NCBI GenBank assembly: GCA_963699545.1
Contig: CAVOUE010000005.1
Span: forward strand, 384,001-448,000
Reading direction: 5' to 3'
DNA length: 64,000 bases
DNA from: Nitrospirota bacterium
Lineage (GTDB): Bacteria > Nitrospirota > Thermodesulfovibrionia > Thermodesulfovibrionales > UBA9159
The position numbers and the translations under genes are program-made. This document shows positions 1-64,000 of the stretch, one piece after another (position 1 is the first letter of the stretch; every line of letters begins with the position of its first letter). The notes under the pieces are model-generated. The model was not told the origin of the DNA. It saw only the letters and a program-made list of their open reading frames with translations, and ran no database searches.

Positions 1-886
1 TATTGAAGTCATGGGCAATTCCCGCAGACAGAGTACCGATAGCCTCCATCTTCTGCGCGTGAAGGAGGGACGCCCTGTGCTCATCGAGTTCCTTTGTGAT
101 GGCGCTGGTCCTCTCCTGCAGTTTCCCTGTCATGGCGTTGAAATTATCGGCCAGGATGCCGAATTCGTCCTTCGAAGCCACCCTGATCGTGTGCGAAAGA
201 TCCCCCGCAGCCACCTTCCTGATCCCCTCTGTCAGCCGGGAAACCGGTGCAAGGACAATATGATGAACCACAAGGTAAAGGGGGATGGAGAGAAACAAAA
301 TGAAGACAAACCCGAAGGCACCTATGGCATATCCCTGCTTCCGGATATAGGCGTCCGCGGACTGAAGGGAGAAGGCGAATTCGATCCCGCCCAGTTCCCT
401 TTCCTCGCGTGAGTGGATGTGGCAGGATGCGGCATAGCACGAAGGGGCATTCAGGATCGGCTCGGTCATGACAACGGCCCTCCCGCCCTTTACCTCTCTC
501 ACGAAGCGGGAACGCCCATTCCCATCGCTCAGGGATTCACTCGCAAAAGCGTCAAAACCGCTCCGTATGGATGCGAAGCGTACAACACCGTGGGCATCCA
601 GGACCTTGATCCATAAAATATTCTCGGTGGTGGCCAGGGAATTTACTGTCTGCCCGACATAGTCCCTGCGATTGGTGAGCATTCCATAGTAGAGAGCCCT
701 CTTAATCACGTCCATCTGTGATTCGGCAAAGTTGATGTTCTTGTTGAGCTCTTCATACTGCATGTGCCGGATGGAGGGATACCAAAAAAGGAGGCTGACC
801 CCGAGAATGATCAGGACGCTCATGATAATGAGCTTCCCAGCGAGGGAAAGGAACGGTTGCCCCGTCGATGAGTTGTCTTCTGCCAT
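1..886 (-). CDS. Membrane sensor histidine kinase (N-terminal part; runs off the window start)
   Basis: Not in the ORF track. The minus strand reads from ATG at 886 (MAEDNSSTGQPFLSLAGKLIIMSVLIILGVSLLFW, TM helix), in frame with the HisKA H-box LLHAQKMEAIGTLSAGIAHDFN at the window edge. Confidence 0.85.
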   Translation of the reverse strand, partial: MAEDNSSTGQPFLSLAGKLIIMSVLIILGVSLLFWYPSIRHMQYEELNKNINFAESQMDVIKRALYYGMLTNRRDYVGQTVNSLATTENILWIKVLDAHGVVRFASIRSGFDAFASESLSDGNGRSRFVREVKGGRAVVMTEPILNAPSCYAASCHIHSREERELGGIEFAFSLQSADAYIRKQGYAIGAFGFVFILFLSIPLYLVVHHIVLAPVSRLTEGIRKVAAGDLSHTIRVASKDEFGILADNFNAMTGKLQERTSAITKELDEHRASLLHAQKMEAIGTLSAGIAHDFN

Positions 887-1118
887 TTTTAAGCGCTGCG
901 GCTTTCTTTCTCTATGTTGCTGGTTAATACCCTGCGGCAAAACCTCACGGTATCTTACCATAATGAATTACGCTTTGTTCTATCCGCTTGCGTCTGTTCC
1001 ATGGTCTGGTGAAAACAGTGAATTCTTTTGATGGTGGCGACGCAAGTTCCATGCCACTCTTCCCGACTCGATGCGTCCTGGTTGTCTATGATATAATTTT
1101 TTATATGGCTTTGGGAGG

Positions 1119-2057
1119 ATGACCGGTAAAATGAAATTGACCTCTGAGAAACGTCTCAGCGTAAGCCTCGGCCTGACCGTCCTGATACTGGTTGCCGAAG
1201 TGGTGGGTGGGATCCTGAGCAACAGTCTTGCCCTGTTGAGTGACGCAGGCCATGTGCTCACTGACGCGTTTGCCCTCGGGCTGAGCATGATAGCCTCGCG
1301 CATAAGCAGAAAGCCCTCCGACGAGAGGGCCACCTACGGTTACCAGAGGGTGGGCCTCTTGGCCGCAGTGGTCAACGGGTTGAGCCTCCTGGCGATAGCG
1401 GCTTTCATCTTCTATGAGTCGTATAAACGCTTCATGTCCCCTCCGCAGATCGACGTCTCCCTGATGCTGCTCATCGCCGGATTCGGCCTTGCAGGCAACG
1501 TGATCATGGCCCTCATCCTCGGCACGGAGCATGAAGACCTGAACATCAGGAGTGCATGGCTCCACGTCCTGGGGGATACCCTGTCCTCTTTGGGGGTGAT
1601 CGTATCAGGAGCGATCATCTACGCCACGAACTGGGTGTACGCAGACCCTGTTGCAGGCCTGGTCATCGGAATGATCATCGTTGCCGGGGGCATCCGGGTC
1701 GTGAAAGAGGCGGCCACCATATTCCTCGAAATGACACCTCAGGGCTTCGTGGTCGAAGAAATCGCCAAGAAGCTTTGCGACGTGCCGGAAGTTATGGGAG
1801 TCCATGATGTCCATCTCTGGTCCGTGGCCCACAAACGGATAGCTTTCTCCGCTCACATATGGGTGCACGACCAGAAATTGAGCGAGACGGAGAGCATAAG
1901 GCGGAAGATCGAGGGCATGCTCACGGACCTCGGGATTGGCCACATCATACTCCAATTCGAGTGCGGTGAGTGCGAAAACGGCGGCCTTTACTGTCAGATA
2001 CCGAAGAGATCTCATTACAGGAGCGATGTTACGCACCATCACCACGGAGAACACTAA
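1119..2057 (+). CDS. Cation diffusion facilitator (CzcD/ZitB-like Zn/Co/Cd exporter)
   Basis: [14 protein letters not shown] and AWLHVLGD metal-site motifs, VHDVHLW in the C-terminal domain, His-rich tail. Confidence 0.93.
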
Positions 2058-2104
2058 CACACACTTCCTTGCAATTACAGTTAATTATTATTTATCATTA
2101 CGTT

Positions 2105-4726
2105 ATGATACAAGGGATACTAAGAAAGGTTTTCGGCACAAAGAACGAAAGGGAGATGAAGCGTCTGTGGCCCATGGTGGACAGGATCAACGCCTTGGAG
2201 CCCCGGATCTCTTCCCTCAGCGACGAACAGCTCAAGACAAAGACCCCCGAGTTCAGGAGCAGACTTGAAGAGGGAGAGACTGTGGATGACATCCTCCCGG
2301 AAGCATTTGCAGTGGTGAGAGAGGTCTCGAAGAGGACCCTGGGGATGAGGCACTTCGACGTTCAGCTCATCGGCGGAGTCGTCCTGCACGAAGGCAAGAT
2401 CTCGGAAATGAAGACGGGTGAGGGAAAAACTCTGGTGGCCACTCTCCCCGTTTATCTGAATGCCCTTTCCGGACAGGGTGTCCATGTGGTCACGGTCAAC
2501 GACTATCTGGCCAGAAGGGATGCCCGGTGGATGGAGCCGATTTACCGTTTCCTCGGCATGTCGGTCGGCATCATCGTCCACGGCCTCACCGACGAGGAGC
2601 GCCAGGCAGCCTATGGTGCGGATATCACCTACGGGACGAACAACGAGTTCGGTTTCGATTACCTCAGGGACAACATGAAATACGACCTCTCCCAGTACGT
2701 CCAGCGGGAGATGAATTTTGCGATTGTGGACGAGGTGGACAGCATCCTCATCGATGAGGCGAGGACCCCCCTTATCATCTCCGGCCCTTCGGAGGATTCC
2801 ACCGACAAATACTACACGATCGATAAGATCATTCCGAAGCTTAAGAAAGACCAGGATTATACCATCGACGAAAAGGCCAAGACCGCCATCCTCACAGAAG
2901 AAGGGAGTCTCAGGGTCGAGCACCTCCTCGGCACCACGAACCTCTATGACCCCGCGAACATCGAACTGGTGCATCATACGCTTCAGGCCCTGAAGGCGCA
3001 TGCCATCTTCAAAAGAGACGTCGATTACGTAGTGAAGGACGGAGAGGTCCTCATTGTGGACGAATTCACCGGAAGGCTTATGCCGGGCAGGAGATGGAGC
3101 GACGGCCTCCATCAGGCGGTTGAGGCAAAGGAGGGGGTCAAGATCGAGAGCGAAAACCAGACCCTTGCCACCATCACGTTCCAGAATTATTTCAGGATGT
3201 ACACCAAACTCGCCGGCATGACCGGAACCGCAGATACCGAGGCTGAGGAGTTCGCAAAGATCTATAACCTCGACGTACTTGTCATACCCACGAACAGGCC
3301 TCTGATCCGACCCGATTACCCCGACGTGATCTACAAGACCGAAAAGGCTAAATTCAATGCGGCGATACGGGAGATCGAGGAACTGTACCAGAAAGGGCAG
3401 CCCGTGCTCGTTGGAACGATATCCATAGAGAAGTCCGAGACCCTGAGTCATATGCTGAAGAAAAAGGGCATCCCCCACTCCGTGCTGAACGCGAAGTACC
3501 ACGAGCGGGAAGCAGAGATCATTGCCCAGGCAGGGAGAAGTAGCGCAGTGACCATTGCAACGAACATGGCCGGAAGAGGCACAGACATTGTCCTTGGCGG
3601 CAACCCCGAGGGCCTTGCCCGCGATCTCCTGAAGGAGAAGAAGGAGTTCGCCGAAGAAGAGTGGCAGCAGACGCTGGGTAAGGCAAAAGAGCTCTGCCAA
3701 CGGGACAGGGAAAAAGTTGTGTCCTGCGGCGGCCTCCATATCCTTGGCACAGAGAGGCACGAGGCAAGGAGAATCGACAACCAGCTGAGGGGCCGTTCAG
3801 GCAGGCAGGGTGACCCGGGGTCTTCCCGGTTCTATCTCTCCCTTGAGGATGACCTCATGAGGATCTTCGGCTCGGACAGGATATCGGGGTTAATGTCAAA
3901 ACTGGGCATGGAGGAGGATGTGCCCATAGAGAACAGAATGGTCTCAAAGGCGATCGAGAATGCCCAGAAAAAGGTGGAAGCCCACAATTTTGACATCAGG
4001 AAGCACCTCCTGGACTATGACGACATCATGAACAAGCAGCGTACCGAGATATACTCCTTCAGGAAAGAGATCCTCCAGGGAGAGGGACTGAAGGAGAAGA
4101 TCTTCCAGATGATAGACGACATCGTTGACGAAATCGCGTTCATATACTGCCCCGAGGAAAAGCACCCGGAAGAGTGGGACATGAAGGGGCTGAAGGCTGC
4201 CGTCTTCGGAATATTCTCCATCACAGTGGACAACGCCCCCACCGGTATCGATAGCCTGAGGGAATCCCTCTCCTCGGTCATAAAGTCCGCCTACGACAAG
4301 CGGGAATCTGACATAGGCAACGAGACCATGCACTACCTCGAAAAAGTGGTCTTCCTCCAGGTGCTGGATGCCCAGTGGAAGGATCATCTCCTTGGCATGG
4401 ATCACCTGAAAGAGGGGATCGGTCTCCGGGGATACGGCCAGAGAGACCCCCTCACTGAATACAAGAAAGAGGCCTTTGATATATTTGCCGACCTCACCGG
4501 CAGGATATCCATGGACACCGTGAGCCGCCTCTTCAAGGTCCAGATACGGGAAGAGGAGGGGGTCAAGAAGCAACAGGTGCAACTGAAACAGCCGGTGCGG
4601 TATAATCGGGGTGAGGGGTCTGAGACGAACCAGCCCGTCACGAAAGGCAGGAAGATTGGAAGGAATGATCCATGCCCGTGCGGAAGCGGCAAGAAATACA
4701 AGAAATGCTGTGGCGCGAATGCCTAA
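2105..4726 (+). CDS. secA: Preprotein translocase ATPase SecA
   Basis: [42 protein letters not shown] and C-terminal [22 protein letters not shown] at 2105 chosen. Confidence 0.99.
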
Positions 4727-6105
4727 GATACTTGTCATAGGGACAAGTCTTCTTGACAGGAGCTTCGAAGCTCTGTCCAGACACGGGGAAGCATCCAAAT
4801 TCAAATCTCTCGGCAGTGTGCATGTCAGGGCGGATGATCAGGTCGTTCTTCTCATCGTTGATAAGGACCAGCATAGGGAGCCGACCTTCAAAGATTTCGT
4901 AAGAACCTTCGCGGACGTGCCGAAGATCATCATATCCCATGATGATTCCTTCAGAGGCTTCGCCCGCTGGCTCAGGCTTCCCCTCACCTACCCGGTGCAT
5001 AATCCGGGCGAAAAGGAATTGGTCTTTCTCGCCGATCGTCTCGTGGCCGAACGGGACGTGCAATCTGAGAACAGGAAACTGAGGAATGACCTTTTTACCT
5101 CTCAGAGGGAGCTGGAATTCTTTGATGCGGTCGGGAGGGTCCTTACCTCGGACATGGAGCTTGATAACATGCTGGTCGTCATTATGAAAAGGACCAGGGA
5201 TATGATCAGTGCCTCGTCGTGGTCCATTTACCTCCTGGATGAAGAGACAGGAGACTTCGTGCTCGAAAAGACGGACGGAAGGAAGAAGAAAGACAAGGCC
5301 CTCAAATTGAGGTTGAAGCCGGGGGAGGGAATTACGGGCTGGGTGATCCAGGAAGGAATTCCCCTCATAGTTCCGGACGTTCTCCCGCGATGCACGGTTT
5401 GCAGGCTCAGCCCGCAGCCCTCGAAAGGCGATATCACTCATCTGTGTCCCGATTAAGAACAAGGAGCGCGTTATCGGTGTCATGGAATTTGCGGACAAGA
5501 CCACCGGCAGCCCCTTCACCAGGGATGACCTTAACCTCCTTCTGAAGATCGTGGATTATGCCGCCATTTCCATAGAAAGGGTCTCCTTGTACCATAAGAT
5601 GGCCGAACTGGCCATCACTGATGACCTCACCAAGCTCTTCAATTCCCGGTATCTGAACAGGACCATCGAGGTCGAGATCCACCGCTGTGAGCGTTCGCGC
5701 ACGTCGGTCTCTCTTATCTTCATGGATATCGATTATTTCAAGAATGTCAATGACCATTACGGTCATCTGGTGGGGAGCAAGGTCCTTGTGGAAGTGGGAC
5801 AGCTTCTCATCAAGAGCCTACGCTCCATCGACATTGTGGCGCGCTACGGAGGGGACGAATTTGTGGTGGTCCTTCCCCAGACCTCGCCGGATGTGGCGAC
5901 AAAGGTGGCCGAAAGGATACGAAAATCCATCGAACAGAACGTCTTCCTGAAGAAGGAGGGCTACGCCATCAGGATAACCGCCAGCTTCGGTGTCGCCTCC
6001 TATCCCGAGAGCGCAAAATCGAAAGAGGAGCTCCTAAAACTGGCTGACGAAGCGATGTACAGGGTGAAGAACTATACTAAGAACGGGGTTTATGCAATCA
6101 TGTAG
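4719..6105 (+). CDS. GAF-domain diguanylate cyclase (GGDEF); split by one apparent frameshift near 5380
   Basis: ORFs 4719-5456 (GAF) and 5482-6105 (RYGGDEF) join if one T is removed at about 5380, giving ...[39 protein letters not shown]... Confidence 0.88.
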
Positions 6106-6134
6106 AGCTCTCAACAGGTTACCTCTTTCCCGAC

Positions 6135-6818
6135 CTAATGACAATTCCCCTGACAATCACACGTCAGTTCACCCTTTGATTTCTCAAATGCTTCTCTCCC
6201 CTCCCTGCAAGCAAGGCCAGCTATCCCAATTGCACCTATGGAATCCAGCATACCGATACTGGTAACCTCATAGCCGACACTTGAGATAAGAAGCACAACA
6301 GAAAGATACACACACGCCTTTGAGCAATTTGCATCCGCCAGGAGTGCCTGAGAATTATACAGTCTGCCAATTTTGACTTTGTAATGAACAAGAATCCACA
6401 TACAGAGGATTGACACGACGGACACAACAATACCCCATAAGGTGGTTTCAGGTCTATATTCCTGATAGATGTTTATCGCAGAAGTGACGACCAATCCGAC
6501 AGCCAGGACATAAAATGCTCCTCCTGTAATCTGGAGTGCCCTCTTTTCAAAGATGTCATGATTAGTACTGTCATCTTGTTTCATGCGCTTGATCATGTGC
6601 CATATCCCAATGCCTGAGACTACTTCAACATAAGAATCCAGCCCAAAACCGAATAGTGCGACAGTCCCATCCTGAAGCCCAAAGAATACAGAAACACAGC
6701 CCTCAATTACGTTGTAAAAGATTGTTACAAGGGCAAGGGCTGATGCCCATTTGTAAAATGGTTTCCTCTCGTTAAGAGACTGAGGTATGAGTATTTGCAT
6801 CGTTCTATAATAGCCCAA
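6135..6818 (-). CDS. CDF-related cation transporter (TMEM163-like); start uncertain
   Basis: About six hydrophobic segments with YNVIEG, ALFGFGLDSYVEVVSG and ALLADA motifs; Cys-rich tail. Confidence 0.75.
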   Translation of the reverse strand: MGYYRTMQILIPQSLNERKPFYKWASALALVTIFYNVIEGCVSVFFGLQDGTVALFGFGLDSYVEVVSGIGIWHMIKRMKQDDSTNHDIFEKRALQITGGAFYVLAVGLVVTSAINIYQEYRPETTLWGIVVSVVSILCMWILVHYKVKIGRLYNSQALLADANCSKACVYLSVVLLISSVGYEVTSIGMLDSIGAIGIAGLACREGREAFEKSKGELTCDCQGNCH

Positions 6819-6988
6819 AACTCCATGAGTTTCCTCATGTCCTGAATAAACCGCTGGTTCCCCTTCTCAGCAAATCCCCTGCCTGACATCAGCAAAAACC
6901 CTGTAGGACATTACATCCGAATCGGCTGCTACTACTTTCACTTGACCATTTATACCATCTCGTCTTAGAATGAAGAAAAGGGGGCACT

Positions 6989-7318
6989 ATGAAAAAGCTC
7001 TTCCTTGCTTCGATGGCGTTGTTTTCACTCTTTGCATGGACCATCGCTTATGCCCAAGAGCCATGGCGAGAGTATTGGATGAGACCCTGGATGATGAATT
7101 GGGGATTTGGATTGTGGTGGTTTATGCCTTTTGTCATGATCGCTTTCTGGATTGCTGTAATAATAGGAATAATTTCTCTTATCCGATGGCTCGCGAGGTC
7201 TGAAAGAGGCAGAGAGATAAAGTCAGGGGAGACAGCACTTGATATTCTAAAGAAGAGATATGCTAAAGGGGAGATAAGCAGAGAAGATTTTGAAACGATG
7301 AAGAAGGATATTTCATAA
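6989..7318 (+). CDS. SHOCT-domain small membrane protein
   Basis: Signal peptide, Met/Trp-rich segment, TM helix, C-terminal ALDILKKRYAKGEISREDFETMKKDI. Confidence 0.85.
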   Translation: MKKLFLASMALFSLFAWTIAYAQEPWREYWMRPWMMNWGFGLWWFMPFVMIAFWIAVIIGIISLIRWLARSERGREIKSGETALDILKKRYAKGEISREDFETMKKDIS

Positions 7319-7339
7319 GGTTTGACGAACGGAGGATTT

Positions 7340-8083
7340 ATGACTGAAAAGATAGACGTTGAAGGAATTCAGGATGCCGTGCGCAAGAAGTATGCAGAGG
7401 TCTCAAGCACGGCTGAAGGTAAACTTAACTATCCCACAGGAAGGGATGGTGCAATCTTGCAGGGTTATGACCCCCAAGTCATTCAGAGTGTGCCAGATGA
7501 ATTGATACAGTCATTCTGTGGTGTGGGAAATCCCTTTATTCTGGGACCAATCAGTTCGGGAGAAACAATACTTGATGTGGGCTGCGGTGCGGGATTTGAC
7601 CTCATTGTTGCAAGTCGCATGGTTGGGCAAAATGGCAAGGTATGTGGCATTGACCTTACGCCGGAAATGGCCGACAAAGCAAGAAATAATCTAAAACAAT
7701 ATGGAGTTCAAAATTATGATGTTCGGGTAGCGGGAGCTGAGTCCATTCCGTATCCCGACAGCAGCTTTGATGCAGCAATCTCAAACGGAGTGTTGAACCT
7801 TTCACCCTTAAAAGAAAGGAGCTTCAGAGAGATATACCGGGTCCTCAGGCCGAATGGTCGCCTCCAGTTCGCAGATATCGTTCAAAAGGAAGACTGTGGT
7901 GCGATGTGCAGCACCCTTGAAGCATGGTCAAATTGAATTGCGGGCGCGATCTCAGTTGGAGATCTGATAGACCTGATGAAGGGCATAGGTTTTGTTAAGG
8001 TGGAATATGTGGGCGAGACAAAGGTGTCGACTTCGCAATTTACCGTGGGGGGCTTATTTAGGGCAGTCAAGGTGAACAGTTGA
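7340..8083 (+). CDS. ArsM/AS3MT-like SAM-dependent methyltransferase, probable selenoprotein (UGA at 7934-7936)
   Basis: GGAGG RBS before ATG 7340; SFCGVGNP, ILDVGCGAGFD, ISNGVLNL, VLRPNGRL motifs. The frame continues past TGA as WSN-U-IAGAISVGDLIDLMKGIGF...VNS* (48 more residues), matching the ArsM W-x-x-C-I-A-G-A motif. Confidence 0.85.
7948..7964 (+). promoter_or_regulatory. Candidate bacterial SECIS hairpin
   Basis: GATCTC-AGTTG-GAGATC: perfect 6-bp stem starting 11 nt after the UGA, with a GU in the loop. Confidence 0.7.
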
Positions 8084-8310
8084 TGCGTTCAGGAATAGGA
8101 CAATAAAGAAACCTCTCATCAGGACGCTCCTTTTTTCTCCCTTTTCGCAGTTTCACAGAAGAAAGCATGGGACTGAAATGACAAAATTCGTCATAGCGTA
8201 TAAAAGTTGCATACCTTCGTGACAAGTATTACTCTATACTTGTCTGCGCAGCTGGAACGGAATGTTAAGGAACTACTTTCGGAAAAATGGTGTTTGTGCT
8301 ATAATTTGAC

Positions 8311-9405
8311 GTGGCTTTTTTCAATTACGTTACAAAAGAAATTACGCTGAAGGTTGTCTATTACGGCCCCGGTCTGAGTGGCAAGACCACCAATCTGCAG
8401 CACCTCTATTCCGTTCTGGATGCCTCATCCAGAGGGAAATTCATCTCCCTTGCCACAGAGTCTGACAGGACCCTCTTTTTCGATTTTCTCCCTGTGGAAC
8501 TCGGCAAGATAAAGGACTTTTCCGTGAGGTTCCAGCTCTACACGGTTCCCGGGCAGATACGCTACAACGCCACGAGAAAGCTTGTCCTGAAGGGTGCGGA
8601 TGCCGTGGTGTTCGTGGCGGATTCCCAGAGGGACATGAGGGAGCAGAATCTTGAGAGCTTCGCGAATATGAGAGAGAACCTCGTTGCCAATGGTCTGAAC
8701 CCCGACGAGATCCCTGTTGTCTTGCAGTGTAACAAACGTGATCTTCCGAACATCCTTTCAGTGGAGGAGATCAGCAGCGACCTGAACAGGAATAATTACC
8801 CGACTCTGGAGGCGGTGGCCTCTCAGGGCGCTGGGGTTCAGGAGACCTTCCGCCTGGTCACATCGAATCTTCTCAAGGACATTGCGAGAAAGCATAAGGT
8901 GGACATATCTTCAGCGAAAGAAGAAGCGATCACGGTGAAGGTCCCGGAAAAAGAGACGTTCGCCCTTGCCGGGGAAGTGCTGCCTCCGAAGGCCTTGCCG
9001 GTGGATGCAGGAGCCCATCAAATGAGGGTGCCGCCCAAAGAGGAAGTTTCGCCGTTTGCTGCGGCGCCGCAGGCAGCTGCACCTCCACGGACGCCGTTCA
9101 CTCCACAGGAGAGGGAGTCACCTCGCACAGCGGTCAGGGAGGCGGAAGAAAAGCCTCTCCGTGCCCGTCCGGTTCCTGCGAGGGCCGTCCCGTATCCTGA
9201 TGAAAAGATGACTTCTGTCCTGTCCCTGCTCAGAGAGATGAATCATTCCCTTGCCGGGTTACGGGAGGCCGTATCCGTGCTCTCCAGAGAGGTCAGGGAA
9301 ACCGGAAAACAACAGGCGGACATGATGAAGACGCTCAGGGAGGTTAGCATCTCTGTGGCCCAGAAGAAGAAGGGCAGCTGGTGGTCCCGTCTTTTTTCCC
9401 GCTGA
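8311..9405 (+). CDS. MglA-family small GTPase with Pro/Ala-rich linker and C-terminal coiled coil
   Basis: KVVYYGPGLSGKTTNL, DRTLFFDFLP, LYTVPGQ, NKRDL. Confidence 0.9.
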   Translation: MAFFNYVTKEITLKVVYYGPGLSGKTTNLQHLYSVLDASSRGKFISLATESDRTLFFDFLPVELGKIKDFSVRFQLYTVPGQIRYNATRKLVLKGADAVVFVADSQRDMREQNLESFANMRENLVANGLNPDEIPVVLQCNKRDLPNILSVEEISSDLNRNNYPTLEAVASQGAGVQETFRLVTSNLLKDIARKHKVDISSAKEEAITVKVPEKETFALAGEVLPPKALPVDAGAHQMRVPPKEEVSPFAAAPQAAAPPRTPFTPQERESPRTAVREAEEKPLRARPVPARAVPYPDEKMTSVLSLLREMNHSLAGLREAVSVLSREVRETGKQQADMMKTLREVSISVAQKKKGSWWSRLFSR

Positions 9406-9474
9406 TCTCTGCACGTGCTTGAAAATTCCTGTCCACACCTGTCAGAATAATTAGCTTATGCTTCGGAGAGTGCA

Positions 9475-10238
9475 ATGAACGCTAGGGCGCTGGTGAGTGA
9501 ACTTCAGGACTTCTATCTCCTTTCCTTTCGCGGCCTCATGGGGCTGCTGGGGAAACCCTTCTACCTGCGCGATACTATTGAACAGATGGACTATGCGGGT
9601 GCAGGTTCGTTCTTTATCATAATCCTCGTATCCCTCTTTGTGGGGATGGCCCTTTCCCTCCAGCTGGCAGCCGAGCTTTCGGTGCTCGGCCTGAAGATGT
9701 ATACCGGAAAGGTCGTGGGTATTTCGATCGTCCGTGAGATAGGCCCTGTTGCCGCGGCCCTTGTCTTTACCGGACGGGTCGGTTCAGGAATGGCGTCCGA
9801 GCTGGGATCCATGGTGCTCGGACATCAGGTGGATACGCTCAGGGTCTTCGGCGTTGACCCCGTAAAAAAGCTCGTCACCCCGAGGATAGTCAGCGCCCTT
9901 GTTATGCTGCCCGCGCTCACCCTTATTGGAGACGCCGCTTCCCTTATCGGGGGGTATTACATCGCGGTGTTCGTCAGCCACCAGAGCGGTAATGTCTACT
10001 GGAGCTCCATCAGGGAAGTTCTGAATTTTGAGAATGTCTTTCCGGCTCGGTGAAGCCTTTTATCTTCGGCTTTCTCATTTCATCCATCAGCTGTTACATG
10101 GGACTTTCCGCGAAGGGCGGCGCCATCGGTCTCAGGGGGGCGACTACGAGGGCGGTGGTGCTCTCCATCATCATGATCATCGTCGCCGATTTTATCCTCA
10201 CAAGGATATTGCTTTATGCCCTGGGGTTCAGCGTATGA
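9475..10238 (+). CDS. mlaE: MlaE-family ABC permease; apparent frameshift near 10040
   Basis: VREIGPV...GRVGSGMASELGSM. The C-terminus (KPFIFGFLIS...GATTRAVV) is in the adjacent frame; adding one T to the T-run restores it. Confidence 0.9.
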
Positions 10239-10984
10239 TCAGCTTTGACGGAGTCAGTTTCTCGTACGGTTCACGGTCCATCCTGAGTGACCTTCATTTC
10301 TCCATCGGGGCCGATGAAAGGGTGGCAGTGCTGGGAGGAAGCGGAGAAGGCAAAACGACCATTCTGAAACTTATTATGGGCCTCATTCGACCTGACTCGG
10401 GGAAAATATTCATAGACGGCGAAGATATCACCGGCAAGACGGAAAAAGGACTGCGGGACGTGCGGATGAAATTCAGCATCGTCTTCCAGGAAGGGGCCCT
10501 GTTCGATTCTCTGAATGTGAAAGAGAATGTGGCCTTCTGTCTCAGAGAATACACCAACATGTCGGATGAAGAGATCGACCGGAAGGTGCGGGACCTTCTC
10601 CGGAGGGTGGACGTCGAACAGGCAATGGAACTCATGCCCGAAGAGCTGAGCGGAGGGATGCACCGGAGGGTCGCTATCGCCCGGTCCCTGGCCGCTTTCG
10701 AACCGATGATGTTCCTTTACGACGAGCCGACAAGCGGCCTTGATCCGGTGAACGCCGACAACATATGCAAACTTATCCTCGACCTCTCCCGGAACGGAAA
10801 GGGTTTCATCATCGTCACCCACAAGGTCTTTGACGCGTTGAAGGTTGCCGGCAGGTTCCTGTTCCTGCAGGACGGGAAGATGCTCTTTGACGGGGACAGG
10901 GAACAGCTTCTCCATTCCCCCATTCCCGAGATTCAGACATTCATTAGCGAGTTGCAGCATAAAGAGGAGGGAAAACATGTTTGA
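10235..10984 (+). CDS. mlaF: MlaF-family ABC ATPase
   Basis: Walker A GGSGEGKT, VFQEGALFDSL, LSGGM, YDEPTSGLDP; ATGA overlap with mlaE. Confidence 0.92.
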   Translation: MISFDGVSFSYGSRSILSDLHFSIGADERVAVLGGSGEGKTTILKLIMGLIRPDSGKIFIDGEDITGKTEKGLRDVRMKFSIVFQEGALFDSLNVKENVAFCLREYTNMSDEEIDRKVRDLLRRVDVEQAMELMPEELSGGMHRRVAIARSLAAFEPMMFLYDEPTSGLDPVNADNICKLILDLSRNGKGFIIVTHKVFDALKVAGRFLFLQDGKMLFDGDREQLLHSPIPEIQTFISELQHKEEGKHV

Positions 10985-11957
10985 TATGAAGAAGCAGCTC
11001 ATGTGGTCAAAACTGAAGGTCGGCGCGGTGATCACCCTCGCTCTCATTACCCTGTTTTTTACCGTGTTCTTTGCGGGGGGGATCGAAGATCTGCTCTCTC
11101 CCAAGATCAACGTGAAGGCCCAGATACAGGATGTGAAAGGATTGCGGCAAGGCTCGCCCGTATGGCTCTCAGGCGTAGAGATAGGCTCGGTGAAAGCGAT
11201 ACAGCTTCACCCCGAATTCGGGACGGTTATCACCCTTTCGGTGAAAAAGAGCGCCATGAAATACGTGAAGAAGGACTCCCACGCCAGTGTGCTTACCATG
11301 GGTCTCCTCGGAGACAAGTACGTTGAATTGAGCGCCGGGACCGCAAAAGCAGGTGTTATTCAGCCCGATGATATGATCGCTGGGGCGGCCCAGCTCGAGC
11401 TGAAGGACGTGATGGAAATCGGCACGGTTTCCATACAGAGGATGTCCGATTTCATCAGGAAGCTTGACAACCTCCTCACAAAGATTGAAAAGGGTGAAGG
11501 GACGGTCACCAGGTTCCTTACCGATCCGACCCTCTACGATAATCTCAGGGATGCCACGAAGTCATTGTCCCTGACCCTTAAGGACATCAGGGATGCGAGG
11601 GGCACCATGAAACTGCTCATGGAAGACCCCGCACTCTATAACAATCTCCTTGCCGCTTCCTCTTCCCTGGAAGGATTGAGCAGAAAGATGAACGAGAGCT
11701 CGGGCACACTGAGGAGGATGATCGAGGACCCCGCACTTTATAACAGGCTGCTGGCCGCCACTGTGTCTTTGGAGGAGTTCAGTACGAAGTTCAACTCTGT
11801 GCTGGAAAAAATCGATAAGGGCGACGGCGTTGCGGGAACTCTTGTGAACGATAAAGAGATGGCCGGAGAGCTGAAGGACACGGTGGCGGAACTGAGACAG
11901 CTCCTGAAGGATATCAAGACTGACCCGAAGAAATACTTCAAGTTCAGCGTCTTCTGA
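10977..11957 (+). CDS. mlaD: MlaD/MCE-domain protein
   Basis: N-terminal TM, GLRQGSPVWLSGVEIGSV, MGLLGDKYVEL, helical repeats; GAGGAGG RBS. Confidence 0.9.
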   Translation: MFDMKKQLMWSKLKVGAVITLALITLFFTVFFAGGIEDLLSPKINVKAQIQDVKGLRQGSPVWLSGVEIGSVKAIQLHPEFGTVITLSVKKSAMKYVKKDSHASVLTMGLLGDKYVELSAGTAKAGVIQPDDMIAGAAQLELKDVMEIGTVSIQRMSDFIRKLDNLLTKIEKGEGTVTRFLTDPTLYDNLRDATKSLSLTLKDIRDARGTMKLLMEDPALYNNLLAASSSLEGLSRKMNESSGTLRRMIEDPALYNRLLAATVSLEEFSTKFNSVLEKIDKGDGVAGTLVNDKEMAGELKDTVAELRQLLKDIKTDPKKYFKFSVF

Positions 11958-12019
11958 GGCAGAAAGATCGTGCAGAAGATAGAATACGTTCTTGTGTTTG
12001 CGTAATTTTGTATCCCGTC

Positions 12020-12910
12020 ATGGACAAACAAAAGAGCAACTGGATACCGGGTAGACCCTTTAGCTTCCTGTTGAAGGTATTGAGTGACTTCAAACGGAAT
12101 CAGGGTCTGTTGCTCTCCGGCGCCATTGCCTACTACACCCTGTTGTCAATTGTGCCCATGTCAATCCTTGCCCTTATCGTGCTGTCCCATTTCATAGAGG
12201 AGACACAGTTATTTCACACCTTATCAACGTATCTGGAAATGATGATACCCGGCTATGCAGCAACGTTGACTGAACAGGTACGGGTATTCCTTGAGCACCG
12301 CAAGGTGATCGGCGGTATCGGGTTCATGGTCATGCTATTTTTTAGTTCCATAGCCTTTACCGTGCTTGAGAACGCCATGTCGGTGATCTTTTTTCACCGT
12401 GTCAGAATTCAGCGCCGCCACTTCTTGATCTCCGCCATTATTCCTTACATGTATATCTTCCTGATGGGTCTGGGTATTGTACTCGTGTCGTTTATCTCGG
12501 GAGCAATAGAGACGTTTGAAGGCAGACAATTAATGATTTTTGGCTGGGGTGTAAGACTTCAAGGGGCCTCCGGAGTTGCGCTGTATATACTGGGAATAAT
12601 CGGTGAGGTGCTGCTGCTCACTTCTCTCTATCTGGTCATGCCCGTGGCGCGTATCACATTTCGCCATGCACTGATCGGAGGAGTAACCGCAACGGTTTTA
12701 TGGGAGATCACCCGTCGCGTGCTGGTCTGGTATTACTCGGTCTTGTCTATGGTGAATCTGATCTATGGTTCTTTCGCTACGGCGGTGGTGGCCCTTCTCA
12801 GCATAGAGGCCATCGCATTGATCCTTCTGTTAGGCGCTCAGGTCGTCGCGGAGCTTGAGCGGACGGCCGGCGAACTGGCCAGGAAAAAGCCGTCGGGTTT
12901 TGAGACATGA
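12020..12910 (+). CDS. YihY/virulence factor BrkB family membrane protein
   Basis: AIAYYTLLSIVP, IYGSFAT, LLGAQV motifs. Confidence 0.88.
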   Translation: MDKQKSNWIPGRPFSFLLKVLSDFKRNQGLLLSGAIAYYTLLSIVPMSILALIVLSHFIEETQLFHTLSTYLEMMIPGYAATLTEQVRVFLEHRKVIGGIGFMVMLFFSSIAFTVLENAMSVIFFHRVRIQRRHFLISAIIPYMYIFLMGLGIVLVSFISGAIETFEGRQLMIFGWGVRLQGASGVALYILGIIGEVLLLTSLYLVMPVARITFRHALIGGVTATVLWEITRRVLVWYYSVLSMVNLIYGSFATAVVALLSIEAIALILLLGAQVVAELERTAGELARKKPSGFET

Positions 12911-12966
12911 TGCTCATTGTAACAGGGAGTAGACCTCGCGAACACGGACGGGAAGCGGAAAGAACC

Positions 12967-13617
12967 TCACACCAGCTTCTTCACCAGGATCTCTCTCGCG
13001 ATGTCAGGGTCAAGGGCGATGGTGGTCTCGTCGATCTGGATCACGCAGGACGGCATCTTCTGGAGAAGTTTAATGGTGCTGCCCGGGGCTATTCCCACTG
13101 AACCAAGTCTCGCGAGCCTTGCTGCCTCGGACGGGATGATAAAGACGATCCTCCCCTTTGAACCTACCTCAAACTCCGACAACCGCGTGACCACCGGCGA
13201 CACTTCAAGCTTATATTTCTTGCAGCATTCTCCCTTGGGGATGGGCTTTCCGTGAGGACAGGTGGGGGGATGACCCAGGAACGTGCACACGCTGTCGGTC
13301 AACTCCTCGCTCAGGATGTGTTCCATCCTGCACGCGTCCGCTTCCACCACTTCATCTTTCATCTCGAACACGTCCATGAAGAGCCTCTCCGCCAGACGGT
13401 GGCGGCGTATCAGTCCCCTTCCAAGAAAACGCCCCTTGTCCGAAAGATGGATTATTCTCCCTTCAGTCGTCACGAGAAGGTCTTCTCTTAATGCTCCCAG
13501 AAGTTCGTCAACATCGGGGTCATCTGAACTTAATCTGAACCGTTCCAGTTCGTAATGTCCCTCTTCATCGAGAAGCCAGAGGACCTCGAGTGCCTCGTCT
13601 ATGCGTTCTCTATCCAT
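12967..13617 (-). CDS. DtxR/MntR-family metal-dependent repressor with C-terminal FeoA domain
   Basis: RRHRLAERLF, ACRMEHILS, LGHPPTCPHGKPIP, FeoA-like tail. Confidence 0.92.
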   Translation of the reverse strand: MDRERIDEALEVLWLLDEEGHYELERFRLSSDDPDVDELLGALREDLLVTTEGRIIHLSDKGRFLGRGLIRRHRLAERLFMDVFEMKDEVVEADACRMEHILSEELTDSVCTFLGHPPTCPHGKPIPKGECCKKYKLEVSPVVTRLSEFEVGSKGRIVFIIPSEAARLARLGSVGIAPGSTIKLLQKMPSCVIQIDETTIALDPDIAREILVKKLV

Positions 13618-14237
13618 TGTCTTCTCCGAAGGGAAGCTCCGGGGACAGGACCCTTTCGAAACTCTTCCGGTGGATCGGGCAAGGGCCATGGAGAACGGAT
13701 ATTCTCCACATGCTCCCGGGTGGAATATCCCTTGTGTTTCCAGAATCCGTATACGGGATACATCCCGTCATACTGCCGCATAATTCCATCCCTTATGACC
13801 TTCGCGATAATGGATGCCGCTGCGATGGAAGCGCTTTTTGACTCTCCCTTGATAAGGGGGACCTGTTTGACATCCAGGGAAGATAACTGAAGTGCGTCTA
13901 TGAGCAGAAGGTCCGCCCCGTCGGAGAGGTCCTCCACCGCCCTCTGCATAGCGAGTTTGGTCGCATTCAAGATATTGATCCTGTCTATGGTCTCCGCGTC
14001 CACGATCCCAACACCAACATCGACACAACAGCAGAGAACGTCCATAAAGAGGGATTCCCTTTCTTTCTCCGGAACCTTCTTCGAATCCCTTAGCCCCTTT
14101 ATCCTCTTTCCGGACGGGAGAACCACCGCTGAAGCCACAACGGGACCCGCCAGGGGGCCCCTTCCCGCTTCGTCCAGACCTGCGATACGGTGATACCCCT
14201 CTTTCCTGAAGGACTCATCGTAGCGGTAGATGCTCAT
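13610..14237 (-). CDS. rnhB: Ribonuclease HII; apparent frameshift near 13695
   Basis: GLDEAGRGPLAGPV, DSKK, SIAAASIIAKV, HKGY. The conserved HGPCPIHRKSF tail is in the neighbouring frame, ending TAG at 13610. Confidence 0.93.
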
Positions 14238-14606
14238 CTACTCTTCTTTTGTCTGCTCCACGCTGGTCCTTTCCTTCTCCCTTATCTTGGCCGCCTTACC
14301 TTTCTTCTCCCTGAGATAGTAAAGCTTCGCCCGCCTTACCGCACCCTTCCTCATCACATCGATCCGCTCTACGGAGGGCGAATGGAGGGGGAATATCCTC
14401 TCGACGCCGATGCCGAAGGAGACCTTTCTCACCATGAAGGTCTCCCTGATGCTGGTGCCCCTCCTCGCGATCACGACGCCCTCAAAGGGCTGAATCCTTT
14501 CTTTATCCCCTTCCACAACCTTCACGAACACCTTCACCGTGTCACCCACATTGAAGGAAGGGACCTTCTTCTTGTATCCCTCTTCTACTGCATTAATCAG
14601 ATTCAT
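14238..14606 (-). CDS. rplS: 50S ribosomal protein L19
   Basis: GDTVKV...[33 protein letters not shown]. Confidence 0.99.
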
Positions 14607-15342
14607 TGCATTGCTCCTCCTTTATCTCAAAAAGTAATGTACGGTCTTCGTCAGTGAGAGAAACCTTTTCCAGTAGATCCGGTCTTCTCTTCAGCGTTCT
14701 CCTCAGCGCTTCCTTCCTCCTCCATCGCGCTACCTCGCCGTGGTTCCCGGAAAGCAGCACATCGGGCACTTCATATCCTTCGTACTCCGGTGGCCTGGTG
14801 TAATGCGGATAATCCAGGATCCCCCACGAAAAAGACTCTTCCACAATAGAATGTTCATCCCCAAGTGCCTCAGGGATGAGCCGCACGATGGAATCTATTA
14901 TAACCAAAGCGGGCAATTCTCCGCCAGTCAAAACGTAATCGCCGATGGATATCTCCCTGTCCACAAGACCGTCCCTCACGCGCTCATCAACGGCCTCGTA
15001 CCTCCCGCAAATGAACAGGAGCCTTCTTTTTTCCCTGGATAGGGCAAGGGCCATCCCCTGACTGAACCGTTCCCCCTGCGGGGTCATCATGATGGTGCAT
15101 GTATCAAGACCGTCTGCCTTTACGGACTTCACCGCTTTGAAAAAAGGTTCCGGCTTCAGCACCATGCCGGGTCCCCCGCCGTAGGGATAATCATCAACCG
15201 TCCTGTGACGGTCCATCGTGTAGTCCCTGAGATTGTGAACCTTGACATCGATGATACCTCTTTGAACGGCCCGTTCGAATATCTTCAAAGAAAGATATGA
15301 TTCGAAGATCCCGGGGAATATGGTTATGATCTCACAGCGCAT
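14593..15342 (-). CDS. trmD: tRNA (guanine-N1)-methyltransferase
   Basis: [33 protein letters not shown]. Confidence 0.98.
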
Positions 15343-15523
15343 CCCTCTCCTCGCCTTTTGAGATTCCTCATTATACACCACTTTTCAGCCCCCCGGAGAT
15401 GCTTCGCCAAAAGAAGCGACTGCTGTAGGACAATGAGACCGGGAGGCCGGGAGTACTGACCGAAAGCAGAACAGCGAAGGGCATGGTGAACTTTATGAAA
15501 GGGGGCGTGAAAGGGTCGTCAGC

Positions 15524-15565
15524 TCATGGTGGAGTTCAGGACCGCAGTCCTGAACTCCACCATGA
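15524..15565. repeat. Perfect 19-bp inverted repeat downstream of khpA
   Basis: TCATGGTGGAGTTCAGGAC-cgca-GTCCTGAACTCCACCATGA. Confidence 0.9.
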
Positions 15566-15568
15566 CGT

Positions 15569-15799
15569 TTATTCAAGGATTTCAAGAACGCAGCGTTTTC
15601 CGATCTTTGTGCCTGCAGCGCCGAGTATGGTTCTCATGGCGCGGGCGGTCTTTCCCTGCTTTCCTATCACTTTACCGAGGTCGCTGGTCGCTACCCTCAA
15701 CTCAAACACCGTGGTCCTCTCGCCTTCCACCTCTTTCACGCTCACCTCGTCAGGACTGTCAACCAGAGCTCTCGCCATCGATTCCACTAACGCTTTCAT
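15569..15799 (-). CDS. khpA: KH-domain RNA-binding protein KhpA
   Basis: [20 protein letters not shown], directly after rpsP. Confidence 0.95.
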
Positions 15800-15830
15800 C
15801 TCATCCACCTCCATAGGAATTAAGAACCGC

Positions 15831-16067
15831 CTACAGGCCGGCCTTCTGCAAAAGCTTCTTCGCGATTACGGTAGGCTGTGCTCCCTGCTTCAACCAGTGC
15901 CTCGCCCTCTCCACATCGATCTTTGTCTCAGCCGGACCCTTCTGTGGATCGTACGTCCCGAGAATCTCTATAAAAGGCCCGTCCCTTCTCGCCCTGGAGT
16001 CAGATACCACCATGCGATAGAAAGGCCTCTTGTGGGCTCCTAACCTTGTCAGTCTGATCTTAACCAA
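15831..16067 (-). CDS. rpsP: 30S ribosomal protein S16
   Basis: [17 protein letters not shown]...RDG...GTYDP; TTG start with GGAGGTG RBS. Confidence 0.98.
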
Positions 16068-16131
16068 AAACTCACCTCCTCAACTGTTTTCTGCCCTAGC
16101 ATTCTAATATATTTCCACCGTAAAGTAAAGA

Positions 16132-17451
16132 CTAAAATGGCGGCATCTTCGGCATGCGCATGCCCTTTTTCCCCTTGAACATCTTCATCATCTTCTTCAT
16201 CTCCACATACTGCTTGATCACCCGGTTGACATCGGTGACGGTCGTACCGCTCCCGGCAGCGATCCTCCTCCGCCTGCTGCCGTTCAGGAGATTGTGGTTC
16301 CTCCGTTCTGCAGCGGTCATCGAGCTAATAATTGCCTCCACCTTCACAAATTCCCTCTCGTCCACCGACACGTTCTTGACCTTGTTGAAACCGGGGATCA
16401 TGCCCAGAAGGTTTTCGATGGGACCCATGCTCCGTATCTTTTTGAGCTGTTCCCTCAGGTCTTCAAAGGTAAAGGACTCCCCGAGTATCTTCTCCTGAAG
16501 TTTTTCGGCTTCCTTTCTGTCAAAGGCCTGCTCTGCCTGTTCGATGAAACTCAGCACATCCCCCATCCCGAGGATCCTTGATGCGACCCGGTCAGGGTGA
16601 AAGGCCTCGATCATCTCGATCTTTTCCCCTGTGCCGATGAACTTTATCGGTTTCCCGGTAACGGACCGTATGGAAAGGGCAGCGCCGCCCCGGGCATCAC
16701 CGTCCATCTTGGTAAGGATGATGCCGTCAATGCCGATCTGTTCATTGAAGTTCTTTGCGCTATTCACCGCATCCTGTCCGGTCATGGCATCGGCCACAAA
16801 AAGGGTTTCCCTCGGATTCACCTTCGCCTTTATCTCCGAGAGCTCCTTCATCAGGCCCTCATCGATATGGAGCCTTCCCGCTGTGTCCATGATGAGTACG
16901 TCACGGGCGTCCAGCCTGGCCTTTCTCACTGCCTCATCGCAGAGGGCAACGGGGTCTTTCATCTCTTTGGAATAGAAGACCGGTACTTCAAGCTGTTTCC
17001 CAAGGGTGATCAGCTGATCGATGGCGGCGGGACGCTGAAGGTCAGCAGCTACCATCAAGGGGCGTCTGCCCTCCTTCTTGAAAAGGCGGGCAAGCTTAGC
17101 AGATGTCGTAGTCTTTCCTGAACCGTGAAGGCCCACCATCATGATAACGGTGGGCGGATTAGGTGAAAGGTGTATCTTCGTGCCGGTGCCGCCGAGAAGC
17201 TCGCGGAGCTCGTTATTGACGATCTTGATCACCTGCTGACCGGGAGTGAGGCTCTCAAGGACCTCCTTGCCCACGGCCTTCGTCTTCACACTCTGGACAA
17301 AGTCCTTTACGACCTTGAAATTGACATCAGCCTCCAGAAGGGCGATGCGCACCTCTTTCAGCGCCGCGTCAATGTCCTCTTCCTTGAGAATACCCCTGCT
17401 TCTCAGTCTTTTGAATATGGATTCGAGTTTCTCGCTTAAGGCTTCAAGCAT
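16132..17451 (-). CDS. ffh: Signal recognition particle protein Ffh
   Basis: ALLEADVN, GSGKTT, DTAGR, TKMDGDARGGAALS, M-domain. Confidence 0.99.
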   Translation of the reverse strand: MLEALSEKLESIFKRLRSRGILKEEDIDAALKEVRIALLEADVNFKVVKDFVQSVKTKAVGKEVLESLTPGQQVIKIVNNELRELLGGTGTKIHLSPNPPTVIMMVGLHGSGKTTTSAKLARLFKKEGRRPLMVAADLQRPAAIDQLITLGKQLEVPVFYSKEMKDPVALCDEAVRKARLDARDVLIMDTAGRLHIDEGLMKELSEIKAKVNPRETLFVADAMTGQDAVNSAKNFNEQIGIDGIILTKMDGDARGGAALSIRSVTGKPIKFIGTGEKIEMIEAFHPDRVASRILGMGDVLSFIEQAEQAFDRKEAEKLQEKILGESFTFEDLREQLKKIRSMGPIENLLGMIPGFNKVKNVSVDEREFVKVEAIISSMTAAERRNHNLLNGSRRRRIAAGSGTTVTDVNRVIKQYVEMKKMMKMFKGKKGMRMPKMPPF

Positions 17452-17969
17452 TACAGGAGGTTCTCCACCTCTTTCGAAATGGTTTCGGCAAGGCTGGGGG
17501 AAAAGCCCATATGACGCTTCACCACCCTTCCTTCTTTATCAATGATGAACATCACCGGGATACCGCTCACTCCGTAGGCGACATTCACGCTCCCGCTATC
17601 CACCATCACCGGGTAGACAACGGCATGCTCCTTTACAAAGGCGCTCACCTTGGAAAGGGCATCACCGCCCTTGTCAACAGCAATACCAAGAAGTTGGACA
17701 TTCTTATCATGGAAGTTTTCGGACACCTTGTTCAGTTCGGGGACCGCTTCTCTGCATGGCGGGCACCACGTGGCCCAAAACTCCAGGATTACTACCTTGC
17801 CTCTGAGCTCGGAAAGCCGCACGGCGTTTCCCTGGAGACCGGTGAAGGTAAATTCAGGGGCCTTGCCGCTTTCACCGACAGCCCTTTCCTCCGCCTTCTG
17901 GCATGAAACGGCAAAAAGGCACAGAGCAACGAGGCACGCGAGAACGCAGATGTTTTTCAGATGATCCAT
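17451..17969 (-). CDS. TlpA-family thiol:disulfide oxidoreductase (lipoprotein)
   Basis: Lipobox-like AVSC, FWATWCPPC, YGVSGIP. Confidence 0.9.
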   Translation of the reverse strand: MDHLKNICVLACLVALCLFAVSCQKAEERAVGESGKAPEFTFTGLQGNAVRLSELRGKVVILEFWATWCPPCREAVPELNKVSENFHDKNVQLLGIAVDKGGDALSKVSAFVKEHAVVYPVMVDSGSVNVAYGVSGIPVMFIIDKEGRVVKRHMGFSPSLAETISKEVENLL

Positions 17970-18012
17970 GAGCACGAGTTTCCTTCCCGGATTTCGATAG
18001 AGGAAGACTCTT

Positions 18013-18345
18013 TCAGGAGGCAAGAAGGAAATCGATCTTTGCCTTGAGCTGCGGCTTGGGAACCGCTCCCACAATCTGGTCGACTTTCTGACCGTCTTTA
18101 AAAAACATTACGGTCGGTATCCCCATGATCTTGTAGCGGCTTGCGATGTCCGGATTCTCATCAGTATTAAGCTTCGCCACCCGTATCTTTCCCGTATATT
18201 CCGTTGCAAGCTCCTCAACCGTCGGAGCGATCATCCTGCATGGTCCGCACCATACCGCCCAGAAATCCACCATGACCAAGCCCTGACCCTGAAGAATCTC
18301 TTTATCCCATGTATCGGTCGTCACATTTACAATGCCTTCTGCCAT
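18013..18345 (-). CDS. trxA: Thioredoxin
   Basis: [16 protein letters not shown]. Confidence 0.97.
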
Positions 18346-18567
18346 ATGAACCTCCTGAAATTAATTGGTCTTTAATTATATTTGCTGAACCCCCTCTTTG
18401 TCAACGCAATCCCCGTTCATCAAACGCAGACAGAGGAGAGGACATTCACTCGCCCGAAAGGCACATCCTCAAAGCGACGACAAACGTAATCATCTTTTGT
18501 TCTGTTCGCTCCGTTACAACGCCGTCCGCCTTAGCTGTCAACTGACCGAACCTCTTCAGAACAGGCG

Positions 18568-18972
18568 TCACTCAATATCTGCCGAGTAATCCGACAATGC
18601 GCCGATCGAAACTATCTTCCCTTTGAATCCCTTTCGATTAAATTTTCCATAGGCCATGGAATTATCATAGAAACGGATATGCTTTTTTTCTCTGTCCAGA
18701 TCAAACTTGCCGCCACCCACAATGACCCACGCAGGTTCAAAGATGTCATAGCGGTTGCCTTCGCTGTTACGGGACCCGTGAAGCCCTTTCTCTCTGCAAA
18801 AACGCTCTACGATATCGGCATGGAAGGAGGCAACTTCCCTGGGAGCGAGAACAAGGTATTCCGTGGTTCTGTGCCTTATCTGCACGAACTTGCCCGAAAG
18901 GTTGGACGACAGAGGCACCCCGGCTTCACGGTAATGGGAGGATTCCGAGTAATCAATAAGAATAACGTCCAT
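18568..18972 (-). CDS. PHPT1/Janus-Ocnus-like putative phosphohistidine phosphatase
   Basis: Ordered motifs GKFVQIR, FHADIV, GGGKF, KKHIRFYDNSMAYG parallel human PHPT1 FKYVLIR, YHADIY, GGGRI, KKIHVYGYSMAYG (recalled from memory). Confidence 0.7.
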   Translation of the reverse strand: MDVILIDYSESSHYREAGVPLSSNLSGKFVQIRHRTTEYLVLAPREVASFHADIVERFCREKGLHGSRNSEGNRYDIFEPAWVIVGGGKFDLDREKKHIRFYDNSMAYGKFNRKGFKGKIVSIGALSDYSADIE

Positions 18973-18994
18973 CCTTCCCGCTCTACCGCATCGC

Positions 18995-19684
18995 TTACTT
19001 ATTTCCTCCTCTGCCCTGCAACTTCTCAAGTGCCATTTCTGCCTGACCCTTTACGATGGAATCCTTCTCATTCTCAACAATGCGCCGGATATGGGGAATC
19101 GCCTGAGGGTTTCCGATCTCTCCCAGTGCCTTGATGGCGCTCAGCCGGATGCTGACATGCTCGTCATTTAATACACCGATAAGGTGAGGGACCGCCTCTT
19201 GACTGCCGATCTTTCCCAGGGATGATATCGATGCCTCCCTCGTAAGAAGCTCCCGGTCAGTAATACCGCTGATCAGTGCATCCACCACGCGTGAATCCCC
19301 CTTGAAGCTGCCAAGCGCCAGAGCAGTGTATGACTTTATGGCAGGACACTCCCAGTTAAGGGTGGCGTCATTGAAGATCGGCAGCAGGACTTCAATTGCC
19401 CTCGGATCGCCTGTCTCTCCCAGCAATTGGATTGCCGTCACCTTGACCACCGTGCGCTCCTCTCTGGTGTTCACAACCTCCATCAGCAGCGTTACCGTTT
19501 TTTCATCCCTCGCATTGCGGAGCTTTTCCACGGTCGCGAGACGGACCTGCCAGTCCATATTATTCAGGCTTTCCCTGACCGAGCTCATGTCTTCAACGGC
19601 ATACGACGTCCCCGGGACGATCATCACCGCGGCAAACAAGATATAAACAAACGTTTTCCCAAACAACTTTCTGTAAAGCGTCAT
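18995..19684 (-). CDS. Exported HEAT-repeat (PBS lyase-like) protein
   Basis: N-terminal signal peptide, then repeats such as AIQLLGETGDPRAIEVL, SISSLGKIGSQEAVPHL, AIKALGEIGNPQAIPHI. Confidence 0.85.
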   Translation of the reverse strand: MTLYRKLFGKTFVYILFAAVMIVPGTSYAVEDMSSVRESLNNMDWQVRLATVEKLRNARDEKTVTLLMEVVNTREERTVVKVTAIQLLGETGDPRAIEVLLPIFNDATLNWECPAIKSYTALALGSFKGDSRVVDALISGITDRELLTREASISSLGKIGSQEAVPHLIGVLNDEHVSIRLSAIKALGEIGNPQAIPHIRRIVENEKDSIVKGQAEMALEKLQGRGGNK

Positions 19685-19896
19685 CTTTCTTTCCTCCTTT
19701 TCCGGTATACGGTCTGTCTAAAATAAGTATACCTTATGCAGCCACAGAAAATGTGCAGCGGGCATATGGTAAAAACCGAATCACGTCGGCTCACCCGCAT
19801 GGAGAAAAGCCTTCACAGGGCAAAAGACTCGTGCCGCTTCATGCGAACAGAAAGACATGAACGCGCGACGGGACACACGCTCTGCACTCACCTCGT

Positions 19897-20136
19897 TTAT
19901 GATTCGTTAAAGAGATAGTTCAGGCCATTCTCAGTGAGTTCTAACCCTTTTGAGGGAGTTATGATCACGTAGCCTTCGTTGCGTAATTCATTCAATGCAC
20001 CATCCATTCCTGCAAAATCGGATGGTTCCCAATTGCTGGAACTGAGCGATAACTCCGACGAAGTCAACACCATGCCCGCCTTCACCTTCTCATGCTTTCT
20101 GAACAGTTCCATAATTTTCACGGCCGTTTTGCTCAT
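19897..20136 (-). CDS. Small hypothetical protein (winged-helix-like)
   Basis: 79-aa ORF with AAGGAG RBS; ALNELRNEGYV...LELTENG resembles a wHTH wing. Confidence 0.6.
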   Translation of the reverse strand: MSKTAVKIMELFRKHEKVKAGMVLTSSELSLSSSNWEPSDFAGMDGALNELRNEGYVIITPSKGLELTENGLNYLFNES

Positions 20137-20312
20137 GTGCTCTCCTTATGACATCTATGGGTTCGCTGATATGCTGACTGCCCCTCACCCGTCCTCCATA
20201 AAATGCTATGACGTTTCACGGCTTATGTCAATGGGAGCGACAGAGCGGGAATGCCTTTCTCCGCTTGTATTGACAAGGAGGGATGACCACATGTTATTTT
20301 ATAGGCGCAAAA

Positions 20313-20387
20313 AGGCTCGTAGCTCAGGGGGAGAGCGCTTCCTTGACACGGAAGAGGTCGGCGGTTCGAAACCGCCCGGGCCTACCA
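20313..20387 (+). tRNA. tRNA-Val (GAC)
   Basis: Acceptor stem AGGCTCG/CGGGCCT, anticodon arm CTTCC-ttGACac-GGAAG, T arm GGCGG-TTCGAAA-CCGCC, encoded CCA. TTGACA lies at 20270-20275 upstream. Confidence 0.97.
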
Positions 20388-20395
20388 TTTAAGAT
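20341..20395 (+). repeat. attL core (3' part of tRNA-Val plus 8 bp)
   Basis: CCTTGACACGGAAGAGGTCGGCGGTTCGAAACCGCCCGGGCCTACCATTTAAGAT, identical to 30843-30897. Confidence 0.97.
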
Positions 20396-20402
20396 CAGGT
20401 AG

Positions 20403-21515
20403 TTAGGCATTTGCGACGGCCTCTTGTTTTTGAAAACTGTGAAGTAAATGTGAAGTGTGCACTTCGTTGACCTTTATCTCCGGTGCATTGTTGAGCACCT
20501 GATCAAGAACATTCACAGCATTCGCCAGGTGTGCCGGTGCCAGGTGTGAATACCGAAGAGTCATTTTGATATCTTTGTGACCCAGGAGTCTCGATACTGA
20601 GGTGAGGTCCACACCGGCCATGACAAGATGAGACGCGAAAGTATGCCGGAGATCGTGGAAGTGAAAGTCCTGAATCTTTGCCCTTCTCAATGCGCTGCCG
20701 AATGACCGTTTAACATCCTGGTAGGGTTTCCCGCTTGTCGGATCGTAAAAGACATAGGGAACATCAAGCCTTCTGGTGAGGCCCTGCAGCGTGCTCCTGA
20801 GAGTGGAATTAATCGGGATTTCCCGGCGCTCTCCGTTCTTCGTCTTGTCTAGGAGAATAAAACCATGCTTCAGATCAATGTGAGTATCCCATTTGAGTTT
20901 CAGAATCTCGCCCTTCCGCATGCCGGTGTTGAGCGCCGTTATTACAATCGGCCTCAAGTGCTGATCGCATGCGTTGATAAGATCCCTGCATTCCTCCTGG
21001 GAGAGATACCGGAGTCTCTTGTTTTCCGGGAGCATCTTCACCTTACGGATTTTCTTCAGAACGTCCGCCTCGACCATCTCCCATTCAACAGCCTTGGAAA
21101 ACATAGCCTTCAAGACATTCAGCGTCTTGTTATTGCTGGCACCTTTCAGGCCTCTGTTTATTGTGTCTGTCTGAAGTTGTTCAACAATGGCAGTGTTGAA
21201 TCTTCTAAGAGGGAGAGTTCCGAAGACATGCAATAATTGTCCGATGATATACCCCTTCACCCTCGCTGAATTCTGACGCCCGGCGATCCATGCCGTGTAT
21301 TTCTCTGCGAGTTCCGCAAAGGTGTGATTGCTGATCTTCTTGACCTCGGGTTCCTTTCCGTCCCGGATTGTTGCTCTCCTGCCATCAAGAAGCGTTGCGG
21401 CATCATCGTATTTCTTTTTTCCCGAGGACTCTCGCCGCATTCTTCCATCGAGGCCGACGTAGCATATCCAGTAAACAGAACCACGTCGATAAATTCCTTT
21501 ACCTCTTCTTGCCAC
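20403..21515 (-). CDS. Tyrosine recombinase / phage-type integrase
   Basis: TGMRKGEI (R), KTKN (K), FHDLRHTFAS (HxxR), LLGH, MTLRYSHL (Y): complete catalytic set. Confidence 0.97.
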   Translation of the reverse strand: MARRGKGIYRRGSVYWICYVGLDGRMRRESSGKKKYDDAATLLDGRRATIRDGKEPEVKKISNHTFAELAEKYTAWIAGRQNSARVKGYIIGQLLHVFGTLPLRRFNTAIVEQLQTDTINRGLKGASNNKTLNVLKAMFSKAVEWEMVEADVLKKIRKVKMLPENKRLRYLSQEECRDLINACDQHLRPIVITALNTGMRKGEILKLKWDTHIDLKHGFILLDKTKNGERREIPINSTLRSTLQGLTRRLDVPYVFYDPTSGKPYQDVKRSFGSALRRAKIQDFHFHDLRHTFASHLVMAGVDLTSVSRLLGHKDIKMTLRYSHLAPAHLANAVNVLDQVLNNAPEIKVNEVHTSHLLHSFQKQEAVANA

Positions 21516-21741
21516 TCTTCATCACCTTCCTTCCCGTTTTCATTTTCGTTCCCTTCTTCTTTCTGTCACCACCTTTCTTTACCTTCAGGCATTCAAGGGC
21601 GAGATGCAAGAAGGCCGGAACTTTTCTTTCCCCTGATTCCCATTGAGAGACACAGGGCCTTGTCACTCCCAGCAGTTTTGCGAGCTGCCCCTGGCTTAGG
21701 CCGTGGCGCTCTCTCCATACTGTCAGTTTCTTAGGTTCCAT
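21499..21741 (-). CDS. XRE-family HTH regulator
   Basis: RERHGLSQGQLAKLLGVTRPCVSQWESGERKVP; overlaps the integrase start. Confidence 0.9.
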   Translation of the reverse strand: MEPKKLTVWRERHGLSQGQLAKLLGVTRPCVSQWESGERKVPAFLHLALECLKVKKGGDRKKKGTKMKTGRKVMKSGKKR

Positions 21742-21747
21742 GTCACA

Positions 21748-21776
21748 ATGTTACCACAAAAGAAAGGCGTTGTCAA
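21748..21776 (-). promoter_or_regulatory. Sigma70-type promoter for xre-int, predicted leaderless transcript
   Basis: Minus strand TTGACA-17 bp-TAACAT with TGn extension; ATG follows 6 nt after the -10 box. Confidence 0.75.
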
Positions 21777-21789
21777 GCATTATTTTCAC

Positions 21790-21954
21790 GGGGTGGTCTG
21801 CAAGGGTCTGTGCGAAGTGGGACTGCTTGTGACTGATGCCGTTGGGAAGAGACGGTTTACTGCCTCTTTTGCCGTCCATACTTCCACCACGGGAAGTTTG
21901 CTCCTTTAATAACTCCCCCAGCTTCGCCTCGGCGTAAAGAAGTGCCTCACCCAT
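21790..21954 (-). pseudogene. Fragment resembling the N-terminal segment of phage-type DNA-methylase-associated proteins
   Basis: MGEALLYAEAKLGELLKE...SLPNGISHKQSHFAQTLADHP looks like a conserved phage protein segment but runs into the xre promoter with no catalytic domain. Confidence 0.35.
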
Positions 21955-22729
21955 GCGCTCTGGAACCGCTCTCTCGGTGCATGCTGTGGTATGGCTTCCC
22001 GTCAATCGTTCGCTCTCCGTCCATCCTGTCAAGGGCATTCTGTTACTTTTCATAAGAAATACTATTAACAACAAAAAAGAGAAGATAAAGAACGGTGGGT
22101 CTTCTCTCTTGGGTGCGTGTGGGTTCGTTCTGTTTGGTCTGTTGTGTATGTGTGCGCCCGTCGAGTCGAGGAGGTGCCTCTTGGTCGGGCGTCCGTGTCC
22201 GTAGCGGGTCTCTCTTTCCCGGGGGAGTGCGGTGCCGGTGTAGTGCGTCTCTGTCGAGGTGCGGAGATGTGGGACCGCTTCATGGTCTGGGCTTGGGTAT
22301 GGTCTACCCTTCGTCAATCGCTCCTCCTCTCTCTCTTGATGCCTGGACCTGTTCAAGGGGTGTAACGTGCCTCTTGCTCGCCAAAGGAAAGGATAAGACA
22401 GTCTCAGCGCCCTTTAGTAGTGTTTTGTTATTTGAGATCAGGGAGTAGGAGATACCATCCGGTCCCGATACCCGATGAAAATTGAACGGTTTCCTGATGT
22501 TACAGAAAACGTTACTTTTGGTAACATCTGTGCAACTGTTATTCATTAACTCTCCGATTTCTTTCGATCAAACATCAATAATCCTGTATATCAACAGGGA
22601 TCGTCCGCTTATGGTATAGAGCGTCTGATGAGGTAGACGGTCGAGGTAGACGGTTGTTGACTTCACTCTTTGGTTCACAGTTCAAATAAACCTCTTTATT
22701 TTCCATGCCTTTAAAGCCTGTCACTACCC

Positions 22730-23044
22730 TTATACGGTAGTGCTCACCCTACCCTTACGGGTGGGTTCTCCTACTCCCGGCGTCCAGTGCTTCTTTGTCC
22801 AAGCGTCGATCTCTGACTTCCTGAAGCGAAGCTGCTTATTCCCGAGCTTGAAGAAGGGGATCGTCTTCAGGTGTGTTTGCTCATAGATCCACTTATGCTC
22901 TACCTTCAGGTATCCAGACAGGCCCGGAACATCAAAGACAATATCCTCCTGGCGGTGCCCGTTGCCTGGAAGTAAGGGCTTCAGGAGTTCAAGGACCTTC
23001 TCGGCTATGGCCTCAACGTCCTGCGGTTCAAGTTCGGTTCTCAT
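22730..23044 (-). CDS. Excisionase/AlpA-like DNA-binding protein
   Basis: FDVPGLSGYLKVEHKWIY...IPFFKLGNKQLRFRKSEIDAW. Confidence 0.88.
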   Translation of the reverse strand: MRTELEPQDVEAIAEKVLELLKPLLPGNGHRQEDIVFDVPGLSGYLKVEHKWIYEQTHLKTIPFFKLGNKQLRFRKSEIDAWTKKHWTPGVGEPTRKGRVSTTV

Positions 23045-23185
23045 GCCGTCTCTGTCACGGAGCGCAGCCTCCCCCCCCCCCGTATGACCCTGAAGGCCCC
23101 GGCCCTCCTTTTTCTGGCCGTCGACCTCCTGAAAAAGAGATGATACCTATATCGAGATATTTACTGGCGTGCTGGCAAATCTTCC

Positions 23186-24316
23186 TCATTTTTTTTGCAT
23201 CCCTTCCAGCAGTTTAAATGCTCTTTTATAAGACTTCGCTGGATCTATTTTCGGCATAATGCCCGTATCGACAAATCGCTTCAGTTCTAACGAGACGCGA
23301 GTAAATACTTCATCCCAGTTACCATGGCTACCTTGTCGAAAAATCCGCATAGAATCATAAAAACAGGTATCTTCAAAACCAGGTGTCCATATCCAGTCCC
23401 AAATATGCTCAAACGGCAATAATGTCCAAACGGGAACCCCTAATGCACCTGCAAAATGTACTACATTGTTGTCTATGGCAATGATCAGATCAAGGCACGC
23501 TATCTGTGCAGCAAAACTTTCAAAGTCTTTAAGTGAGTCAGCAGGATCGGGCCAGTCATGAACGGTAACGCCGAAGTTGTCTTTGACCTCATTCAATTCA
23601 TCGGGGCGTGCTCCATATTGAAGATTCAACCAATGCACTCCCTGGATGGAAAACAATTTCCCCCACTGACCCAACTCCGTAGATTGCAACCTCCAAATTT
23701 CCCGCATCGGTACCTTGCGCCATGCGATACCAATTTTCAGCCCTTTACCGAGTGACTGAAGACGCTCGCGCCATACCTCGACTCTTTGAACGTCCGGGAT
23801 AAGGTGGCGTGGCGGCCACGGGAAGACATGGATATAAGCCATTCGTAAAAATACGAGATCATAGAACGAGAGAGACAGAATATTGCGAACCTGCCCGGAA
23901 TAATTCGGGTAGAGCGGGGAAGAAAGGAGCTCACATATTCCATCATTATTATTTCCCACTATAAGCAGTTCGGGATATGAACGTTTTAAAAGCCCTATGA
24001 TCCGATTATCATCAACAATGACAACACACAAATTATTTTCTGCGATTAAGGGAATAACGGGGAACCCCAGGATCGTGTCTCCTATTCCGATTTTATAGAC
24101 TGACTTCTTTAAAATGACGAAGACAATTCTATCCTTGATCTTCTCACCGCTTTTTAATGAGTGTATTACTTCAGGGGAAACATATTGTTCTATAAAAGAA
24201 TCAGAGGGACCCTTTATTACTTTATTGAGCCACTCAGCGCCTTTCGCTAATACATCCAGGAAGCTCTCGTTTCCAGGGTTATTCATGATCGAATGCTGTT
24301 TAATAAGCTTCTTCAT
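23186..24316 (-). CDS. GT-B (GT9-like) glycosyltransferase without TPR repeats
   Basis: GIGDTI, RIIGLLKRSYP, KIGIAW, NLQYG, AAQIACLDLIIAIDNNVVHFAGALGVPVWTLLP, FYDSMRIFRQ...GNWDEV. Confidence 0.8.
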   Translation of the reverse strand: MKKLIKQHSIMNNPGNESFLDVLAKGAEWLNKVIKGPSDSFIEQYVSPEVIHSLKSGEKIKDRIVFVILKKSVYKIGIGDTILGFPVIPLIAENNLCVVIVDDNRIIGLLKRSYPELLIVGNNNDGICELLSSPLYPNYSGQVRNILSLSFYDLVFLRMAYIHVFPWPPRHLIPDVQRVEVWRERLQSLGKGLKIGIAWRKVPMREIWRLQSTELGQWGKLFSIQGVHWLNLQYGARPDELNEVKDNFGVTVHDWPDPADSLKDFESFAAQIACLDLIIAIDNNVVHFAGALGVPVWTLLPFEHIWDWIWTPGFEDTCFYDSMRIFRQGSHGNWDEVFTRVSLELKRFVDTGIMPKIDPAKSYKRAFKLLEGMQKK

Positions 24317-24644
24317 ACATTCTCCGCATCTTCACACCCGGACTGTTGAAATGGAAAATGCTATAGTCGCAGCCGCGCCAGAATCGAGTCTGGAAGTATT
24401 TGTCGATAAGCAGGATCATGGTGTCGGCGTCGAAGTCGTGGCTGACAGTGAAATGATCATCAGCACAAAAAAGGGTCCGGCAGAGTCTTGACCAGGTTTC
24501 CGGTCTCGCCTTCCGGTATTCGGGGAGTGCGTACCCTTTACGCTTTTGCAAGAAGTACCGGATAACCTCATCGGCTTCCTCATCGACTTCATACTCTTCA
24601 GAAAATTCTTCGTAAGAGAGAGGGTCTTTCTTTTCAGTAGTCAT
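24300..24644 (-). CDS. Hypothetical protein, possibly the C-terminal domain of a phage-type replication initiator
   Basis: 114-aa ORF directly after the rep-like ORF; tail LIDKYFQTRFWRGCDYSIFHF. Confidence 0.55.
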   Translation of the reverse strand: MTTEKKDPLSYEEFSEEYEVDEEADEVIRYFLQKRKGYALPEYRKARPETWSRLCRTLFCADDHFTVSHDFDADTMILLIDKYFQTRFWRGCDYSIFHFNSPGVKMRRMYEEAY

Positions 24645-24714
24645 TTTTCACCCTTTAAAAAAAGAGACGCGAATTTTTCGTAAGGAAAATTCCCTTGTAG
24701 TTTTTCTTCTTCTT

Positions 24715-24801
24715 CTTAAGCTTAACCTTCATCTTAACCTTCTACTTAACCTTAACCTTCACGCCGTCCTTGTCCCGGAGTACTCCTGGACTTGTCCGGG
24801 A
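24715..24801. repeat. Iteron-like repeat cluster (putative origin)
   Basis: CTTAACCTTC at 24721, 24733 and 24751, plus CTTAAC and CTTAAG. CTTGTCC(C/G)GGA at 24769 and 24791 (22-bp spacing). GGAGTACTCC palindrome at 24777-24786. Confidence 0.65.
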
Positions 24802-25141
24802 ATGAGGGGAAAAGATCATCCCCGAGGCGGTCTTCTCTCAAAACTTGATGTCTTTTCCAATTCAGAGAGTGGAGGTATTCAACCCCGTCCACGGTGAACC
24901 ATTTAACAGAGGTTTCCTTTGAAATCTCATCCAGACATTTCTTGATTGTGGAAATATCGAGCCAGGCAATAAGCGGACAGCATTCGCCCTTAATGAAAAA
25001 AGGAGAGCCGTTCATTTTCCCGTGGGAGTTGAAGTGTGGGATAATCAGACAGAAAAGGGAAAGAGCTTTCGGGGAGAGGGCCGCGACTCCGTGAGAGCGA
25101 GCAATTGATTTTCTGATCATCCTGCCAGGTTCAGTTTTCAT
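24752..25141 (-). CDS. Phage-type replication initiator / replisome organiser N-terminal domain
   Basis: GRMIRKSI.S..VAALS...LF..IIPH...G, WFTVDGVEYL...NW.RHQ pattern typical of phage initiator wHTH domains. Confidence 0.65.
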   Translation of the reverse strand: MKTEPGRMIRKSIARSHGVAALSPKALSLFCLIIPHFNSHGKMNGSPFFIKGECCPLIAWLDISTIKKCLDEISKETSVKWFTVDGVEYLHSLNWKRHQVLREDRLGDDLFPSFPDKSRSTPGQGRREG

Positions 25142-25369
25142 CTATTCCCCTCACCTTTCCGCTTTCTTGCCCATAGCGTCATTTTATAAGTACCCCGGAG
25201 TCCCAAAGGGGACCATTTTGTTGTTCACCCCACGATCCGTCAATAAGCTCGCCTTTACTGACTGTGGCTCCCCTTTTCCTTGCTGCTCCTTTTGCTTGGC
25301 GGCATGGAGGTGCTGAGGAGGTGACAGGACTCCGGGATACACCCTATTTTCCTATTAGTGCACATCCCT

Positions 25370-26479
25370 TTATTTCATGCTGTAGTCGGTGAATGCCTTG
25401 AGTTCTTCGGCGCGTCTTCTCAGTGCCTCGCCTTTCAGCTTGTCGAAATCCCGGACAAAGTTCCGATTATTTAAAATCCACATCCTCAAAAGTTCCTGAC
25501 TGACTTCAGTGCCACGCGTGGTCAAAACCTTAAAGAATTCATTCGCAAGGCCATCGAAAAGTGTCAGTCGCTCAGGGTCAGTGATATCAGCACCCTCACT
25601 TCCTAAAGCCCGGATCTCTGTCAGGTCTGACACGAGTTGATCCCTCGCCTCACGATTCTTCTCCGAGTTGTGAAATGACATTACGATTTTCTTGATGGAC
25701 TGAGGGAGGTGAGAAACTTTACTGAGACCCCTGTCAGAGAACAGTCCTGAGAAAACATCCTTGGCATAGTGCGGTAACACCTGCTTAAAAATGAAGTCAA
25801 AGGATTCTTCAACAGCTTCATATTCCAGGGACCTGGAAAGACAACACATAATCGGCGCGACCCGCCTAAGACCGTTGCAAATAAAAAAGACCCATGCGTC
25901 TGCGCCTCGGGGTTCCACGGCTTTTTCCCGGAGAACTTTGAGCTTATCGTCGTCAACAAGCCCATCAATTGCCCTCCGGATTTCGAGAAGCCGAAGAATA
26001 CAATCGTCAGCACCACTCACATCACTTGCGCTGATGGCCTCGCTAAATTTGCCGATGCCTTTTAGATATGCAACAACCCCGATCACCCCCACGCCGCAAT
26101 AGATGGTAGGAAAAATGACCGCGAAGTCTTCAGGAAAACTCTTCTGGAACTCCTTAAATCGTCCATACGCACTAAACAGCTCCCCCTTTAACGTATGTTC
26201 GTTTATGGGCCGGTAACGCCCCTTTAACTCCGAGACCTGGTTAGGGAACGATACATAAGCCTGGGCAGTCAAGGAAGAGTTGTAGCCCGATTCCAGCTCA
26301 AGAACGACCGCATCGACAATCTGCATGTCCTGGTTGAAACTCGCTTCGTCGTGGAGATACTGATAATTGTTGTTCAGCGCAGCACAGCGCCCCAAGAATA
26401 AAAATTTTGCGTCGTAGAGTGCCACAACGCCCCTGGTATTTTTGCCGAAACCGTATACATCCCTTTCGATACTATCCAT
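25370..26479 (-). CDS. Hypothetical protein (369 aa)
   Basis: Long ORF, AAGGAG RBS, 6 bp after the upstream ORF; no motif recognised. Confidence 0.75.
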   Translation of the reverse strand: MDSIERDVYGFGKNTRGVVALYDAKFLFLGRCAALNNNYQYLHDEASFNQDMQIVDAVVLELESGYNSSLTAQAYVSFPNQVSELKGRYRPINEHTLKGELFSAYGRFKEFQKSFPEDFAVIFPTIYCGVGVIGVVAYLKGIGKFSEAISASDVSGADDCILRLLEIRRAIDGLVDDDKLKVLREKAVEPRGADAWVFFICNGLRRVAPIMCCLSRSLEYEAVEESFDFIFKQVLPHYAKDVFSGLFSDRGLSKVSHLPQSIKKIVMSFHNSEKNREARDQLVSDLTEIRALGSEGADITDPERLTLFDGLANEFFKVLTTRGTEVSQELLRMWILNNRNFVRDFDKLKGEALRRRAEELKAFTDYSMK

Positions 26480-26485
26480 TTTGTT

Positions 26486-26740
26486 TTACTCCTTTGGCAT
26501 TTGCATCAACACAGTGTGCATACGCCTTTTCAAATTTTTCATTTTGTCCACAAAGGTCCTGACATTGACCTCAGCCCCACCGTCAAACCTTCTTTTCGCC
26601 GCAGCGAATCGCTCATTTATTTCAAAGGTAAATACAGCCTTGCCGTTGGTGATGATGATTTCAGCAGGTTCATCGAGGTCCAGTTCAAAATACGAGGCTT
26701 CCGGGATCGAGAGAGTCGAGTAAATCTTTGGAATGGTCAT
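26486..26740 (-). CDS. DUF5659-like small protein
   Basis: 84 aa, YSTLSI.EASY...GKAVFTFE...VNVRTFVDKMKNLK pattern; GGAGGTG RBS. Confidence 0.6.
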   Translation of the reverse strand: MTIPKIYSTLSIPEASYFELDLDEPAEIIITNGKAVFTFEINERFAAAKRRFDGGAEVNVRTFVDKMKNLKRRMHTVLMQMPKE

Positions 26741-26822
26741 TGTTTCACCTCCTCTTCTTTCGTCTTCTTGTTTCTTTTTTTTGGCTACCCATCAGTTACA
26801 GATAGCGCAACTCAAAACAAAC

Positions 26823-27188
26823 TTACAAGTTAAACTTTTTCGCGCGCTCGGCTGCGTGGTCCCGGAGTGCCTGATTCCTTTTTTCTGTCTCTTCGTCAAT
26901 GTGCCTAAGAGACTCTTTTACTTCAGCGTCGATGCGTGCCTCCATCTGAGGTGAAAGCTTTCGAGGTCCGAAAATCGATTTGTATTTACGGTCGGTTTCG
27001 AGATCTGCGAATAGTCTTTTTCGGTCTTCACTTGGAAAGACTTTGTGTAATCGGTCCTTCTGGTCTTCATCCAGGCCAACTTTTCCGTTTTCAAACAACG
27101 AAAGGGTCGCCGCATTAATACCAGTGAGGTTTTGCAGGTCCATCAGAGTCAGTCTTTTTGCGGTTCTTAAAATTTTGAGTATCTTCAT
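26823..27188 (-). CDS. XRE/Cro-like HTH protein
   Basis: LKILRTAKRLTLMDLQNLTGINAATLSLFENG; AAGGAG RBS. Confidence 0.85.
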   Translation of the reverse strand: MKILKILRTAKRLTLMDLQNLTGINAATLSLFENGKVGLDEDQKDRLHKVFPSEDRKRLFADLETDRKYKSIFGPRKLSPQMEARIDAEVKESLRHIDEETEKRNQALRDHAAERAKKFNL

Positions 27189-27309
27189 TTTCGGCTCCTT
27201 GCGTGGCAATTGCTATTAATTATTTATATTAAATCTGATAAACGGGAGAATTGCGAAGTAACGCGCGCAGGTATCCGTTACTTGAATTGTCTTACTGTGT
27301 CAGCAGGGC

Positions 27310-28254
27310 TTACTTTTGGGTTTTCTGAGAGGACTTGCGTGCTGGTAGGAATTCGCTTAGATTGCGTATCGTTCGGGTTTTCTTTATAAGATCGAAAGCC
27401 TTATTAATTTGGTTGGTAATTAAACATTCTTTCTCTTCCCAATAATCATGCCAGGATTTACCATCTTTCCTCGGAGGTGCTTTCTCAAACTGTTTAAAAA
27501 TCTCGTCAAGGATCATGATAATAATTTTTCTCTTTCCTTTGAAGCCCTCCCTTTCGATCTCCTTGTATCTATCATATAATTTGAAATCGAGTTCTATAAT
27601 TTCGAACATCTCTTTGTCCGGGATAAGAGTATCCGCTGAAGTTCTCTTATCAAGAAACATTTCTCCCTTTAAAGTGGGGTTCTTTATGAAAAATCTCTTC
27701 TTCTCAATTTCAACGATTCTTTCTATCTCGTCACGTAAAATCTCCTTGGGCAAGGCTGGGTGATAACTGATATGTGCGGGCAGAGAAGGATCATAATAAG
27801 ATTTGATCAACCTGTTTTCTACTCTCTCGTATGTTTTCACAAGAGAATTATTTCCTAACAACTGCTTTGCCGCATACCGATTTTTTTTGTTTTTGTCATT
27901 GGCTTTTATCGCCTCATTCAGGTCTTTCCATTCAGCATCACTTAATGAATCCTTCGTTGGTTCCTGCGAGGAAGTTAAAATTGCATATTGACTCACCCTC
28001 TTTGTAATACTTCCAAAACGATCTTCATGTTGCTTTACAGTCCACCTTTCTCCTTTTATCAAACACGGCAATAAGGCATCTTTGTCTCTCAATTTCGCGT
28101 AATCCTCTCGGCGCTTTAGAGCCATAACAAACCAATAATGCGCTATATCATGAGGTGCCAAAATATGGCTCCATGAAGGAAAAGAACCTTTTTCGATGCT
28201 CTTGATATATTTCTGAATGGGGGTATCCAAGAGGGGTTCTTTTTTTTGTTTCAT
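27310..28254 (-). CDS. Hypothetical protein (314 aa, AT-rich, Lys-rich)
   Basis: Long ORF in the element; no confident motif. Confidence 0.75.
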   Translation of the reverse strand: MKQKKEPLLDTPIQKYIKSIEKGSFPSWSHILAPHDIAHYWFVMALKRREDYAKLRDKDALLPCLIKGERWTVKQHEDRFGSITKRVSQYAILTSSQEPTKDSLSDAEWKDLNEAIKANDKNKKNRYAAKQLLGNNSLVKTYERVENRLIKSYYDPSLPAHISYHPALPKEILRDEIERIVEIEKKRFFIKNPTLKGEMFLDKRTSADTLIPDKEMFEIIELDFKLYDRYKEIEREGFKGKRKIIIMILDEIFKQFEKAPPRKDGKSWHDYWEEKECLITNQINKAFDLIKKTRTIRNLSEFLPARKSSQKTQK

Positions 28255-28302
28255 CTGTCTCGTAGTGTTCTCCTTATTGCTGTTTTTTATTAAAACAACA
28301 TT

Positions 28303-28548
28303 CTAATACCAGGAATAACCTTTGCCCTGCATACAATAAGCTTCGCTATCTACCTGATCCATTAATCTCCTTGCTGCCATAGACTGCGCCTTGCATTGAT
28401 TCAGGTCTTGCCAGACTTCCTGCTGTGTTTTATTGGGATGATGCCAGCCTTGCCCTGTCCAGTACGTCGCACTTCCCCCCTGGATTGCCGGACCACAGGA
28501 TGAAAGAAGTACAGATAAACATACGCATGTAATTGTAATACGTTTCAT
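28303..28548 (-). CDS. Small lipoprotein
   Basis: AAGGAGG RBS; MKRITITCVCLSVLLSS-C lipobox; W..P..TQQ...D...C and CMQGKGY Cys pair. Confidence 0.8.
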   Translation of the reverse strand: MKRITITCVCLSVLLSSCGPAIQGGSATYWTGQGWHHPNKTQQEVWQDLNQCKAQSMAARRLMDQVDSEAYCMQGKGYSWY

Positions 28549-28625
28549 TTTATCCCCTCCTTGAGTCTCCGTGGTCATTTCCACCTGCTCAAAATATACT
28601 CCTGTCCCCCTGCAAAATCAAGGCA

Positions 28626-28651
28626 GGAGCCCCAGGTTTCCCCGAGGCCCC
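28626..28651 (-). terminator. GC-rich hairpin with GAAA tetraloop (terminator-like; weak U-tract)
   Basis: Minus strand GGGGCCTCGGG-GAAA-CCTGGGGCTCC. Confidence 0.5.
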
Positions 28652-28850
28652 TTACTTCCGTTCAGTTCTCCCTTTGATCCACCGGAACGAAAGACGGCAT
28701 TCTGTCATACTGATTTTCCAGCACGGAAATCCTGATGTCCGCAATTCCGTATTCAAACGCCATGATCCCGGTGGTATCTATCCTCAAAGAGATCGTGTGA
28801 TAACCGAGATCATGCAGAGCCTGCTCCGGGAGTTCTCCGAGGACACAGTG

Positions 28851-29663
28851 CTATCCTTTTTCTTTTTCACGCTCGGCCCTTCGTGCTGCTTGAACATATT
28901 GTTGGCCCCCGCGCGACGACTCTGGAGATCCCACAATTCCACCGCCGCACAGGGATGGCGCTTTCACGTCTTCCTTCCTGGTGGCTACGTACTCATCGAG
29001 TTTCTGCTTGAGGTTCGGCTTTTCGAGGAAGATATCCCGGACAAGATCACAAGGGTCAAAGGCTTCCACCTGGATTAAGAGAGCATCCCGAATGGATACA
29101 GGGTCTTTCTCCGGGTTTGCGTCCAGCTCTTCAATGAAACGCGTTATGGTCTGTCGAATCTGCTTCTTAAATTCCTCTCTCACTTTTGCCTGAGACTCCA
29201 AAAAACCCCCTTTGATCTCATTGAGCAGTGCCACCATAAGCTCTTTGCCTTCCTCTGCTTCTTGTTCCATCTTCTTCTCACTGCTCTCCATGAGGAGCTT
29301 GTAGAGGGTCATGCGGGCCTGAGATTTAGGGGGGAGCGTTGAGAGCATTTGTCGCCCGTATGTCTTAAGAAAATCAAGCTCCTTCTCTGGCGTCATATTG
29401 GCATTGACGAAATTCTCAAAGTCCATTTCCCCCGGAGCGGTGACAGGCGGCGCGGTAAGCGACTCCTTGTCCGCAGTGTTTATTTTTCTGTTGATCGCGG
29501 GCCGTGAGACGCCCAGGACCACACTTATGTTGCCGTCTGACCATCCCAAGAACGTTTTCAGCCCCCTGAGAAATTCCCGTGGAATGTGTGCTATTGTCCC
29601 GGACGGCTTCACGCCTTTCGCCAGTTCTTTCCACAAGTCGCTCCTGATCCTGCTTTCTTTCAC
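28851..29663 (-). CDS. Hypothetical protein with N-terminal HTH and coiled coil
   Basis: LRGLKTFLGWSDGNISVVLGVSRPAINRKI; GTGA overlap with the upstream ORF. Confidence 0.75.
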   Translation of the reverse strand: MKESRIRSDLWKELAKGVKPSGTIAHIPREFLRGLKTFLGWSDGNISVVLGVSRPAINRKINTADKESLTAPPVTAPGEMDFENFVNANMTPEKELDFLKTYGRQMLSTLPPKSQARMTLYKLLMESSEKKMEQEAEEGKELMVALLNEIKGGFLESQAKVREEFKKQIRQTITRFIEELDANPEKDPVSIRDALLIQVEAFDPCDLVRDIFLEKPNLKQKLDEYVATRKEDVKAPSLCGGGIVGSPESSRGGQQYVQAARRAEREKEKG

Positions 29664-29908
29664 TGGCGTTCCCCCCGTTCTTTCAATCTTTCTTTCACCG
29701 CTTCCGCAAAATACCGCTTAGCCTTCTCCCTGTCACCCATTGCGCAATAAGCGAATAGCAAAGCTGTGATGTACCCGTGCTCGCCTTTTTCCTCTAATGC
29801 CTTTCTACGCCTCGAACTTTCATCGGGATCCATCCGGTGGCTCATCTCCTCACACGCAAGTGTCCAAAACCCTTCACTTGGGCCTTCTACGTCTGTAATT
29901 TCGTTCAA
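29660..29908 (-). CDS. Hypothetical protein (82 aa)
   Basis: TTG start after AAGGAG; stop overlaps the next start. Confidence 0.65.
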   Translation of the reverse strand: MNEITDVEGPSEGFWTLACEEMSHRMDPDESSRRRKALEEKGEHGYITALLFAYCAMGDREKAKRYFAEAVKERLKERGERQ

Positions 29909-29977
29909 AACCGTTCTCCTTTCTGAGCTACAACTGATGTCCGCCTACGGAATAGTTGTATCCGCTTGCGATCTCTA

Positions 29978-30313
29978 TCACGTTGTCTTCGTTTTATAGC
30001 CACCTACCTGCCTCGCTGCTGTGTTGAGATAGGGTTCCAACTTTTCAATGGCTCTCTGGATCGCCTTATCCCATTCAAAACCGTTATACGGGCTTTCATA
30101 GGCCACCACACACAGCTCTTTGAGGATATTTCGGATATCCTCTGCCGGCAAAGGCCCGGTTTCCCCCGGAATAGGGTCACTGTGGGGGCCTGGGGGCTTC
30201 TCAGAAGCGATCTCCCCGGGACAGGTAACATCTGTCGAGCCACAATGCAGACAGGCCGTGGAGCGTTCTGACTGGAAATCAGTGTCACAGTCTGTGCAGT
30301 GCCAGGTCTTCAT
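29978..30313 (-). CDS. Hypothetical protein with N-terminal zinc ribbon
   Basis: CTDC...CLHCGS; GGAGGG RBS; 2 bp after the upstream stop. Confidence 0.7.
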   Translation of the reverse strand: MKTWHCTDCDTDFQSERSTACLHCGSTDVTCPGEIASEKPPGPHSDPIPGETGPLPAEDIRNILKELCVVAYESPYNGFEWDKAIQRAIEKLEPYLNTAARQVGGYKTKTT

Positions 30314-30315
30314 GA

Positions 30316-30666
30316 TTAATCACACCCTCCGAAAGAAAGGCCAAAGGCTCCCTTCAGGAGTGTACACACCTCGCTGACGGCAAGTTGGACTCCATTGAAA
30401 TCATATCCCTCAAGAGAGCCTTCCTTGTCCTCATCGTTTAAAACCGTCCTTACCGTGGTCAGACGGATCAAGGACTCTTGAATCAAAGTCTCTATCCGGC
30501 TTTTAGTATTCAGGTCATCCCTTGATGTCAAGAATCCCCCTACGGATTCCAGTTCACCGCAAACCATCATGCCGATCTTATCCAACCCGCACTTCTCGAC
30601 AACCTCACGGCATACTTTTAAATCCTCATTCTCCGCCTTCTTTTCTACTGCCTTCAAATTTGCCAT
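30316..30666 (-). CDS. Hypothetical protein (116 aa)
   Basis: AGGAGG RBS before ATG 30666 (MANLKAVEKK...). Confidence 0.7.
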   Translation of the reverse strand: MANLKAVEKKAENEDLKVCREVVEKCGLDKIGMMVCGELESVGGFLTSRDDLNTKSRIETLIQESLIRLTTVRTVLNDEDKEGSLEGYDFNGVQLAVSEVCTLLKGAFGLSFGGCD

Positions 30667-30842
30667 GTTAAGCCTCCTTTTTTTGTTGACTGTGAAGTTG
30701 TTGTGAAGTAAACATAGGGGTAAACCTTTCCGTGAGCGAGTGTTGAAATTCCTCAGATTGTGGTAAATTGGGAAAGTCTTGAAATAGAAAGAAAAAGAAA
30801 TAGAGGGAACTATACGGAAAAGGTTGACCCCATCTCGCAGCA

Positions 30843-30897
30843 CCTTGACACGGAAGAGGTCGGCGGTTCGAAACCGCCCGGGCCTACCATTTAAGAT
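30843..30897 (+). repeat. attR core (duplicated tRNA-Val 3' end)
   Basis: Exact 55-bp copy of 20341-20395. Confidence 0.97.
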
Positions 30898-31236
30898 GAC
30901 CTTCGTCTGTTGTTTCTCAGCCTGCCTAAGTGTATCACCTGAAACCATGGGTAAGGGACAGTTCTCTTTAGTGGCATGTCTTTTGAGATCTTCCTGAATT
31001 AGTCGCGCAGGGTTCCGTCTGGCTCGTTAGTGACGAATGTTCACACATTATCAAAGTTGCGTTATCCCTAGCACTGACTCCGACAAATGGTATGAATCCT
31101 ACCCGCGGCAATATTGTATTAAATTATGAATGGTTATTGGCAATTTAAGGTAATCTGTTGGTATATTTGCCGGACAGACACTCTTCGAAATAGAGGGTTG
31201 AAAAATGAAATCTTTTGAGCGTACTATTGAGATAGC

Positions 31237-34200
31237 GTGGAAATCCCTATTATAGAAAAAGATTCTGAACTGAAATTCCCTCATTTTACTGTGCTGAAGG
31301 CGTCCGCAGGCTCAGGCAAGACCCACATGCTCACCAAGAGATTCGTACAGTTCATTCTTTCTGAAAAAATATCGAAGAACAGACTGCGGAATATTCTTGC
31401 AATAACCTTCTCGAACAATGCCGCCAAGGAAATGAGGGAGAAGATCATCGAGTGGCTCAAATTGCTTCATTTCGGCGATCCGGAAAAAACTGAACAAATG
31501 CTTGAGGCGGTCTCGATGGACCGGGAGAAACTGGCGGAGCGGGCCGGCCAGATGGTGGAGGAGATACTCTGGAATTACGCTGATTTTGAGGTGAGGACCA
31601 TAGACAGCTTCATGACATCGATCTTCAAGACTTCCGCCATCGACTTTGGATTCAATACTGAGTTCGATATCCTTATGAACAATGATGCGCTCATGGAATA
31701 CTCTTTTGATTTGTTCTTGAGGGGCGTCCGGGAGGGCACGCAAGAGACAGAACTCCTTCTCAGTATAGTCTCAGCGATCCAGGAAGGGAAACAGGGCCAG
31801 GAAGCCTATATGTGGGACCCGTCATCAGCACTCCTTGAAGAAGTGAAAAGCCTCTACGGAAAACTCTCGGCAACCGGCAAGAACCCTATGATAGAGGACT
31901 ACTCAGGAGCCTTTGACGATATAAAAAATGAGATAAGAACTGCCATCGACGGCCTTGAAAAAGTGGTCCTCAAGTCAGGGCTCGGAAAACGGGCAAACTC
32001 TTCTTTCAGAGGCGGTCCTCGATCTCGTGAGGGAGGGAAGGTTCGCGGACCTGATCGGAAAAGGGCTTAAGAACCCACCTGTCAATAAGCCGGGGAAAGG
32101 CCAATCAGCCCTTCAGACCTCATTCGATCAGATTGTCGGACAGTGGGAGAACGCCTGCAGTCTTATCAACAAATACATTGCCCTCCGCGTCCGGTCCCGT
32201 TCCATGCCGTATCTCAAGGTATATGAATCTTTCAGAGAAATCGTCGAATCCGTCAAGAGACGTCAGGGCAAGGTATTCATCGAAGACATAAGCAGAAATC
32301 TTGCCGAATACCTTAACGAGGAAATCGTCCCGGACATCTATTTCAGGATCGGAGAGACAATCTACCACTTCCTGATCGACGAATTCCAGGACACTTCCCT
32401 CATTCAATGGCACAACCTTTTCCCCCTTTTCGAGAACGCTCTGTCTCAGGGTGGAAGCCTCTTCGTCGTAGGCGACACCAAACAGGCAATCTACGGCTTC
32501 CGCAACGCCGACTACACGATCATGAGAGAGTCCGAGCGCACCAACCCCTTCCCTTCCGCCAGGCATTACGTAAAGGAACTTACGACAAGTCGCAGAAGCC
32601 TCAAGAAGATCCTTGACTTCAATGAGAAGGTATTCAAGGAGATCGTGGCGGGAAATGACAAATACAAGGAGGCAGGGACCAGAAGCGGGCTGACCGACTA
32701 CGTCCAATGCGCCAGAGATGGCAGCTCCCAGGGATACTGCGAAGTGGTGCTGCAGGAAAGGGATGACGAAACCCCTCCAGAGCGGCGCGTCATACAGGAC
32801 CTTGTCGCAGAACTTAGATCGCGAGGGTTCAGCTATGGCGACATAGCCATACTGACCCGGAGAAATGAAGACGTCGTAAAGACCACCCTTTGGCTGAACG
32901 AGAAGAACATCGACTTCATTTCTTACAGCAACCTCGACATACGGAGAAGGAAGATAACCGGCGAGATAGTCGCGCTTCTGAACTTCCTTGATTCGCCCAT
33001 GGATGACCTCTCTTTTTCTACCTTCATAAACGGAGAGATCTTCGGCGCCTTGCTGCGTACGGACCATCCTGAGATCACTCCGGAGAGACTCGGGGAGTTC
33101 CTCTTTGGATATAGAGAGAGCCCTCCACTCTACAAGTCCTTCCAGAAAGAGTTCTCTCTTCTATGGGAGAAATACTTCGCCGGCCTTTTCAAGGCCTCAG
33201 GATATTTCCCGATCTACGACCTTGTGACAGAGGCTTACGCTGTCTTCAGGGTCTTTGAGACACTGGGGGACGAGGAGGCAGCACTTGTGAAGATCCTCGA
33301 AGCGGTCAAGGAGTTCGAGGGGGCCGGATACAACAGCATCAGGGACTTCCTTGACTTCGCAGGCGACAGCGACAGCGGCGAGTCAGAGTGGAATATGGAC
33401 GTCCCCAAGACCCTGGACGCTGTCAAAGTGATGACGATTCACAAGGCAAAGGGCCTCGGATTCCCCGCAGTCATTGTCCTTCTCTATGAAGGCCGGAACA
33501 GGGGGTTTGACTACATCATAGAGGAGGAAGAAGATGGGGTGCGGCTGCTCAAGATCAACAAGAAGACCATGGTCAGCGATCCCACTTTCGAGAGGCTCTA
33601 TGAAGAGGAAGCGACAAAGGAAAATGTGAACAGGCTCAATAGCCTGTACGTCGGATTCACGCGGGCAAAAGAAGAGCTCTACGTAATCGGCGTAAAGGGC
33701 AGAAGCGAGACATTTCCGTTCGATCTCCTTCCCGCAAGCGACTTTGCAGCCACGGTAAAACCTGACAGATGTGACATTCCTGCCGCAAAATCTTCTGAGG
33801 TCTTCAGTGTAAGACATCACCCTAAGCAGATAGAGGCAGAGGTCAGAACGGACGAGATGATCAGCGTCGGAGAGAGAGCGAGGGGAGAATTCATCCACAG
33901 GGTTCTTTACCACGTCGAATATCTGCACGATGACATGGAAAGCGTGCTTGAGGACATCATCAGAAGAGTCACTTCCGAAACAGCATCAGAGTCAGCCGCA
34001 GAGGGAGTAAAAAAGCTTCTTCTTCGCCTCTTCGGACGCAAGGAGATAGCGACCTACTTCGAACCCCGTCCCGGGAGAGAGGTGAAAAGGGAGCAGGAAT
34101 TCTCGGATGAAGAGGGACATCTCTTCAGGATGGACAGAGTCGTGATCGACCCGGACAGGGTTACGATCTTGGATTTCAAGACCGGGGGAGAAGGTTGGGC

Positions 34201-34321
34201 TGATGAGAAATACAGGGCACAAATGAGAAAATATATGAAGATCGCGAAGGACATTTATCCCGGTAGACGCCTGGAAGGCAGGATCGTTTATATAGACCTC
34301 GGAGAGATCAGGACATTATGA
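31237..34321 (+). CDS. AddA-like UvrD helicase-nuclease; apparent frameshift near 32008
   Basis: ASAGSGKT, AITFSNNAAKEM, LIDEFQDTS, VGDTKQAIYGFR, MTIHKAKGL, YVGFTRAK and C-terminal RMDRV...ILDFKTG nuclease motif, across two ORFs. Confidence 0.9.
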
Positions 34322-37158
34322 CCAACACGCTGATCATAGGCCCACAGGAAAACCTCATCGAGAGGACAGCAAGCCTTATAGGCCCTCAAGGGAAAGACTA
34401 CTCTCACAACCTTGTCGTGTTTCCGGGCAGAAGACCGGCGCATTTCCTTCGAAGGGAGTTAGCACAAAGGGGAAAGGGTAGCTTCATACCTCCCTTAATT
34501 CTGTCCATGGACGGATTCATGGATTACGTTACGGAAGCCGTACACCCCGTGAGGAGTGTGGAGACAGTCGATGCCATTGCCATCCTCTACCAGATCCACA
34601 GGAGCGCCCCGGAACCCCTCGGTGGAGAAAGCTTCCTCACCCTCGATAGTTTCTTTTCTCTTGGAATAAAGCTTTTCACGGACATTGAGGAGCTCTATAT
34701 TGAGGGGGTGCCTCCTGCCATGGTAAAGGAAATCCAGCCCTTCACTGATGAAATGATACCCAAGCATGCACTGGCGAGGCTGCAATCACTTCATTTCTTC
34801 TACAAGACCTTTTACGAGAAGATTTCCCAATTGGGTATGGCGACAAGATCCATGAGATACCGCATGGCAGCGGAGAAGATCCTCGAAAGCGGCATTGACA
34901 GGTTTGAAAAGGTGATATTCGCGGGATTCTATGCGTTGACCAGGTGCGAGAAGGATCTCTTCAGGAAGCTGCTACCGAGCGAAAAAGTAATCTTCATATT
35001 CCAGGATGGTCCTGGTCTGGGAGAGCGATTGTCGGAACTGGGAATAGAGACCGGGGATGCCCAACCCTCTCATCCTGAACCGGAAATCCATTTTTACAGC
35101 AGCCCCGATACCCATGGCCAGGTCTTCGCCCTTGGAAGCATTCTCAAGAGAAAACTCGGAGAAGAAAGGATTGCCCGACGAAAAAACTACAATAGTACTG
35201 CCGTCTGCGGAGACCCTCTTCCCCCTTCTCCGGCAGGGGATGACATGTATAGACAAGGACGACTTCAACATTTCTCTCGGATATCCATTGCACAGGACGC
35301 CGGTCTTCGGCTTTCTTAATAATCTCATGGAATTGACTGGTTCCATGGAAGATGACCGTATTTACGTCCCTGACTATATGAAGTTCATACTGCACCCGTA
35401 CATGAAGAATATTTACTACAAGGGAAACGCCGAGATCACGAGGATTATGTTTCACACCATAGAGGAGATACTCCAAGAATCCAGGACCAGGATGTTCGCA
35501 ACACTGTCGGAGATAGAAAACAACGAAAAGATACTCAACGGCATCACTGAAAAGCTTCGCCAGGAAGAAGAAGGCATGACCAGGGCGGAGATTCAGGGAA
35601 CACTATAAGGATGGTCCATCTCAACACAATTGAGAAATTTCTGTCCTTCAGGGATATCGGGGACTTCGCCGCAAAATGCACCGAACTTCTCACCTTTGTC
35701 TTCAACAACAGTACGGCCACGACTTCATCCCCTCTTCTACCCTTTTTCGGAGTCCTTCATAAGAGCCTTGGACACAGTCTCCAAATCCTTGATGAAGGAC
35801 ATGTCGTTCACGGATAGGACAAGCTATTTCACATTTTTTAGAAAATACATTATGACGGGTCACGTGCCCTTTCCCGGCACTCCTCTTAAGGGTATCCAGA
35901 TCCTCGGTTTCCTTGAAACGAGAAACATCAGGTTTGACACTGTTTTTATTCTCGATGCTAATGAAGAGGTGATCCCAGACACCTCCAAAGAAGATACGCT
36001 TCTGCCTTTCAAGGCACGAGAAATCCTGAAACTGCCGACCTATCTGGACAGGGACAAGCTGTCGGCCTACTATTTCGACAATCTCGTAAGAGGCGCAAAG
36101 GATGTCCACATTTTCTTTGTAGAGAATGATACGCAGGGAGAGATCACGCTTCGTAGAAAGTCTCCTATGGGAAAGACAGAAAAGGGACAGATCTACCAGG
36201 GCAAGTGACTATGTGCAGGCTGTCCAGTACAGGGTCAAGCTCGGGAACGATACCCCCGCCGGCATTCCTAAAACCGACAGGGTAGTCAGCTTCTTGAAAG
36301 ATTTCACATACAGTGCCACGGCCCTTGACACATATCTCGATTGCCCGCTTCAGTTCTACTACAGCTACGTACTTGATCTCGGGAAAAAGGAGGAGATCAC
36401 AGGGGAAATCGAAAGAGCCGATGTCGGCAAGTTCGTCCACCGCGTCCTTTCATCATATTTCTCAAAAAGGCTGAATAGAGTTCTAAAAGAAGCGGATATC
36501 GACTTGGAGGAGATGGACAGATTTGATCGATGATCTTTTCGGCAGGGAATACGGCGATAACCCTACCGGAGCCGTATACCTTCTGAAAGCCCAGATCAAA
36601 GAACATCTTAGAGACTATCTCAGCAAGTACCGCATACCTCTTATCAAAGAGAAGAAAGTGACGATTATCGGAGTGGAAGAGCCTATCGAAGCGACTCTAA
36701 ACTCCTACAAGCTCAAAGGTCGGCTGGACGTAGTCGAAAAAAGAGATGGCAATATCTGCATAGTTGATTATAAAAGCGGTTCCTATGCAAAGAACCTAAA
36801 GATCAACTTCAACAAGCTTGATCCTGACAGCAGGGCTTCCTGGGATGAAGCGATCGGAAGCCTCCAGCTTCCTTTTTATCTCATTCTGTACTCTGAGCGC
36901 CACGGCATAAAAATAGAGGACCTGAGAGGAATGTTTTTGCTCCTTGGCCGGTCCTTGATAAACAAAGAGATTGAACTTCCTTTGTTCGATACAGACGATG
37001 AGAGTTCGAAGTTCGACGGATTAAGAACAGTAATTTTGGGTCTTCTGGAAGAGATAGTTGACTCGGCGATCCCGTTTGTCGCCACTTCGAATAGAAAGAA
37101 CAGTTGCCCGAAGTGCGACTTCCAGTACATTTGCGGAACACAATGGGTAACTGGTTAG
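34318..37158 (+). CDS. AddB-like PD-(D/E)XK nuclease; about five apparent frameshifts
   Basis: Consecutive ORF pieces give VVFPGRR, QILGFLETR, YSATALDTYLDCPLQFYY, GRLDVVE...IVDYKSG, QLPFY and CPKCDFQYIC; ATGA overlap with addA. Confidence 0.82.
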
Positions 37159-37450
37159 ATTTCAGGAAGTTCTCCTGCGTGATGGCGTTTCTGGGGAGGC
37201 CAGCGGGCTCATATTAACAGAAGTTCCTTCCAAGGAACAACCGGGGGATATCATGCACCGAATGCCCGGCTTGCATTCATTACAGCTTATTCTTGCATCC
37301 ATGAAGGAACTGGCAGACAAGGGAACCCATTCGCCCGCTGCCGTGGGTCATGCAGACCCGGCCTGTTCACTGGAAACTCCCGCCTCTTCCCCCTTTTCGG
37401 CATTGTTGCGGACCTCCTGGAATTCATATATAATGGTCATCAAGGTGGGC

Positions 37451-38779
37451 ATGGCGGGTTCGAAACCATACAAAGAAGGCACGATTGAGTCCATTAAGAA
37501 AAAGATCCGCATCGTAAACTCACTAGTGTTGCTCGTCATCTTTGTCCTCCTCTTTGTAATCGTCAGGTTCACGTATTCATTCCTTGATTACGTCCCCTCA
37601 CAGTCCCTGATTACCCTCCTGTCCATCACTGCAGGCCTGATTTTCCTCGGCATTCTTCTGATAAGAAATGCGTCAAGGAATGCGATCAAAGCGATAGAAG
37701 ATTACAGCCATACGTTGACAACCCTCCTTGCTACCGCAAAAAATGTGCACGAGATAGCCCATAGTGACACGCTCCTGGACAATATCATGGATGTTTCTCT
37801 TGATATTACCGGTGCGGATGCGGGCTCCATCCTCCTCCGTGAAGGGGAGGACCTTGTTTTCAAGATAGTGAAGGGAGGTGCATCAAAAGAACTCCCCAGA
37901 TTATCATCCCCCAGGTCTGAGGGTATCGCGGGCTGGGTGCTGGACAACGGCAGTCCCGTAAGGATCGAAGATGCAAAAAACGACAGCAGGTTCGCTCCCT
38001 CAGTGGACAGGATAGCCGATCATGATACGAAGTCGCTGCTCTGCGTCCCCCTGCGCCTGAACACGGGAATCATCGGGGTGCTGGAGCTGGTGAACAAGAA
38101 AGAAGGCACCTTTACGCAGGAGGATGAGGAGTTCATTTCGTACTTCGCCGAGCAGGCCGCCGTATCCATCGAAAGGACAAGGTTTGCTGAGGATGAGAAG
38201 AACTATCAGATCTATCTTACCAAGATTCTCATCGATGCCATGGAGAATAGGCCTGAAAAACAAGGACATTCCAGGCGGGTTGCAAAATACACTAATTTGA
38301 TGGCCCATGCCCTGAACATGACGGAGTCCGAGAAAAAGAGGTTGTACCAGGCATCCCTGCTCCATGATATCGGCTTCCTGAAGATCGGACATGACGTGGT
38401 ATCCATTGAGGAATTTCAGAGACACCCCCGTCTTGCATACGAAATGCTTCAGCCGATCAATTTTTACGCGGATATCGCGCCCATCATTCTCTATCATCAT
38501 GAGCGATATGACGGCGGCGGATACCCCACGGGGCTGAAAGGAGAGTCGATTCCCCTGGAGTCGAGGATGATCTGTATCGCTGAAGCATTTGACGCAATAG
38601 TGAGCGGCAACTCATATAAGATCGTCGGCAAAGTGATCCTTCAGAACGTGGAGCCCGCGGTCACTGGATTTCAACATGCCCTTGATGAATTGAGAGAGAA
38701 TGCCGATACGCAGTTCGATCCCGAACTGGCGGATATCTTCCTGACGAACATCAGTGAAGAGTATGCTGAACTAACGTAG
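37451..38779 (+). CDS. Membrane GAF / HD-GYP phosphodiesterase
   Basis: Two TM helices, GAF (SLLCVPL...IGVLELVNK), HSRRVA, LLHDIG, HHERYDGGGYP. Confidence 0.9.
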   Translation: MAGSKPYKEGTIESIKKKIRIVNSLVLLVIFVLLFVIVRFTYSFLDYVPSQSLITLLSITAGLIFLGILLIRNASRNAIKAIEDYSHTLTTLLATAKNVHEIAHSDTLLDNIMDVSLDITGADAGSILLREGEDLVFKIVKGGASKELPRLSSPRSEGIAGWVLDNGSPVRIEDAKNDSRFAPSVDRIADHDTKSLLCVPLRLNTGIIGVLELVNKKEGTFTQEDEEFISYFAEQAAVSIERTRFAEDEKNYQIYLTKILIDAMENRPEKQGHSRRVAKYTNLMAHALNMTESEKKRLYQASLLHDIGFLKIGHDVVSIEEFQRHPRLAYEMLQPINFYADIAPIILYHHERYDGGGYPTGLKGESIPLESRMICIAEAFDAIVSGNSYKIVGKVILQNVEPAVTGFQHALDELRENADTQFDPELADIFLTNISEEYAELT

Positions 38780-38906
38780 CCCCTTCTGAGTCCTCCTCCT
38801 TCGAAAATCTTCCTCTTTTTTTGCAGATCTGCTAAAGCGGAGGGTTTTTTCTCAGTTTTGCGAAAGCGAGCTTCCTGGAAAGTATTTAAAAACAATGGAA
38901 TTGAGC

Positions 38907-38922
38907 TGGCATGGAACCTGCT
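38907..38922 (+). promoter_or_regulatory. Sigma54 (-24/-12) promoter
   Basis: TGGCATGGAACCTGCT = GG-N10-GC, about 40 nt before ATG 38962. Confidence 0.7.
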
Positions 38923-38961
38923 TTGTATAGTAATGAAGTCAAAAGGAAGGAGGACAAGGAG

Positions 38962-39276
38962 ATGAAAAAAGAGATGGCAAGAAAGATGGCATACATAGGG
39001 GCAGGTGCAGGACTGGTGCTTTTTGCGGTAGTGGGGCTGCTGCCCGGTTCTTTTCTTGGCGGAGTAGTGGGGTTGAACATAGCGGGGAGCCTTTTTGGGA
39101 TGCCGGTGAGTTCGGCGCTTGTGCCGAGACTGATCGTAGGCATATCGATGCTTATGGGAGTACTGGTATCAGGCATCATCTTCATATCGGGCGCAACAGT
39201 GGCAGGCTGGCTTATCGGGTATGTGATTGATACTTTGACGGCAGGCAAGACAGTGACCGCAGAGGTCAAGAAATAG
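38962..39276 (+). CDS. Small Gly-rich membrane protein
   Basis: AGGAGG RBS; 104 aa, almost wholly hydrophobic, GLLPGSFLGG. Confidence 0.85.
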   Translation: MKKEMARKMAYIGAGAGLVLFAVVGLLPGSFLGGVVGLNIAGSLFGMPVSSALVPRLIVGISMLMGVLVSGIIFISGATVAGWLIGYVIDTLTAGKTVTAEVKK

Positions 39277-39330
39277 ATACGGAGTACTCCGGGATACCCG
39301 GAGAGGAATATTAATAAGGAGGGCAAGACG

Positions 39331-39666
39331 ATGAAAGCAAGGAAAGAGATGGTAAGGATGGGGACGAAGGTGGGAGCAGTACTGGGAGGGATCGCATTTC
39401 TGGCATTCGGGATCGTACCGGGGTTTTACTTTGGCAGTTACGGGACGCTGGTACTTCTGAACCACCTGTTCGGAGGGCCGCTGGAGGCATCAGTGCTGGT
39501 GAGGGTAGCGGTGGCAATGGGAGTGCTGGTAGGTATCACCTGCATAGCATCGGTGACCATCGTGGTGGGAGCCATATTCGGGACGATGGTGGGCTATCTG
39601 ACCGAGGCGCTCTCAAGCGCCGGTGCGAAGGCCCCTGCAGAGGAAGCACACGTCAAGGCTGAATAA
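39331..39666 (+). CDS. Small Gly-rich membrane protein, distant paralog of the upstream gene
   Basis: AAGGAGG RBS; GIVPGFYFGS / LFGGP / VR align with GLLPGSFLGG / LFGMP / PR. Confidence 0.85.
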   Translation: MKARKEMVRMGTKVGAVLGGIAFLAFGIVPGFYFGSYGTLVLLNHLFGGPLEASVLVRVAVAMGVLVGITCIASVTIVVGAIFGTMVGYLTEALSSAGAKAPAEEAHVKAE

Positions 39667-39691
39667 CCTTCCGCGTACCGATAACAACCGT

Positions 39692-39738
39692 CCGAAAGGA
39701 GAGGCCCTCGCCTCTCCCTTCGGTTACTTGTTTTTTTT
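39692..39738 (+). terminator. Probable intrinsic terminator
   Basis: CCGAAAGGAGAGGC-cctc-GCCTCTCCCTTCGG followed by a T-rich tract. Confidence 0.55.
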
Positions 39739-39747
39739 GGGGGAGAT

Positions 39748-40017
39748 ATGTCACGAATGAACTGCTGGGAATTCAAGAAGTGCGGGAGAAACAAAAAGAA
39801 CGAACTCGGCATTTGTCCTGCGGTGACCGAGGTCAGGGCTCACGGAGTGAACGGCGGTCGGAACGCGGGGAGAGTCTGCTGGGCAGTTGCCGGGACATAC
39901 TGCGCAGGAGAAGTTCAGGGCGTCTATGCGCAAAAGCTCACCACATGCGTGGCATGCGATTTTCGTCTGAAGGTGCAGGAAGAGGCGTCCTATAAGTTCG
40001 AGCCGATCTTCATTTGA
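39748..40017 (+). CDS. Two-CW-domain Cys-rich small protein
   Basis: NCWEFKKCGR...CPA...GRVCWAVAGTYC...CVACDF. Confidence 0.8.
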   Translation: MSRMNCWEFKKCGRNKKNELGICPAVTEVRAHGVNGGRNAGRVCWAVAGTYCAGEVQGVYAQKLTTCVACDFRLKVQEEASYKFEPIFI

Positions 40018-40207
40018 GCTTTGGTTCTGACCGGGAGGTGAGGGAAAATCGAACATGCATTTTCATAATTTCTTCACATTTGCGAGTTAACCTACCAGTA
40101 ACTTCTCCACCCTCCGGCAGCCAAGGACCCCCCTCCTTGGCTGCCTTTCATTTTTTGAGGGCAACTTCCTGCTCCCGGTGATACGGTACAACGCCAAAGA
40201 CAGTGGC

Positions 40208-40624
40208 TCATTCCCCGATAATCTTTACCAGCACCCGCTTCTTCCGTCTTCCGTCGAACTCCCCATAGAATATCTGCTCCCACGGGCCGAGATCGAGGGT
40301 TCCCGCGCTTACCGCCACCACAGTCTCTCTCCCCATGATCTGCCTTTTGAGATGGGCATCGGCATTATCCTCTCCGGTATTATGCAGGTACTGCGAAACA
40401 GGCTCATGGGGGGCAAGTCTTTCGAGCCACACGTCAAAATCCTTGTGGAGTCCGGATTCGTCGTCATTCACAAAGACGGATGCGGTGATATGCATGGCAT
40501 TTACAAGAACAATCCCTTCCCTGATACCGCTTTCCCTCAGGCACTCCTCAACCTGCGGGGTAATGTTGATGAAGGCCCTGCGGGAAGGCACGTTGAACCA
40601 GAGTTCCTTTCGATAGCTTCTCAT
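40208..40624 (-). CDS. yjbQ: YjbQ (UPF0047) family protein
   Basis: [33 protein letters not shown]. Confidence 0.93.
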
Positions 40625-40836
40625 CGCTTCCTCCTTTAGTGTACTCGCACCATAGTGCAGCCCCTGTTCATTTCATTGCCGCTATTAGCCTAACCGCAGA
40701 AGGCGTTGAGTTTCAAGGCGCAGGCGGAGGGAATCGGCGAAAAAATCCGCGCGTTGTCTTCTTCGTCCCTCTTCGATTACAATGAAAGCAACGATCACCG
40801 TATGGAGAACGGGACGAAGAAACTCAGGGAGGTCTC

Positions 40837-41040
40837 ATGACTGACATAACGATCAAGGTCGAAGGGATGACCTGCATGCACTGCGTGATGCGGGTAAAGA
40901 AAGCCGTCGAAAGCGTAAGGGGCGTTCAAAGCTCCGATGTGCAGATCGGGACGGTGAAGGTCACCTTTGATGAGGCAGCGGTGAAGAAGGAAGATATCGA
41001 GCAAGCGATTACCAGCGCGGGATATAAGGTGGCGGCCTGA
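40837..41040 (+). CDS. Heavy-metal-associated (CopZ-like) chaperone
   Basis: VEGMTCMHCV...AGY; GGAGG RBS. Confidence 0.92.
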   Translation: MTDITIKVEGMTCMHCVMRVKKAVESVRGVQSSDVQIGTVKVTFDEAAVKKEDIEQAITSAGYKVAA

Positions 41041-41053
41041 CCCCGGAGAAGGC

Positions 41054-43108
41054 CTACGTTCCCCTTACCGTGCCGCCGGTTTTGGCAGTTATGTATGCGG
41101 TCAGACTTCCGTGAAGCTCTTCGATCTCGGAATCGGTAAGGGTCCTGTCCTTTGCCCGGTATCGTACCGTAAAGGCAAGGCTCTTTTTCCCTCCCGGGAT
41201 ATTCTTCCCCTTATAGAAATCGAACAGTGATATATCCTCTATGAGTTCCGTGGGGTAAGCCCTCAGATGCTCCATGATGGCTGCTGCGGGGAGGGACCCA
41301 TCGACCACAAGGGCCATATCCCTGTCAATGAAAGGGTATCTCGGAAGAGGACTATATTTTGCCCCTCCGCTCACCGACGCCAGAAGTGTATCAAGGTTCA
41401 TCTCCACCACGATGATGTCCTGCTGTGACACCTTCAGAGAGAGTTTTTCGACGATGTCAGGATGGAGCGCCCCGAGGAAACCGATCTTCTTTCCCGACAC
41501 CGCGATATCTCCGGATTTCCCGGGGTGCAAGAAGGGTTCTGAGGAAGGCTGGAAGAGGTGATCGCCGATCCTGAGATCATCCAGCAAAGACTGAACCGCC
41601 CCTTTCACAATATAGAAGTCAGGGGTTTCCTCCTTCCAGAGAGAAGGCGTCTTCTCCCTGAAATAGAGAGCGCCCATATGGTGCTCTTCATCGGGAAGGG
41701 CCTCGCCTCTGTCGATGAAGATACGGGAGATCTCAAAAAGACGAAGGTCCCTGCTCCCCATGGAGACGTTATGGAGAAGATTCCGGATGAGGGATGGCAC
41801 GAGCGTGGTCCTCAGATGGGATTCCTCTTCATTGATGGGATTCCTCAGGACAAGAGCCCTGCGCCGGGAATCACTTTCTCCGATGTTGAGGACGTCGAGC
41901 ATCCGGGGATCCATGAAGCTATAGTTGATGGCCTCGGTGAACCCTGCACTCCGGAAGGATTCCTTCACCCTTGCCATACCGTGGTAGCGCGTATCTTTCG
42001 CCTCTTTTGAGATCGGGATCTTCGGGACCGTGACCGGAATCCTGTCGAATCCATGGAACCGTGCGATCTCCTCTATGAGATCGATCTCTTTCTGTATGTC
42101 ACCCCTGAAAGAAGGTGGGGTCACCACAAATCCTTTCGGTCCTTTTCCCACTTTCATGCCGAGCCGCTGTGCTATGTCAATCATCTCATCAGGGGGGATG
42201 GAAGTGCCGAGTATCCTGTTCACCCGGTTGTATCTCACCTCTATCCCGTATGCCTGGAAGGGCTTTGGATACACGTCCACCAGCCTCGAAACTCTTCCGC
42301 CGGCATGAACAGCCATTAATGAGGCAGCCCTGTCCAGGGCCTTTTCAAGAAGCTCGATATCCGTACCCCGTTCAAAACGGTATGCGGATTCCGTCTTCAG
42401 ACCCAGAGCCTTGGAAGTCCTTCGTATGGATGACGGGAGAAAGTATGCGCTCTCAAGGAAAATATTCTTCGTTTCTTCCTTCACCTCTGTCTCAGCGCCG
42501 CCCATGACTCCTGCCACCGCCACGGGCCGCTCACCGTCCCAGATGAGGAGAGCATCCTCAGGGAGAGAGCGTTCCGTCCCGTCAAGGGTCGTTATCGCGC
42601 TGCCCGCAGCTCGTGCAACTCTGATCGTACTTCTCTTGAGGGTATCCATGTCGAAAGCGTGTAAGGGGTGCCCCATCTCCAGGAGAACATAGTTCGTGAT
42701 ATCAACGACGTTGTTGATGGGCCTCATGCCGCATTTTTCGAGCCGCCTTTTCATCCATGCGGGTGAGTCCCCGATGGTCACTCCCTTGATATCCCTCCCT
42801 GCATACCGGTGGCAGAGATCCTCGTCCGATATCTCAACATGGACCATTGAGGGACCGCCCTCTTCTCTGACCTTATACTCAGGGAACTTCAGGGGGACGG
42901 CAAGGAGCGCTGAAACCTCCCGGGCAATGCCCAATATGCTGAGGCAATCAGGCCTGTTCGGAGTGACATTCACCTCAAGGACGGTATCGTCCTCCATCTT
43001 CTCCACGCCTTCGACCTCAAGCCCGACCATGGTTAGTTTCAGGATGAGATCATCGGTGCTTACGGGATAATCGACAAACTCTTTAAGCCATTCAAGAGGA
43101 ACGCGCAT
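41054..43108 (-). CDS. pheT: Phenylalanine-tRNA ligase beta subunit (short form)
   Basis: TPNRPDCLS, NNVVDITNYV, RFERG, DLIEEIAR, C-terminal KKSLAF. Confidence 0.97.
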   Translation of the reverse strand: MRVPLEWLKEFVDYPVSTDDLILKLTMVGLEVEGVEKMEDDTVLEVNVTPNRPDCLSILGIAREVSALLAVPLKFPEYKVREEGGPSMVHVEISDEDLCHRYAGRDIKGVTIGDSPAWMKRRLEKCGMRPINNVVDITNYVLLEMGHPLHAFDMDTLKRSTIRVARAAGSAITTLDGTERSLPEDALLIWDGERPVAVAGVMGGAETEVKEETKNIFLESAYFLPSSIRRTSKALGLKTESAYRFERGTDIELLEKALDRAASLMAVHAGGRVSRLVDVYPKPFQAYGIEVRYNRVNRILGTSIPPDEMIDIAQRLGMKVGKGPKGFVVTPPSFRGDIQKEIDLIEEIARFHGFDRIPVTVPKIPISKEAKDTRYHGMARVKESFRSAGFTEAINYSFMDPRMLDVLNIGESDSRRRALVLRNPINEEESHLRTTLVPSLIRNLLHNVSMGSRDLRLFEISRIFIDRGEALPDEEHHMGALYFREKTPSLWKEETPDFYIVKGAVQSLLDDLRIGDHLFQPSSEPFLHPGKSGDIAVSGKKIGFLGALHPDIVEKLSLKVSQQDIIVVEMNLDTLLASVSGGAKYSPLPRYPFIDRDMALVVDGSLPAAAIMEHLRAYPTELIEDISLFDFYKGKNIPGGKKSLAFTVRYRAKDRTLTDSEIEELHGSLTAYITAKTGGTVRGT

Positions 43109-43109
43109 A

Positions 43110-44123
43110 TTAAAACTGCCTCAGAAACCGTATATCGTTCTCGTAGAACATCCTGATATCATCTATGGAATACTTAAGCATGGCCAATCTCTCCACTCCC
43201 ATGCCGAAGGCGAAACCCGTGTATCTCTCAGGGTCATAGCCCACCATCTCGAATACCTTCGGGTTCACCATCCCTGAACCGAGCACTTCAAGCCATCCTG
43301 ACCCCTTGCATACCCTGCACCCTGAGCCGGAACAGAGGATACAGCCGATATCGACCTCAGCGCTCGGCTCTGTGAACGGGAAAAAGCTCGGACGGAACCT
43401 CACCGGCGTATCCTTCGAGAACATGAGATGGACAAAGATCTCAAGAACGCCCTTGAGATCGCTGAAGGAGATATCGGTATCCACCACCAGCCCCTCCACC
43501 TGGTGGAACATGGGCGTATGGGACACATCTGCATCACAACGGTACACCTTTCCCGGTGCGATGAACCTCAGGGGCGGTTTCCTCCTCTCCATGGTCCTCA
43601 CCTGGACCGGGGAGGTGTGGGTCCTGAGGATAACGTCATCACTGATATAAAAGGTATCCTGCATATCTCTGGCGGGATGGTCCCGGGGGATGTTCAGCGC
43701 CTCGAAATTGTAATGATCGAGTTCCACCTCAGGGCCGACCTCGGTATCAAAGCCCATGCTCACGAATATGTCGATGATCTCTCTCAGTACCGTGCTGATG
43801 GGGTGCATCTTCCCGGGCTTTGTATACTTCCCCGGCAGGGTAATGTCGATGGCGTCAGCGGTGATCTTACTGCGGCGTTCTGCGTCCTTGATCCCGGATT
43901 CCTTGCCGTCGATCTCACTCTCGATGAACGTCTTCAGTTCGTTCATCAGCTTCCCATAGGCGGGCCGCTCCTCTGCCGGGACGGTCGAGAGGAGTTTGAG
44001 CTTGGAGGTGAGGAGACCCTTCTTTCCCAGGTATTTCACCTTCAATAGCTGGAGATCAGCGGACGTCCCTGCGGCACCGAGATCATCCAAGAATGTCTTC
44101 TTGATATCCTGTAAATCTTCCAT
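43110..44123 (-). CDS. pheS: Phenylalanine-tRNA ligase alpha subunit
   Basis: HPARDMQDTFY, LRTHTSPVQ, FRPSFFPFTEPS, FAFGMGVERL. Confidence 0.98.
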   Translation of the reverse strand: MEDLQDIKKTFLDDLGAAGTSADLQLLKVKYLGKKGLLTSKLKLLSTVPAEERPAYGKLMNELKTFIESEIDGKESGIKDAERRSKITADAIDITLPGKYTKPGKMHPISTVLREIIDIFVSMGFDTEVGPEVELDHYNFEALNIPRDHPARDMQDTFYISDDVILRTHTSPVQVRTMERRKPPLRFIAPGKVYRCDADVSHTPMFHQVEGLVVDTDISFSDLKGVLEIFVHLMFSKDTPVRFRPSFFPFTEPSAEVDIGCILCSGSGCRVCKGSGWLEVLGSGMVNPKVFEMVGYDPERYTGFAFGMGVERLAMLKYSIDDIRMFYENDIRFLRQF

Positions 44124-44203
44124 AGATAAATACGCCAATCCCCCTTCGTCTCCCTTCGAGTAAAGGGGATCCAGGGGGATTGAAAAAATACTCCCGTGGT
44201 TAA

Positions 44204-44563
44204 TTACGAAGCGAGTTTCTGTTTTACGGTCTCGGTGATCCGGCTGAACGCCTCCGGATCATCATACGCCATATGGGCAAGGGCCTTCCTGTCAAGCCCG
44301 ATCTCCGCCTTCTTTACTCCCGACATGAACTGGCCGTAGGTGAGCCCGAGCGCTCTCACCGCGGCATTGATCCTTATGATCCAGAGGGACCTGAATTCCC
44401 GCTTCTTGACCTTCCTGTCCCTGTAGGAATACTGCAGCGCCTTATCCACCGCCTCCGTTGCTATCCGGAAAAGACGGCTTTTGGCTCCATAGTAGCCCTT
44501 GGCCCTCTCCAGTATCTTCTTCCTTCTTCTCCTTGTCTTGAAACCACCCTTTGCTCTCGGCAT
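44204..44563 (-). CDS. rplT: 50S ribosomal protein L20
   Basis: [27 protein letters not shown]. Confidence 0.99.
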
Positions 44564-44615
44564 CTATCCCTCCTTAAACTTTATTGCTTCCTTTCAGCCT
44601 CTCAACAGTTCTTCA

Positions 44616-44813
44616 CTACTTGTACGGAATAAGTCTCTTGATATTCGCTTCGTCGGTCTTCGCAACCAGCGTGCTGGTCCTCAGGTGCCTCATTCTCTTT
44701 GAAGGCTTTCCGGTAAGGATATGGCTTTTGTACGCCTTGCTGCGCTTGACCTTTCCCGTTCCGGTAACCTTGAACCTCTTCGCGGCTCCTCTATGCGTTT
44801 TAAGTTTGGGCAT
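44616..44813 (-). CDS. rpmI: 50S ribosomal protein L35
   Basis: [30 protein letters not shown]. Confidence 0.98.
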
Positions 44814-44826
44814 GGAATCCTCCTGA

Positions 44827-45333
44827 TTATTTCGGTGACACCACCATTGTAATATTCTTGCCTTCCTGTCTCGGCGCCTGTTCCAGTGTGAATTTTCCGT
44901 CAAGATACTGCATCAGTCTATCAAAAACCTTCATGCCGAGATCAGGCCTTACCATTTCTCTTCCCCTGAAGAACATCGTGACCTTGGCCTTATTGCCGTC
45001 ATCGAGGAAACGCCGTATGTTCCTGGCCTTCAGTTCCAGGTCATGCTCGCCTATCTGGGGCCTCAGCTTCACCTCTTTCACCTCGATGGTCTTCCTCGAC
45101 GTATGCTTCTTGCTGAGCTGATACTTGTACTTGCCGAAGTCCATTATCTTGCATACGGGGGGCACGGAATTCGGAGCCACCTCCACAAGATCAAAACCCC
45201 TTTCATCCGCCAGCCTGAGGGCCTCTGCAAGGGGCACTACGCCCGCCTGCGACCCGTCCGCGTCGATAAGCCTGACCGTCTTTGCATGGATCCTTGTGTT
45301 TACCCTTATTTCTTTGCCGATGTCCTTGCTTAT
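44827..45333 (-). CDS. infC: Translation initiation factor IF-3 (AUA start)
   Basis: AGGAGG-7 nt-ATA at 45333, in frame with RVNTRI...VRLID...DLVEVAP...[14 protein letters not shown]. Confidence 0.95.
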
Positions 45334-45337
45334 ACTA

Positions 45338-47254
45338 TCACCTCCTGAGTGTAATATCCTCTCTTATGAGCTCCAATAAATTCTCAACCGTCATGGAGCC
45401 AAGGTCCTCTCCGTTCTGTCTCCTTACGGAAAGTGTGGCCTCCGTGATTTCCCTGTCGCCTATTATAACCAAATAGGGTATTTTTCTGATAGTGGCTTCC
45501 CTGATCTTATGCCCTATCTTTTCATTGTCCAGATTCGCTTCCGTCCTTATCCCTCCGGCCTTGAATATCCGTGTCACCTTTCCGGCATATTCAGAGTGCC
45601 TCTCTGCTATGGTGAGAACGGCCACCTGAACAGGAGCGAGCCAGACAGGGAAGAGACCGGCATAATGCTCGATGAGGATACCGAAGAAACGTTCGAGGGA
45701 GCCCATCAGCGCCCTGTGAATCATGATGGGTCTGTGTTCCTTGCCGTCGGCCCCCCTGTAAGAGACATCGAATCTCTCCGGGTTGTTGAAGTCGACCTGA
45801 ATGGTGCTGCACTGCCAGGCCCTCTTGAGAGAATCCTTTACCTTGATGTCGATCTTCGGTCCATAGAAGACCCCTTCACCGGGATCTATGGAATAGGATA
45901 ACCCCTTCACCTCAAGCGCCCGCTTCAACGCCTCGGTGGAACGCTCCCAGCTCTCCGGGGTCCCGACGTACTTTTCCGGCCTCGTGGAGAGATAGACATC
46001 ATACTCACGGAAGCCGAAGGTCTTCAGAATGAAGAGGGTAAAATCCAGGACACTGAGGATCTCCTCTTCGATCTGGTCTTCCCTGCAGAAGATATGGGCA
46101 TCATCCTGCGTAAACCCCCTGACCCTCAAAAGCCCGTGGAGAACGCCTGAGCGCTCATACCGGTAGACCGTGCCCAGTTCGGCATAGCGTATGGGGAGGT
46201 CCCGGTAACTCCTGAGGTTGCTCTTATAGATCTGGAGGTGGAAGGGGCAGTTCATGGGTTTCAACTCATATTCCAGTCCCTCTATCTCCATGGGGGAATA
46301 CATGTTCTCACGGTAAAAATCCCAGTGCCCGCTTTTCTGCCAGAGGTTCAGTTTTGCGATGTGCGGAGAAAAGAGGATCTTATAGTCTGCCTTGGCGTGT
46401 TCATCCCTCCAGAAGTCCTCGATCGCCCTTCTTATAACAGCGCCGTTGGGATGCCACAATATGAGGCCGGGACCGATATCATCGCTCACACTGAAGAGGT
46501 CAAGCTCCTTACCGAGCCTCCTGTGGTCTCTCTTTTTCACCTCTTCCAGAAAGGCCAGATACTCTTTCAGGTCTTTTTCCCTGTCAAATGCAGTGCCGTA
46601 GATGCGCTGGAGCATCTTCTTCTTTTCATCGCCCCTCCAGTATGCACCCGCAATGCTGAGAAGTTTAAAGGCCTTGATAGCTCCGGTGGTCGGAACGTGG
46701 GGCCCCCTGCAAAGGTCTACGAAACCGCCTTCTTCATAGAGCGACACGGAATCATCCGCTATCTCATTGAGCAGTTCGACCTTGTAGTCCTGCCCCGCGT
46801 CTCTGAAGAGCTGTATCGCTTCGTTCTTTGGAAGGTCCTTACGGATGAATGGTCTGTTCTCCTTTATGATCTCCGCCATCTTCTTCTCGATCAGCTCAAG
46901 GTCTTCAGGGGTGAGGGGCCGGTCAAGATCAAAGTCATAGTAGAACCCCTCTTCCGTTGACGGACCGATGGCAAGCTTTACCTTGAAGCCGAAAATGGTC
47001 TGGACAGCGTGCGCCATAATATGGGATGCGCTGTGGCGGTAAATCTCTTTCCCCTCAGCAGATTCAAAGGTCACCGGCTCAAAGGTAGCCTCATCACCGA
47101 CATCCTTCAGCTGTGACAGGTCCTGCAGACCACCGTCTGCCTTGACCGCAACGGCCCTGGCTTTCTTCAGCTCTTTCTGAATGTCAGGAAGGGCACCGGA
47201 GACCTCGCTTCCATCAGGATACCTTATCTTGATCTCAACACCTCCATTAAGCAA
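45338..47254 (-). CDS. thrS: Threonine-tRNA ligase (start uncertain: TTG 47254 or ATC 47233)
   Basis: HSASH, DLCRGPH, RDHRRLG, KPMNCP, RVRGFTQDDAH, FYGPKID. Confidence 0.98.
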   Translation of the reverse strand: MLNGGVEIKIRYPDGSEVSGALPDIQKELKKARAVAVKADGGLQDLSQLKDVGDEATFEPVTFESAEGKEIYRHSASHIMAHAVQTIFGFKVKLAIGPSTEEGFYYDFDLDRPLTPEDLELIEKKMAEIIKENRPFIRKDLPKNEAIQLFRDAGQDYKVELLNEIADDSVSLYEEGGFVDLCRGPHVPTTGAIKAFKLLSIAGAYWRGDEKKKMLQRIYGTAFDREKDLKEYLAFLEEVKKRDHRRLGKELDLFSVSDDIGPGLILWHPNGAVIRRAIEDFWRDEHAKADYKILFSPHIAKLNLWQKSGHWDFYRENMYSPMEIEGLEYELKPMNCPFHLQIYKSNLRSYRDLPIRYAELGTVYRYERSGVLHGLLRVRGFTQDDAHIFCREDQIEEEILSVLDFTLFILKTFGFREYDVYLSTRPEKYVGTPESWERSTEALKRALEVKGLSYSIDPGEGVFYGPKIDIKVKDSLKRAWQCSTIQVDFNNPERFDVSYRGADGKEHRPIMIHRALMGSLERFFGILIEHYAGLFPVWLAPVQVAVLTIAERHSEYAGKVTRIFKAGGIRTEANLDNEKIGHKIREATIRKIPYLVIIGDREITEATLSVRRQNGEDLGSMTVENLLELIREDITLRR

Positions 47255-47389
47255 TTAGATATCATACACAGTTTCCTCTTGTTTTTCAATGCCTTGTCTT
47301 TGTTCTTTGCGCTGTCTGACAGGCAGGATGACCGAAGGGTGGAGACGCGATGAAAGGGGGTGATATTTCCGGCAACCACACCGGGGAAA

Positions 47390-48902
47390 CTAAGCCCCCT
47401 GCTTCCTTCTCGCCGCCAGCTTGTTCAGGGCATTGATGTATGCCTTTGCCGCAGCAACGATGATGTCCGTGTCAGCGCCCTGCCCCCTCACCTTTACTCC
47501 ATCCTCTTCAAGAGATACGAGGACCTCGCCGAGGGCGTCGGTACCGCCGGTGATGCTCTTGACCTCGAACTTGAGGAGATTGCTTTTCGTCTCGGTGATC
47601 GCTGAGATCGCCCGGTACACCGCATCCACCGGTCCGTCGCCATGGGCCACCGTCTCCACGGTCCGGTCACGCACGATAAGCTTGAGCGTAGCGGTGGGCC
47701 TCACGTTGATACCGCTGGATAGGGAAAGATCGGCAAGGCTGTATGTCTCGGGTATCTTTGACACCTCTTCCGAAACCAGGGTCGCGATGTCATCATCGAA
47801 GATATCCTTCTTCTGGTCCGCAAGGTGCTTGAACTTACGAAAGGCTGTCTCGATCTCTTCATCGCTGAGCTCATACCCCAGTTCCCTGAGCCTTTCCTTG
47901 AAGGCATGCCGGCCTGAATGTTTTCCGAGAACGAGCTCTGTCTGTTTCAGCCCGACATCTTCAGGACGCATGATCTCATAGGTCATCTTCTCCTTCAGGA
48001 GGCCGTCCTGATGAATGCCTGATTCATGGGCAAAGGCATTGGCGCCCACGATCGCCTTGTTCGGCTGCACCGGTATGCCCGTTATTCTCGTAAGGAGTCT
48101 GCTGGTGCGGATGATCTCCCGGGTGTTGATATTGGTCGTGGCCTGGTAGAAGTCCTTCCGGGTCCTGAGGCTCATCACCACCTCTTCCATGGAACAGTTG
48201 CCGGCCCGTTCACCGATACCGTTCACTGTGCATTCCACCTGACCCGCGCCGTTCATGATGGCCGAAAGAGAGTTTGCCACAGCAAGGCCGAGGTCATTAT
48301 GACAGTGCACAGAGATCACCGCTCTGTCTCCGATCCTTTCCTTGATGGCCCTGATCATGCTTCCGAATTCCACAGGAGTGGTGTAACCCACCGTGTCGGG
48401 GATATTCACGGTCGACGCCCCGGCATCGATCACGGCCATGACAACATCCAGCAGATAGGGGAGCTCCGTTCTCGTAGCATCCATGGGAGAGAACTCCACA
48501 TCTTCCACAAGGCTCTGTGCCAGTTTCACCATTTCTGCTGATCTCCTCAACGCCTCTTCACGGCTCACCCTGAACTGATGCTTCAGGTGGATATCTGATG
48601 TCGAATGAAAGGTGTGGATTCTTCCGCTGGGGGGCATCCTTTACCGCCTCGAAAGCCCTCCTGATATCATCCTCCTTGGCCCTCGCAAGACCGGCAATGA
48701 TGGCTCCCCTGACCTCGCCGGCGATCCTTTTTACGGCCTCGAAATCCCCTGGCGAGGCGATGGGGAATCCGGCCTCGATGATATCCACTCCCAGCCTCAC
48801 CAGCTGCTTTGCAAGCTGGATCTTCTCATCCACGTTCATGGACGCACCGGGTGACTGTTCCCCGTCACGAAGCGTTGTATCAAATATTCTGATGACTCTC
48901 AT
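47390..48902 (-). CDS. leuA: 2-isopropylmalate synthase; apparent frameshift near 48632
   Basis: [13 protein letters not shown] in ORF 48558-48902; [32 protein letters not shown] in ORF 47390-48637. Removing one C from a C6 run joins them. Confidence 0.93.
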
Positions 48903-49743
48903 CTTTTTCCTCGGCAGGCTCCGGAGAATACTTCTTTTCTTCCTCGTTTTTCCGTGACCCTTCCAGAAGCTGCCCCTTCTCCAGAAGTTTTGTCCTCTTT
49001 CTCTTTATGAAAAGGTGCACGTTCTCAATTATACCCCAAACCAGGTACGCCATCGCAAAAATGAATATGGCGGTGGAAGGGTGCACGAAGAGAACAAAAA
49101 GAATTATGACAAAGACGATGAGAAACCAGAAAGGCTTCTTCTCCCTGAAGTCGATCTCCTTGAGGCCGTGATAGCGGATGGTGCTGACCATGAGGAGGGA
49201 AAGCAATATGGTGATGACAAGGAAGAAGACATTTTTTTCAGGAAGCCCTTTCCAGTAATCGTAATAAAAAATGACGATGGAAGACATAACCGTAGCAGCC
49301 CCGGGGATGGGCATTCCCTTGAATGACTTTAATCCTGGCGTGCCGGTCTGTATGTTGAACCGGGCGAGCCTCAATGCGCCGCAGGCCACAAAAAGGAACG
49401 CTGCCGCCCACCCGACCCTTCCAAAGGGCATAAGGGCCCATTTATACATCATTACCGAAGGGGCAACGCCGAACGCCACGAGGTCCGAAAGGGAATCCAG
49501 CTCGATCCCGAAGCGTGTCGATGTGTTGGTGAGACGGGCGATCCAGCCGTCAAGACCGTCAAAGACATTGGCAAGGACAATGGCCCACGCGGCGTAGAGA
49601 AAATTTCCGTTGATCGCCGAAAGGATCGCGAAAAAGCCGCAGAACATACCGCAAAGGGTAAGGGTGTTGGGTAAAAGGTATATCCCTTTCTTCGGCTGCT
49701 TTTCCGCGTTCCTCTTATGCTTAAGACCCATAACCATCGGCAC
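48880..49743 (-). CDS. pssA: CDP-diacylglycerol--serine O-phosphatidyltransferase
   Basis: [16 protein letters not shown]...[26 protein letters not shown]. Confidence 0.95.
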
Positions 49744-49847
49744 GTACGGTCCTCCTTCGTTTCTCCTGGCTGTATTATAATAAAAAAATGATATATCTGC
49801 TTGAGAAATAAGCCCCTTTCCACAGGCTGCGCCTTTTTATACCACTG

Positions 49848-49876
49848 TTGACTTAAGAAAGTCTATCTGATATCTT
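49848..49876 (+). promoter_or_regulatory. Sigma70-type promoter for the riboswitch leader
   Basis: TTGACT-17 bp-TATCTT, 10 nt before the aptamer. Confidence 0.7.
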
Positions 49877-49886
49877 ACCTTCAAAG

Positions 49887-49940
49887 GGCGATGGAGTTCG
49901 CCATTAACCGTCCCGAAGAATCGGGACTGATGACTCCTAC
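49887..49940 (+). ncRNA. Fluoride (crcB-motif) riboswitch
   Basis: GGCGATGGAGTTCGCC-ATTAACC-GTCCCGA-aga-a-TCGGGAC-TGATGACTCCTAC: P1 GGCGA/TCGCC, P2 hairpin, pseudoknot GGAGT/ACTCC, 3' CTAC. Confidence 0.95.
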
Positions 49941-49965
49941 CAAATAGACTTTGGTAGGATTTTTT
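49935..49965 (+). terminator. Riboswitch expression-platform terminator
   Basis: TCCTACCAAA-tagac-TTTGGTAGGA-TTTTTT; left arm overlaps the aptamer 3' end. Confidence 0.9.
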
Positions 49966-49983
49966 GTTTCTGGAGGGCACTCA

Positions 49984-51165
49984 GTGGCAGTCAGTATCGC
50001 GATGATCATTCTCCTCGGCCTGCTTTCCGACCACCTCTTCCGCAGGCTCAATATGCCCGGTCTTGTGGGAATGCTTCTCACAGGAATGGTCCTTGGCCCC
50101 TATGCGCTGAATGTGATCGATCAGGTCATCCTGACGGTCTCTTCCGATTTCAGAATGATCGCCCTCATTGTGATCCTCCTGAGGGCCGGGTTTGCCACAC
50201 AGAGAGAGACGCTTAACAAGGTGGGAAAGACAGCGATCTTGATGGGCGTCGTTCCTGCAGTCCTTGAGGGCGCCATGATAACCGTGATCGCCCGGCAGCT
50301 CTTTGGCATGAGCACTCTTGAGGCGGCTGTTCTGGGTTGCGCTGTCGCCGCTGTCTCTCCCGCGGTAGTCGTCCCCTCGATGATACGCTTCATCGAAGAC
50401 AAGAGAGGGACGAAGAAGGGGATTCCCACCCTGCTGCTGGCTTCTTCTTCTCTTGATAATGTCTTTGTGATTGTCATTTTTTCAGCCCTGATCGGAATGT
50501 ATGAAGGGAAAAGCGCACACCTCTTTACGACACTGCTCCAAATACCCCTTTCGATAGCCCTGGGGATAGCCTCAGGCATAGTCATAGGGTTTGCCCTCTA
50601 CAAGATGTTCGTGCGATACCAGCCGCGGGCCACGAAGAAAGGAATGATCGTCATAGGAGCCGCCATCCTTCTCACCTGGATGGAGAGAGTGCTGAAACCC
50701 TATGTTCTTGTTTCGTCTCTTTCGGGCGTTATGGCCGTAGGGTTCATCATTCTCGAGAAATCAGAACCGATAGCCCACAATATATCTCAGAAACTCGGCA
50801 AGATATGGGTGTTTGCAGAAATACTTCTCTTCGTACTCGTGGGCGCACAGGTCAATGTTCGCGTGGCATGGGATGCAGGTCTGGCAGGAATGGTGCTCAT
50901 CCTTTGCGGGCTGGCCGCCAGGAGCATCGGCACCTTCGCTGCCCTCTTCCTGACCGACCTGAACCTGAAGGAGAAGCTCTTCTGCGTAGTCTCGTATATA
51001 CCTAAGGCGACGGTGCAGGCGGCCATAGGCGCTGTACCGCTCTCCGTGGGCATGAAATCAGGTCATATTATCCTGGCGGTGGCGGTGCTTTCGATACTTT
51101 TTACCGCGCCGCTCGGAGCTGTGGCGATGGATAAGGTCGGCGAAAAAGTTCTGGGAAAGGCATAG
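49984..51165 (+). CDS. Cation:proton antiporter (CPA superfamily, NHA/SLC9B-like)
   Basis: GGAGGG RBS before GTG 49984; PGLVGMLLTG, ALIVILLRAG, AAVSPAVVVP, SSLDNV, PKATVQAAIG. Confidence 0.9.
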   Translation: MAVSIAMIILLGLLSDHLFRRLNMPGLVGMLLTGMVLGPYALNVIDQVILTVSSDFRMIALIVILLRAGFATQRETLNKVGKTAILMGVVPAVLEGAMITVIARQLFGMSTLEAAVLGCAVAAVSPAVVVPSMIRFIEDKRGTKKGIPTLLLASSSLDNVFVIVIFSALIGMYEGKSAHLFTTLLQIPLSIALGIASGIVIGFALYKMFVRYQPRATKKGMIVIGAAILLTWMERVLKPYVLVSSLSGVMAVGFIILEKSEPIAHNISQKLGKIWVFAEILLFVLVGAQVNVRVAWDAGLAGMVLILCGLAARSIGTFAALFLTDLNLKEKLFCVVSYIPKATVQAAIGAVPLSVGMKSGHIILAVAVLSILFTAPLGAVAMDKVGEKVLGKA

Positions 51166-51176
51166 GCAGTATCGGA

Positions 51177-51647
51177 ATGTTTGAACTCGATATTCCAGGT
51201 TTTGGTCTTGTCAGATTAGAACATCTCGTATCAGATTTCACCGGAACTCTGTCTGTTGACGGGACACTCCTCCCCGGAGTAAGGAAGCAGTTAAATAGGA
51301 TATCTGACTTTATGAAGGTTCATATTCTGACCGCTGATACATTTGGAATGGCAACGGCCGAACTTGATGGCACCAATTGCGAAATCCATATCCTTAAGGG
51401 CAACGACCATGATATTCAAAAAAAGGACTATGTGAAAAGGCTTGGGGCTGACAGGGTTATCGCCCTTGGAAACGGCAACAATGACAGAAACATGCTGAAA
51501 GTTTCAAAGATAGGAATTGCCGTTTGCATGAAAGAAGGCTGTGCAATTGATACGATTACATCAGCGGATATTCTTGTCACATCTACTATAGATGCGCTTG
51601 ACCTCTTGCTTAACCCCAAGAGGTTGAAGGCCACCCTGAGATTTTAA
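51177..51647 (+). CDS. HAD-family soluble P-type ATPase-like phosphatase
   Basis: DFTGTL, LTADTFG, K, GNGNND motifs. Confidence 0.88.
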   Translation: MFELDIPGFGLVRLEHLVSDFTGTLSVDGTLLPGVRKQLNRISDFMKVHILTADTFGMATAELDGTNCEIHILKGNDHDIQKKDYVKRLGADRVIALGNGNNDRNMLKVSKIGIAVCMKEGCAIDTITSADILVTSTIDALDLLLNPKRLKATLRF

Positions 51648-51652
51648 GCACG

Positions 51653-51785
51653 GTACCCCTTTCACGTCGGTATGCGATCGGGGGATATGATCCTTGCGAC
51701 CGGGGTGCTTTCCGTGCTTATAACCGCACCTCTTGGAGCCGTGGCTGTGGATAAGGTCGGCGAAAAAGTCATAGGAAAGGGATAG
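51653..51785 (+). pseudogene. Diverged relic copy of the antiporter 3' end
   Basis: Translates VGMRSGDMILATGVLSVLITAPLGAVAVDKVGEKVIGKG* versus VGMKSGHIILAVAVLSILFTAPLGAVAMDKVGEKVLGKA* at the end of 49984-51165. Confidence 0.85.
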
Positions 51786-51898
51786 GCGATAACAGGTAAA
51801 GAACGGAGGGTGCCTTGTCCTTGAATTCGCGGGGAATGCGAGCTTCGGCATTTCTTGGCAAAGCTCCCTTGTGCGGTGAAATATATTACAATAGGCAG

Positions 51899-52366
51899 AT
51901 GAAGGGGAAACAGAAAAGAAGCGAGCTCATCCGGAAAGCGCAGGCGCTGATGAAGGACAGAGACCTTTCAGAGGCGCTGGCTGCGGCCATCGAGGAGAGG
52001 CGCGGAAGCCTCGGGTTTCTGCTGAGCGAACTCAAGGAGCGACGGCCCCGGACGTTTACGCCCTATCTTCTGAAGGGGTCCTCCATCTATGCGGAGCCCG
52101 CCGCCCTGGACCATAAGACCGTGGAACTCGTCGCAGTGGCTGCATCGTCGGCCCTGCACTGCGAACACTGCCTTGAGGCCCATATGGAGCGTGCCCTCCA
52201 GGAAGGGGCATCCCTCGATGAGATACTGGACACCCTCCTCATCGCCGCCGCGATCTCCGAATCGTCCACCCTGTCGGTCTCGCTCAGGAAGTTCAAACAG
52301 AAAGCGGGGAAAATCGAGAAAAAGAGGAAAAAGACTGAGCATCAGCAGGGGCGAAGGGAAGGTTAA
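51899..52366 (+). CDS. Carboxymuconolactone decarboxylase / AhpD-like protein
   Basis: LDHKTVELVAVAASSALHCEHCLEAH...GASLDEI. Confidence 0.88.
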   Translation: MKGKQKRSELIRKAQALMKDRDLSEALAAAIEERRGSLGFLLSELKERRPRTFTPYLLKGSSIYAEPAALDHKTVELVAVAASSALHCEHCLEAHMERALQEGASLDEILDTLLIAAAISESSTLSVSLRKFKQKAGKIEKKRKKTEHQQGRREG

Positions 52367-52426
52367 TAAGGCTGCTGAAATGCCCTGTCAGCGTTTTGTC
52401 TTCGGCGCAGAAGGACTGTAAAGAGC

Positions 52427-53062
52427 TTACGTGCCGGAGGGCATCTCTCCGATTACCGTCTCTCCTGCCTTGACCCTGTCCCCTAATTTGACCCTTATCT
52501 GCGTATTCTGAGGCAGGTAGATGTCCAGTCTTGAACTGAACTTGATGATGCCGTAACGCCCACCTTTTCTGAGGGAATCGCCCGGTTTCACCCGGCAGAC
52601 AGCCCTCCGCGCCAGGAATCCCGCCACCTGGCGCACCAGCACCTTGCCGTATTTCGTATTCAGAAGCATGGCAATATTTTCATTATGAAGGGATGCCTCA
52701 TGCTTGAAGGCGGAGAGGAATTTCCCCGGCGTATGCACCACCGACTCTACTCTGCCGTCACACGGCGCCCTGTTCACATGGACATTGAGGGGAGACATGA
52801 AGATGCTCACCTCCAGCACTTCACCTTTGACGAATCTCTCTTCAGAGACCTTCTGAATCCGGATCACTTTTCCGTCCGCGGGGGCAACGAAGATATTCTC
52901 CCCTTCGGGAATCGCCCTGTCGGGATCTCTGAAAAAATAGGCCATAAAGAGCATCAGGACAAAAGGCGGCAAGGCCCCCCACGGGGAAAAGAGGGCCACA
53001 AGGACAGTCAACCCGAGAAAACCAGCAATAAAAGGATACCCCTCAGGAGCGAACTTGATCAT
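52427..53062 (-). CDS. psd: Phosphatidylserine decarboxylase proenzyme
   Basis: YFFRDPDR, APADGKV, IFMSPLNVHVNRAP, QVAG, IKFSSR. Confidence 0.95.
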   Translation of the reverse strand: MIKFAPEGYPFIAGFLGLTVLVALFSPWGALPPFVLMLFMAYFFRDPDRAIPEGENIFVAPADGKVIRIQKVSEERFVKGEVLEVSIFMSPLNVHVNRAPCDGRVESVVHTPGKFLSAFKHEASLHNENIAMLLNTKYGKVLVRQVAGFLARRAVCRVKPGDSLRKGGRYGIIKFSSRLDIYLPQNTQIRVKLGDRVKAGETVIGEMPSGT

Positions 53063-53258
53063 ACTTGTTCCGGAATACACACGGGACGGGCAGGAGAAGA
53101 CTTCTTATACGACACCTTATAGAAGAAACCTTCTGGGAGATCAATCAAGGACATTTATATTTAATGGACAAAAGCTGGCCATTTAAATATCCTGTCGATT
53201 ATAAGAATTCTGATACTGTTCGTCCCGCGTCACGTAGGTCCTTTATTATCAACGCTTG

Positions 53259-54296
<1,038 letters not shown>

Positions 54297-54314
54297 TCAG
54301 CTCAATAAATTTAC

Positions 54315-55892
54315 TTATTCTTCCTTCAGCAGCTTATACTCAATACTGTCCACCAGCGCCTGCCATGATGCCTCGATGATATTCTCCGAGACCCCCACGG
54401 TGCCCCATTTCTTTTCCTCGTCACCTGATTCCACAAGCACCCTCACCTTCGCGGAGGTCCCCTTGCCTGCAGTGAGGACCCTCACTTTGTAGTCATAGAG
54501 CTTCATCTCTTTCAGTTGCGGGTAGAACTTCTCAAGGGCCTTCCTGAGGGCATTATCAATGGCATTGACCGGACCGTCGCCCGTGGCAGCGGTATGCTCC
54601 ACGTGCCCGCCGACCCTCACCATGATAGTGGCCTCGCTCAGGGAATCTTCCTTTTCCTTCCTCTTCTCGACGATCACCCGGAAGCCGATGAGGTCAAAGA
54701 ACCTCTTGTGAAGCCCCAGGGTCTTCTTCATAAGCAGTTCAAAAGAGGCCTCTGCGCCCTCGAACTGGAACCCCTGGTTCTCCAGGTCCTTGAGTTGTGT
54801 CACGATGTCCTGGACCTGGGGTGAATCCGGGTCCAGATCGATCCCGAAGTCCGACGCCTTCCTCAGGATGTTGCTCTTGCCGGCAAGGTCAGAGATCAGC
54901 ACCCGCTGGGAATTCCCCACCAGCTCGGGTCTTATATGTTCGTACGTCTCCGGCCTCTTCACGATGGCGCTTACGTGAATTCCGCCCTTATGGGCAAAGG
55001 CGCTGTCACCCACAAAGGGCTGCCGCTTGAAATGCCTCAGGTTCGCGATCTCGTTCACATAGCGGGAGACATCCCTCAGCCTCGCGATCTGATCATCGGT
55101 GATCGCGCTCAGCCCCAGCTTGATCTGGAGGTTCGGGATCACGGAGCAGAGGTTCGCATTTCCACACCGCTCCCCGAGGCCGTTGATCGTGCCCTGGACC
55201 TGGGAGGCTCCCAGCTCCACCGCAATGAGAGAATTGGCGACCGCGCATTCCGAATCGTTGTGCGCGTGTATCCCGATGTCCACCGTCACCACCCGGCCTA
55301 TCTTCCCCATGACAGACCTCACGCTCCCCGGAAGGGTGCCGCCGTTGGTGTCGCAGAGGACGATGCAATCGGCGCCGGCTTCCTGCGCGGCAAGCAGGCA
55401 CTTTGTGGCGAATTTCGGGTTATCCCTATATCCGTCAAAGAAATGCTCGGCGTCAAAAAAGACCCTGTCCACATGCTTTTTCAGATAGGCAATGGAATCA
55501 TGGATAATGTCCAGGTTCTCCTTCAGGGATATCCGCAGGGCCTCGCGAACATGGAAATCCCACGTCTTTCCCACGATGGTCACTGTTCCGCACTGTGAAT
55601 GAAGGAGGGCCTTGATGTTCACGTCATCCTGGACCTTGTGCTTCGGCCTATGGGTGCTCCCAAAGGCCGCGACCCTGGTATGCCGCAAGGGGAGTTTGCT
55701 TACCCTCCTGAAGTACTCCACATCCCGCGGATTCGAACCAGGCCACCCACCCTCGATGTAATGGATACCCAGTTCGTCAAGCTTCTCGGTGATACGGAGC
55801 TTGTCCTCCACGGAAAATGATATTTCTTCGCTCTGCGCACCGTCCCTCAGGGTCGTGTCGTAGATCTCTATCGTCTTCTGCTTTTTCTTCAT
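54315..55892 (-). CDS. cimA: Citramalate synthase (bacterial CimA type)
   Basis: [54 protein letters not shown]. Confidence 0.93.
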
Positions 55893-56074
55893 GCTCCCCT
55901 TCTTAACCTTTTGGCTCGTACGTGAATGCGATTGTCTTTGAGAAACAATTTACCCCGGGTTTGGTTAACCAGCCATGAACGTAGGCAGACAAATAACAAC
56001 CGACCCGCATCTCAAGGTGCGAAAAACGGCTATTGTAAATCTTGTTTGAAAAGGTGATCGCCCCCATACTTCCT

Positions 56075-57295
56075 CTATTTTTTCTCCAGTTCAAAGGAAT
56101 CGTGCAGCACCCTTACCGCGAGTTCCGTGTATTTCGCGTCGACGACGCACGAGACCTTCACCTCTGACGTGCTGATCATCACAATATTTATCCGGTGAGA
56201 AGCAAGCGTCTCGAACATCTTCGCCGCAACTCCGGGATGGGTCCTCATCCCCACGCCCACAATGGATATCTTTGCGATATCCTCCCTCAGGGTCACTCCT
56301 TTTGCTTTAAGTTCCTTCGCGATCTCCTGGGTGAGTTTCAGGGTCTTCCGGCTGTCGGTCTTCGGCACGGTGAAGGAGATATCCGTTGCCTTTCCATCCC
56401 CGCTCACATTCTGCACGATCATGTCGACAACAATGCCTGCATCAGCGATATCTTTAAAAAGTTTGGCAGCGATACCCGGCCTGTCCGGAACCGCGGTCAC
56501 CGTGAGCTTGGCCTGGTTCTTGTCATACGCTACCCCTGATACCACAACCTCTTCCATATCCTTATCCTCCCTGGTGACCAGCGTGCCGGCATGATCGTTA
56601 AAGCTCGATCTCACCACCACAGGCACGTCATATTTCATGGCGAACTCCACAGACCTCGCCTGGAGCACCTTGGCCCCAAGACTTGCCAGTTCAAGCATCT
56701 CCTCATAGGAGATCTTCTCCAGTTTCCTCGCTTCAGGCACGATATTGGGATCGGTGGTATAGACCCCGTCAACATCGGTATATATCTCACACAGGTCAGC
56801 GCCCAGCGCAGATGCTATGGCCACCGCCGAAAGGTCGGACCCCCCCCGGCCAAGCGTGGTAACGTCATCCCTGCCCTCGGTGATGCCCTGAAACCCGGCA
56901 ACCACCACGACATATCCCTCGTCAAGGACCTTTTTCGCCCTTTCCCCGGAGATCCTCTCGATCTTCGCCCTTGTGTGGACCGTATTGGTGATGATCCCCA
57001 TCTGCCGTCCCGTAAAGGCCATTGCCTTCTGGCCCATCCCCTCTATGGCAATGGCGGTGAGGGCGCTGGTGACCCGCTCACCGGAAGACAGAAGCAGGTC
57101 CATTTCCCTTTCGCTGGGGTTGGCGGAGATCTGGTGGGCGAGGTTGATCAGCTTGTCGGTCTCACCCGCCATCGCAGAGACGACCACCACCACTTTATGG
57201 CCCGCCCTGGTGGTCTTCACCACGCGCTCCGCGACCGCCTTTATCCTGTCGACGTTGGCAACAGACGTGCCGCCGTACTTCTGAACAATGAGCAT
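56075..57295 (-). CDS. lysC: Aspartate kinase
   Basis: [22 protein letters not shown], two ACT domains. Confidence 0.97.
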
Positions 57296-57468
57296 GAACT
57301 CAAAACCTCCTCAAGACCCGCGTAACAGAGATACGGGTAAATGAGCAAAGTGTAATATAACATGTAAACACAACTGACATCAAATAATTGCCGCTCTGTC
57401 CGCTGCGCTGCGGCCCTTTGCAGAGCGGCTGCAGATACTGTGCGGACTCCGGGCGGCGGTCCCCTCTA

Positions 57469-57650
57469 TTGACTTAAATCGGAAAAGGAATTAAAGTACA
57501 CGCGTGAGATATTCGGGCACATATTCCGGCGCGTATGCAGCGGTCCGATTTAGATGCTTCAGGAGCTCTGACTCCACGGGGGTGCCGTCCGGGTTTTGAT
57601 GCGGTATCGGCCATAGCGCGGACCACAGGCGGCAGAACCTGTGGTTTTTT
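57469..57650 (+). promoter_or_regulatory. Putative leader-peptide transcription attenuator of aroF
   Basis: TTGACT-17-TAAAGT promoter; GTG 57504 to TGA 57599 encodes MRYSGTYSGAYAAVRFRCFRSSDSTGVPSGF; terminator ACCACAGG-N8-CCTGTGGT-TTTTT at 57622-57650. Confidence 0.7.
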
Positions 57651-57668
57651 ATTTTGGAGGGAGGACCA

Positions 57669-58685
57669 ATGATCATTGTACTGAAGAAGGGATGTAAGAA
57701 AAGGACCGTTGATTCCATCATAAGGAAGGTGGAAGAACTGGGGTTCAGGGCCCACGCCATCTTCGGCGTGGAACGGACCGTCATCGGCGCAGTGGGCGAT
57801 GACCGGGATAAGCATATGCTCTACGCGCTGGAGGCCATCCCGTGCGTGGAGAAGCTGGTGCCCATCCTCCAGCCTTATAAGCTCGCGAGCAAGGAGATCA
57901 GGAAGGAACCGACCGTTGTGAAAGTGGACGGCGCGGCCTTTGGCGGCGGACACTTCGGGGTGATCGCGGGGCCGTGCTCGGTGGAGAACGAAAAACAGAT
58001 TGTGGAGACGGCCATCAGGGTAAAGAAGGCCGGCGCACGCATGCTGCGGGGCGGTGCCTTTAAGCCAAGGACCTCGCCCTATGCATTTCAGGGTCTGGAG
58101 GAAGAAGGGCTCAAACTCCTCGTCAGGGCACGGGAGGAGTCAGGGCTCCCCTTTGTGACCGAGGTGATAAATCCGGAGGACGTGGAACTGGTGGGAGAAT
58201 ATGCCGACGTCCTTCAGATCGGCGCGCGGAATGTCCAGAACTTCTCCCTCCTCCGGAGGGTCGGCAAATTCGGCAAGCCCATCGTGCTGAAGAGGGGCAT
58301 GTCCACAACCATACAGGAATTCCTGATGTCCGCCGAATATGTGTTGTCCGAGGGCTGCAAGGATGTGGTCCTTTGCGAAAGGGGCATCCGCACCTTTGAG
58401 AACGCCACGAGGAACACCTTGGATATATCCGCGGTGCCGGTGATCCACGAGCGGTCTCATCTTCCGATCATCATAGACCCGTCCCATGCAACGGGTGCAA
58501 GGAATTATGTGCCGCCGCTCTGCTTTGCCGCCATGGCATGCGGTGCGGACGGGATCATGGTGGAGGTCCATCCCGATCCTCAGAAAGCGCTCTGTGATGG
58601 TCCGCAGTCTCTCACCATCGAGGACTTTGCCGTGCTCATGAAACAGCTGCGGAAGCTGTCGAAATTTAACGGGAAGAAACTGTAG
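57669..58685 (+). CDS. aroF: DAHP synthase, class I-beta with N-terminal regulatory domain
   Basis: IAGPCSVE, LRGGAFKPRTSPY, QIGARN, LKRG, LCERGIRTFE, DPSH, EVHP. Confidence 0.96.
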   Translation: MIIVLKKGCKKRTVDSIIRKVEELGFRAHAIFGVERTVIGAVGDDRDKHMLYALEAIPCVEKLVPILQPYKLASKEIRKEPTVVKVDGAAFGGGHFGVIAGPCSVENEKQIVETAIRVKKAGARMLRGGAFKPRTSPYAFQGLEEEGLKLLVRAREESGLPFVTEVINPEDVELVGEYADVLQIGARNVQNFSLLRRVGKFGKPIVLKRGMSTTIQEFLMSAEYVLSEGCKDVVLCERGIRTFENATRNTLDISAVPVIHERSHLPIIIDPSHATGARNYVPPLCFAAMACGADGIMVEVHPDPQKALCDGPQSLTIEDFAVLMKQLRKLSKFNGKKL

Positions 58686-58722
58686 GGGAAGAACGTCGAA
58701 CCGTGAAGTGCCGGCAGGGAAC

Positions 58723-59934
58723 CTACTTCCCCGTGATGAAATAATCCATGAGGGTGTATCCTTCTTCAACCACCATGATATCTTTTCTCTCCGCAATACC
58801 TTCGTCAAAGGCAGCGTCCTTGTTGTCTCTCTTCTTGCGGCTGTCGTAGATCACAAAAGGGATCGGCTCGCTGGTATGCGTCCTTGCTTCGATGGGCGTG
58901 GCATGATCCGGCATGAGCAGGATCCGGTATTCGTCAAATACCTTTGCTCCCCGCACAACAGTCCCCACCACGAGGGCATCGAAATCTTCGATGGCCTTTA
59001 CCTTGTCCCGGCAGTTGCCCGAATGTCCGGCTTCGTCCGGAGCTTCAACATGAATATAGACAAAGTCGCACTTTTCGAGGGCCTTCAGAGAGTACTCTGC
59101 CTTTCCCGTATAGTTGGTGTCGATATAGCCTGTGACTCCGGGAACCTTCAGGATCTCAAATCCGGCGCAAACACCCAGTCCTTTTGTCAGGTCCACCGCC
59201 GACACCAGCGCACCTGAGAGGGAATATTTTCCCCTGAAGGTCGGCATCTGGGGCTTCCTTCCCTGTCCCCAGAGCCATATGCTGTTGGCCGGGTTCTTCC
59301 CCTTTGCGATCCGTTGCCTGTTCACCGGGTGACAGTTAAGTATCCCCACCGACGCTCTCATAAGATTCCGCAAGACCTCTTCCCCTTCTCCTGAGGGCAG
59401 GTAGTCGGCGATCTCCCTTCCCGTGATATCATGGGGAGGCACGCATTCACCATCCAGCGTGCCGTTCCGCCATACCATGAGATGGCGGTAGCTCACCCCG
59501 GGGTAAAACCTGATATCATCTGTTCCGAGTTCACTGTTGATATCCTTTATGAGAGCATGCGCTTCCTCCGTAGAAATATGGCCTCCGCTGTAATCGTCCA
59601 TGATCGCCCGTGTCTTTTCCCTGTCGAACTTCAGGGTGACCAGGTTGCAACGGTACGCGACATCGCCTTCATTCAGTTCAATTCCCATGCTTGCGGCTTC
59701 AAGGGGAGCGCGGCCGCTGTAGAATTTCCTCGGGTCATACCCGAGGATACTGAGGTTCGCCACATCAGAGCCGGGATGAAACCCCTGGGGGATGGTCCTG
59801 ACCGTACCTATGACACCTTCCCTGGCAAGCCTGTCCATGTTCGGGGTAAACGCCTTCTGAAGCGGTGTCTTCCCCTCCAGCTCTTTCAACGGCCTGTCAG
59901 CCATCCCGTCACCGATGATAACGATGTATTTCAC
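58723..59934 (-). CDS. Cofactor-independent phosphoglycerate mutase (ApgM family)
   Basis: IGDGMAD, GKTPL, PGSDVAN, SGRAPLEAAS, HVEAPDEAGH, PDHATP. Confidence 0.92.
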   Translation of the reverse strand: MKYIVIIGDGMADRPLKELEGKTPLQKAFTPNMDRLAREGVIGTVRTIPQGFHPGSDVANLSILGYDPRKFYSGRAPLEAASMGIELNEGDVAYRCNLVTLKFDREKTRAIMDDYSGGHISTEEAHALIKDINSELGTDDIRFYPGVSYRHLMVWRNGTLDGECVPPHDITGREIADYLPSGEGEEVLRNLMRASVGILNCHPVNRQRIAKGKNPANSIWLWGQGRKPQMPTFRGKYSLSGALVSAVDLTKGLGVCAGFEILKVPGVTGYIDTNYTGKAEYSLKALEKCDFVYIHVEAPDEAGHSGNCRDKVKAIEDFDALVVGTVVRGAKVFDEYRILLMPDHATPIEARTHTSEPIPFVIYDSRKKRDNKDAAFDEGIAERKDIMVVEEGYTLMDYFITGK

Positions 59935-60992
59935 AGTATTGATTCCACAACCTTTGAAACCGCGTTCATTTCCGACTTCACCTTCAACGGTTGCCCGGCC
60001 ACCTTGAAGACCGTGTCAGGGTCTTTCAGCCCGTGTCCCGTCAGGGTACAGACCACGGTGGCGCCCTTCCTGAAATATCCTTCCCTGTATAATTTTATAA
60101 CACCCGCAACGGATGCTGCGGAGGCAGGCTCACAGAAGATCCCTTCGGATGCCGCGATAAGACCGTAGGCGTTCAGGATATCCTCGTCGGTCACCGCCTC
60201 TATTCTCCCGCCGGACTCATCTCTTGCAGCTTCTGCGCCCTTCCAGCTCGCAGGGTTGCCTATCCTGATGGCGGTCGCAATGGTCTCGGGTTTTTCCACA
60301 GGACGTCCCAGCACGATGGGTGCCGCCCCTGAAGCCTGAAACCCAAGCATCACCGGCACGTTCTTCACCCTGTTCCTTCCCTTAAATTCCTTGTATCCCT
60401 TCCAGTAGGCAGTGATATTTCCGGCATTCCCCACCGGAAGGGCATGAAACTCAGGAGCAGCGCCAAGAACATCGCAGATCTCAAAGGCAGCGGACTTCTG
60501 CCCTTCGAGGCGAAAAGGGTTGATGGAGTTCACAAGCGTAATGGGATATTTCTCCACCAGCGTTTTCACCAGTTTCAATGCTTCATCAAAGTTTCCCTCG
60601 ATCTGTAATACATGTGCACCGTGGATAAGGGCCTGGGCAAGTTTACCCAGAGCGATCTTTCCCTCAGGGATGATCACGATCGCTTTCATCCCTGCCCGCG
60701 CCGCATACGCCGCAGCCGACGCGGAGGTATTGCCGGTCGATGCGCAGATCACTGCCCTTGATCCCGACTCGACCGCTCGGGAAATGGCCATGGTCATCCC
60801 CCTGTCCTTGAAAGATCCCGTGGGATTGGCGCCGTCGAATTTCAGGAAGATGTCCAGGTCCAGCCCTGTCCTCTTTTGAAGGTTCACGGCTCTTACCAGG
60901 GGGGTATTCCCCTCTTTCAGCGTAACAACAGGTGTCTTGTCAGAAACAGGGAGAAATTCCCGGTACTCTTCTATGATTCCTCGCCAGGCCAT
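59931..60992 (-). CDS. thrC: Threonine synthase
   Basis: EGNTPL, NPTGSFKDRG, CASTGNTSAS, PVGNAGN, FCEPASAAS, TGHGLKD. Confidence 0.96.
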   Translation of the reverse strand: MAWRGIIEEYREFLPVSDKTPVVTLKEGNTPLVRAVNLQKRTGLDLDIFLKFDGANPTGSFKDRGMTMAISRAVESGSRAVICASTGNTSASAAAYAARAGMKAIVIIPEGKIALGKLAQALIHGAHVLQIEGNFDEALKLVKTLVEKYPITLVNSINPFRLEGQKSAAFEICDVLGAAPEFHALPVGNAGNITAYWKGYKEFKGRNRVKNVPVMLGFQASGAAPIVLGRPVEKPETIATAIRIGNPASWKGAEAARDESGGRIEAVTDEDILNAYGLIAASEGIFCEPASAASVAGVIKLYREGYFRKGATVVCTLTGHGLKDPDTVFKVAGQPLKVKSEMNAVSKVVESIL

Positions 60993-60993
60993 A

Positions 60994-61230
60994 TCACTCC
61001 ACGATATCCCCTTCCACAAGCTCTACGTCAATTCCCTGATCCCGCAACGACTGTATGCCTTTTCCGAGATTCTCTTCAGTGCCTTCCAGCTCCAGCACCA
61101 TCTCACCCACTGTCTCGGTGACCCGCGCCCTCCGTATGTTCGGCATCACGTCGAATCTCTTCGCCATGCTGAAGATCACCGGTTCCTTGATAAGCTGTTG
61201 AGGGAAGGTCAGCTTAATACGCCTTTTCAT
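60994..61230 (-). CDS. Stand-alone NIL-domain protein
   Basis: LTFPQQLIKEPVI...NIRRARV...GEMVLELEG. Confidence 0.85.
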   Translation of the reverse strand: MKRRIKLTFPQQLIKEPVIFSMAKRFDVMPNIRRARVTETVGEMVLELEGTEENLGKGIQSLRDQGIDVELVEGDIVE

Positions 61231-61320
61231 ATATCCTCCTCTTCGATTCGTTTCGGGTTCGGGGCAATGAGGTCGGCGAATATCTCAGAACCTCCCAACC
61301 CCGGACAAAGCCCTCTTACC

Positions 61321-61599
61321 CTAATGACAGCCCCCTGCAATAGCAGGAACTATGGATACCTCGTCGCCGTCCTTGACCACGGTGTCCTCCGCCTTAAGAA
61401 ACCGTATATCTTCTTCATTGACATAGATGTTCACAAATCTCCGTATCTTGCCGCCTTCAGATATCCTCTCCCCTATTCCGGGGAATCTTTTTTCCAGGTC
61501 TGCAACAAGACTGATGATGCTTCCTGCAATCCCTTCCACCTCTTCCTTCCCCTGCGTCAACCTCTGCAGCGGGGTCGGAATCCTCACTTTCACCGCCAT
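61321..61599 (-). CDS. MoaD/ThiS/CysO-family ubiquitin-like sulfur carrier with C-terminal extension (GG-CH)
   Basis: VRIPTPL, RRFVNIYVNEEDIRFL, DGDEVSIVPAIAGG followed by CH*. Confidence 0.92.
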   Translation of the reverse strand: MAVKVRIPTPLQRLTQGKEEVEGIAGSIISLVADLEKRFPGIGERISEGGKIRRFVNIYVNEEDIRFLKAEDTVVKDGDEVSIVPAIAGGCH

Positions 61600-61626
61600 T
61601 TCGATCACCTCCCTACTAATTACTCG

Positions 61627-62865
61627 TTATTTGTACCCGATCTTTTCCAGTATTCCTTCAAAGGATGCGAGATTCGGCTTGATATAATGGGGCGACGCAG
61701 TATGTCCGTTCAACGCCTCCTGCGTCTTCAGTCCATTGCCCGTGATGCACAACACCGTTGTCTCGTCCCTTTGTATCTTTCCCGCCTCGATCAGCCTCTT
61801 CGCGCATGCCAGGGTAACTCCGCCTGCGGTCTCCGCAAAGATACCTTCCGTCCTCGCAAGCATCTTTATTCCCTCGATGATCTCATCATCCGAAACGTCT
61901 TCCCCATACCCTCCCGTTTCCTTCACTACCTGGATCGCATAGAACCCGTCCGCAGGGTTGCCGATGGCAAGGGATTTAGCGATGGTATTAGGCTTCACCG
62001 GCCTTATCACATCAGTCTGCTGTTTTATGGCAGCGGATATAGGCGAGCAGCCCGTCGCCTGTGCGGCAAAGACCTTTGTTTCCAGCTCCTTCAGTATCCC
62101 GATCTTCTTGAACTCCTTGAATGACTTCCAGACCTTTGTAAGGAGGGAGCCGCTGGCACATGGCACTACCACGTTGTCAGGCGCCTTCCATCCCAACTGC
62201 TCGATGATCTCGAACCCCTGGGTCTTTGAACCCTCCGCATAGAACGGCCTTATATTGATATTCACGAATGCCCACTTGTATTTATTTGCGATCTCGCTGC
62301 AAAGCCTGTTCACCTCGTCATAGTTCCCGTCAACAGCGACAAGGTTAGGCTCATAAACGAGAGACGCCACGATCTTGCTCGGCTCCAGGCTGGCAGGGAT
62401 AAAGACAAACCTCTTGAACCCCGCCTTTGCGCCGTGGGCTGACACCGAATGGGCAAGGTTGCCGGTGGACGCACAGGCCACCGTATCAAAACCGAACTCC
62501 CTGGCCTTCGTGAGGGCAACGGCAACAACCCTGTCCTTAAAGGAGAGGGTGGGATGCGCCACGGTATCGTCCTTCACGTACAGGTCCTTCACCCCCAGTT
62601 CTTTTGCAAGGTTATCGGCCCTGATAAGGGGGGTGAACCCGGATTGCAGCCCCACCTGTGGCTCACCGTCTATGGGGAGGAGTTCCCTGTAACGCCAGAG
62701 ATTCTCTTCTCTTTTTTCTATATTTCTCCGCGTCAATACCTTCTTGATCTGTTTATAGTCATAGACCACTTCAAGGGGTCCGAAACAGAATTCACAGACA
62801 TATATGGGATCAACAGGATATTCCCTGCCGCACTCTCTGCACTTAAGCCCGCTCACATACCCCAT
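61627..62865 (-). CDS. Threonine-synthase-like PLP enzyme with N-terminal Zn ribbon (second paralog)
   Basis: CRECG...CEFC, PTLSFKDR, CASTGNLA, PCASGSL, FAETAGG, ITGNGLK. Confidence 0.9.
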   Translation of the reverse strand: MGYVSGLKCRECGREYPVDPIYVCEFCFGPLEVVYDYKQIKKVLTRRNIEKREENLWRYRELLPIDGEPQVGLQSGFTPLIRADNLAKELGVKDLYVKDDTVAHPTLSFKDRVVAVALTKAREFGFDTVACASTGNLAHSVSAHGAKAGFKRFVFIPASLEPSKIVASLVYEPNLVAVDGNYDEVNRLCSEIANKYKWAFVNINIRPFYAEGSKTQGFEIIEQLGWKAPDNVVVPCASGSLLTKVWKSFKEFKKIGILKELETKVFAAQATGCSPISAAIKQQTDVIRPVKPNTIAKSLAIGNPADGFYAIQVVKETGGYGEDVSDDEIIEGIKMLARTEGIFAETAGGVTLACAKRLIEAGKIQRDETTVLCITGNGLKTQEALNGHTASPHYIKPNLASFEGILEKIGYK

Positions 62866-63023
62866 ATGCACCTCCCGCTTTGCTCATTGTCAAGTGTTTT
62901 TTCGGAATCCTTTTTGAAAAGAAAATATATTTTACTCCAAATCGGAATAAAATAAAACAGGAACTACTGCAGGATTTCAAAATCAAGACAGTGACCCCAT
63001 GGCAAAACCACGGGAGGAAAGAG

Positions 63024-63432
63024 TTAGGACAGCTCCTTTGAGAGAATCTCAACCTCCCTGATCTCTCCCTCCCTGATCGAGAAGGCCTTCACCTCCGGAG
63101 CTTTTCCTGCCAAGCCCGCAATCACATACACCGCGTCCTCGTAAAAGGCGAGGCTCACGTCCTTTGGGGACGGATATGCTGAAGAAGACGGGTGGGAATG
63201 ATAGATTGCTACCATCGAGAGATCGCTCTCTCATATCTCTGATGACGTCAATGTGTTCTTTTGAGTCCAACAGGTAGCTTACTGGTGATTTCTCGATATT
63301 AGACAGCTTATATATTTTGGAGACTTCATTTCCTTTTCCCGCAAGGATGCCGCACGCCTCGTTGGGATAACCTTCCCTGCAATGGACAAGCATTCCGTCA
63401 AAGATAGATTGAGGGATTATTAACTGGCTCAT
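63024..63432 (-). CDS. JAMM/Mov34 (M67, Mec+-like) metallopeptidase; apparent frameshift near 63217
   Basis: YPNEACGIL in one frame; IYHSHPSSSAYPSPKD (HxH...S..D) in the next. Confidence 0.88.
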
Positions 63433-63749
63433 GTCTGTATAACTTTGCAATAGGGCATGGCAAGGTTGGCTTGAAGCAAGATTGTCTGGGTCCTCCAAGG
63501 GGCAGGTAACGCCCTGCCCCTTACGTATAAAAAAGCAATTGCCTGCAAATCAATTTTTGCTTTTGCACTTGAATGAACGACTAAGTGAAGAACCATGCAG
63601 CAAACTGCAGGGTTCTTAATGCAATGAATCACCTCTTTATTATATTCGCTCGCTAACCCCGCAGCAAGCTACGGGGAATGCGCTCGCTGTCCATTTCAAT
63701 CTTGCTGAGAGACGGCCTTACCATGCTGGAGAACAATCATACAGTTCAA

Positions 63750-64000
63750 TTACATCCGGCAGTACCCGGCCTCATAATCCTGCAGTTCCGTGATGGACGG
63801 ATGCTGTCCGCACACAGGGCATTCGGGGTTCTTGGGCACCTTCACCCGCCGGAACGTCGTTTTCAGCGCGTCATAGATGAGGAGCATGTTCGTCAGGGCA
63901 TCCCCTTTCCCGAGTATGAGCTTGATGACCTCAATGGCCTGAAGCGAGCCTACCACCCCGGGTATGGCGCCGATCACCCCGGCCTCCTGGCAGGAAGGGA
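63750..64000 (-). CDS. MoeB/ThiF-family adenylyltransferase, C-terminal part (runs off the window end)
   Basis: PSCQEAGVIGAIPGVVGSLQAIEVIK...YDAL...NPECPVCG. Confidence 0.92.
   Translation of the reverse strand, partial: PSCQEAGVIGAIPGVVGSLQAIEVIKLILGKGDALTNMLLIYDALKTTFRRVKVPKNPECPVCGQHPSITELQDYEAGYCRM

Follow-up and report, generated by a model that had tools for sequence, protein, structure and literature searches.

Phosphohistidine is central to bacterial signalling. The list of bacterial phosphatases that act on it is short: according to an excerpt from a 2020 paper, SixA is the only phosphohistidine phosphatase of bacteria for which an in vivo target had been proposed (PMC7948535), and part of another paper adds mycobacterial MutT1 at a later date (PMC12407098). 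The preliminary description of one gene in the window, by which we mean the whole 64,000-nucleotide stretch of Nitrospirota DNA that was analyzed, claimed that its product bears the signature of PHPT1, the phosphohistidine phosphatase of the Janus/Ocnus family. The locus raises the question of whether a bacterium encodes an enzyme of the PHPT1 type and, if so, on what such an enzyme might act.

The gene and the family of its product

18568..18972 (stop codon included), minus strand: gene of the PHPT1/Janus-family protein, 134 aa (open reading frame and translation, Pfam PF05005, profile and fold match)

The minus-strand reading frame that ends at 18568 has two possible starts, a TTG at 19029 (153 aa) and an ATG at 18972 (134 aa). 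The ATG was favored because relatives of the protein are mostly 133-134 aa long and can be aligned from residue 1; the TTG start would make the frame overlap the upstream gene. The 134-aa translation contains the four PHPT1 motifs quoted in the preliminary description, in the order given there: GKFVQIR at residues 27-33, FHADIV at 50-55, GGGKF at 86-90, and KKHIRFYDNSMAYG at 96-109. By reading of the sequence, the protein has no signal peptide.

Two checks had been proposed for the PHPT1 likeness, a HMMER comparison with the Ocnus family and a structure prediction compared with PHPT1, and both came out in its favor. The protein matched Pfam PF05005 (Janus/Ocnus) at 26.7 bits (E 6.1e-6), above the curated gathering score of 23, with residues 36-114 aligned to positions 29-94 of the 108 in the profile. 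Ocnus was the sole match in the Pfam scan at E <= 1, and no model was matched in the NCBIfam scan. Conservation was assessed in 36 close relatives and in 95 diverse bacterial representatives with a mean column identity of only 33%; PF05005 was matched at E <= 0.01 by all 36 of the former and by 84 of the latter.

A search of the PDB with the single sequence did not retrieve PHPT1 (top match, a ChlaDUB2 fragment at E 0.6), so profiles were required for its detection. With the profile of the 36 close relatives, PHPT1 (2ai6, 2nmm, 2hw4) was the best match at E 1.2e-4, followed by a match at 0.13; with the profile of the 95 diverse representatives, PHPT1 was found at E 4.8e-7 and the next match at 0.19. 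PHPT1 entries were the only ones below E 0.1 for both profiles. For a profile of the N-terminal half (24 sequences, residues 1-75, carrying Lys28 and His51), PHPT1 was not among the PDB matches at E <= 10. The best nonsignificant matches of that profile were the C-terminal domains of the kinases BRSK1/2 (E 0.28 and 1), over the GKF...HADIV..F stretch, and are probably due to chance.

The 36-sequence alignment served to build a confident AlphaFold model, with a pLDDT of 88.6 and a pTM of 0.83. When this model was compared with the PDB by Foldseek, PHPT1 chains took the first five places, with E 1.2e-6 to 2.2e-5, a probability of 1.00, and a TM on target of 0.58-0.74. The match in sixth place had an E of 0.1, and PHPT1 alone fell below E 0.001. 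Three independent lines, namely the Pfam family model, the profile matches in the PDB, and the predicted fold, thus indicate that the PHPT1 likeness is real. As judged from sequence and model, we regard the window protein as a genuine PHPT1/Janus-family homologue, and the signature that was first noticed in its motifs is borne out.

The window protein and human PHPT1 (PDB 2hw4, 2nmm, 2ai6, 2ozw, 2ozx) have the Pfam family and the predicted fold in common, and both are single-domain proteins of near size (134 and 125 aa, respectively). In contrast, identity in the structural alignments is only about 20%, the human enzyme is invisible to a single-sequence search and is missed even by a profile of the N-terminal half of the window protein and its relatives, and the host of the window protein is a bacterium. 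Drosophila Janus-A, Janus-B, and Ocnus, which are animal, testis-linked proteins and the ones after which the Pfam family is named, likewise belong to PF05005. In part of a paper from 2026, Ocnus is taken to be the PHPT1 of the fly (PMC13602238).

SixA may do the same job as the window protein, but its fold and chemistry are unrelated. In the excerpts available, NPr (PMC7948535) and Ndk (PMC12934123) are named as proteins whose phosphohistidine is dephosphorylated by SixA, which is placed in the histidine phosphatase superfamily, with a phospho-histidine enzyme intermediate (PMC7948535). No histidine-phosphatase (phosphoglycerate-mutase-like) domain was detected in the window protein by the Pfam scan at E <= 1 or by the NCBIfam scan. 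With SixA in that other superfamily and the window protein matching Ocnus only, the earlier statement that SixA is unrelated to the PHPT1 type holds.

Active-site residues and candidate chemistry

18889..18891, minus strand: Lys28 codon (GKF motif), proposed counterpart of human Lys21 (conservation, motif order, fold)
18820..18822, minus strand: His51 codon (F50-H51-A52), proposed catalytic general base (invariant, inside the Pfam-matched span 36-114, helix start in the model)
18706..18717, minus strand: Gly86-Gly87-Gly88-Lys89 codons, GGG-basic loop (ungapped alignment to human Gly75-Gly77 and Arg78)
18652..18660, minus strand: Ser105-Met106-Ala107 codons, proposed phosphate-binding loop (ungapped alignment to human Ser94-Met95-Ala96)

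The activity of human PHPT1 is described, in an excerpt, as depending on contributions from Lys21, His53, Ala54, Arg78, Ser94, and Ala96, and its binding site as including Tyr52, His53, and Met95 (PMC4817053). Plausible counterparts of the activity residues in the window protein are K28, H51, A52, K89, S105, and A107. The HMMER alignment paired, without gaps, Gly86-Gly88 with Gly75-Gly77, Lys89 with Arg78, and Ser105-Met106-Ala107 with Ser94-Met95-Ala96, so that the GGG-basic loop and the Ser-Met-Ala-Tyr-Gly loop are likenesses to the human enzyme, with Lys in place of Arg78 as a difference. Because the PDB alignments reach only the C-terminal half, the equivalence of His51 with His53 and of Lys28 with Lys21 was drawn from the Pfam span, the fold, and the order of motifs. 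Phe50-His51-Ala52 lies in the Pfam-matched span and would, from this position, the whole-chain fold match, and the motif order, mirror human Tyr52-His53-Ala54, in both proteins an aromatic-His-Ala sequence opening the first long helix. For Lys28, the proposed correspondence to Lys21 is based on motif order and fold; in the model the residue is on the first long strand, outside the Pfam-matched span and within the half whose profile did not match PHPT1.

The spacing of the residues can also be compared. If His51 is paired with His53 and Gly86 with Gly75, 13 extra residues lie between them in the bacterial protein, and the Pfam-matched stretch of the window protein, with 79 residues on 66 profile positions, likewise exceeds the profile by a net 13. 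This agreement is consistent with the pairing of the two histidines and is suggestive rather than proof. Phe58-Cys59, which follows the proposed catalytic His and is invariant in the close relatives, is a further difference from the human enzyme.

His51, Gly86, Ser105, and Gly109 were invariant in 95/95 diverse representatives, and His51 also in 36/36 close relatives. Lys28 was Lys in 36/36 and 92/95, respectively. In the diverse set, Tyr108 was kept in 92/95, Ala107 in 76/95, and Ala52 in 73/95; glycines 86, 87, and 88 were kept in 95, 94, and 93 of 95; and position 50 was aromatic (Tyr in 66 and Phe in 21 of 95). Position 89 was Lys in 35/36 close relatives and was variable across the wide bacterial family (Arg in 21, His in 19, Lys in 17, Trp in 9, and Met in 8 of 95). 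In the predicted model, His51 is the first residue of helix 51-62, and the Ser-Met-Ala loop is located between strand 98-102 and helix 116-122.

Family membership alone is no proof of activity, as it is still unclear, according to an excerpt, whether the Janus proteins of Drosophila serve as phosphatases (PMC4817053). The same observation would fit a Janus-like binding or regulatory protein that has retained the fold and lost the enzymatic role, as would the divergence of the N-terminal half past sequence detection of PHPT1. However, the proposed catalytic His and the Ser and Gly of the phosphate loop are invariant in 95/95 sequences despite the 33% mean column identity, a pattern typical of a conserved active site, and we consider such a loss of catalysis quite improbable. 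The window protein is probably catalytically active.

Taken together, the PF05005 score, the profile matches in the PDB, the predicted fold, and the invariant active-site residues point to a small soluble cytoplasmic PHPT1/Janus enzyme that most likely hydrolyzes phosphoramidate (P-N) bonds, above all those of protein phosphohistidine; we give this reading a probability of about 0.6. Whereas family membership, predicted fold, and residue conservation could be read from the data, we infer catalysis, P-N specificity, and any target. Phosphorelay proteins, PTS carriers, and nucleoside diphosphate kinase come into consideration as substrates.

In the proposed mechanism, the pocket for the phosphoryl group of the substrate would be made up of the beginning of helix 51-62, with His51 and the Ala52 backbone, and of the Ser105-Met106-Ala107 loop, including Ser105 and the backbone of Ala107. 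Lys28 and Lys89 would supply positive charge. His51 would serve as a general base that activates a water molecule for direct hydrolysis of the P-N phosphoryl group, and no phospho-enzyme intermediate would be formed. The analogy is drawn from human PHPT1, for which an excerpt reports that His53 is the general base with no phospho-enzyme intermediate and that PHPT1 dephosphorylates bacterial CheA in vitro (PMC11277029).

Relatives and gene neighborhood

In a first protein search, 258 of 259 candidates passed E <= 0.001. Close relatives, where named, came from Thermodesulfovibrionales, Candidatus Sulfobium, and other Nitrospirota metagenome-assembled genomes, and were annotated as "hypothetical protein". 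A scan of one genome per species with two peptide patterns gave 64 loci, a number that under-counts distant members because both patterns were drawn from the close subfamily. Fifty-nine of these loci had Nitrospirota-type titles, and the others were three from Thiohalomonadaceae (32-34% identity), one with a Betaproteobacteria label, and one labelled "uncultured bacterium". In an exhaustive profile search of the library, 339 clusters (50% identity) passed E <= 0.001, and 243 of these also passed E <= 1e-10. A distant subfamily, P0181, occurs in uncultured Gammaproteobacteria such as Competibacteraceae and Acidiferrobacterales, and most of its members have no Pfam tag. Almost all of the carriers found are uncultured.

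Viral and plasmid sequences were also searched. No relative was matched by tblastn in a phage collection (50,697 records) or a plasmid collection (72,556 records), nor did Foldseek against viral structures (BFVD) give any at E <= 0.001; among these structures, an uncharacterized protein of Tenacibaculum phage pT24 came closest (E 6.5e-3). A look-alike ESM Atlas cluster of 66 members, 55% of them with PF05005, has 40% labelled as viruses (Uroviricota). Phage-borne PHPT1-like proteins are a weak lead.

It had been asked whether such homologues are already catalogued, and automatically they are. A precomputed PF05005 tag was present on 96/120 relatives among the matches listed and the JGI name "Janus/Ocnus family" on 4/120 of the same; the nearest ESM Atlas clusters are also named Janus/Ocnus, with Nitrospirota as the commonest phylum. 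Our literature search for bacterial PHPT1 homologues found no paper describing one. Part of one paper states that PF05005 consists mainly of cyanobacterial proteins (PMC10989767), and the excerpts available from reviews place PHPT1 only among mammalian enzymes (PMC11277029, PMC12687438, PMC6429109, PMC7948535). Bacterial members of the family are thus machine-labelled in databases yet uncharacterized, and the window protein is a further bacterial member of a known enzyme family.

The genes next to the PHPT1-like gene were as follows.

18995..19684, minus strand: HEAT-repeat gene, 229 aa, upstream and co-directional, signal-peptide-like N-terminus (Pfam HEAT_2, HEAT_PBS)
18375..18404, minus strand: sigma-70 consensus promoter, 12/12 (TTGACA, 18 nt, TATAAT), downstream of the PHPT1-like gene and upstream of thioredoxin (promoter scan)
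18013-18345, minus strand: thioredoxin (scan of window ORFs)

Read along the minus strand, the order is tRNA-Val (20313-20387, itself on the plus strand), a 79-aa ORF, a terminator-like site (19882-19859), the HEAT-repeat gene, and the PHPT1-like gene, followed by the promoter (18404-18375), thioredoxin, a TlpA-like redoxin, ffh, rpsP, trmD, rplS, and rnhB. The HEAT-repeat protein matched HEAT_2 at E 1.4e-32 and HEAT_PBS at E 8.7e-21. By reading, its N-terminus resembles a Sec signal peptide, with basic residues followed by a hydrophobic stretch and ...SYA/VE, and the protein may be exported. Only 22 nt on the same strand separate the end of the HEAT-repeat gene from the start of the PHPT1-like gene, and the scan found no terminator-like site between them, so co-transcription of the pair in this genome is plausible. 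The consensus promoter between the PHPT1-like gene and thioredoxin suggests that the pair and trx are separate transcription units.

The preliminary description had presented the two genes as co-transcribed, and that part remains plausible for this genome; as a pairing it did not extend to other genomes. The synteny of the window was shared only by two of the 64 loci, the closest relative (L001) and the next closest (L002). In L001, the HEAT-repeat gene and trx are present. L002 has trx, redoxin, and ffh and no HEAT-repeat gene, its tRNA-Val lying directly upstream of the PHPT1-like gene. Counted over the 64 loci, the window neighbors recurred as HEAT in 1, thioredoxin in 2, the TlpA-like redoxin in 1, and Ffh in 1, and with recurrence in only 1-2 loci the context is read as genus-level synteny, not as a functional cluster. 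A two-gene module with an exported HEAT-repeat partner would account for the common strand, the 22-nt gap with no terminator-like site, and the occurrence of the pair in L001. However, the HEAT homologue is adjacent in 1/64 loci, the arrangement in L002 dispenses with it, and a signal-peptide-like N-terminus was read on the HEAT protein only, which would put the two products in different compartments. The missing conserved adjacency largely refutes such a module, and we give it hardly any weight.

Neighbors were also clustered de novo in the 64 loci from crude ORF calls of >= 70 aa. The commonest were convergent MltG/YceG (18 loci), UbiB/ABC1 (19), AlaS (14), and upstream, same-strand OppB/C-like permeases (17). 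GGDEF/EAL proteins were encoded near the PHPT1-like gene in 12 loci and immediately adjacent in 6, two of them (L009, L024) having a receiver domain and being divergently transcribed. Further co-directional neighbors were MazF, PmbA/TldD, MetRS, redoxin, Ap4A phosphorylase, and dCTP deaminase. In one locus (L035, 4092-5402), the Ocnus domain is encoded in a single 437-aa ORF together with part of an OppC-like permease, of which only profile positions 1-77 of 184 are matched; this is probably a permease frameshift or an assembly error and not a true fusion. No recurring histidine kinase, HPt, or PTS gene was found near the PHPT1-like gene in the 64 loci, and the window ORFs that were scanned included none. 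The proposed action on histidine kinases or HPt proteins therefore found no contextual support, and the neighbors, being heterogeneous housekeeping genes, give no pointer to a substrate. The signalling genes observed in the window are related to c-di-GMP and not to two-component systems (a GGDEF protein at 5482-6102 and a GAF + HD_5, HD-GYP-like, protein at 37253-38776).

A context of this kind would also suit a PHPT1-fold hydrolase for other N-phosphorylated species, such as phospholysine or small phosphoramidate metabolites, in place of protein phosphohistidine. Kinase, HPt, and PTS genes are not conserved neighbors in the 64 loci; the basic position 89, a presumed substrate anchor in human PHPT1, is highly variable across the bacterial sequences; and excerpts report that PHPT1 also dephosphorylates chemically phosphorylated lysine in histone H1 (PMC12687438, PMC11277029). 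However, the sequence gives no sign of a small-molecule pathway, the neighbors are heterogeneous housekeeping genes, and the characterized family members named in the cited papers, as far as the excerpts go, all act on proteins. We consider this alternative unlikely and retain the protein phosphohistidine phosphatase as the preferred reading.

If a bacterial PHPT1-type enzyme of this kind is confirmed, it would add an unrelated fold and a direct-hydrolysis chemistry to the short bacterial list, and it would suggest that PHPT1, which is mostly treated as a mammalian enzyme, arose in prokaryotes. A hint in this direction is how broad the bacterial family is. A wider proposal, which we put forward tentatively and with more doubt than confidence, is that PHPT1 is a branch of an old and diverse bacterial family (339 clusters) and not an animal invention, and that in Nitrospirota and uncultured Gammaproteobacteria the family would form a second, SixA-independent class of phosphohistidine phosphatases that resets phosphorelay, PTS, or NDK-type phosphohistidines. 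The reach of these proposals is limited at present because the carriers are almost all uncultured, the gene context is without a target, and the family is already labelled in databases.

Other features of the window

An integrated element of 10.5 kb occupies 20341-30897 and has two identical 55-nt direct repeats at its ends (20341-20395, 30843-30897); the repeated sequence covers the 3' part of the tRNA-Val (20313-20387). At the tRNA end lie the genes of a tyrosine integrase (20403-21515, minus strand) and of a small HTH protein (21499-21741); between 21.7 and 31 kb, most ORFs lack a Pfam match. The element is absent in L001 and L002, as the tRNA there is directly followed by AddAB-like genes. 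The PHPT1-like gene lies about 1.3 kb outside the element.

The AddA/AddB-like helicase-nuclease genes of the window (31237-37155) appear to be disrupted. Two separate ORFs (31237-32067 and 31955-34318) together correspond to the UvrD-type gene, and the homologue of a 940-aa protein of L001 and L002 is in four pieces in different frames (34333-35151, 35177-36130, 36132-36518, and 36523-37149). These breaks could be frameshifts or sequencing errors. Relative to the PHPT1-like gene, the AddAB-like block is inverted compared with L001 and L002.

A minus-strand cluster at 59934-63498 includes the genes of two PLP-dependent enzymes, one at 59934-61019 and one at 61630-62871 that also has a NinF-type zinc ribbon. 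Its other products are a ThiS-like sulfur-carrier protein (61324-61608) and a JAB-domain protein of the prokaryotic type (63052-63498). We take this cluster to resemble the sulfur-carrier-dependent systems for cysteine or threonine biosynthesis.

Follow-up and report, generated by a model that had tools for sequence, protein, structure and literature searches.

The 64-kb window analyzed here (the whole stretch of 64,000 nucleotides, from a Nitrospirota bacterium) carries a gene array inserted at a tRNA-Val gene, and the question it raises is what kind of element this is. The original prediction described a bounded integrative element of 10.5 kb and read it either as a helper-dependent satellite or as an undescribed class of replicating integrative element. 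In our view, the island is best explained as a member of a pool of small tRNA-targeting islands of the Nitrospirota/Thermodesulfovibrionia type, one that has diverged or been partly eroded, rather than as a new class, a reading to which we assign a probability of roughly 55%.

Boundaries and recombination module

The integration target, tRNA-Val(GAC) (20313-20387, plus strand; ARAGORN, with Rfam concordant at RF00005, 63.8 bits), is the only tRNA gene in the window and is intact at the attL side. The att repeat that had been claimed is exact: the attL core (20341-20395; repeat D1) consists of the 3' 47 nt of the tRNA gene plus 8 nt downstream, and the 55-nt attR core (30843-30897) is 100% identical to it. 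The cores are spaced 10,502 nt start to start and enclose 10,447 bp, so that an excised circle, retaining one 55-bp core, would measure 10,502 bp. The base composition of the island is shown to be foreign, with an interior GC content of 47.3% against 52.4% in the rest of the window and none of 66 equal-sized windows outside it below 50.3%. Att cores, integrase, and composition agree, and the locus is a real, site-specific bounded integrative island in tRNA-Val. All four copies of TGTGAAGT in the window form two pairs, one by each att end: the first (20438-20456, plus strand; 11 nt apart) lies 43 to 61 nt inside attL and the second (30691-30709, plus strand) 134 to 152 nt inside attR, both being part of a 38-nt repeat (D4, 79%). 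Their number is a weak argument by itself, since four copies occur in 8 of 100 shuffles; it is the paired placement that makes them candidate arm-type sites, at which the integrase would perhaps bind at both ends.

Every credible ORF of the island lies on the minus strand, in keeping with the predicted single-orientation array, and the last of them, transcribed outward to the tRNA, encodes a tyrosine integrase of 370 aa (20403-21515; PF00589, E 3.8e-33; phrog_1, E 1e-67). It is intact, as predicted: the protein is full length and carries TGMRKGE at 197, HDLRHT at 287, GHKD at 312, and LRYSH at 320, which we take to be the catalytic R, H-x-x-R, H, and Y set. An XRE-type HTH regulator of 80 aa (21499-21741; HTH_3, E 5.1e-9) has a promoter-like site on the minus strand (21776-21748; 10 of 12 matches plus TG), and 12 of the 79 related loci encode a homolog, 61% identical in L009; since 17 nt of its gene overlap the start of the integrase gene, the two probably form one operon. 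The 104-aa HTH_17 protein (22730-23044; phrog_66) is excisionase/AlpA-like, exceeding the cutoff for PF12728 (E 8.1e-7; 29.6 bits, cutoff 27) and falling just under that for TIGR01764 "excise" (E 3.5e-6; 27.3 bits, cutoff 28.8), and its homologs stand directly upstream of the integrase in 26 of the 79 loci. These features suggest a recombination directionality factor or an activator, which bears out the excisionase-like gene of the original prediction. The second of the two XRE regulators claimed (128 aa, 26823-27209) is weak, with every match under the Pfam gathering cutoffs (HTH_31, E 1e-3; HTH_60, E 2e-3); a divergent repressor pair is absent, as had been noted.

Searches with Pfam, PHROGs, NCBIfam, and PADLOC yielded no capsid, portal, terminase, primase-helicase, relaxase, or T4SS gene in the island, and a motif scan found no Walker A or HUH motif in its 18 ORFs, in agreement with the claimed absence of packaging and conjugation genes. 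Because the recombination module is intact and no packaging or transfer gene is recognizable, the element has probably kept the ability to excise and integrate and appears unable to move between cells by itself. The integrase and the HTH_17 protein would excise the island and re-integrate it at tRNA-Val, with the XRE proteins setting the switch, and to move between cells the island would depend on an external carrier, most plausibly a phage acting as helper.

Replication region, cargo, and orphan genes

The rep-like ORF with iterons of the original prediction stands in part. A 129-aa ORF (24752-25141) matches phrog_1408 (E 1.3e-6) at profile positions 13 to 101 of 302, has tblastn matches in nine phage records, and aligns by BLASTP with residues 5 to 128 of the 260-aa "DnaD domain protein" of Paenibacillus phage Mock2 (28% identity, E 1e-12). 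On these alignments it is homologous only to the N-terminal half of DnaD-type phage initiators, the part that binds DNA; the C-terminal DnaD domain, which recruits the helicase loader in the phage homologs, is missing. Four AAGGTTAAG 9-mers (24721-24759, minus strand) overlap the stop codon of this gene, followed by a 64-bp spacer of 69% A+T; the cluster holds four of the five copies in the whole window, and five were reached in 0 of 100 shuffles. We infer a putative origin here (24645-24761, minus strand), which the DnaD-type half, the four 9-mers, and the AT-rich tract could form together by way of host or helper factors. The adjacent 114-aa protein (24300-24644) has its own start with a Shine-Dalgarno-like GGGTGA and no Pfam, PHROG, phage, or plasmid match; its sole relative (L040; 38% identity, E 1.2e-15) follows, in another frame, an ORF for an O-like initiator N-domain (phrog_9773, E 8.5e-17). 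It is possibly the second part of the replication initiator, and the layout common to the two loci could reflect an initiator that regularly consists of two proteins and not a gene that has broken.

Other genes would be carried as cargo. The predicted glycosyltransferase domain protein (376 aa, 23186-24316) reaches E 0.048 for Pfam GT9 but is confirmed by 326 homologs at E ≤ 1e-3; among the matches listed, these cover 43 to 84% of the query, are mostly 500 to 650 aa long with TPR Pfam domains, and include proteins named "TPR repeat-containing glycosyltransferase family protein," and the island protein lacks the TPR region of most of them. The lipoprotein (93 aa, 28303-28584) was likewise recovered, with a hydrophobic N terminus and a lipobox, LSSC, at residues 27 to 30.

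For seven to eight ORFs no family could be detected, where the original prediction had "about seven" orphans; nothing links them to helper hijacking or defense, for which they had been proposed as candidates, PADLOC giving only HTH matches. The largest, of 369 aa (25370-26479), has a hydrophobic segment near residues 118 to 140, found nothing but itself among 5.8e9 clustered proteins and two weak partial matches among 1.8e9 representatives, and had no Atlas, PDB, or family match; its AF2 model (mean pLDDT, 35.4) was too poor for a capsid-fold test. Six nucleotides upstream lies the gene for a DUF5659-like protein (84 aa, 26486-26740; PF18903, E 6.7e-4, under the cutoff), with phmmer matches in L004 (3.9e-6), L001 (3.2e-4), L064 (1.4e-3), L011 (1.5e-3), and L013 (0.011). 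The lowest-GC kilobase (39%) holds a lysine-rich orphan of 314 aa (27310-28254) that matched only itself in the 5.8e9-protein search and had no family or PDB match. A 270-aa orphan (28851-29663), probably with an HTH at its N terminus and with an extended helical region, had no Pfam, PHROG, phage, or PDB match, and of the 405 Foldseek matches to its AF2 model (pLDDT, 52.7; too poor for a capsid-fold test) none reached E ≤ 0.001. The stop codon of an 82-aa orphan gene (29660-29908) shares 4 nt with the start of this ORF. A zinc-ribbon-like protein of 111 aa (29978-30313; CxxC pairs CTDC at 6 and CLHC at 21) is weakly similar to a 169-aa ORF beside the xis-like gene of L009 (tblastn, E 1.8e-4). 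The first gene after attR encodes a 116-aa orphan (30316-30666) starting at an internal ATG; a 210-aa version crossing attR to 30948 was rejected, its first 94 residues being spurious and its start likely at 30666, and the sole "relatives" of this longer ORF are translated tRNA/att regions of other loci.

The island is 79% coding, with ORFs packed at gaps of -17, -4, 2, and 6 nt. By consensus scan only, a terminator-like hairpin (28625-28652, minus strand; 12 pairs, 8 of them G-C) is followed by a promoter-like site (28621-28593), so that the one-strand array may comprise two or more units. Signs of erosion also exist. A 201-aa ORF appears to end in a gene fragment (21751-22053), part of a longer gene: its residues 132 to 188 align with the central part of a 265-aa ORF in L009 (tblastn, E 2.4e-10; 48% identity), and its upstream part is aberrant in composition. 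Beside it, a gene-free stretch of 676 bp (22054-22729, minus strand) has only 80-aa and 49-aa ORFs, neither with a family match or relative, no Rfam match, and an RNA fold z-score of -0.73; this roughly 0.7 kb is probably decayed sequence. The half initiator can be counted with these signs.

Related loci and the nature of the element

The integrase/XRE/HTH_17 module recurs in uncultivated Nitrospirota/Thermodesulfovibrionia genomes. An integrase was found in 79 of 79 related loci, and of the 16 with an integrase identity of 63% or more, 11 adjoin a tRNA-Val gene. Twelve loci (L054 and 11 of the 33 that have 9 kb or more of sequence upstream) are att-bounded islands of 4.0 to 10.9 kb at tRNA genes. 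Seven of these encode a primase/helicase (L001, L003, L013, L014, L033, L054, and L064), as does L004, and in L004, L001, L064, and L013 a DUF5659-like ORF abuts that gene. Four of six small HTH proteins in the relatives match phrog_2538 "terminase small subunit" (best E, 1.9e-11), another matches phrog_641/phrog_51, and that of L064 attains the Pfam Terminase_2 cutoff; capsid, portal, large-terminase, and tail families were absent from 194 ORFs scanned from 20 loci. Cargo includes GmrSD with an XcyI-like endonuclease and a methylase (L030), a methylase with ResIII (L058), and the toxin-antitoxin or defense genes MazF (L013), Gp49 plus HTH (L014), and AbiE (L020). The layout of the nearest relatives appears PICI-like. 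Distant members of the same integrase family occur in conjugative elements (TrwC and TrwB in L023; T4SS genes in L034). Integrase modules are known to swap between unrelated elements.

The plan of the relatives would run from a small DUF5659-like gene through a primase/helicase, a small-terminase-like HTH protein, and the HTH_17 protein to an optional XRE regulator and the integrase. In the window element this core would have been replaced or eroded, the 369-aa orphan filling the primase/helicase slot. By comparison of their genes, the window element is linked to its PICI-like relatives through the recombination module and a single small DUF5659-like gene below threshold, all that it shares with them; the module and the tRNA-Val target recur in related genomes, and for 11 of the 18 island ORFs none of the 79 loci gave a match. 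Because the replication and packaging genes of the relatives are absent, we regard it as ordinary in kind, with many genes that are unknown. The orphans could be functional genes for replication or packaging that lie beyond the reach of any profile.

A functional helper-dependent phage satellite is the strongest alternative. The HTH_17/XRE switch would trigger excision upon helper infection or induction, which we consider possible but unlikely; to the same degree, the initiator-like protein might fire the repeat-containing origin, and an unrecognized analogue of the small terminase, for which the 270-aa HTH protein is a candidate, might divert helper capsids to the DNA of the island. According to the available part of the SatelliteFinder paper (PMC10085698), PICIs have five core functions and a median size of 9.5 kb, to which the 10.5 kb found here is close; the nearest integrase relatives hold four of the five (integrase, HTH_17, primase/helicase, and small-terminase-like gene). 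The accessible part of another source (PMC9618062) describes marine virion-borne elements as often devoid of capsid genes and in some cases of any known replication gene, and the exact att cores and intact integrase fit an active satellite as well. An Atlas search with a protein language model, a lead only, placed the 270-aa protein nearest Terminase_5/Phage_terminase HTH clusters (small-terminase-like HTH), but its score of 0.80 is equaled by shuffled proteins a third of the time. No ORF of the window has a PHROG or Pfam terminase match, comparison of five window proteins with the small-terminase-like family of the relatives gave hhalign probabilities of at most 0.6%, and the missing primase/helicase and Walker A motif and the absence of a prophage from the 64-kb window further weigh against it. 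The nearest relatives lend the satellite idea of the original prediction indirect support; of their four core functions, the window element itself has the first two.

That the island is an immobile, decaying remnant of a one-time integration, with ORFs kept by chance or as domesticated cargo, we consider distinctly unlikely. The gene fragment, the gene-free stretch, the initiator and glycosyltransferase without their usual C-terminal and TPR parts, and the lack of a self-transfer gene all suit such a remnant; the identical 55-nt cores and the long, packed, overlapping ORFs argue against much decay, as do the full-length integrase with its motifs and a base composition with no drift toward that of the host. 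Since small size is normal in the pool, no large deletion needs to be assumed, and the refuting case named in the original prediction, in which the element would be what deletions had left of a larger prophage or ICE, does not apply in that form because the relatives are equally small, the erosion being internal. A new self-replicating integrative element (an integrated plasmid-like replicon) or small non-tailed virus, with the orphans as replication or structural proteins, is very improbable: the initiator-like protein with its clustered repeats and AT-rich tract, the many family-less ORFs, the hydrophobic segment of the 369-aa orphan, and the lipoprotein would suit it, but the island has no partition, copy-control, relaxase, packaging-ATPase, capsid, or P-loop protein signature, the initiator lacks the loader-recruiting domain, and 50,697 phage and 72,556 plasmid records gave no DNA or protein match beyond the initiator N-domain.

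Comparison with known systems

The replication region resembles lambda-O/DnaD-type modules such as that of phage Mock2 (gp56 with the DnaC-like gp57): the 129-aa ORF can be aligned to 124 N-terminal residues of gp56, and repeats lie where the coding region for this domain ends; unlike such modules, it has neither a C-terminal DnaD domain nor a helicase-loader gene. Its repeats are 9-mers, and typical iterons are longer. VEIMEs are also small, integrase-bearing, and free of capsid genes, with many genes lacking homologs and, in some, plasmid-like or no recognizable replication genes; AlpA, excisionase, and small-terminase homologs are common in them. They are defined as concatemers inside virus particles, whereas the window element is known from sequence.

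We found no description in the literature of satellites in the host phylum. As modeled for Gram-negative PICIs in the available part of PMC10085698, the window element is alike in its size of about 10 kb, site-specific integration, tyrosine integrase with an AlpA/excisionase-type HTH regulator, one-directional array, and accessory cargo with no tail or lysis genes, and its nearest integrase relatives add primase/helicase and small-terminase-like genes. It differs in lacking a primase-replicase, a capsid-morphogenesis gene, and a recognizable small terminase, which leaves two of the five core functions, and in an integrase that ends the array and faces the tRNA. Small tRNA-integrated islands with Int and Xis, some with no other hallmark, have been described already, which removes the ground for an undescribed class: the accessible part of the tycheposon preprint (10.1101/2020.12.28.424599) sets aside a "cryptic" half with integrases and excisionases only. 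Prochlorococcus tycheposons and these cryptic elements are, in that source, small and tRNA-targeting; they encode a tyrosine recombinase and an excisionase, optionally also a small replication module, and their cargo varies. Tycheposons are defined there by their own integrase lineage, a hallmark gene set, and an inward-facing integrase, whereas that of the window element faces outward, and the likeness is drawn on features other than integrase lineage. What PICI-like and cargo-carrying forms of tycheposons have in common, according to the same part of the preprint, is the recombination module.

Boundaries and gene content

The element adjoins the sole tRNA gene of the 64-kb window, tRNA-Val(GAC) at 20313-20387 on the plus strand (Rfam 63.8 bits), and the exact 55-bp att repeat of the original prediction is seen there, at 20341-20395, and again at 30843-30897, a start-to-start distance of 10,502 nt. 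The 55-nt core comprises the 3'-terminal 47 nt of tRNA-Val and the next 8 nt; a direct repeat of a tRNA 3' end is the usual sign of integration there. GC content is 47.3% across the 10,447 bp between the cores versus 52.4% in the remaining window, and none of 66 equal-sized windows outside the element falls below 50.3%. Housekeeping genes flank it, with ffh, trmD, RNase HII, and thioredoxins on one side and an AddA-type helicase-nuclease and, farther out, the Phe and Thr tRNA synthetases on the other. The tRNA-end repeat, low GC content, and housekeeping flanks together indicate that the element is real and its coordinates correct, and it has the generic features of a tyrosine-recombinase tRNA island: an integrase adjoining the tRNA and a tRNA 3'-end repeat at the far boundary. 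Comparing flank synteny across 79 loci with related integrases revealed no empty attB or tRNA-Val site. The AddA-type UvrD helicase/PD-(D/E)XK nuclease gene outside attR is split into two overlapping plus-strand ORFs (31237-32070 and 31955-34321), the first matching Pfam UvrD-helicase positions 17-112 and the second positions 159-268, reflecting either a frameshift or an assembly error. The host chromosome also carries, 6 kb apart on the minus strand, two paralogous HMGL-like/LeuA-dimer synthase genes (47390-48637 and 54315-55892) of the 2-isopropylmalate or citramalate/homocitrate synthase type.

Every credible ORF of the element lies on the minus strand, in agreement with the predicted single-orientation array, so transcription runs from attR towards the tRNA. 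In that order, the genes begin with a 116-aa orphan (30316-30666), a zinc-ribbon-like protein of 111 aa that has two CxxC pairs, an 82-aa orphan, and a 270-aa protein that probably has an N-terminal HTH. The strong hairpin that comes next is terminator-like and, with a promoter-like site (28652-28593), precedes a 93-aa lipoprotein (lipobox LSSC), a lysine-rich 314-aa orphan, a weak 128-aa XRE-like protein, an 84-aa DUF5659-like protein (26486-26740), and, after a 6-nt gap, a 369-aa orphan. Then come a 129-aa initiator-like protein, a repeat cluster with an AT-rich spacer, a 114-aa protein, a 376-aa glycosyltransferase, a 104-aa excisionase/AlpA-like HTH_17 protein, a gene-free 676 bp (22054-22729), and a gene fragment. 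An 80-aa XRE protein, which has its own promoter-like site and a 17-nt ORF overlap with the integrase start, and the 370-aa tyrosine integrase (21515 to 20403; PF00589 E 3.8e-33; phrog_1 E 1e-67) complete the array. A longer ORF crossing attR was rejected; its N-terminal part, whose sole tblastn match among the 79 loci was in L073, is spurious.

The intact integrase, excisionase-like gene, two XRE regulators, glycosyltransferase, and lipoprotein noticed in the raw sequence were thus all recovered, the second XRE weakly. Pfam, PHROGs, NCBIfam, and PADLOC detected no capsid, portal, terminase, primase, helicase, relaxase, T4SS, or defense protein in the element's ORFs, and none of the 18 ORFs has a Walker A or HUH motif, in line with the first impression that no packaging or conjugation genes are recognizable. 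The suggestion that the orphans are defense candidates gained nothing from PADLOC, which returned generic HTH matches only. Rfam found only the tRNA; a BjrC68 match (18.7 bits versus a cutoff of 39) was discarded. The glycosyltransferase has 326 homologs, most of them 500 to 650 aa long with TPR repeats ahead of the matching domain, and looks like captured cellular cargo.

The recombination module is well defined. The integrase is full length, carries the motifs expected of its family, which we take to be the catalytic residues, and is transcribed towards the adjoining tRNA and attL. The 104-aa protein matches HTH_17 (29.6 bits; cutoff, 27) and falls just under the cutoff for TIGR01764 (excise); it does not match PF05930 (Phage_AlpA), which some relatives' proteins do. 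TGTGAAGT occurs four times in the 64-kb window, always as one of a pair with 11-nt spacing; one pair lies 43 to 61 nt inside attL and the other 134 to 152 nt inside attR, and these pairs are candidate arm-type integrase sites. Just inside each core is one copy of a 38-nt imperfect direct repeat (79%; 20419-20456 and 30672-30709), each with a pair of TGTGAAGT motifs; the integrase gene's final codons overlap the left copy.

A pool of related islands

Scanning one genome per species with the integrase yielded 79 loci (L001 to L079), nearly all in uncultivated Nitrospirota, Nitrospiraceae, or Thermodesulfovibrionia genomes, with a best integrase identity of 73%, so that the source genome is not one of them. 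Among the 16 loci with an integrase identity of 63% or more, 11 adjoin a tRNA-Val. When the 18 ORFs were compared with all 79 loci by tblastn, the integrase was found in every one, the HTH_17 gene in 26, and the XRE gene in 12; the 114-aa protein matched only in L040 and the gene fragment and zinc-ribbon protein only in L009, and phmmer placed the DUF5659-like protein in L004, L001, L064, L011, and L013 as well. The recombination module thus recurs in related genomes, but the remaining 11 of the 18 ORFs had no tblastn match in the 79 loci.

Twelve loci are bounded by tRNA-end repeats: L054 and 11 of the 33 loci for which 9 kb or more of upstream sequence exists. The remaining 22 may be larger elements or may have repeats that diverged. 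The bounded islands measure 9.3 kb (L001), 9.7 kb (L003), 9.5 kb (L013), 7.1 kb (L014), 7.9 kb (L015), 10.4 kb (L030), 10.9 kb (L033), 4.0 kb (L040), 8.6 kb (L049), 7.7 kb (L054), 10.8 kb (L058), and 7.3 kb (L064). Pfam scans of 89 ORFs from nine bounded elements and 105 ORFs from eleven more loci revealed a recurring order of cargo, small DUF5659-like ORF, primase/helicase, small HTH, HTH_17, sometimes XRE, integrase, and tRNA. The primase/helicase takes the form of CHC2 and/or Toprim with AAA_25 (L013, L004, L054, and L064), AAA_25 alone (L001), DUF3987 (L014), DUF3987 with Toprim (L003), or a DnaB-like protein (L033); other replication genes are an HTH_36 plus DnaD_N Rep in L049 and a lambda-O-like protein with a DnaC-like loader in L009. 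Phrog_2538 (terminase small subunit) is matched by four of the six small HTH proteins, with a best E of 1.9e-11, and phrog_641 and phrog_51 by one more; that of L064 attains the Pfam cutoff for Terminase_2. Among the cargo are, in L030, GmrSD with an XcyI-like endonuclease and a methylase; in L058, a methylase and a ResIII helicase; in L013, MazF; in L014, Gp49/HTH; and in L020, AbiE. No capsid, portal, large terminase, or tail protein was found by Pfam in the relatives' 194 ORFs.

Judged by these predicted genes, the layout of the pool members is PICI-like (PICI, phage-inducible chromosomal islands), and the element, by its integrase, is a member of this pool. The 7- to 10-kb islands L003, L013, L030, L054, and L064 (together with L001, L004, and L014) combine integrase, HTH_17, primase/helicase, small-terminase-like HTH, and restriction-modification or toxin-antitoxin cargo, the primase/helicase of L030 being unrecognized. 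L004 has two integrase genes of the same family 6 kb apart (L004:2729-3844 and L004:9255-10277), each preceded by an HTH_17 gene, one module following an HTH_36/Phg_2220_C Rep and the other a primase-helicase; it looks like two islands integrated in tandem. In L011, the sequence upstream of the integrase module is interrupted by an IS3-type transposase pair (HTH_Tnp_1 and rve; L011:3407-5538 and 6778-7982) present three times, so that insertion sequences are breaking up an island of the pool. More distant integrases, at 51 to 54% identity, sit in conjugative elements (L023, with TrwC relaxase and TrwB; L034, with T4SS genes); because small islands and conjugative elements share it, the integrase family serves several element types.

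Replication-type genes, orphans, and interpretation

The 129-aa ORF matches phrog_1408 (replication initiation protein) at profile positions 13 to 101 of 302 and nine phage records by tblastn; it aligns with residues 5 to 128 of a 260-aa "DnaD domain protein" of Paenibacillus phage Mock2 (28% identity; E 1e-12), whose gene is followed by a DnaC-like gene. From these partial matches, the ORF corresponds to just the N-terminal, DNA-binding half, and neither a DnaD domain nor a loader gene lies downstream of it. A cluster of four of the window's five copies of the 9-mer AAGGTTAAG contains the stop codon of this ORF (five copies were attained in none of 100 shuffles), and a 64-bp spacer of 69% A+T follows. 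A rep-like ORF with iterons had been predicted, and both the initiator match and the repeats are there, but the protein is an N-terminal half without a DnaD domain. The 114-aa ORF, which has its own start and a ribosome-binding-like sequence, has its sole relative in L040, where it follows, in another frame, an ORF that matches O-like initiators in their N-domain (phrog_9773 E 8.5e-17). The 129-aa and 114-aa ORFs may be a two-piece initiator, or a gene broken at the linker in both elements. Pairwise BLASTP gave no significant alignment of either ORF with the L049 Rep, of the initiator-like ORF with the L040 N-domain ORF, or of the 114-aa ORF with the Mock2 DnaD protein. The idea that the repeat region is a frameshifted linker joining two rep-like ORFs was dropped, as it would need at least three events; in the PDB sequence search the initiator-like ORF at best matched repeat regions within a large toxin chain (E 0.066), which was taken as chance. 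In L040, a 4-kb island, the O-like initiator region (L040:8482-9336) is divided among three ORFs that overlap and use two frames, one frame being common to the first and third; this pattern suggests a single rep gene of about 285 aa with two frameshifts or assembly errors.

In four relatives the DUF5659-like ORF ends at or overlaps the primase/helicase start (L004:5425-5703, L001:4981-5274, L064:6181-6534, and L013:5930-6211), and since its neighbor in the window is the 369-aa orphan, this orphan, which lacks a P-loop and has one hydrophobic segment, sits in the slot of the replicase. The DUF5659-like ORF and its neighboring gene form a conserved gene pair; pairwise BLASTP of this ORF with the L030 and L011 copies gave no significant alignment, and the literature searched does not mention DUF5659. 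The 369-aa and 314-aa proteins matched only themselves among 5.8 billion clustered proteins. For the 369-aa orphan, searching 1.8 billion representatives exhaustively with HMMER added two weak partial matches, one to a tandem-repeat protein of 1,044 aa and one to a protein of 147 aa, and a protein-language-model feature search (Atlas) gave no usable match. Four element proteins had no significant match in a PDB sequence search, the DNA at 22700-30690 resembled no phage or plasmid record, and tblastn matched neither the 270-aa nor the 114-aa protein to phages nor the latter to plasmids; the element's phage matches are confined to the initiator N-domain. AlphaFold2 without an alignment produced unusable models (mean pLDDT, 35.4 for the 369-aa and 52.7 for the 270-aa protein), and Foldseek of the 270-aa model, at that pLDDT of 52.7, returned 405 PDB matches, none with E of 0.001 or lower.

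By the mechanism we propose, the integrase and HTH_17 protein would excise a 10,502-bp circle and re-insert it at tRNA-Val, the XRE proteins would regulate both steps, and the initiator-like protein may bind the AAGGTTAAG cluster. Transfer between cells would need an outside vehicle, most likely a helper phage, by analogy with the relatives, which carry terminase-like genes. We favor, with a probability of about 0.55, the reading that the element is a pool member, diverged or partly eroded, and is unable to spread without help.

That it is instead a working satellite appears unlikely. A fuller version, in which the relatives' primase/helicase and small-terminase functions were displaced by unrelated proteins, with the 369-aa protein replacing the replicase, the 270-aa HTH protein serving as a packaging specificity factor, and a two-piece DnaD-type initiator acting on a 9-mer origin, is more doubtful still. 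The slot of the 369-aa orphan and the repeat cluster fit such a reading, and the clusters nearest to the 270-aa protein in the Atlas search were small-terminase-type HTH proteins, but at a score of 0.80, which is attained in one third of cases by shuffled proteins. Profile comparison with the relatives' terminase-like family gave no support for the 270-aa protein as a small terminase (hhalign of that family's alignment, A1, with five window proteins; probability of at most 0.6%).

The signs of erosion, which the favored reading shares with that of an inactive remnant, are the initiator without a C-terminal domain, the ORF at 21751-22356, 57 residues of which match a 265-aa L009 ORF in its middle part only, and the 676 bp upstream of this fragment, where no credible gene, RNA family, or stable fold was found (RNA fold z-score, -0.73). 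However, the identical att cores, full-length integrase, and tightly spaced ORFs over 79% of the element argue against heavy decay. We give the inactive remnant little credence. A novel replicon or virus is very improbable.

If the fuller version of the working-satellite reading were true, the element would represent a new satellite family with novel hijacking proteins in a phylum without described satellites. On its own, the element is an ordinary integrative island with a cargo of unknown genes, and it shows how far divergence can go with the recombination module alone kept. The more useful outcome is the pool, 4- to 11-kb tRNA-integrated islands of uncultivated Nitrospirota/Thermodesulfovibrionia with a PICI-like plan, in a phylum for which we found no satellite or island report in the literature; searches for Nitrospirota phage satellites and Thermodesulfovibrio tRNA islands returned no description of them. 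If these islands are satellites, there would be helper phages yet unknown and a route of defense-gene exchange in this group.

Comparison with known satellites and islands

PMC10085698 lists five core components of PICIs; the element has an integrase and, as a candidate for the regulation module (alpA, merR, or stl homolog), the HTH_17 protein, which has no PF05930 match, and counted together these make two of the five. Its 18 ORFs gave no primase, Toprim, AAA_25, DUF3987, or DnaB match and no Walker A in place of a primase-replicase, only the initiator N-domain; Pfam and PHROGs found neither a head or packaging family in place of a capsid-morphogenesis gene nor a small terminase, and likewise none of the components forbidden to PICIs (tail, holin, portal, and head-tail connector). 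In contrast, its closest integrase relatives are small islands with four of the five functions in that list. Of the seven components that the same source counts as the core of P4-like satellites, the psu-delta-sid operon, epsilon, and alpha primase were not found by PHROGs and Pfam, leaving the integrase and AlpA-type HTH; the capsid, portal, head-tail adaptor/connector, and large terminase that cfPICIs carry as their own were likewise not found. By the features tested, the element falls outside these described satellite families. Pfam and PHROGs detected no capsid, portal, terminase, tail, or lysis gene of a prophage, and the element has no relaxase, coupling protein, T4SS, P-loop, or HUH of an ICE or IME, an oriT being something that sequence alone does not exclude.

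The proposal of an undescribed class fared less well. Tycheposons are defined with an inward-facing integrase (10.1101/2020.12.28.424599), whereas that of the element faces outward; about half of the tRNA-associated elements reported in that preprint have an integrase and an excisionase as their sole hallmarks. VEIMEs, virion-borne integrase elements whose DNA is described as concatemers inside virus particles, are known from those particles (PMC9618062), whereas the element is known here from its genes; the same source reports virion-borne elements without capsid genes, some without known replication genes. With such cryptic tRNA elements and capsid-less virion-borne elements on record in these two sources, an integrase island full of unknown genes has already been described. 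In its working the element resembles a Gram-negative-type PICI or a tycheposon-like island, and by the features tested it is a member of neither.
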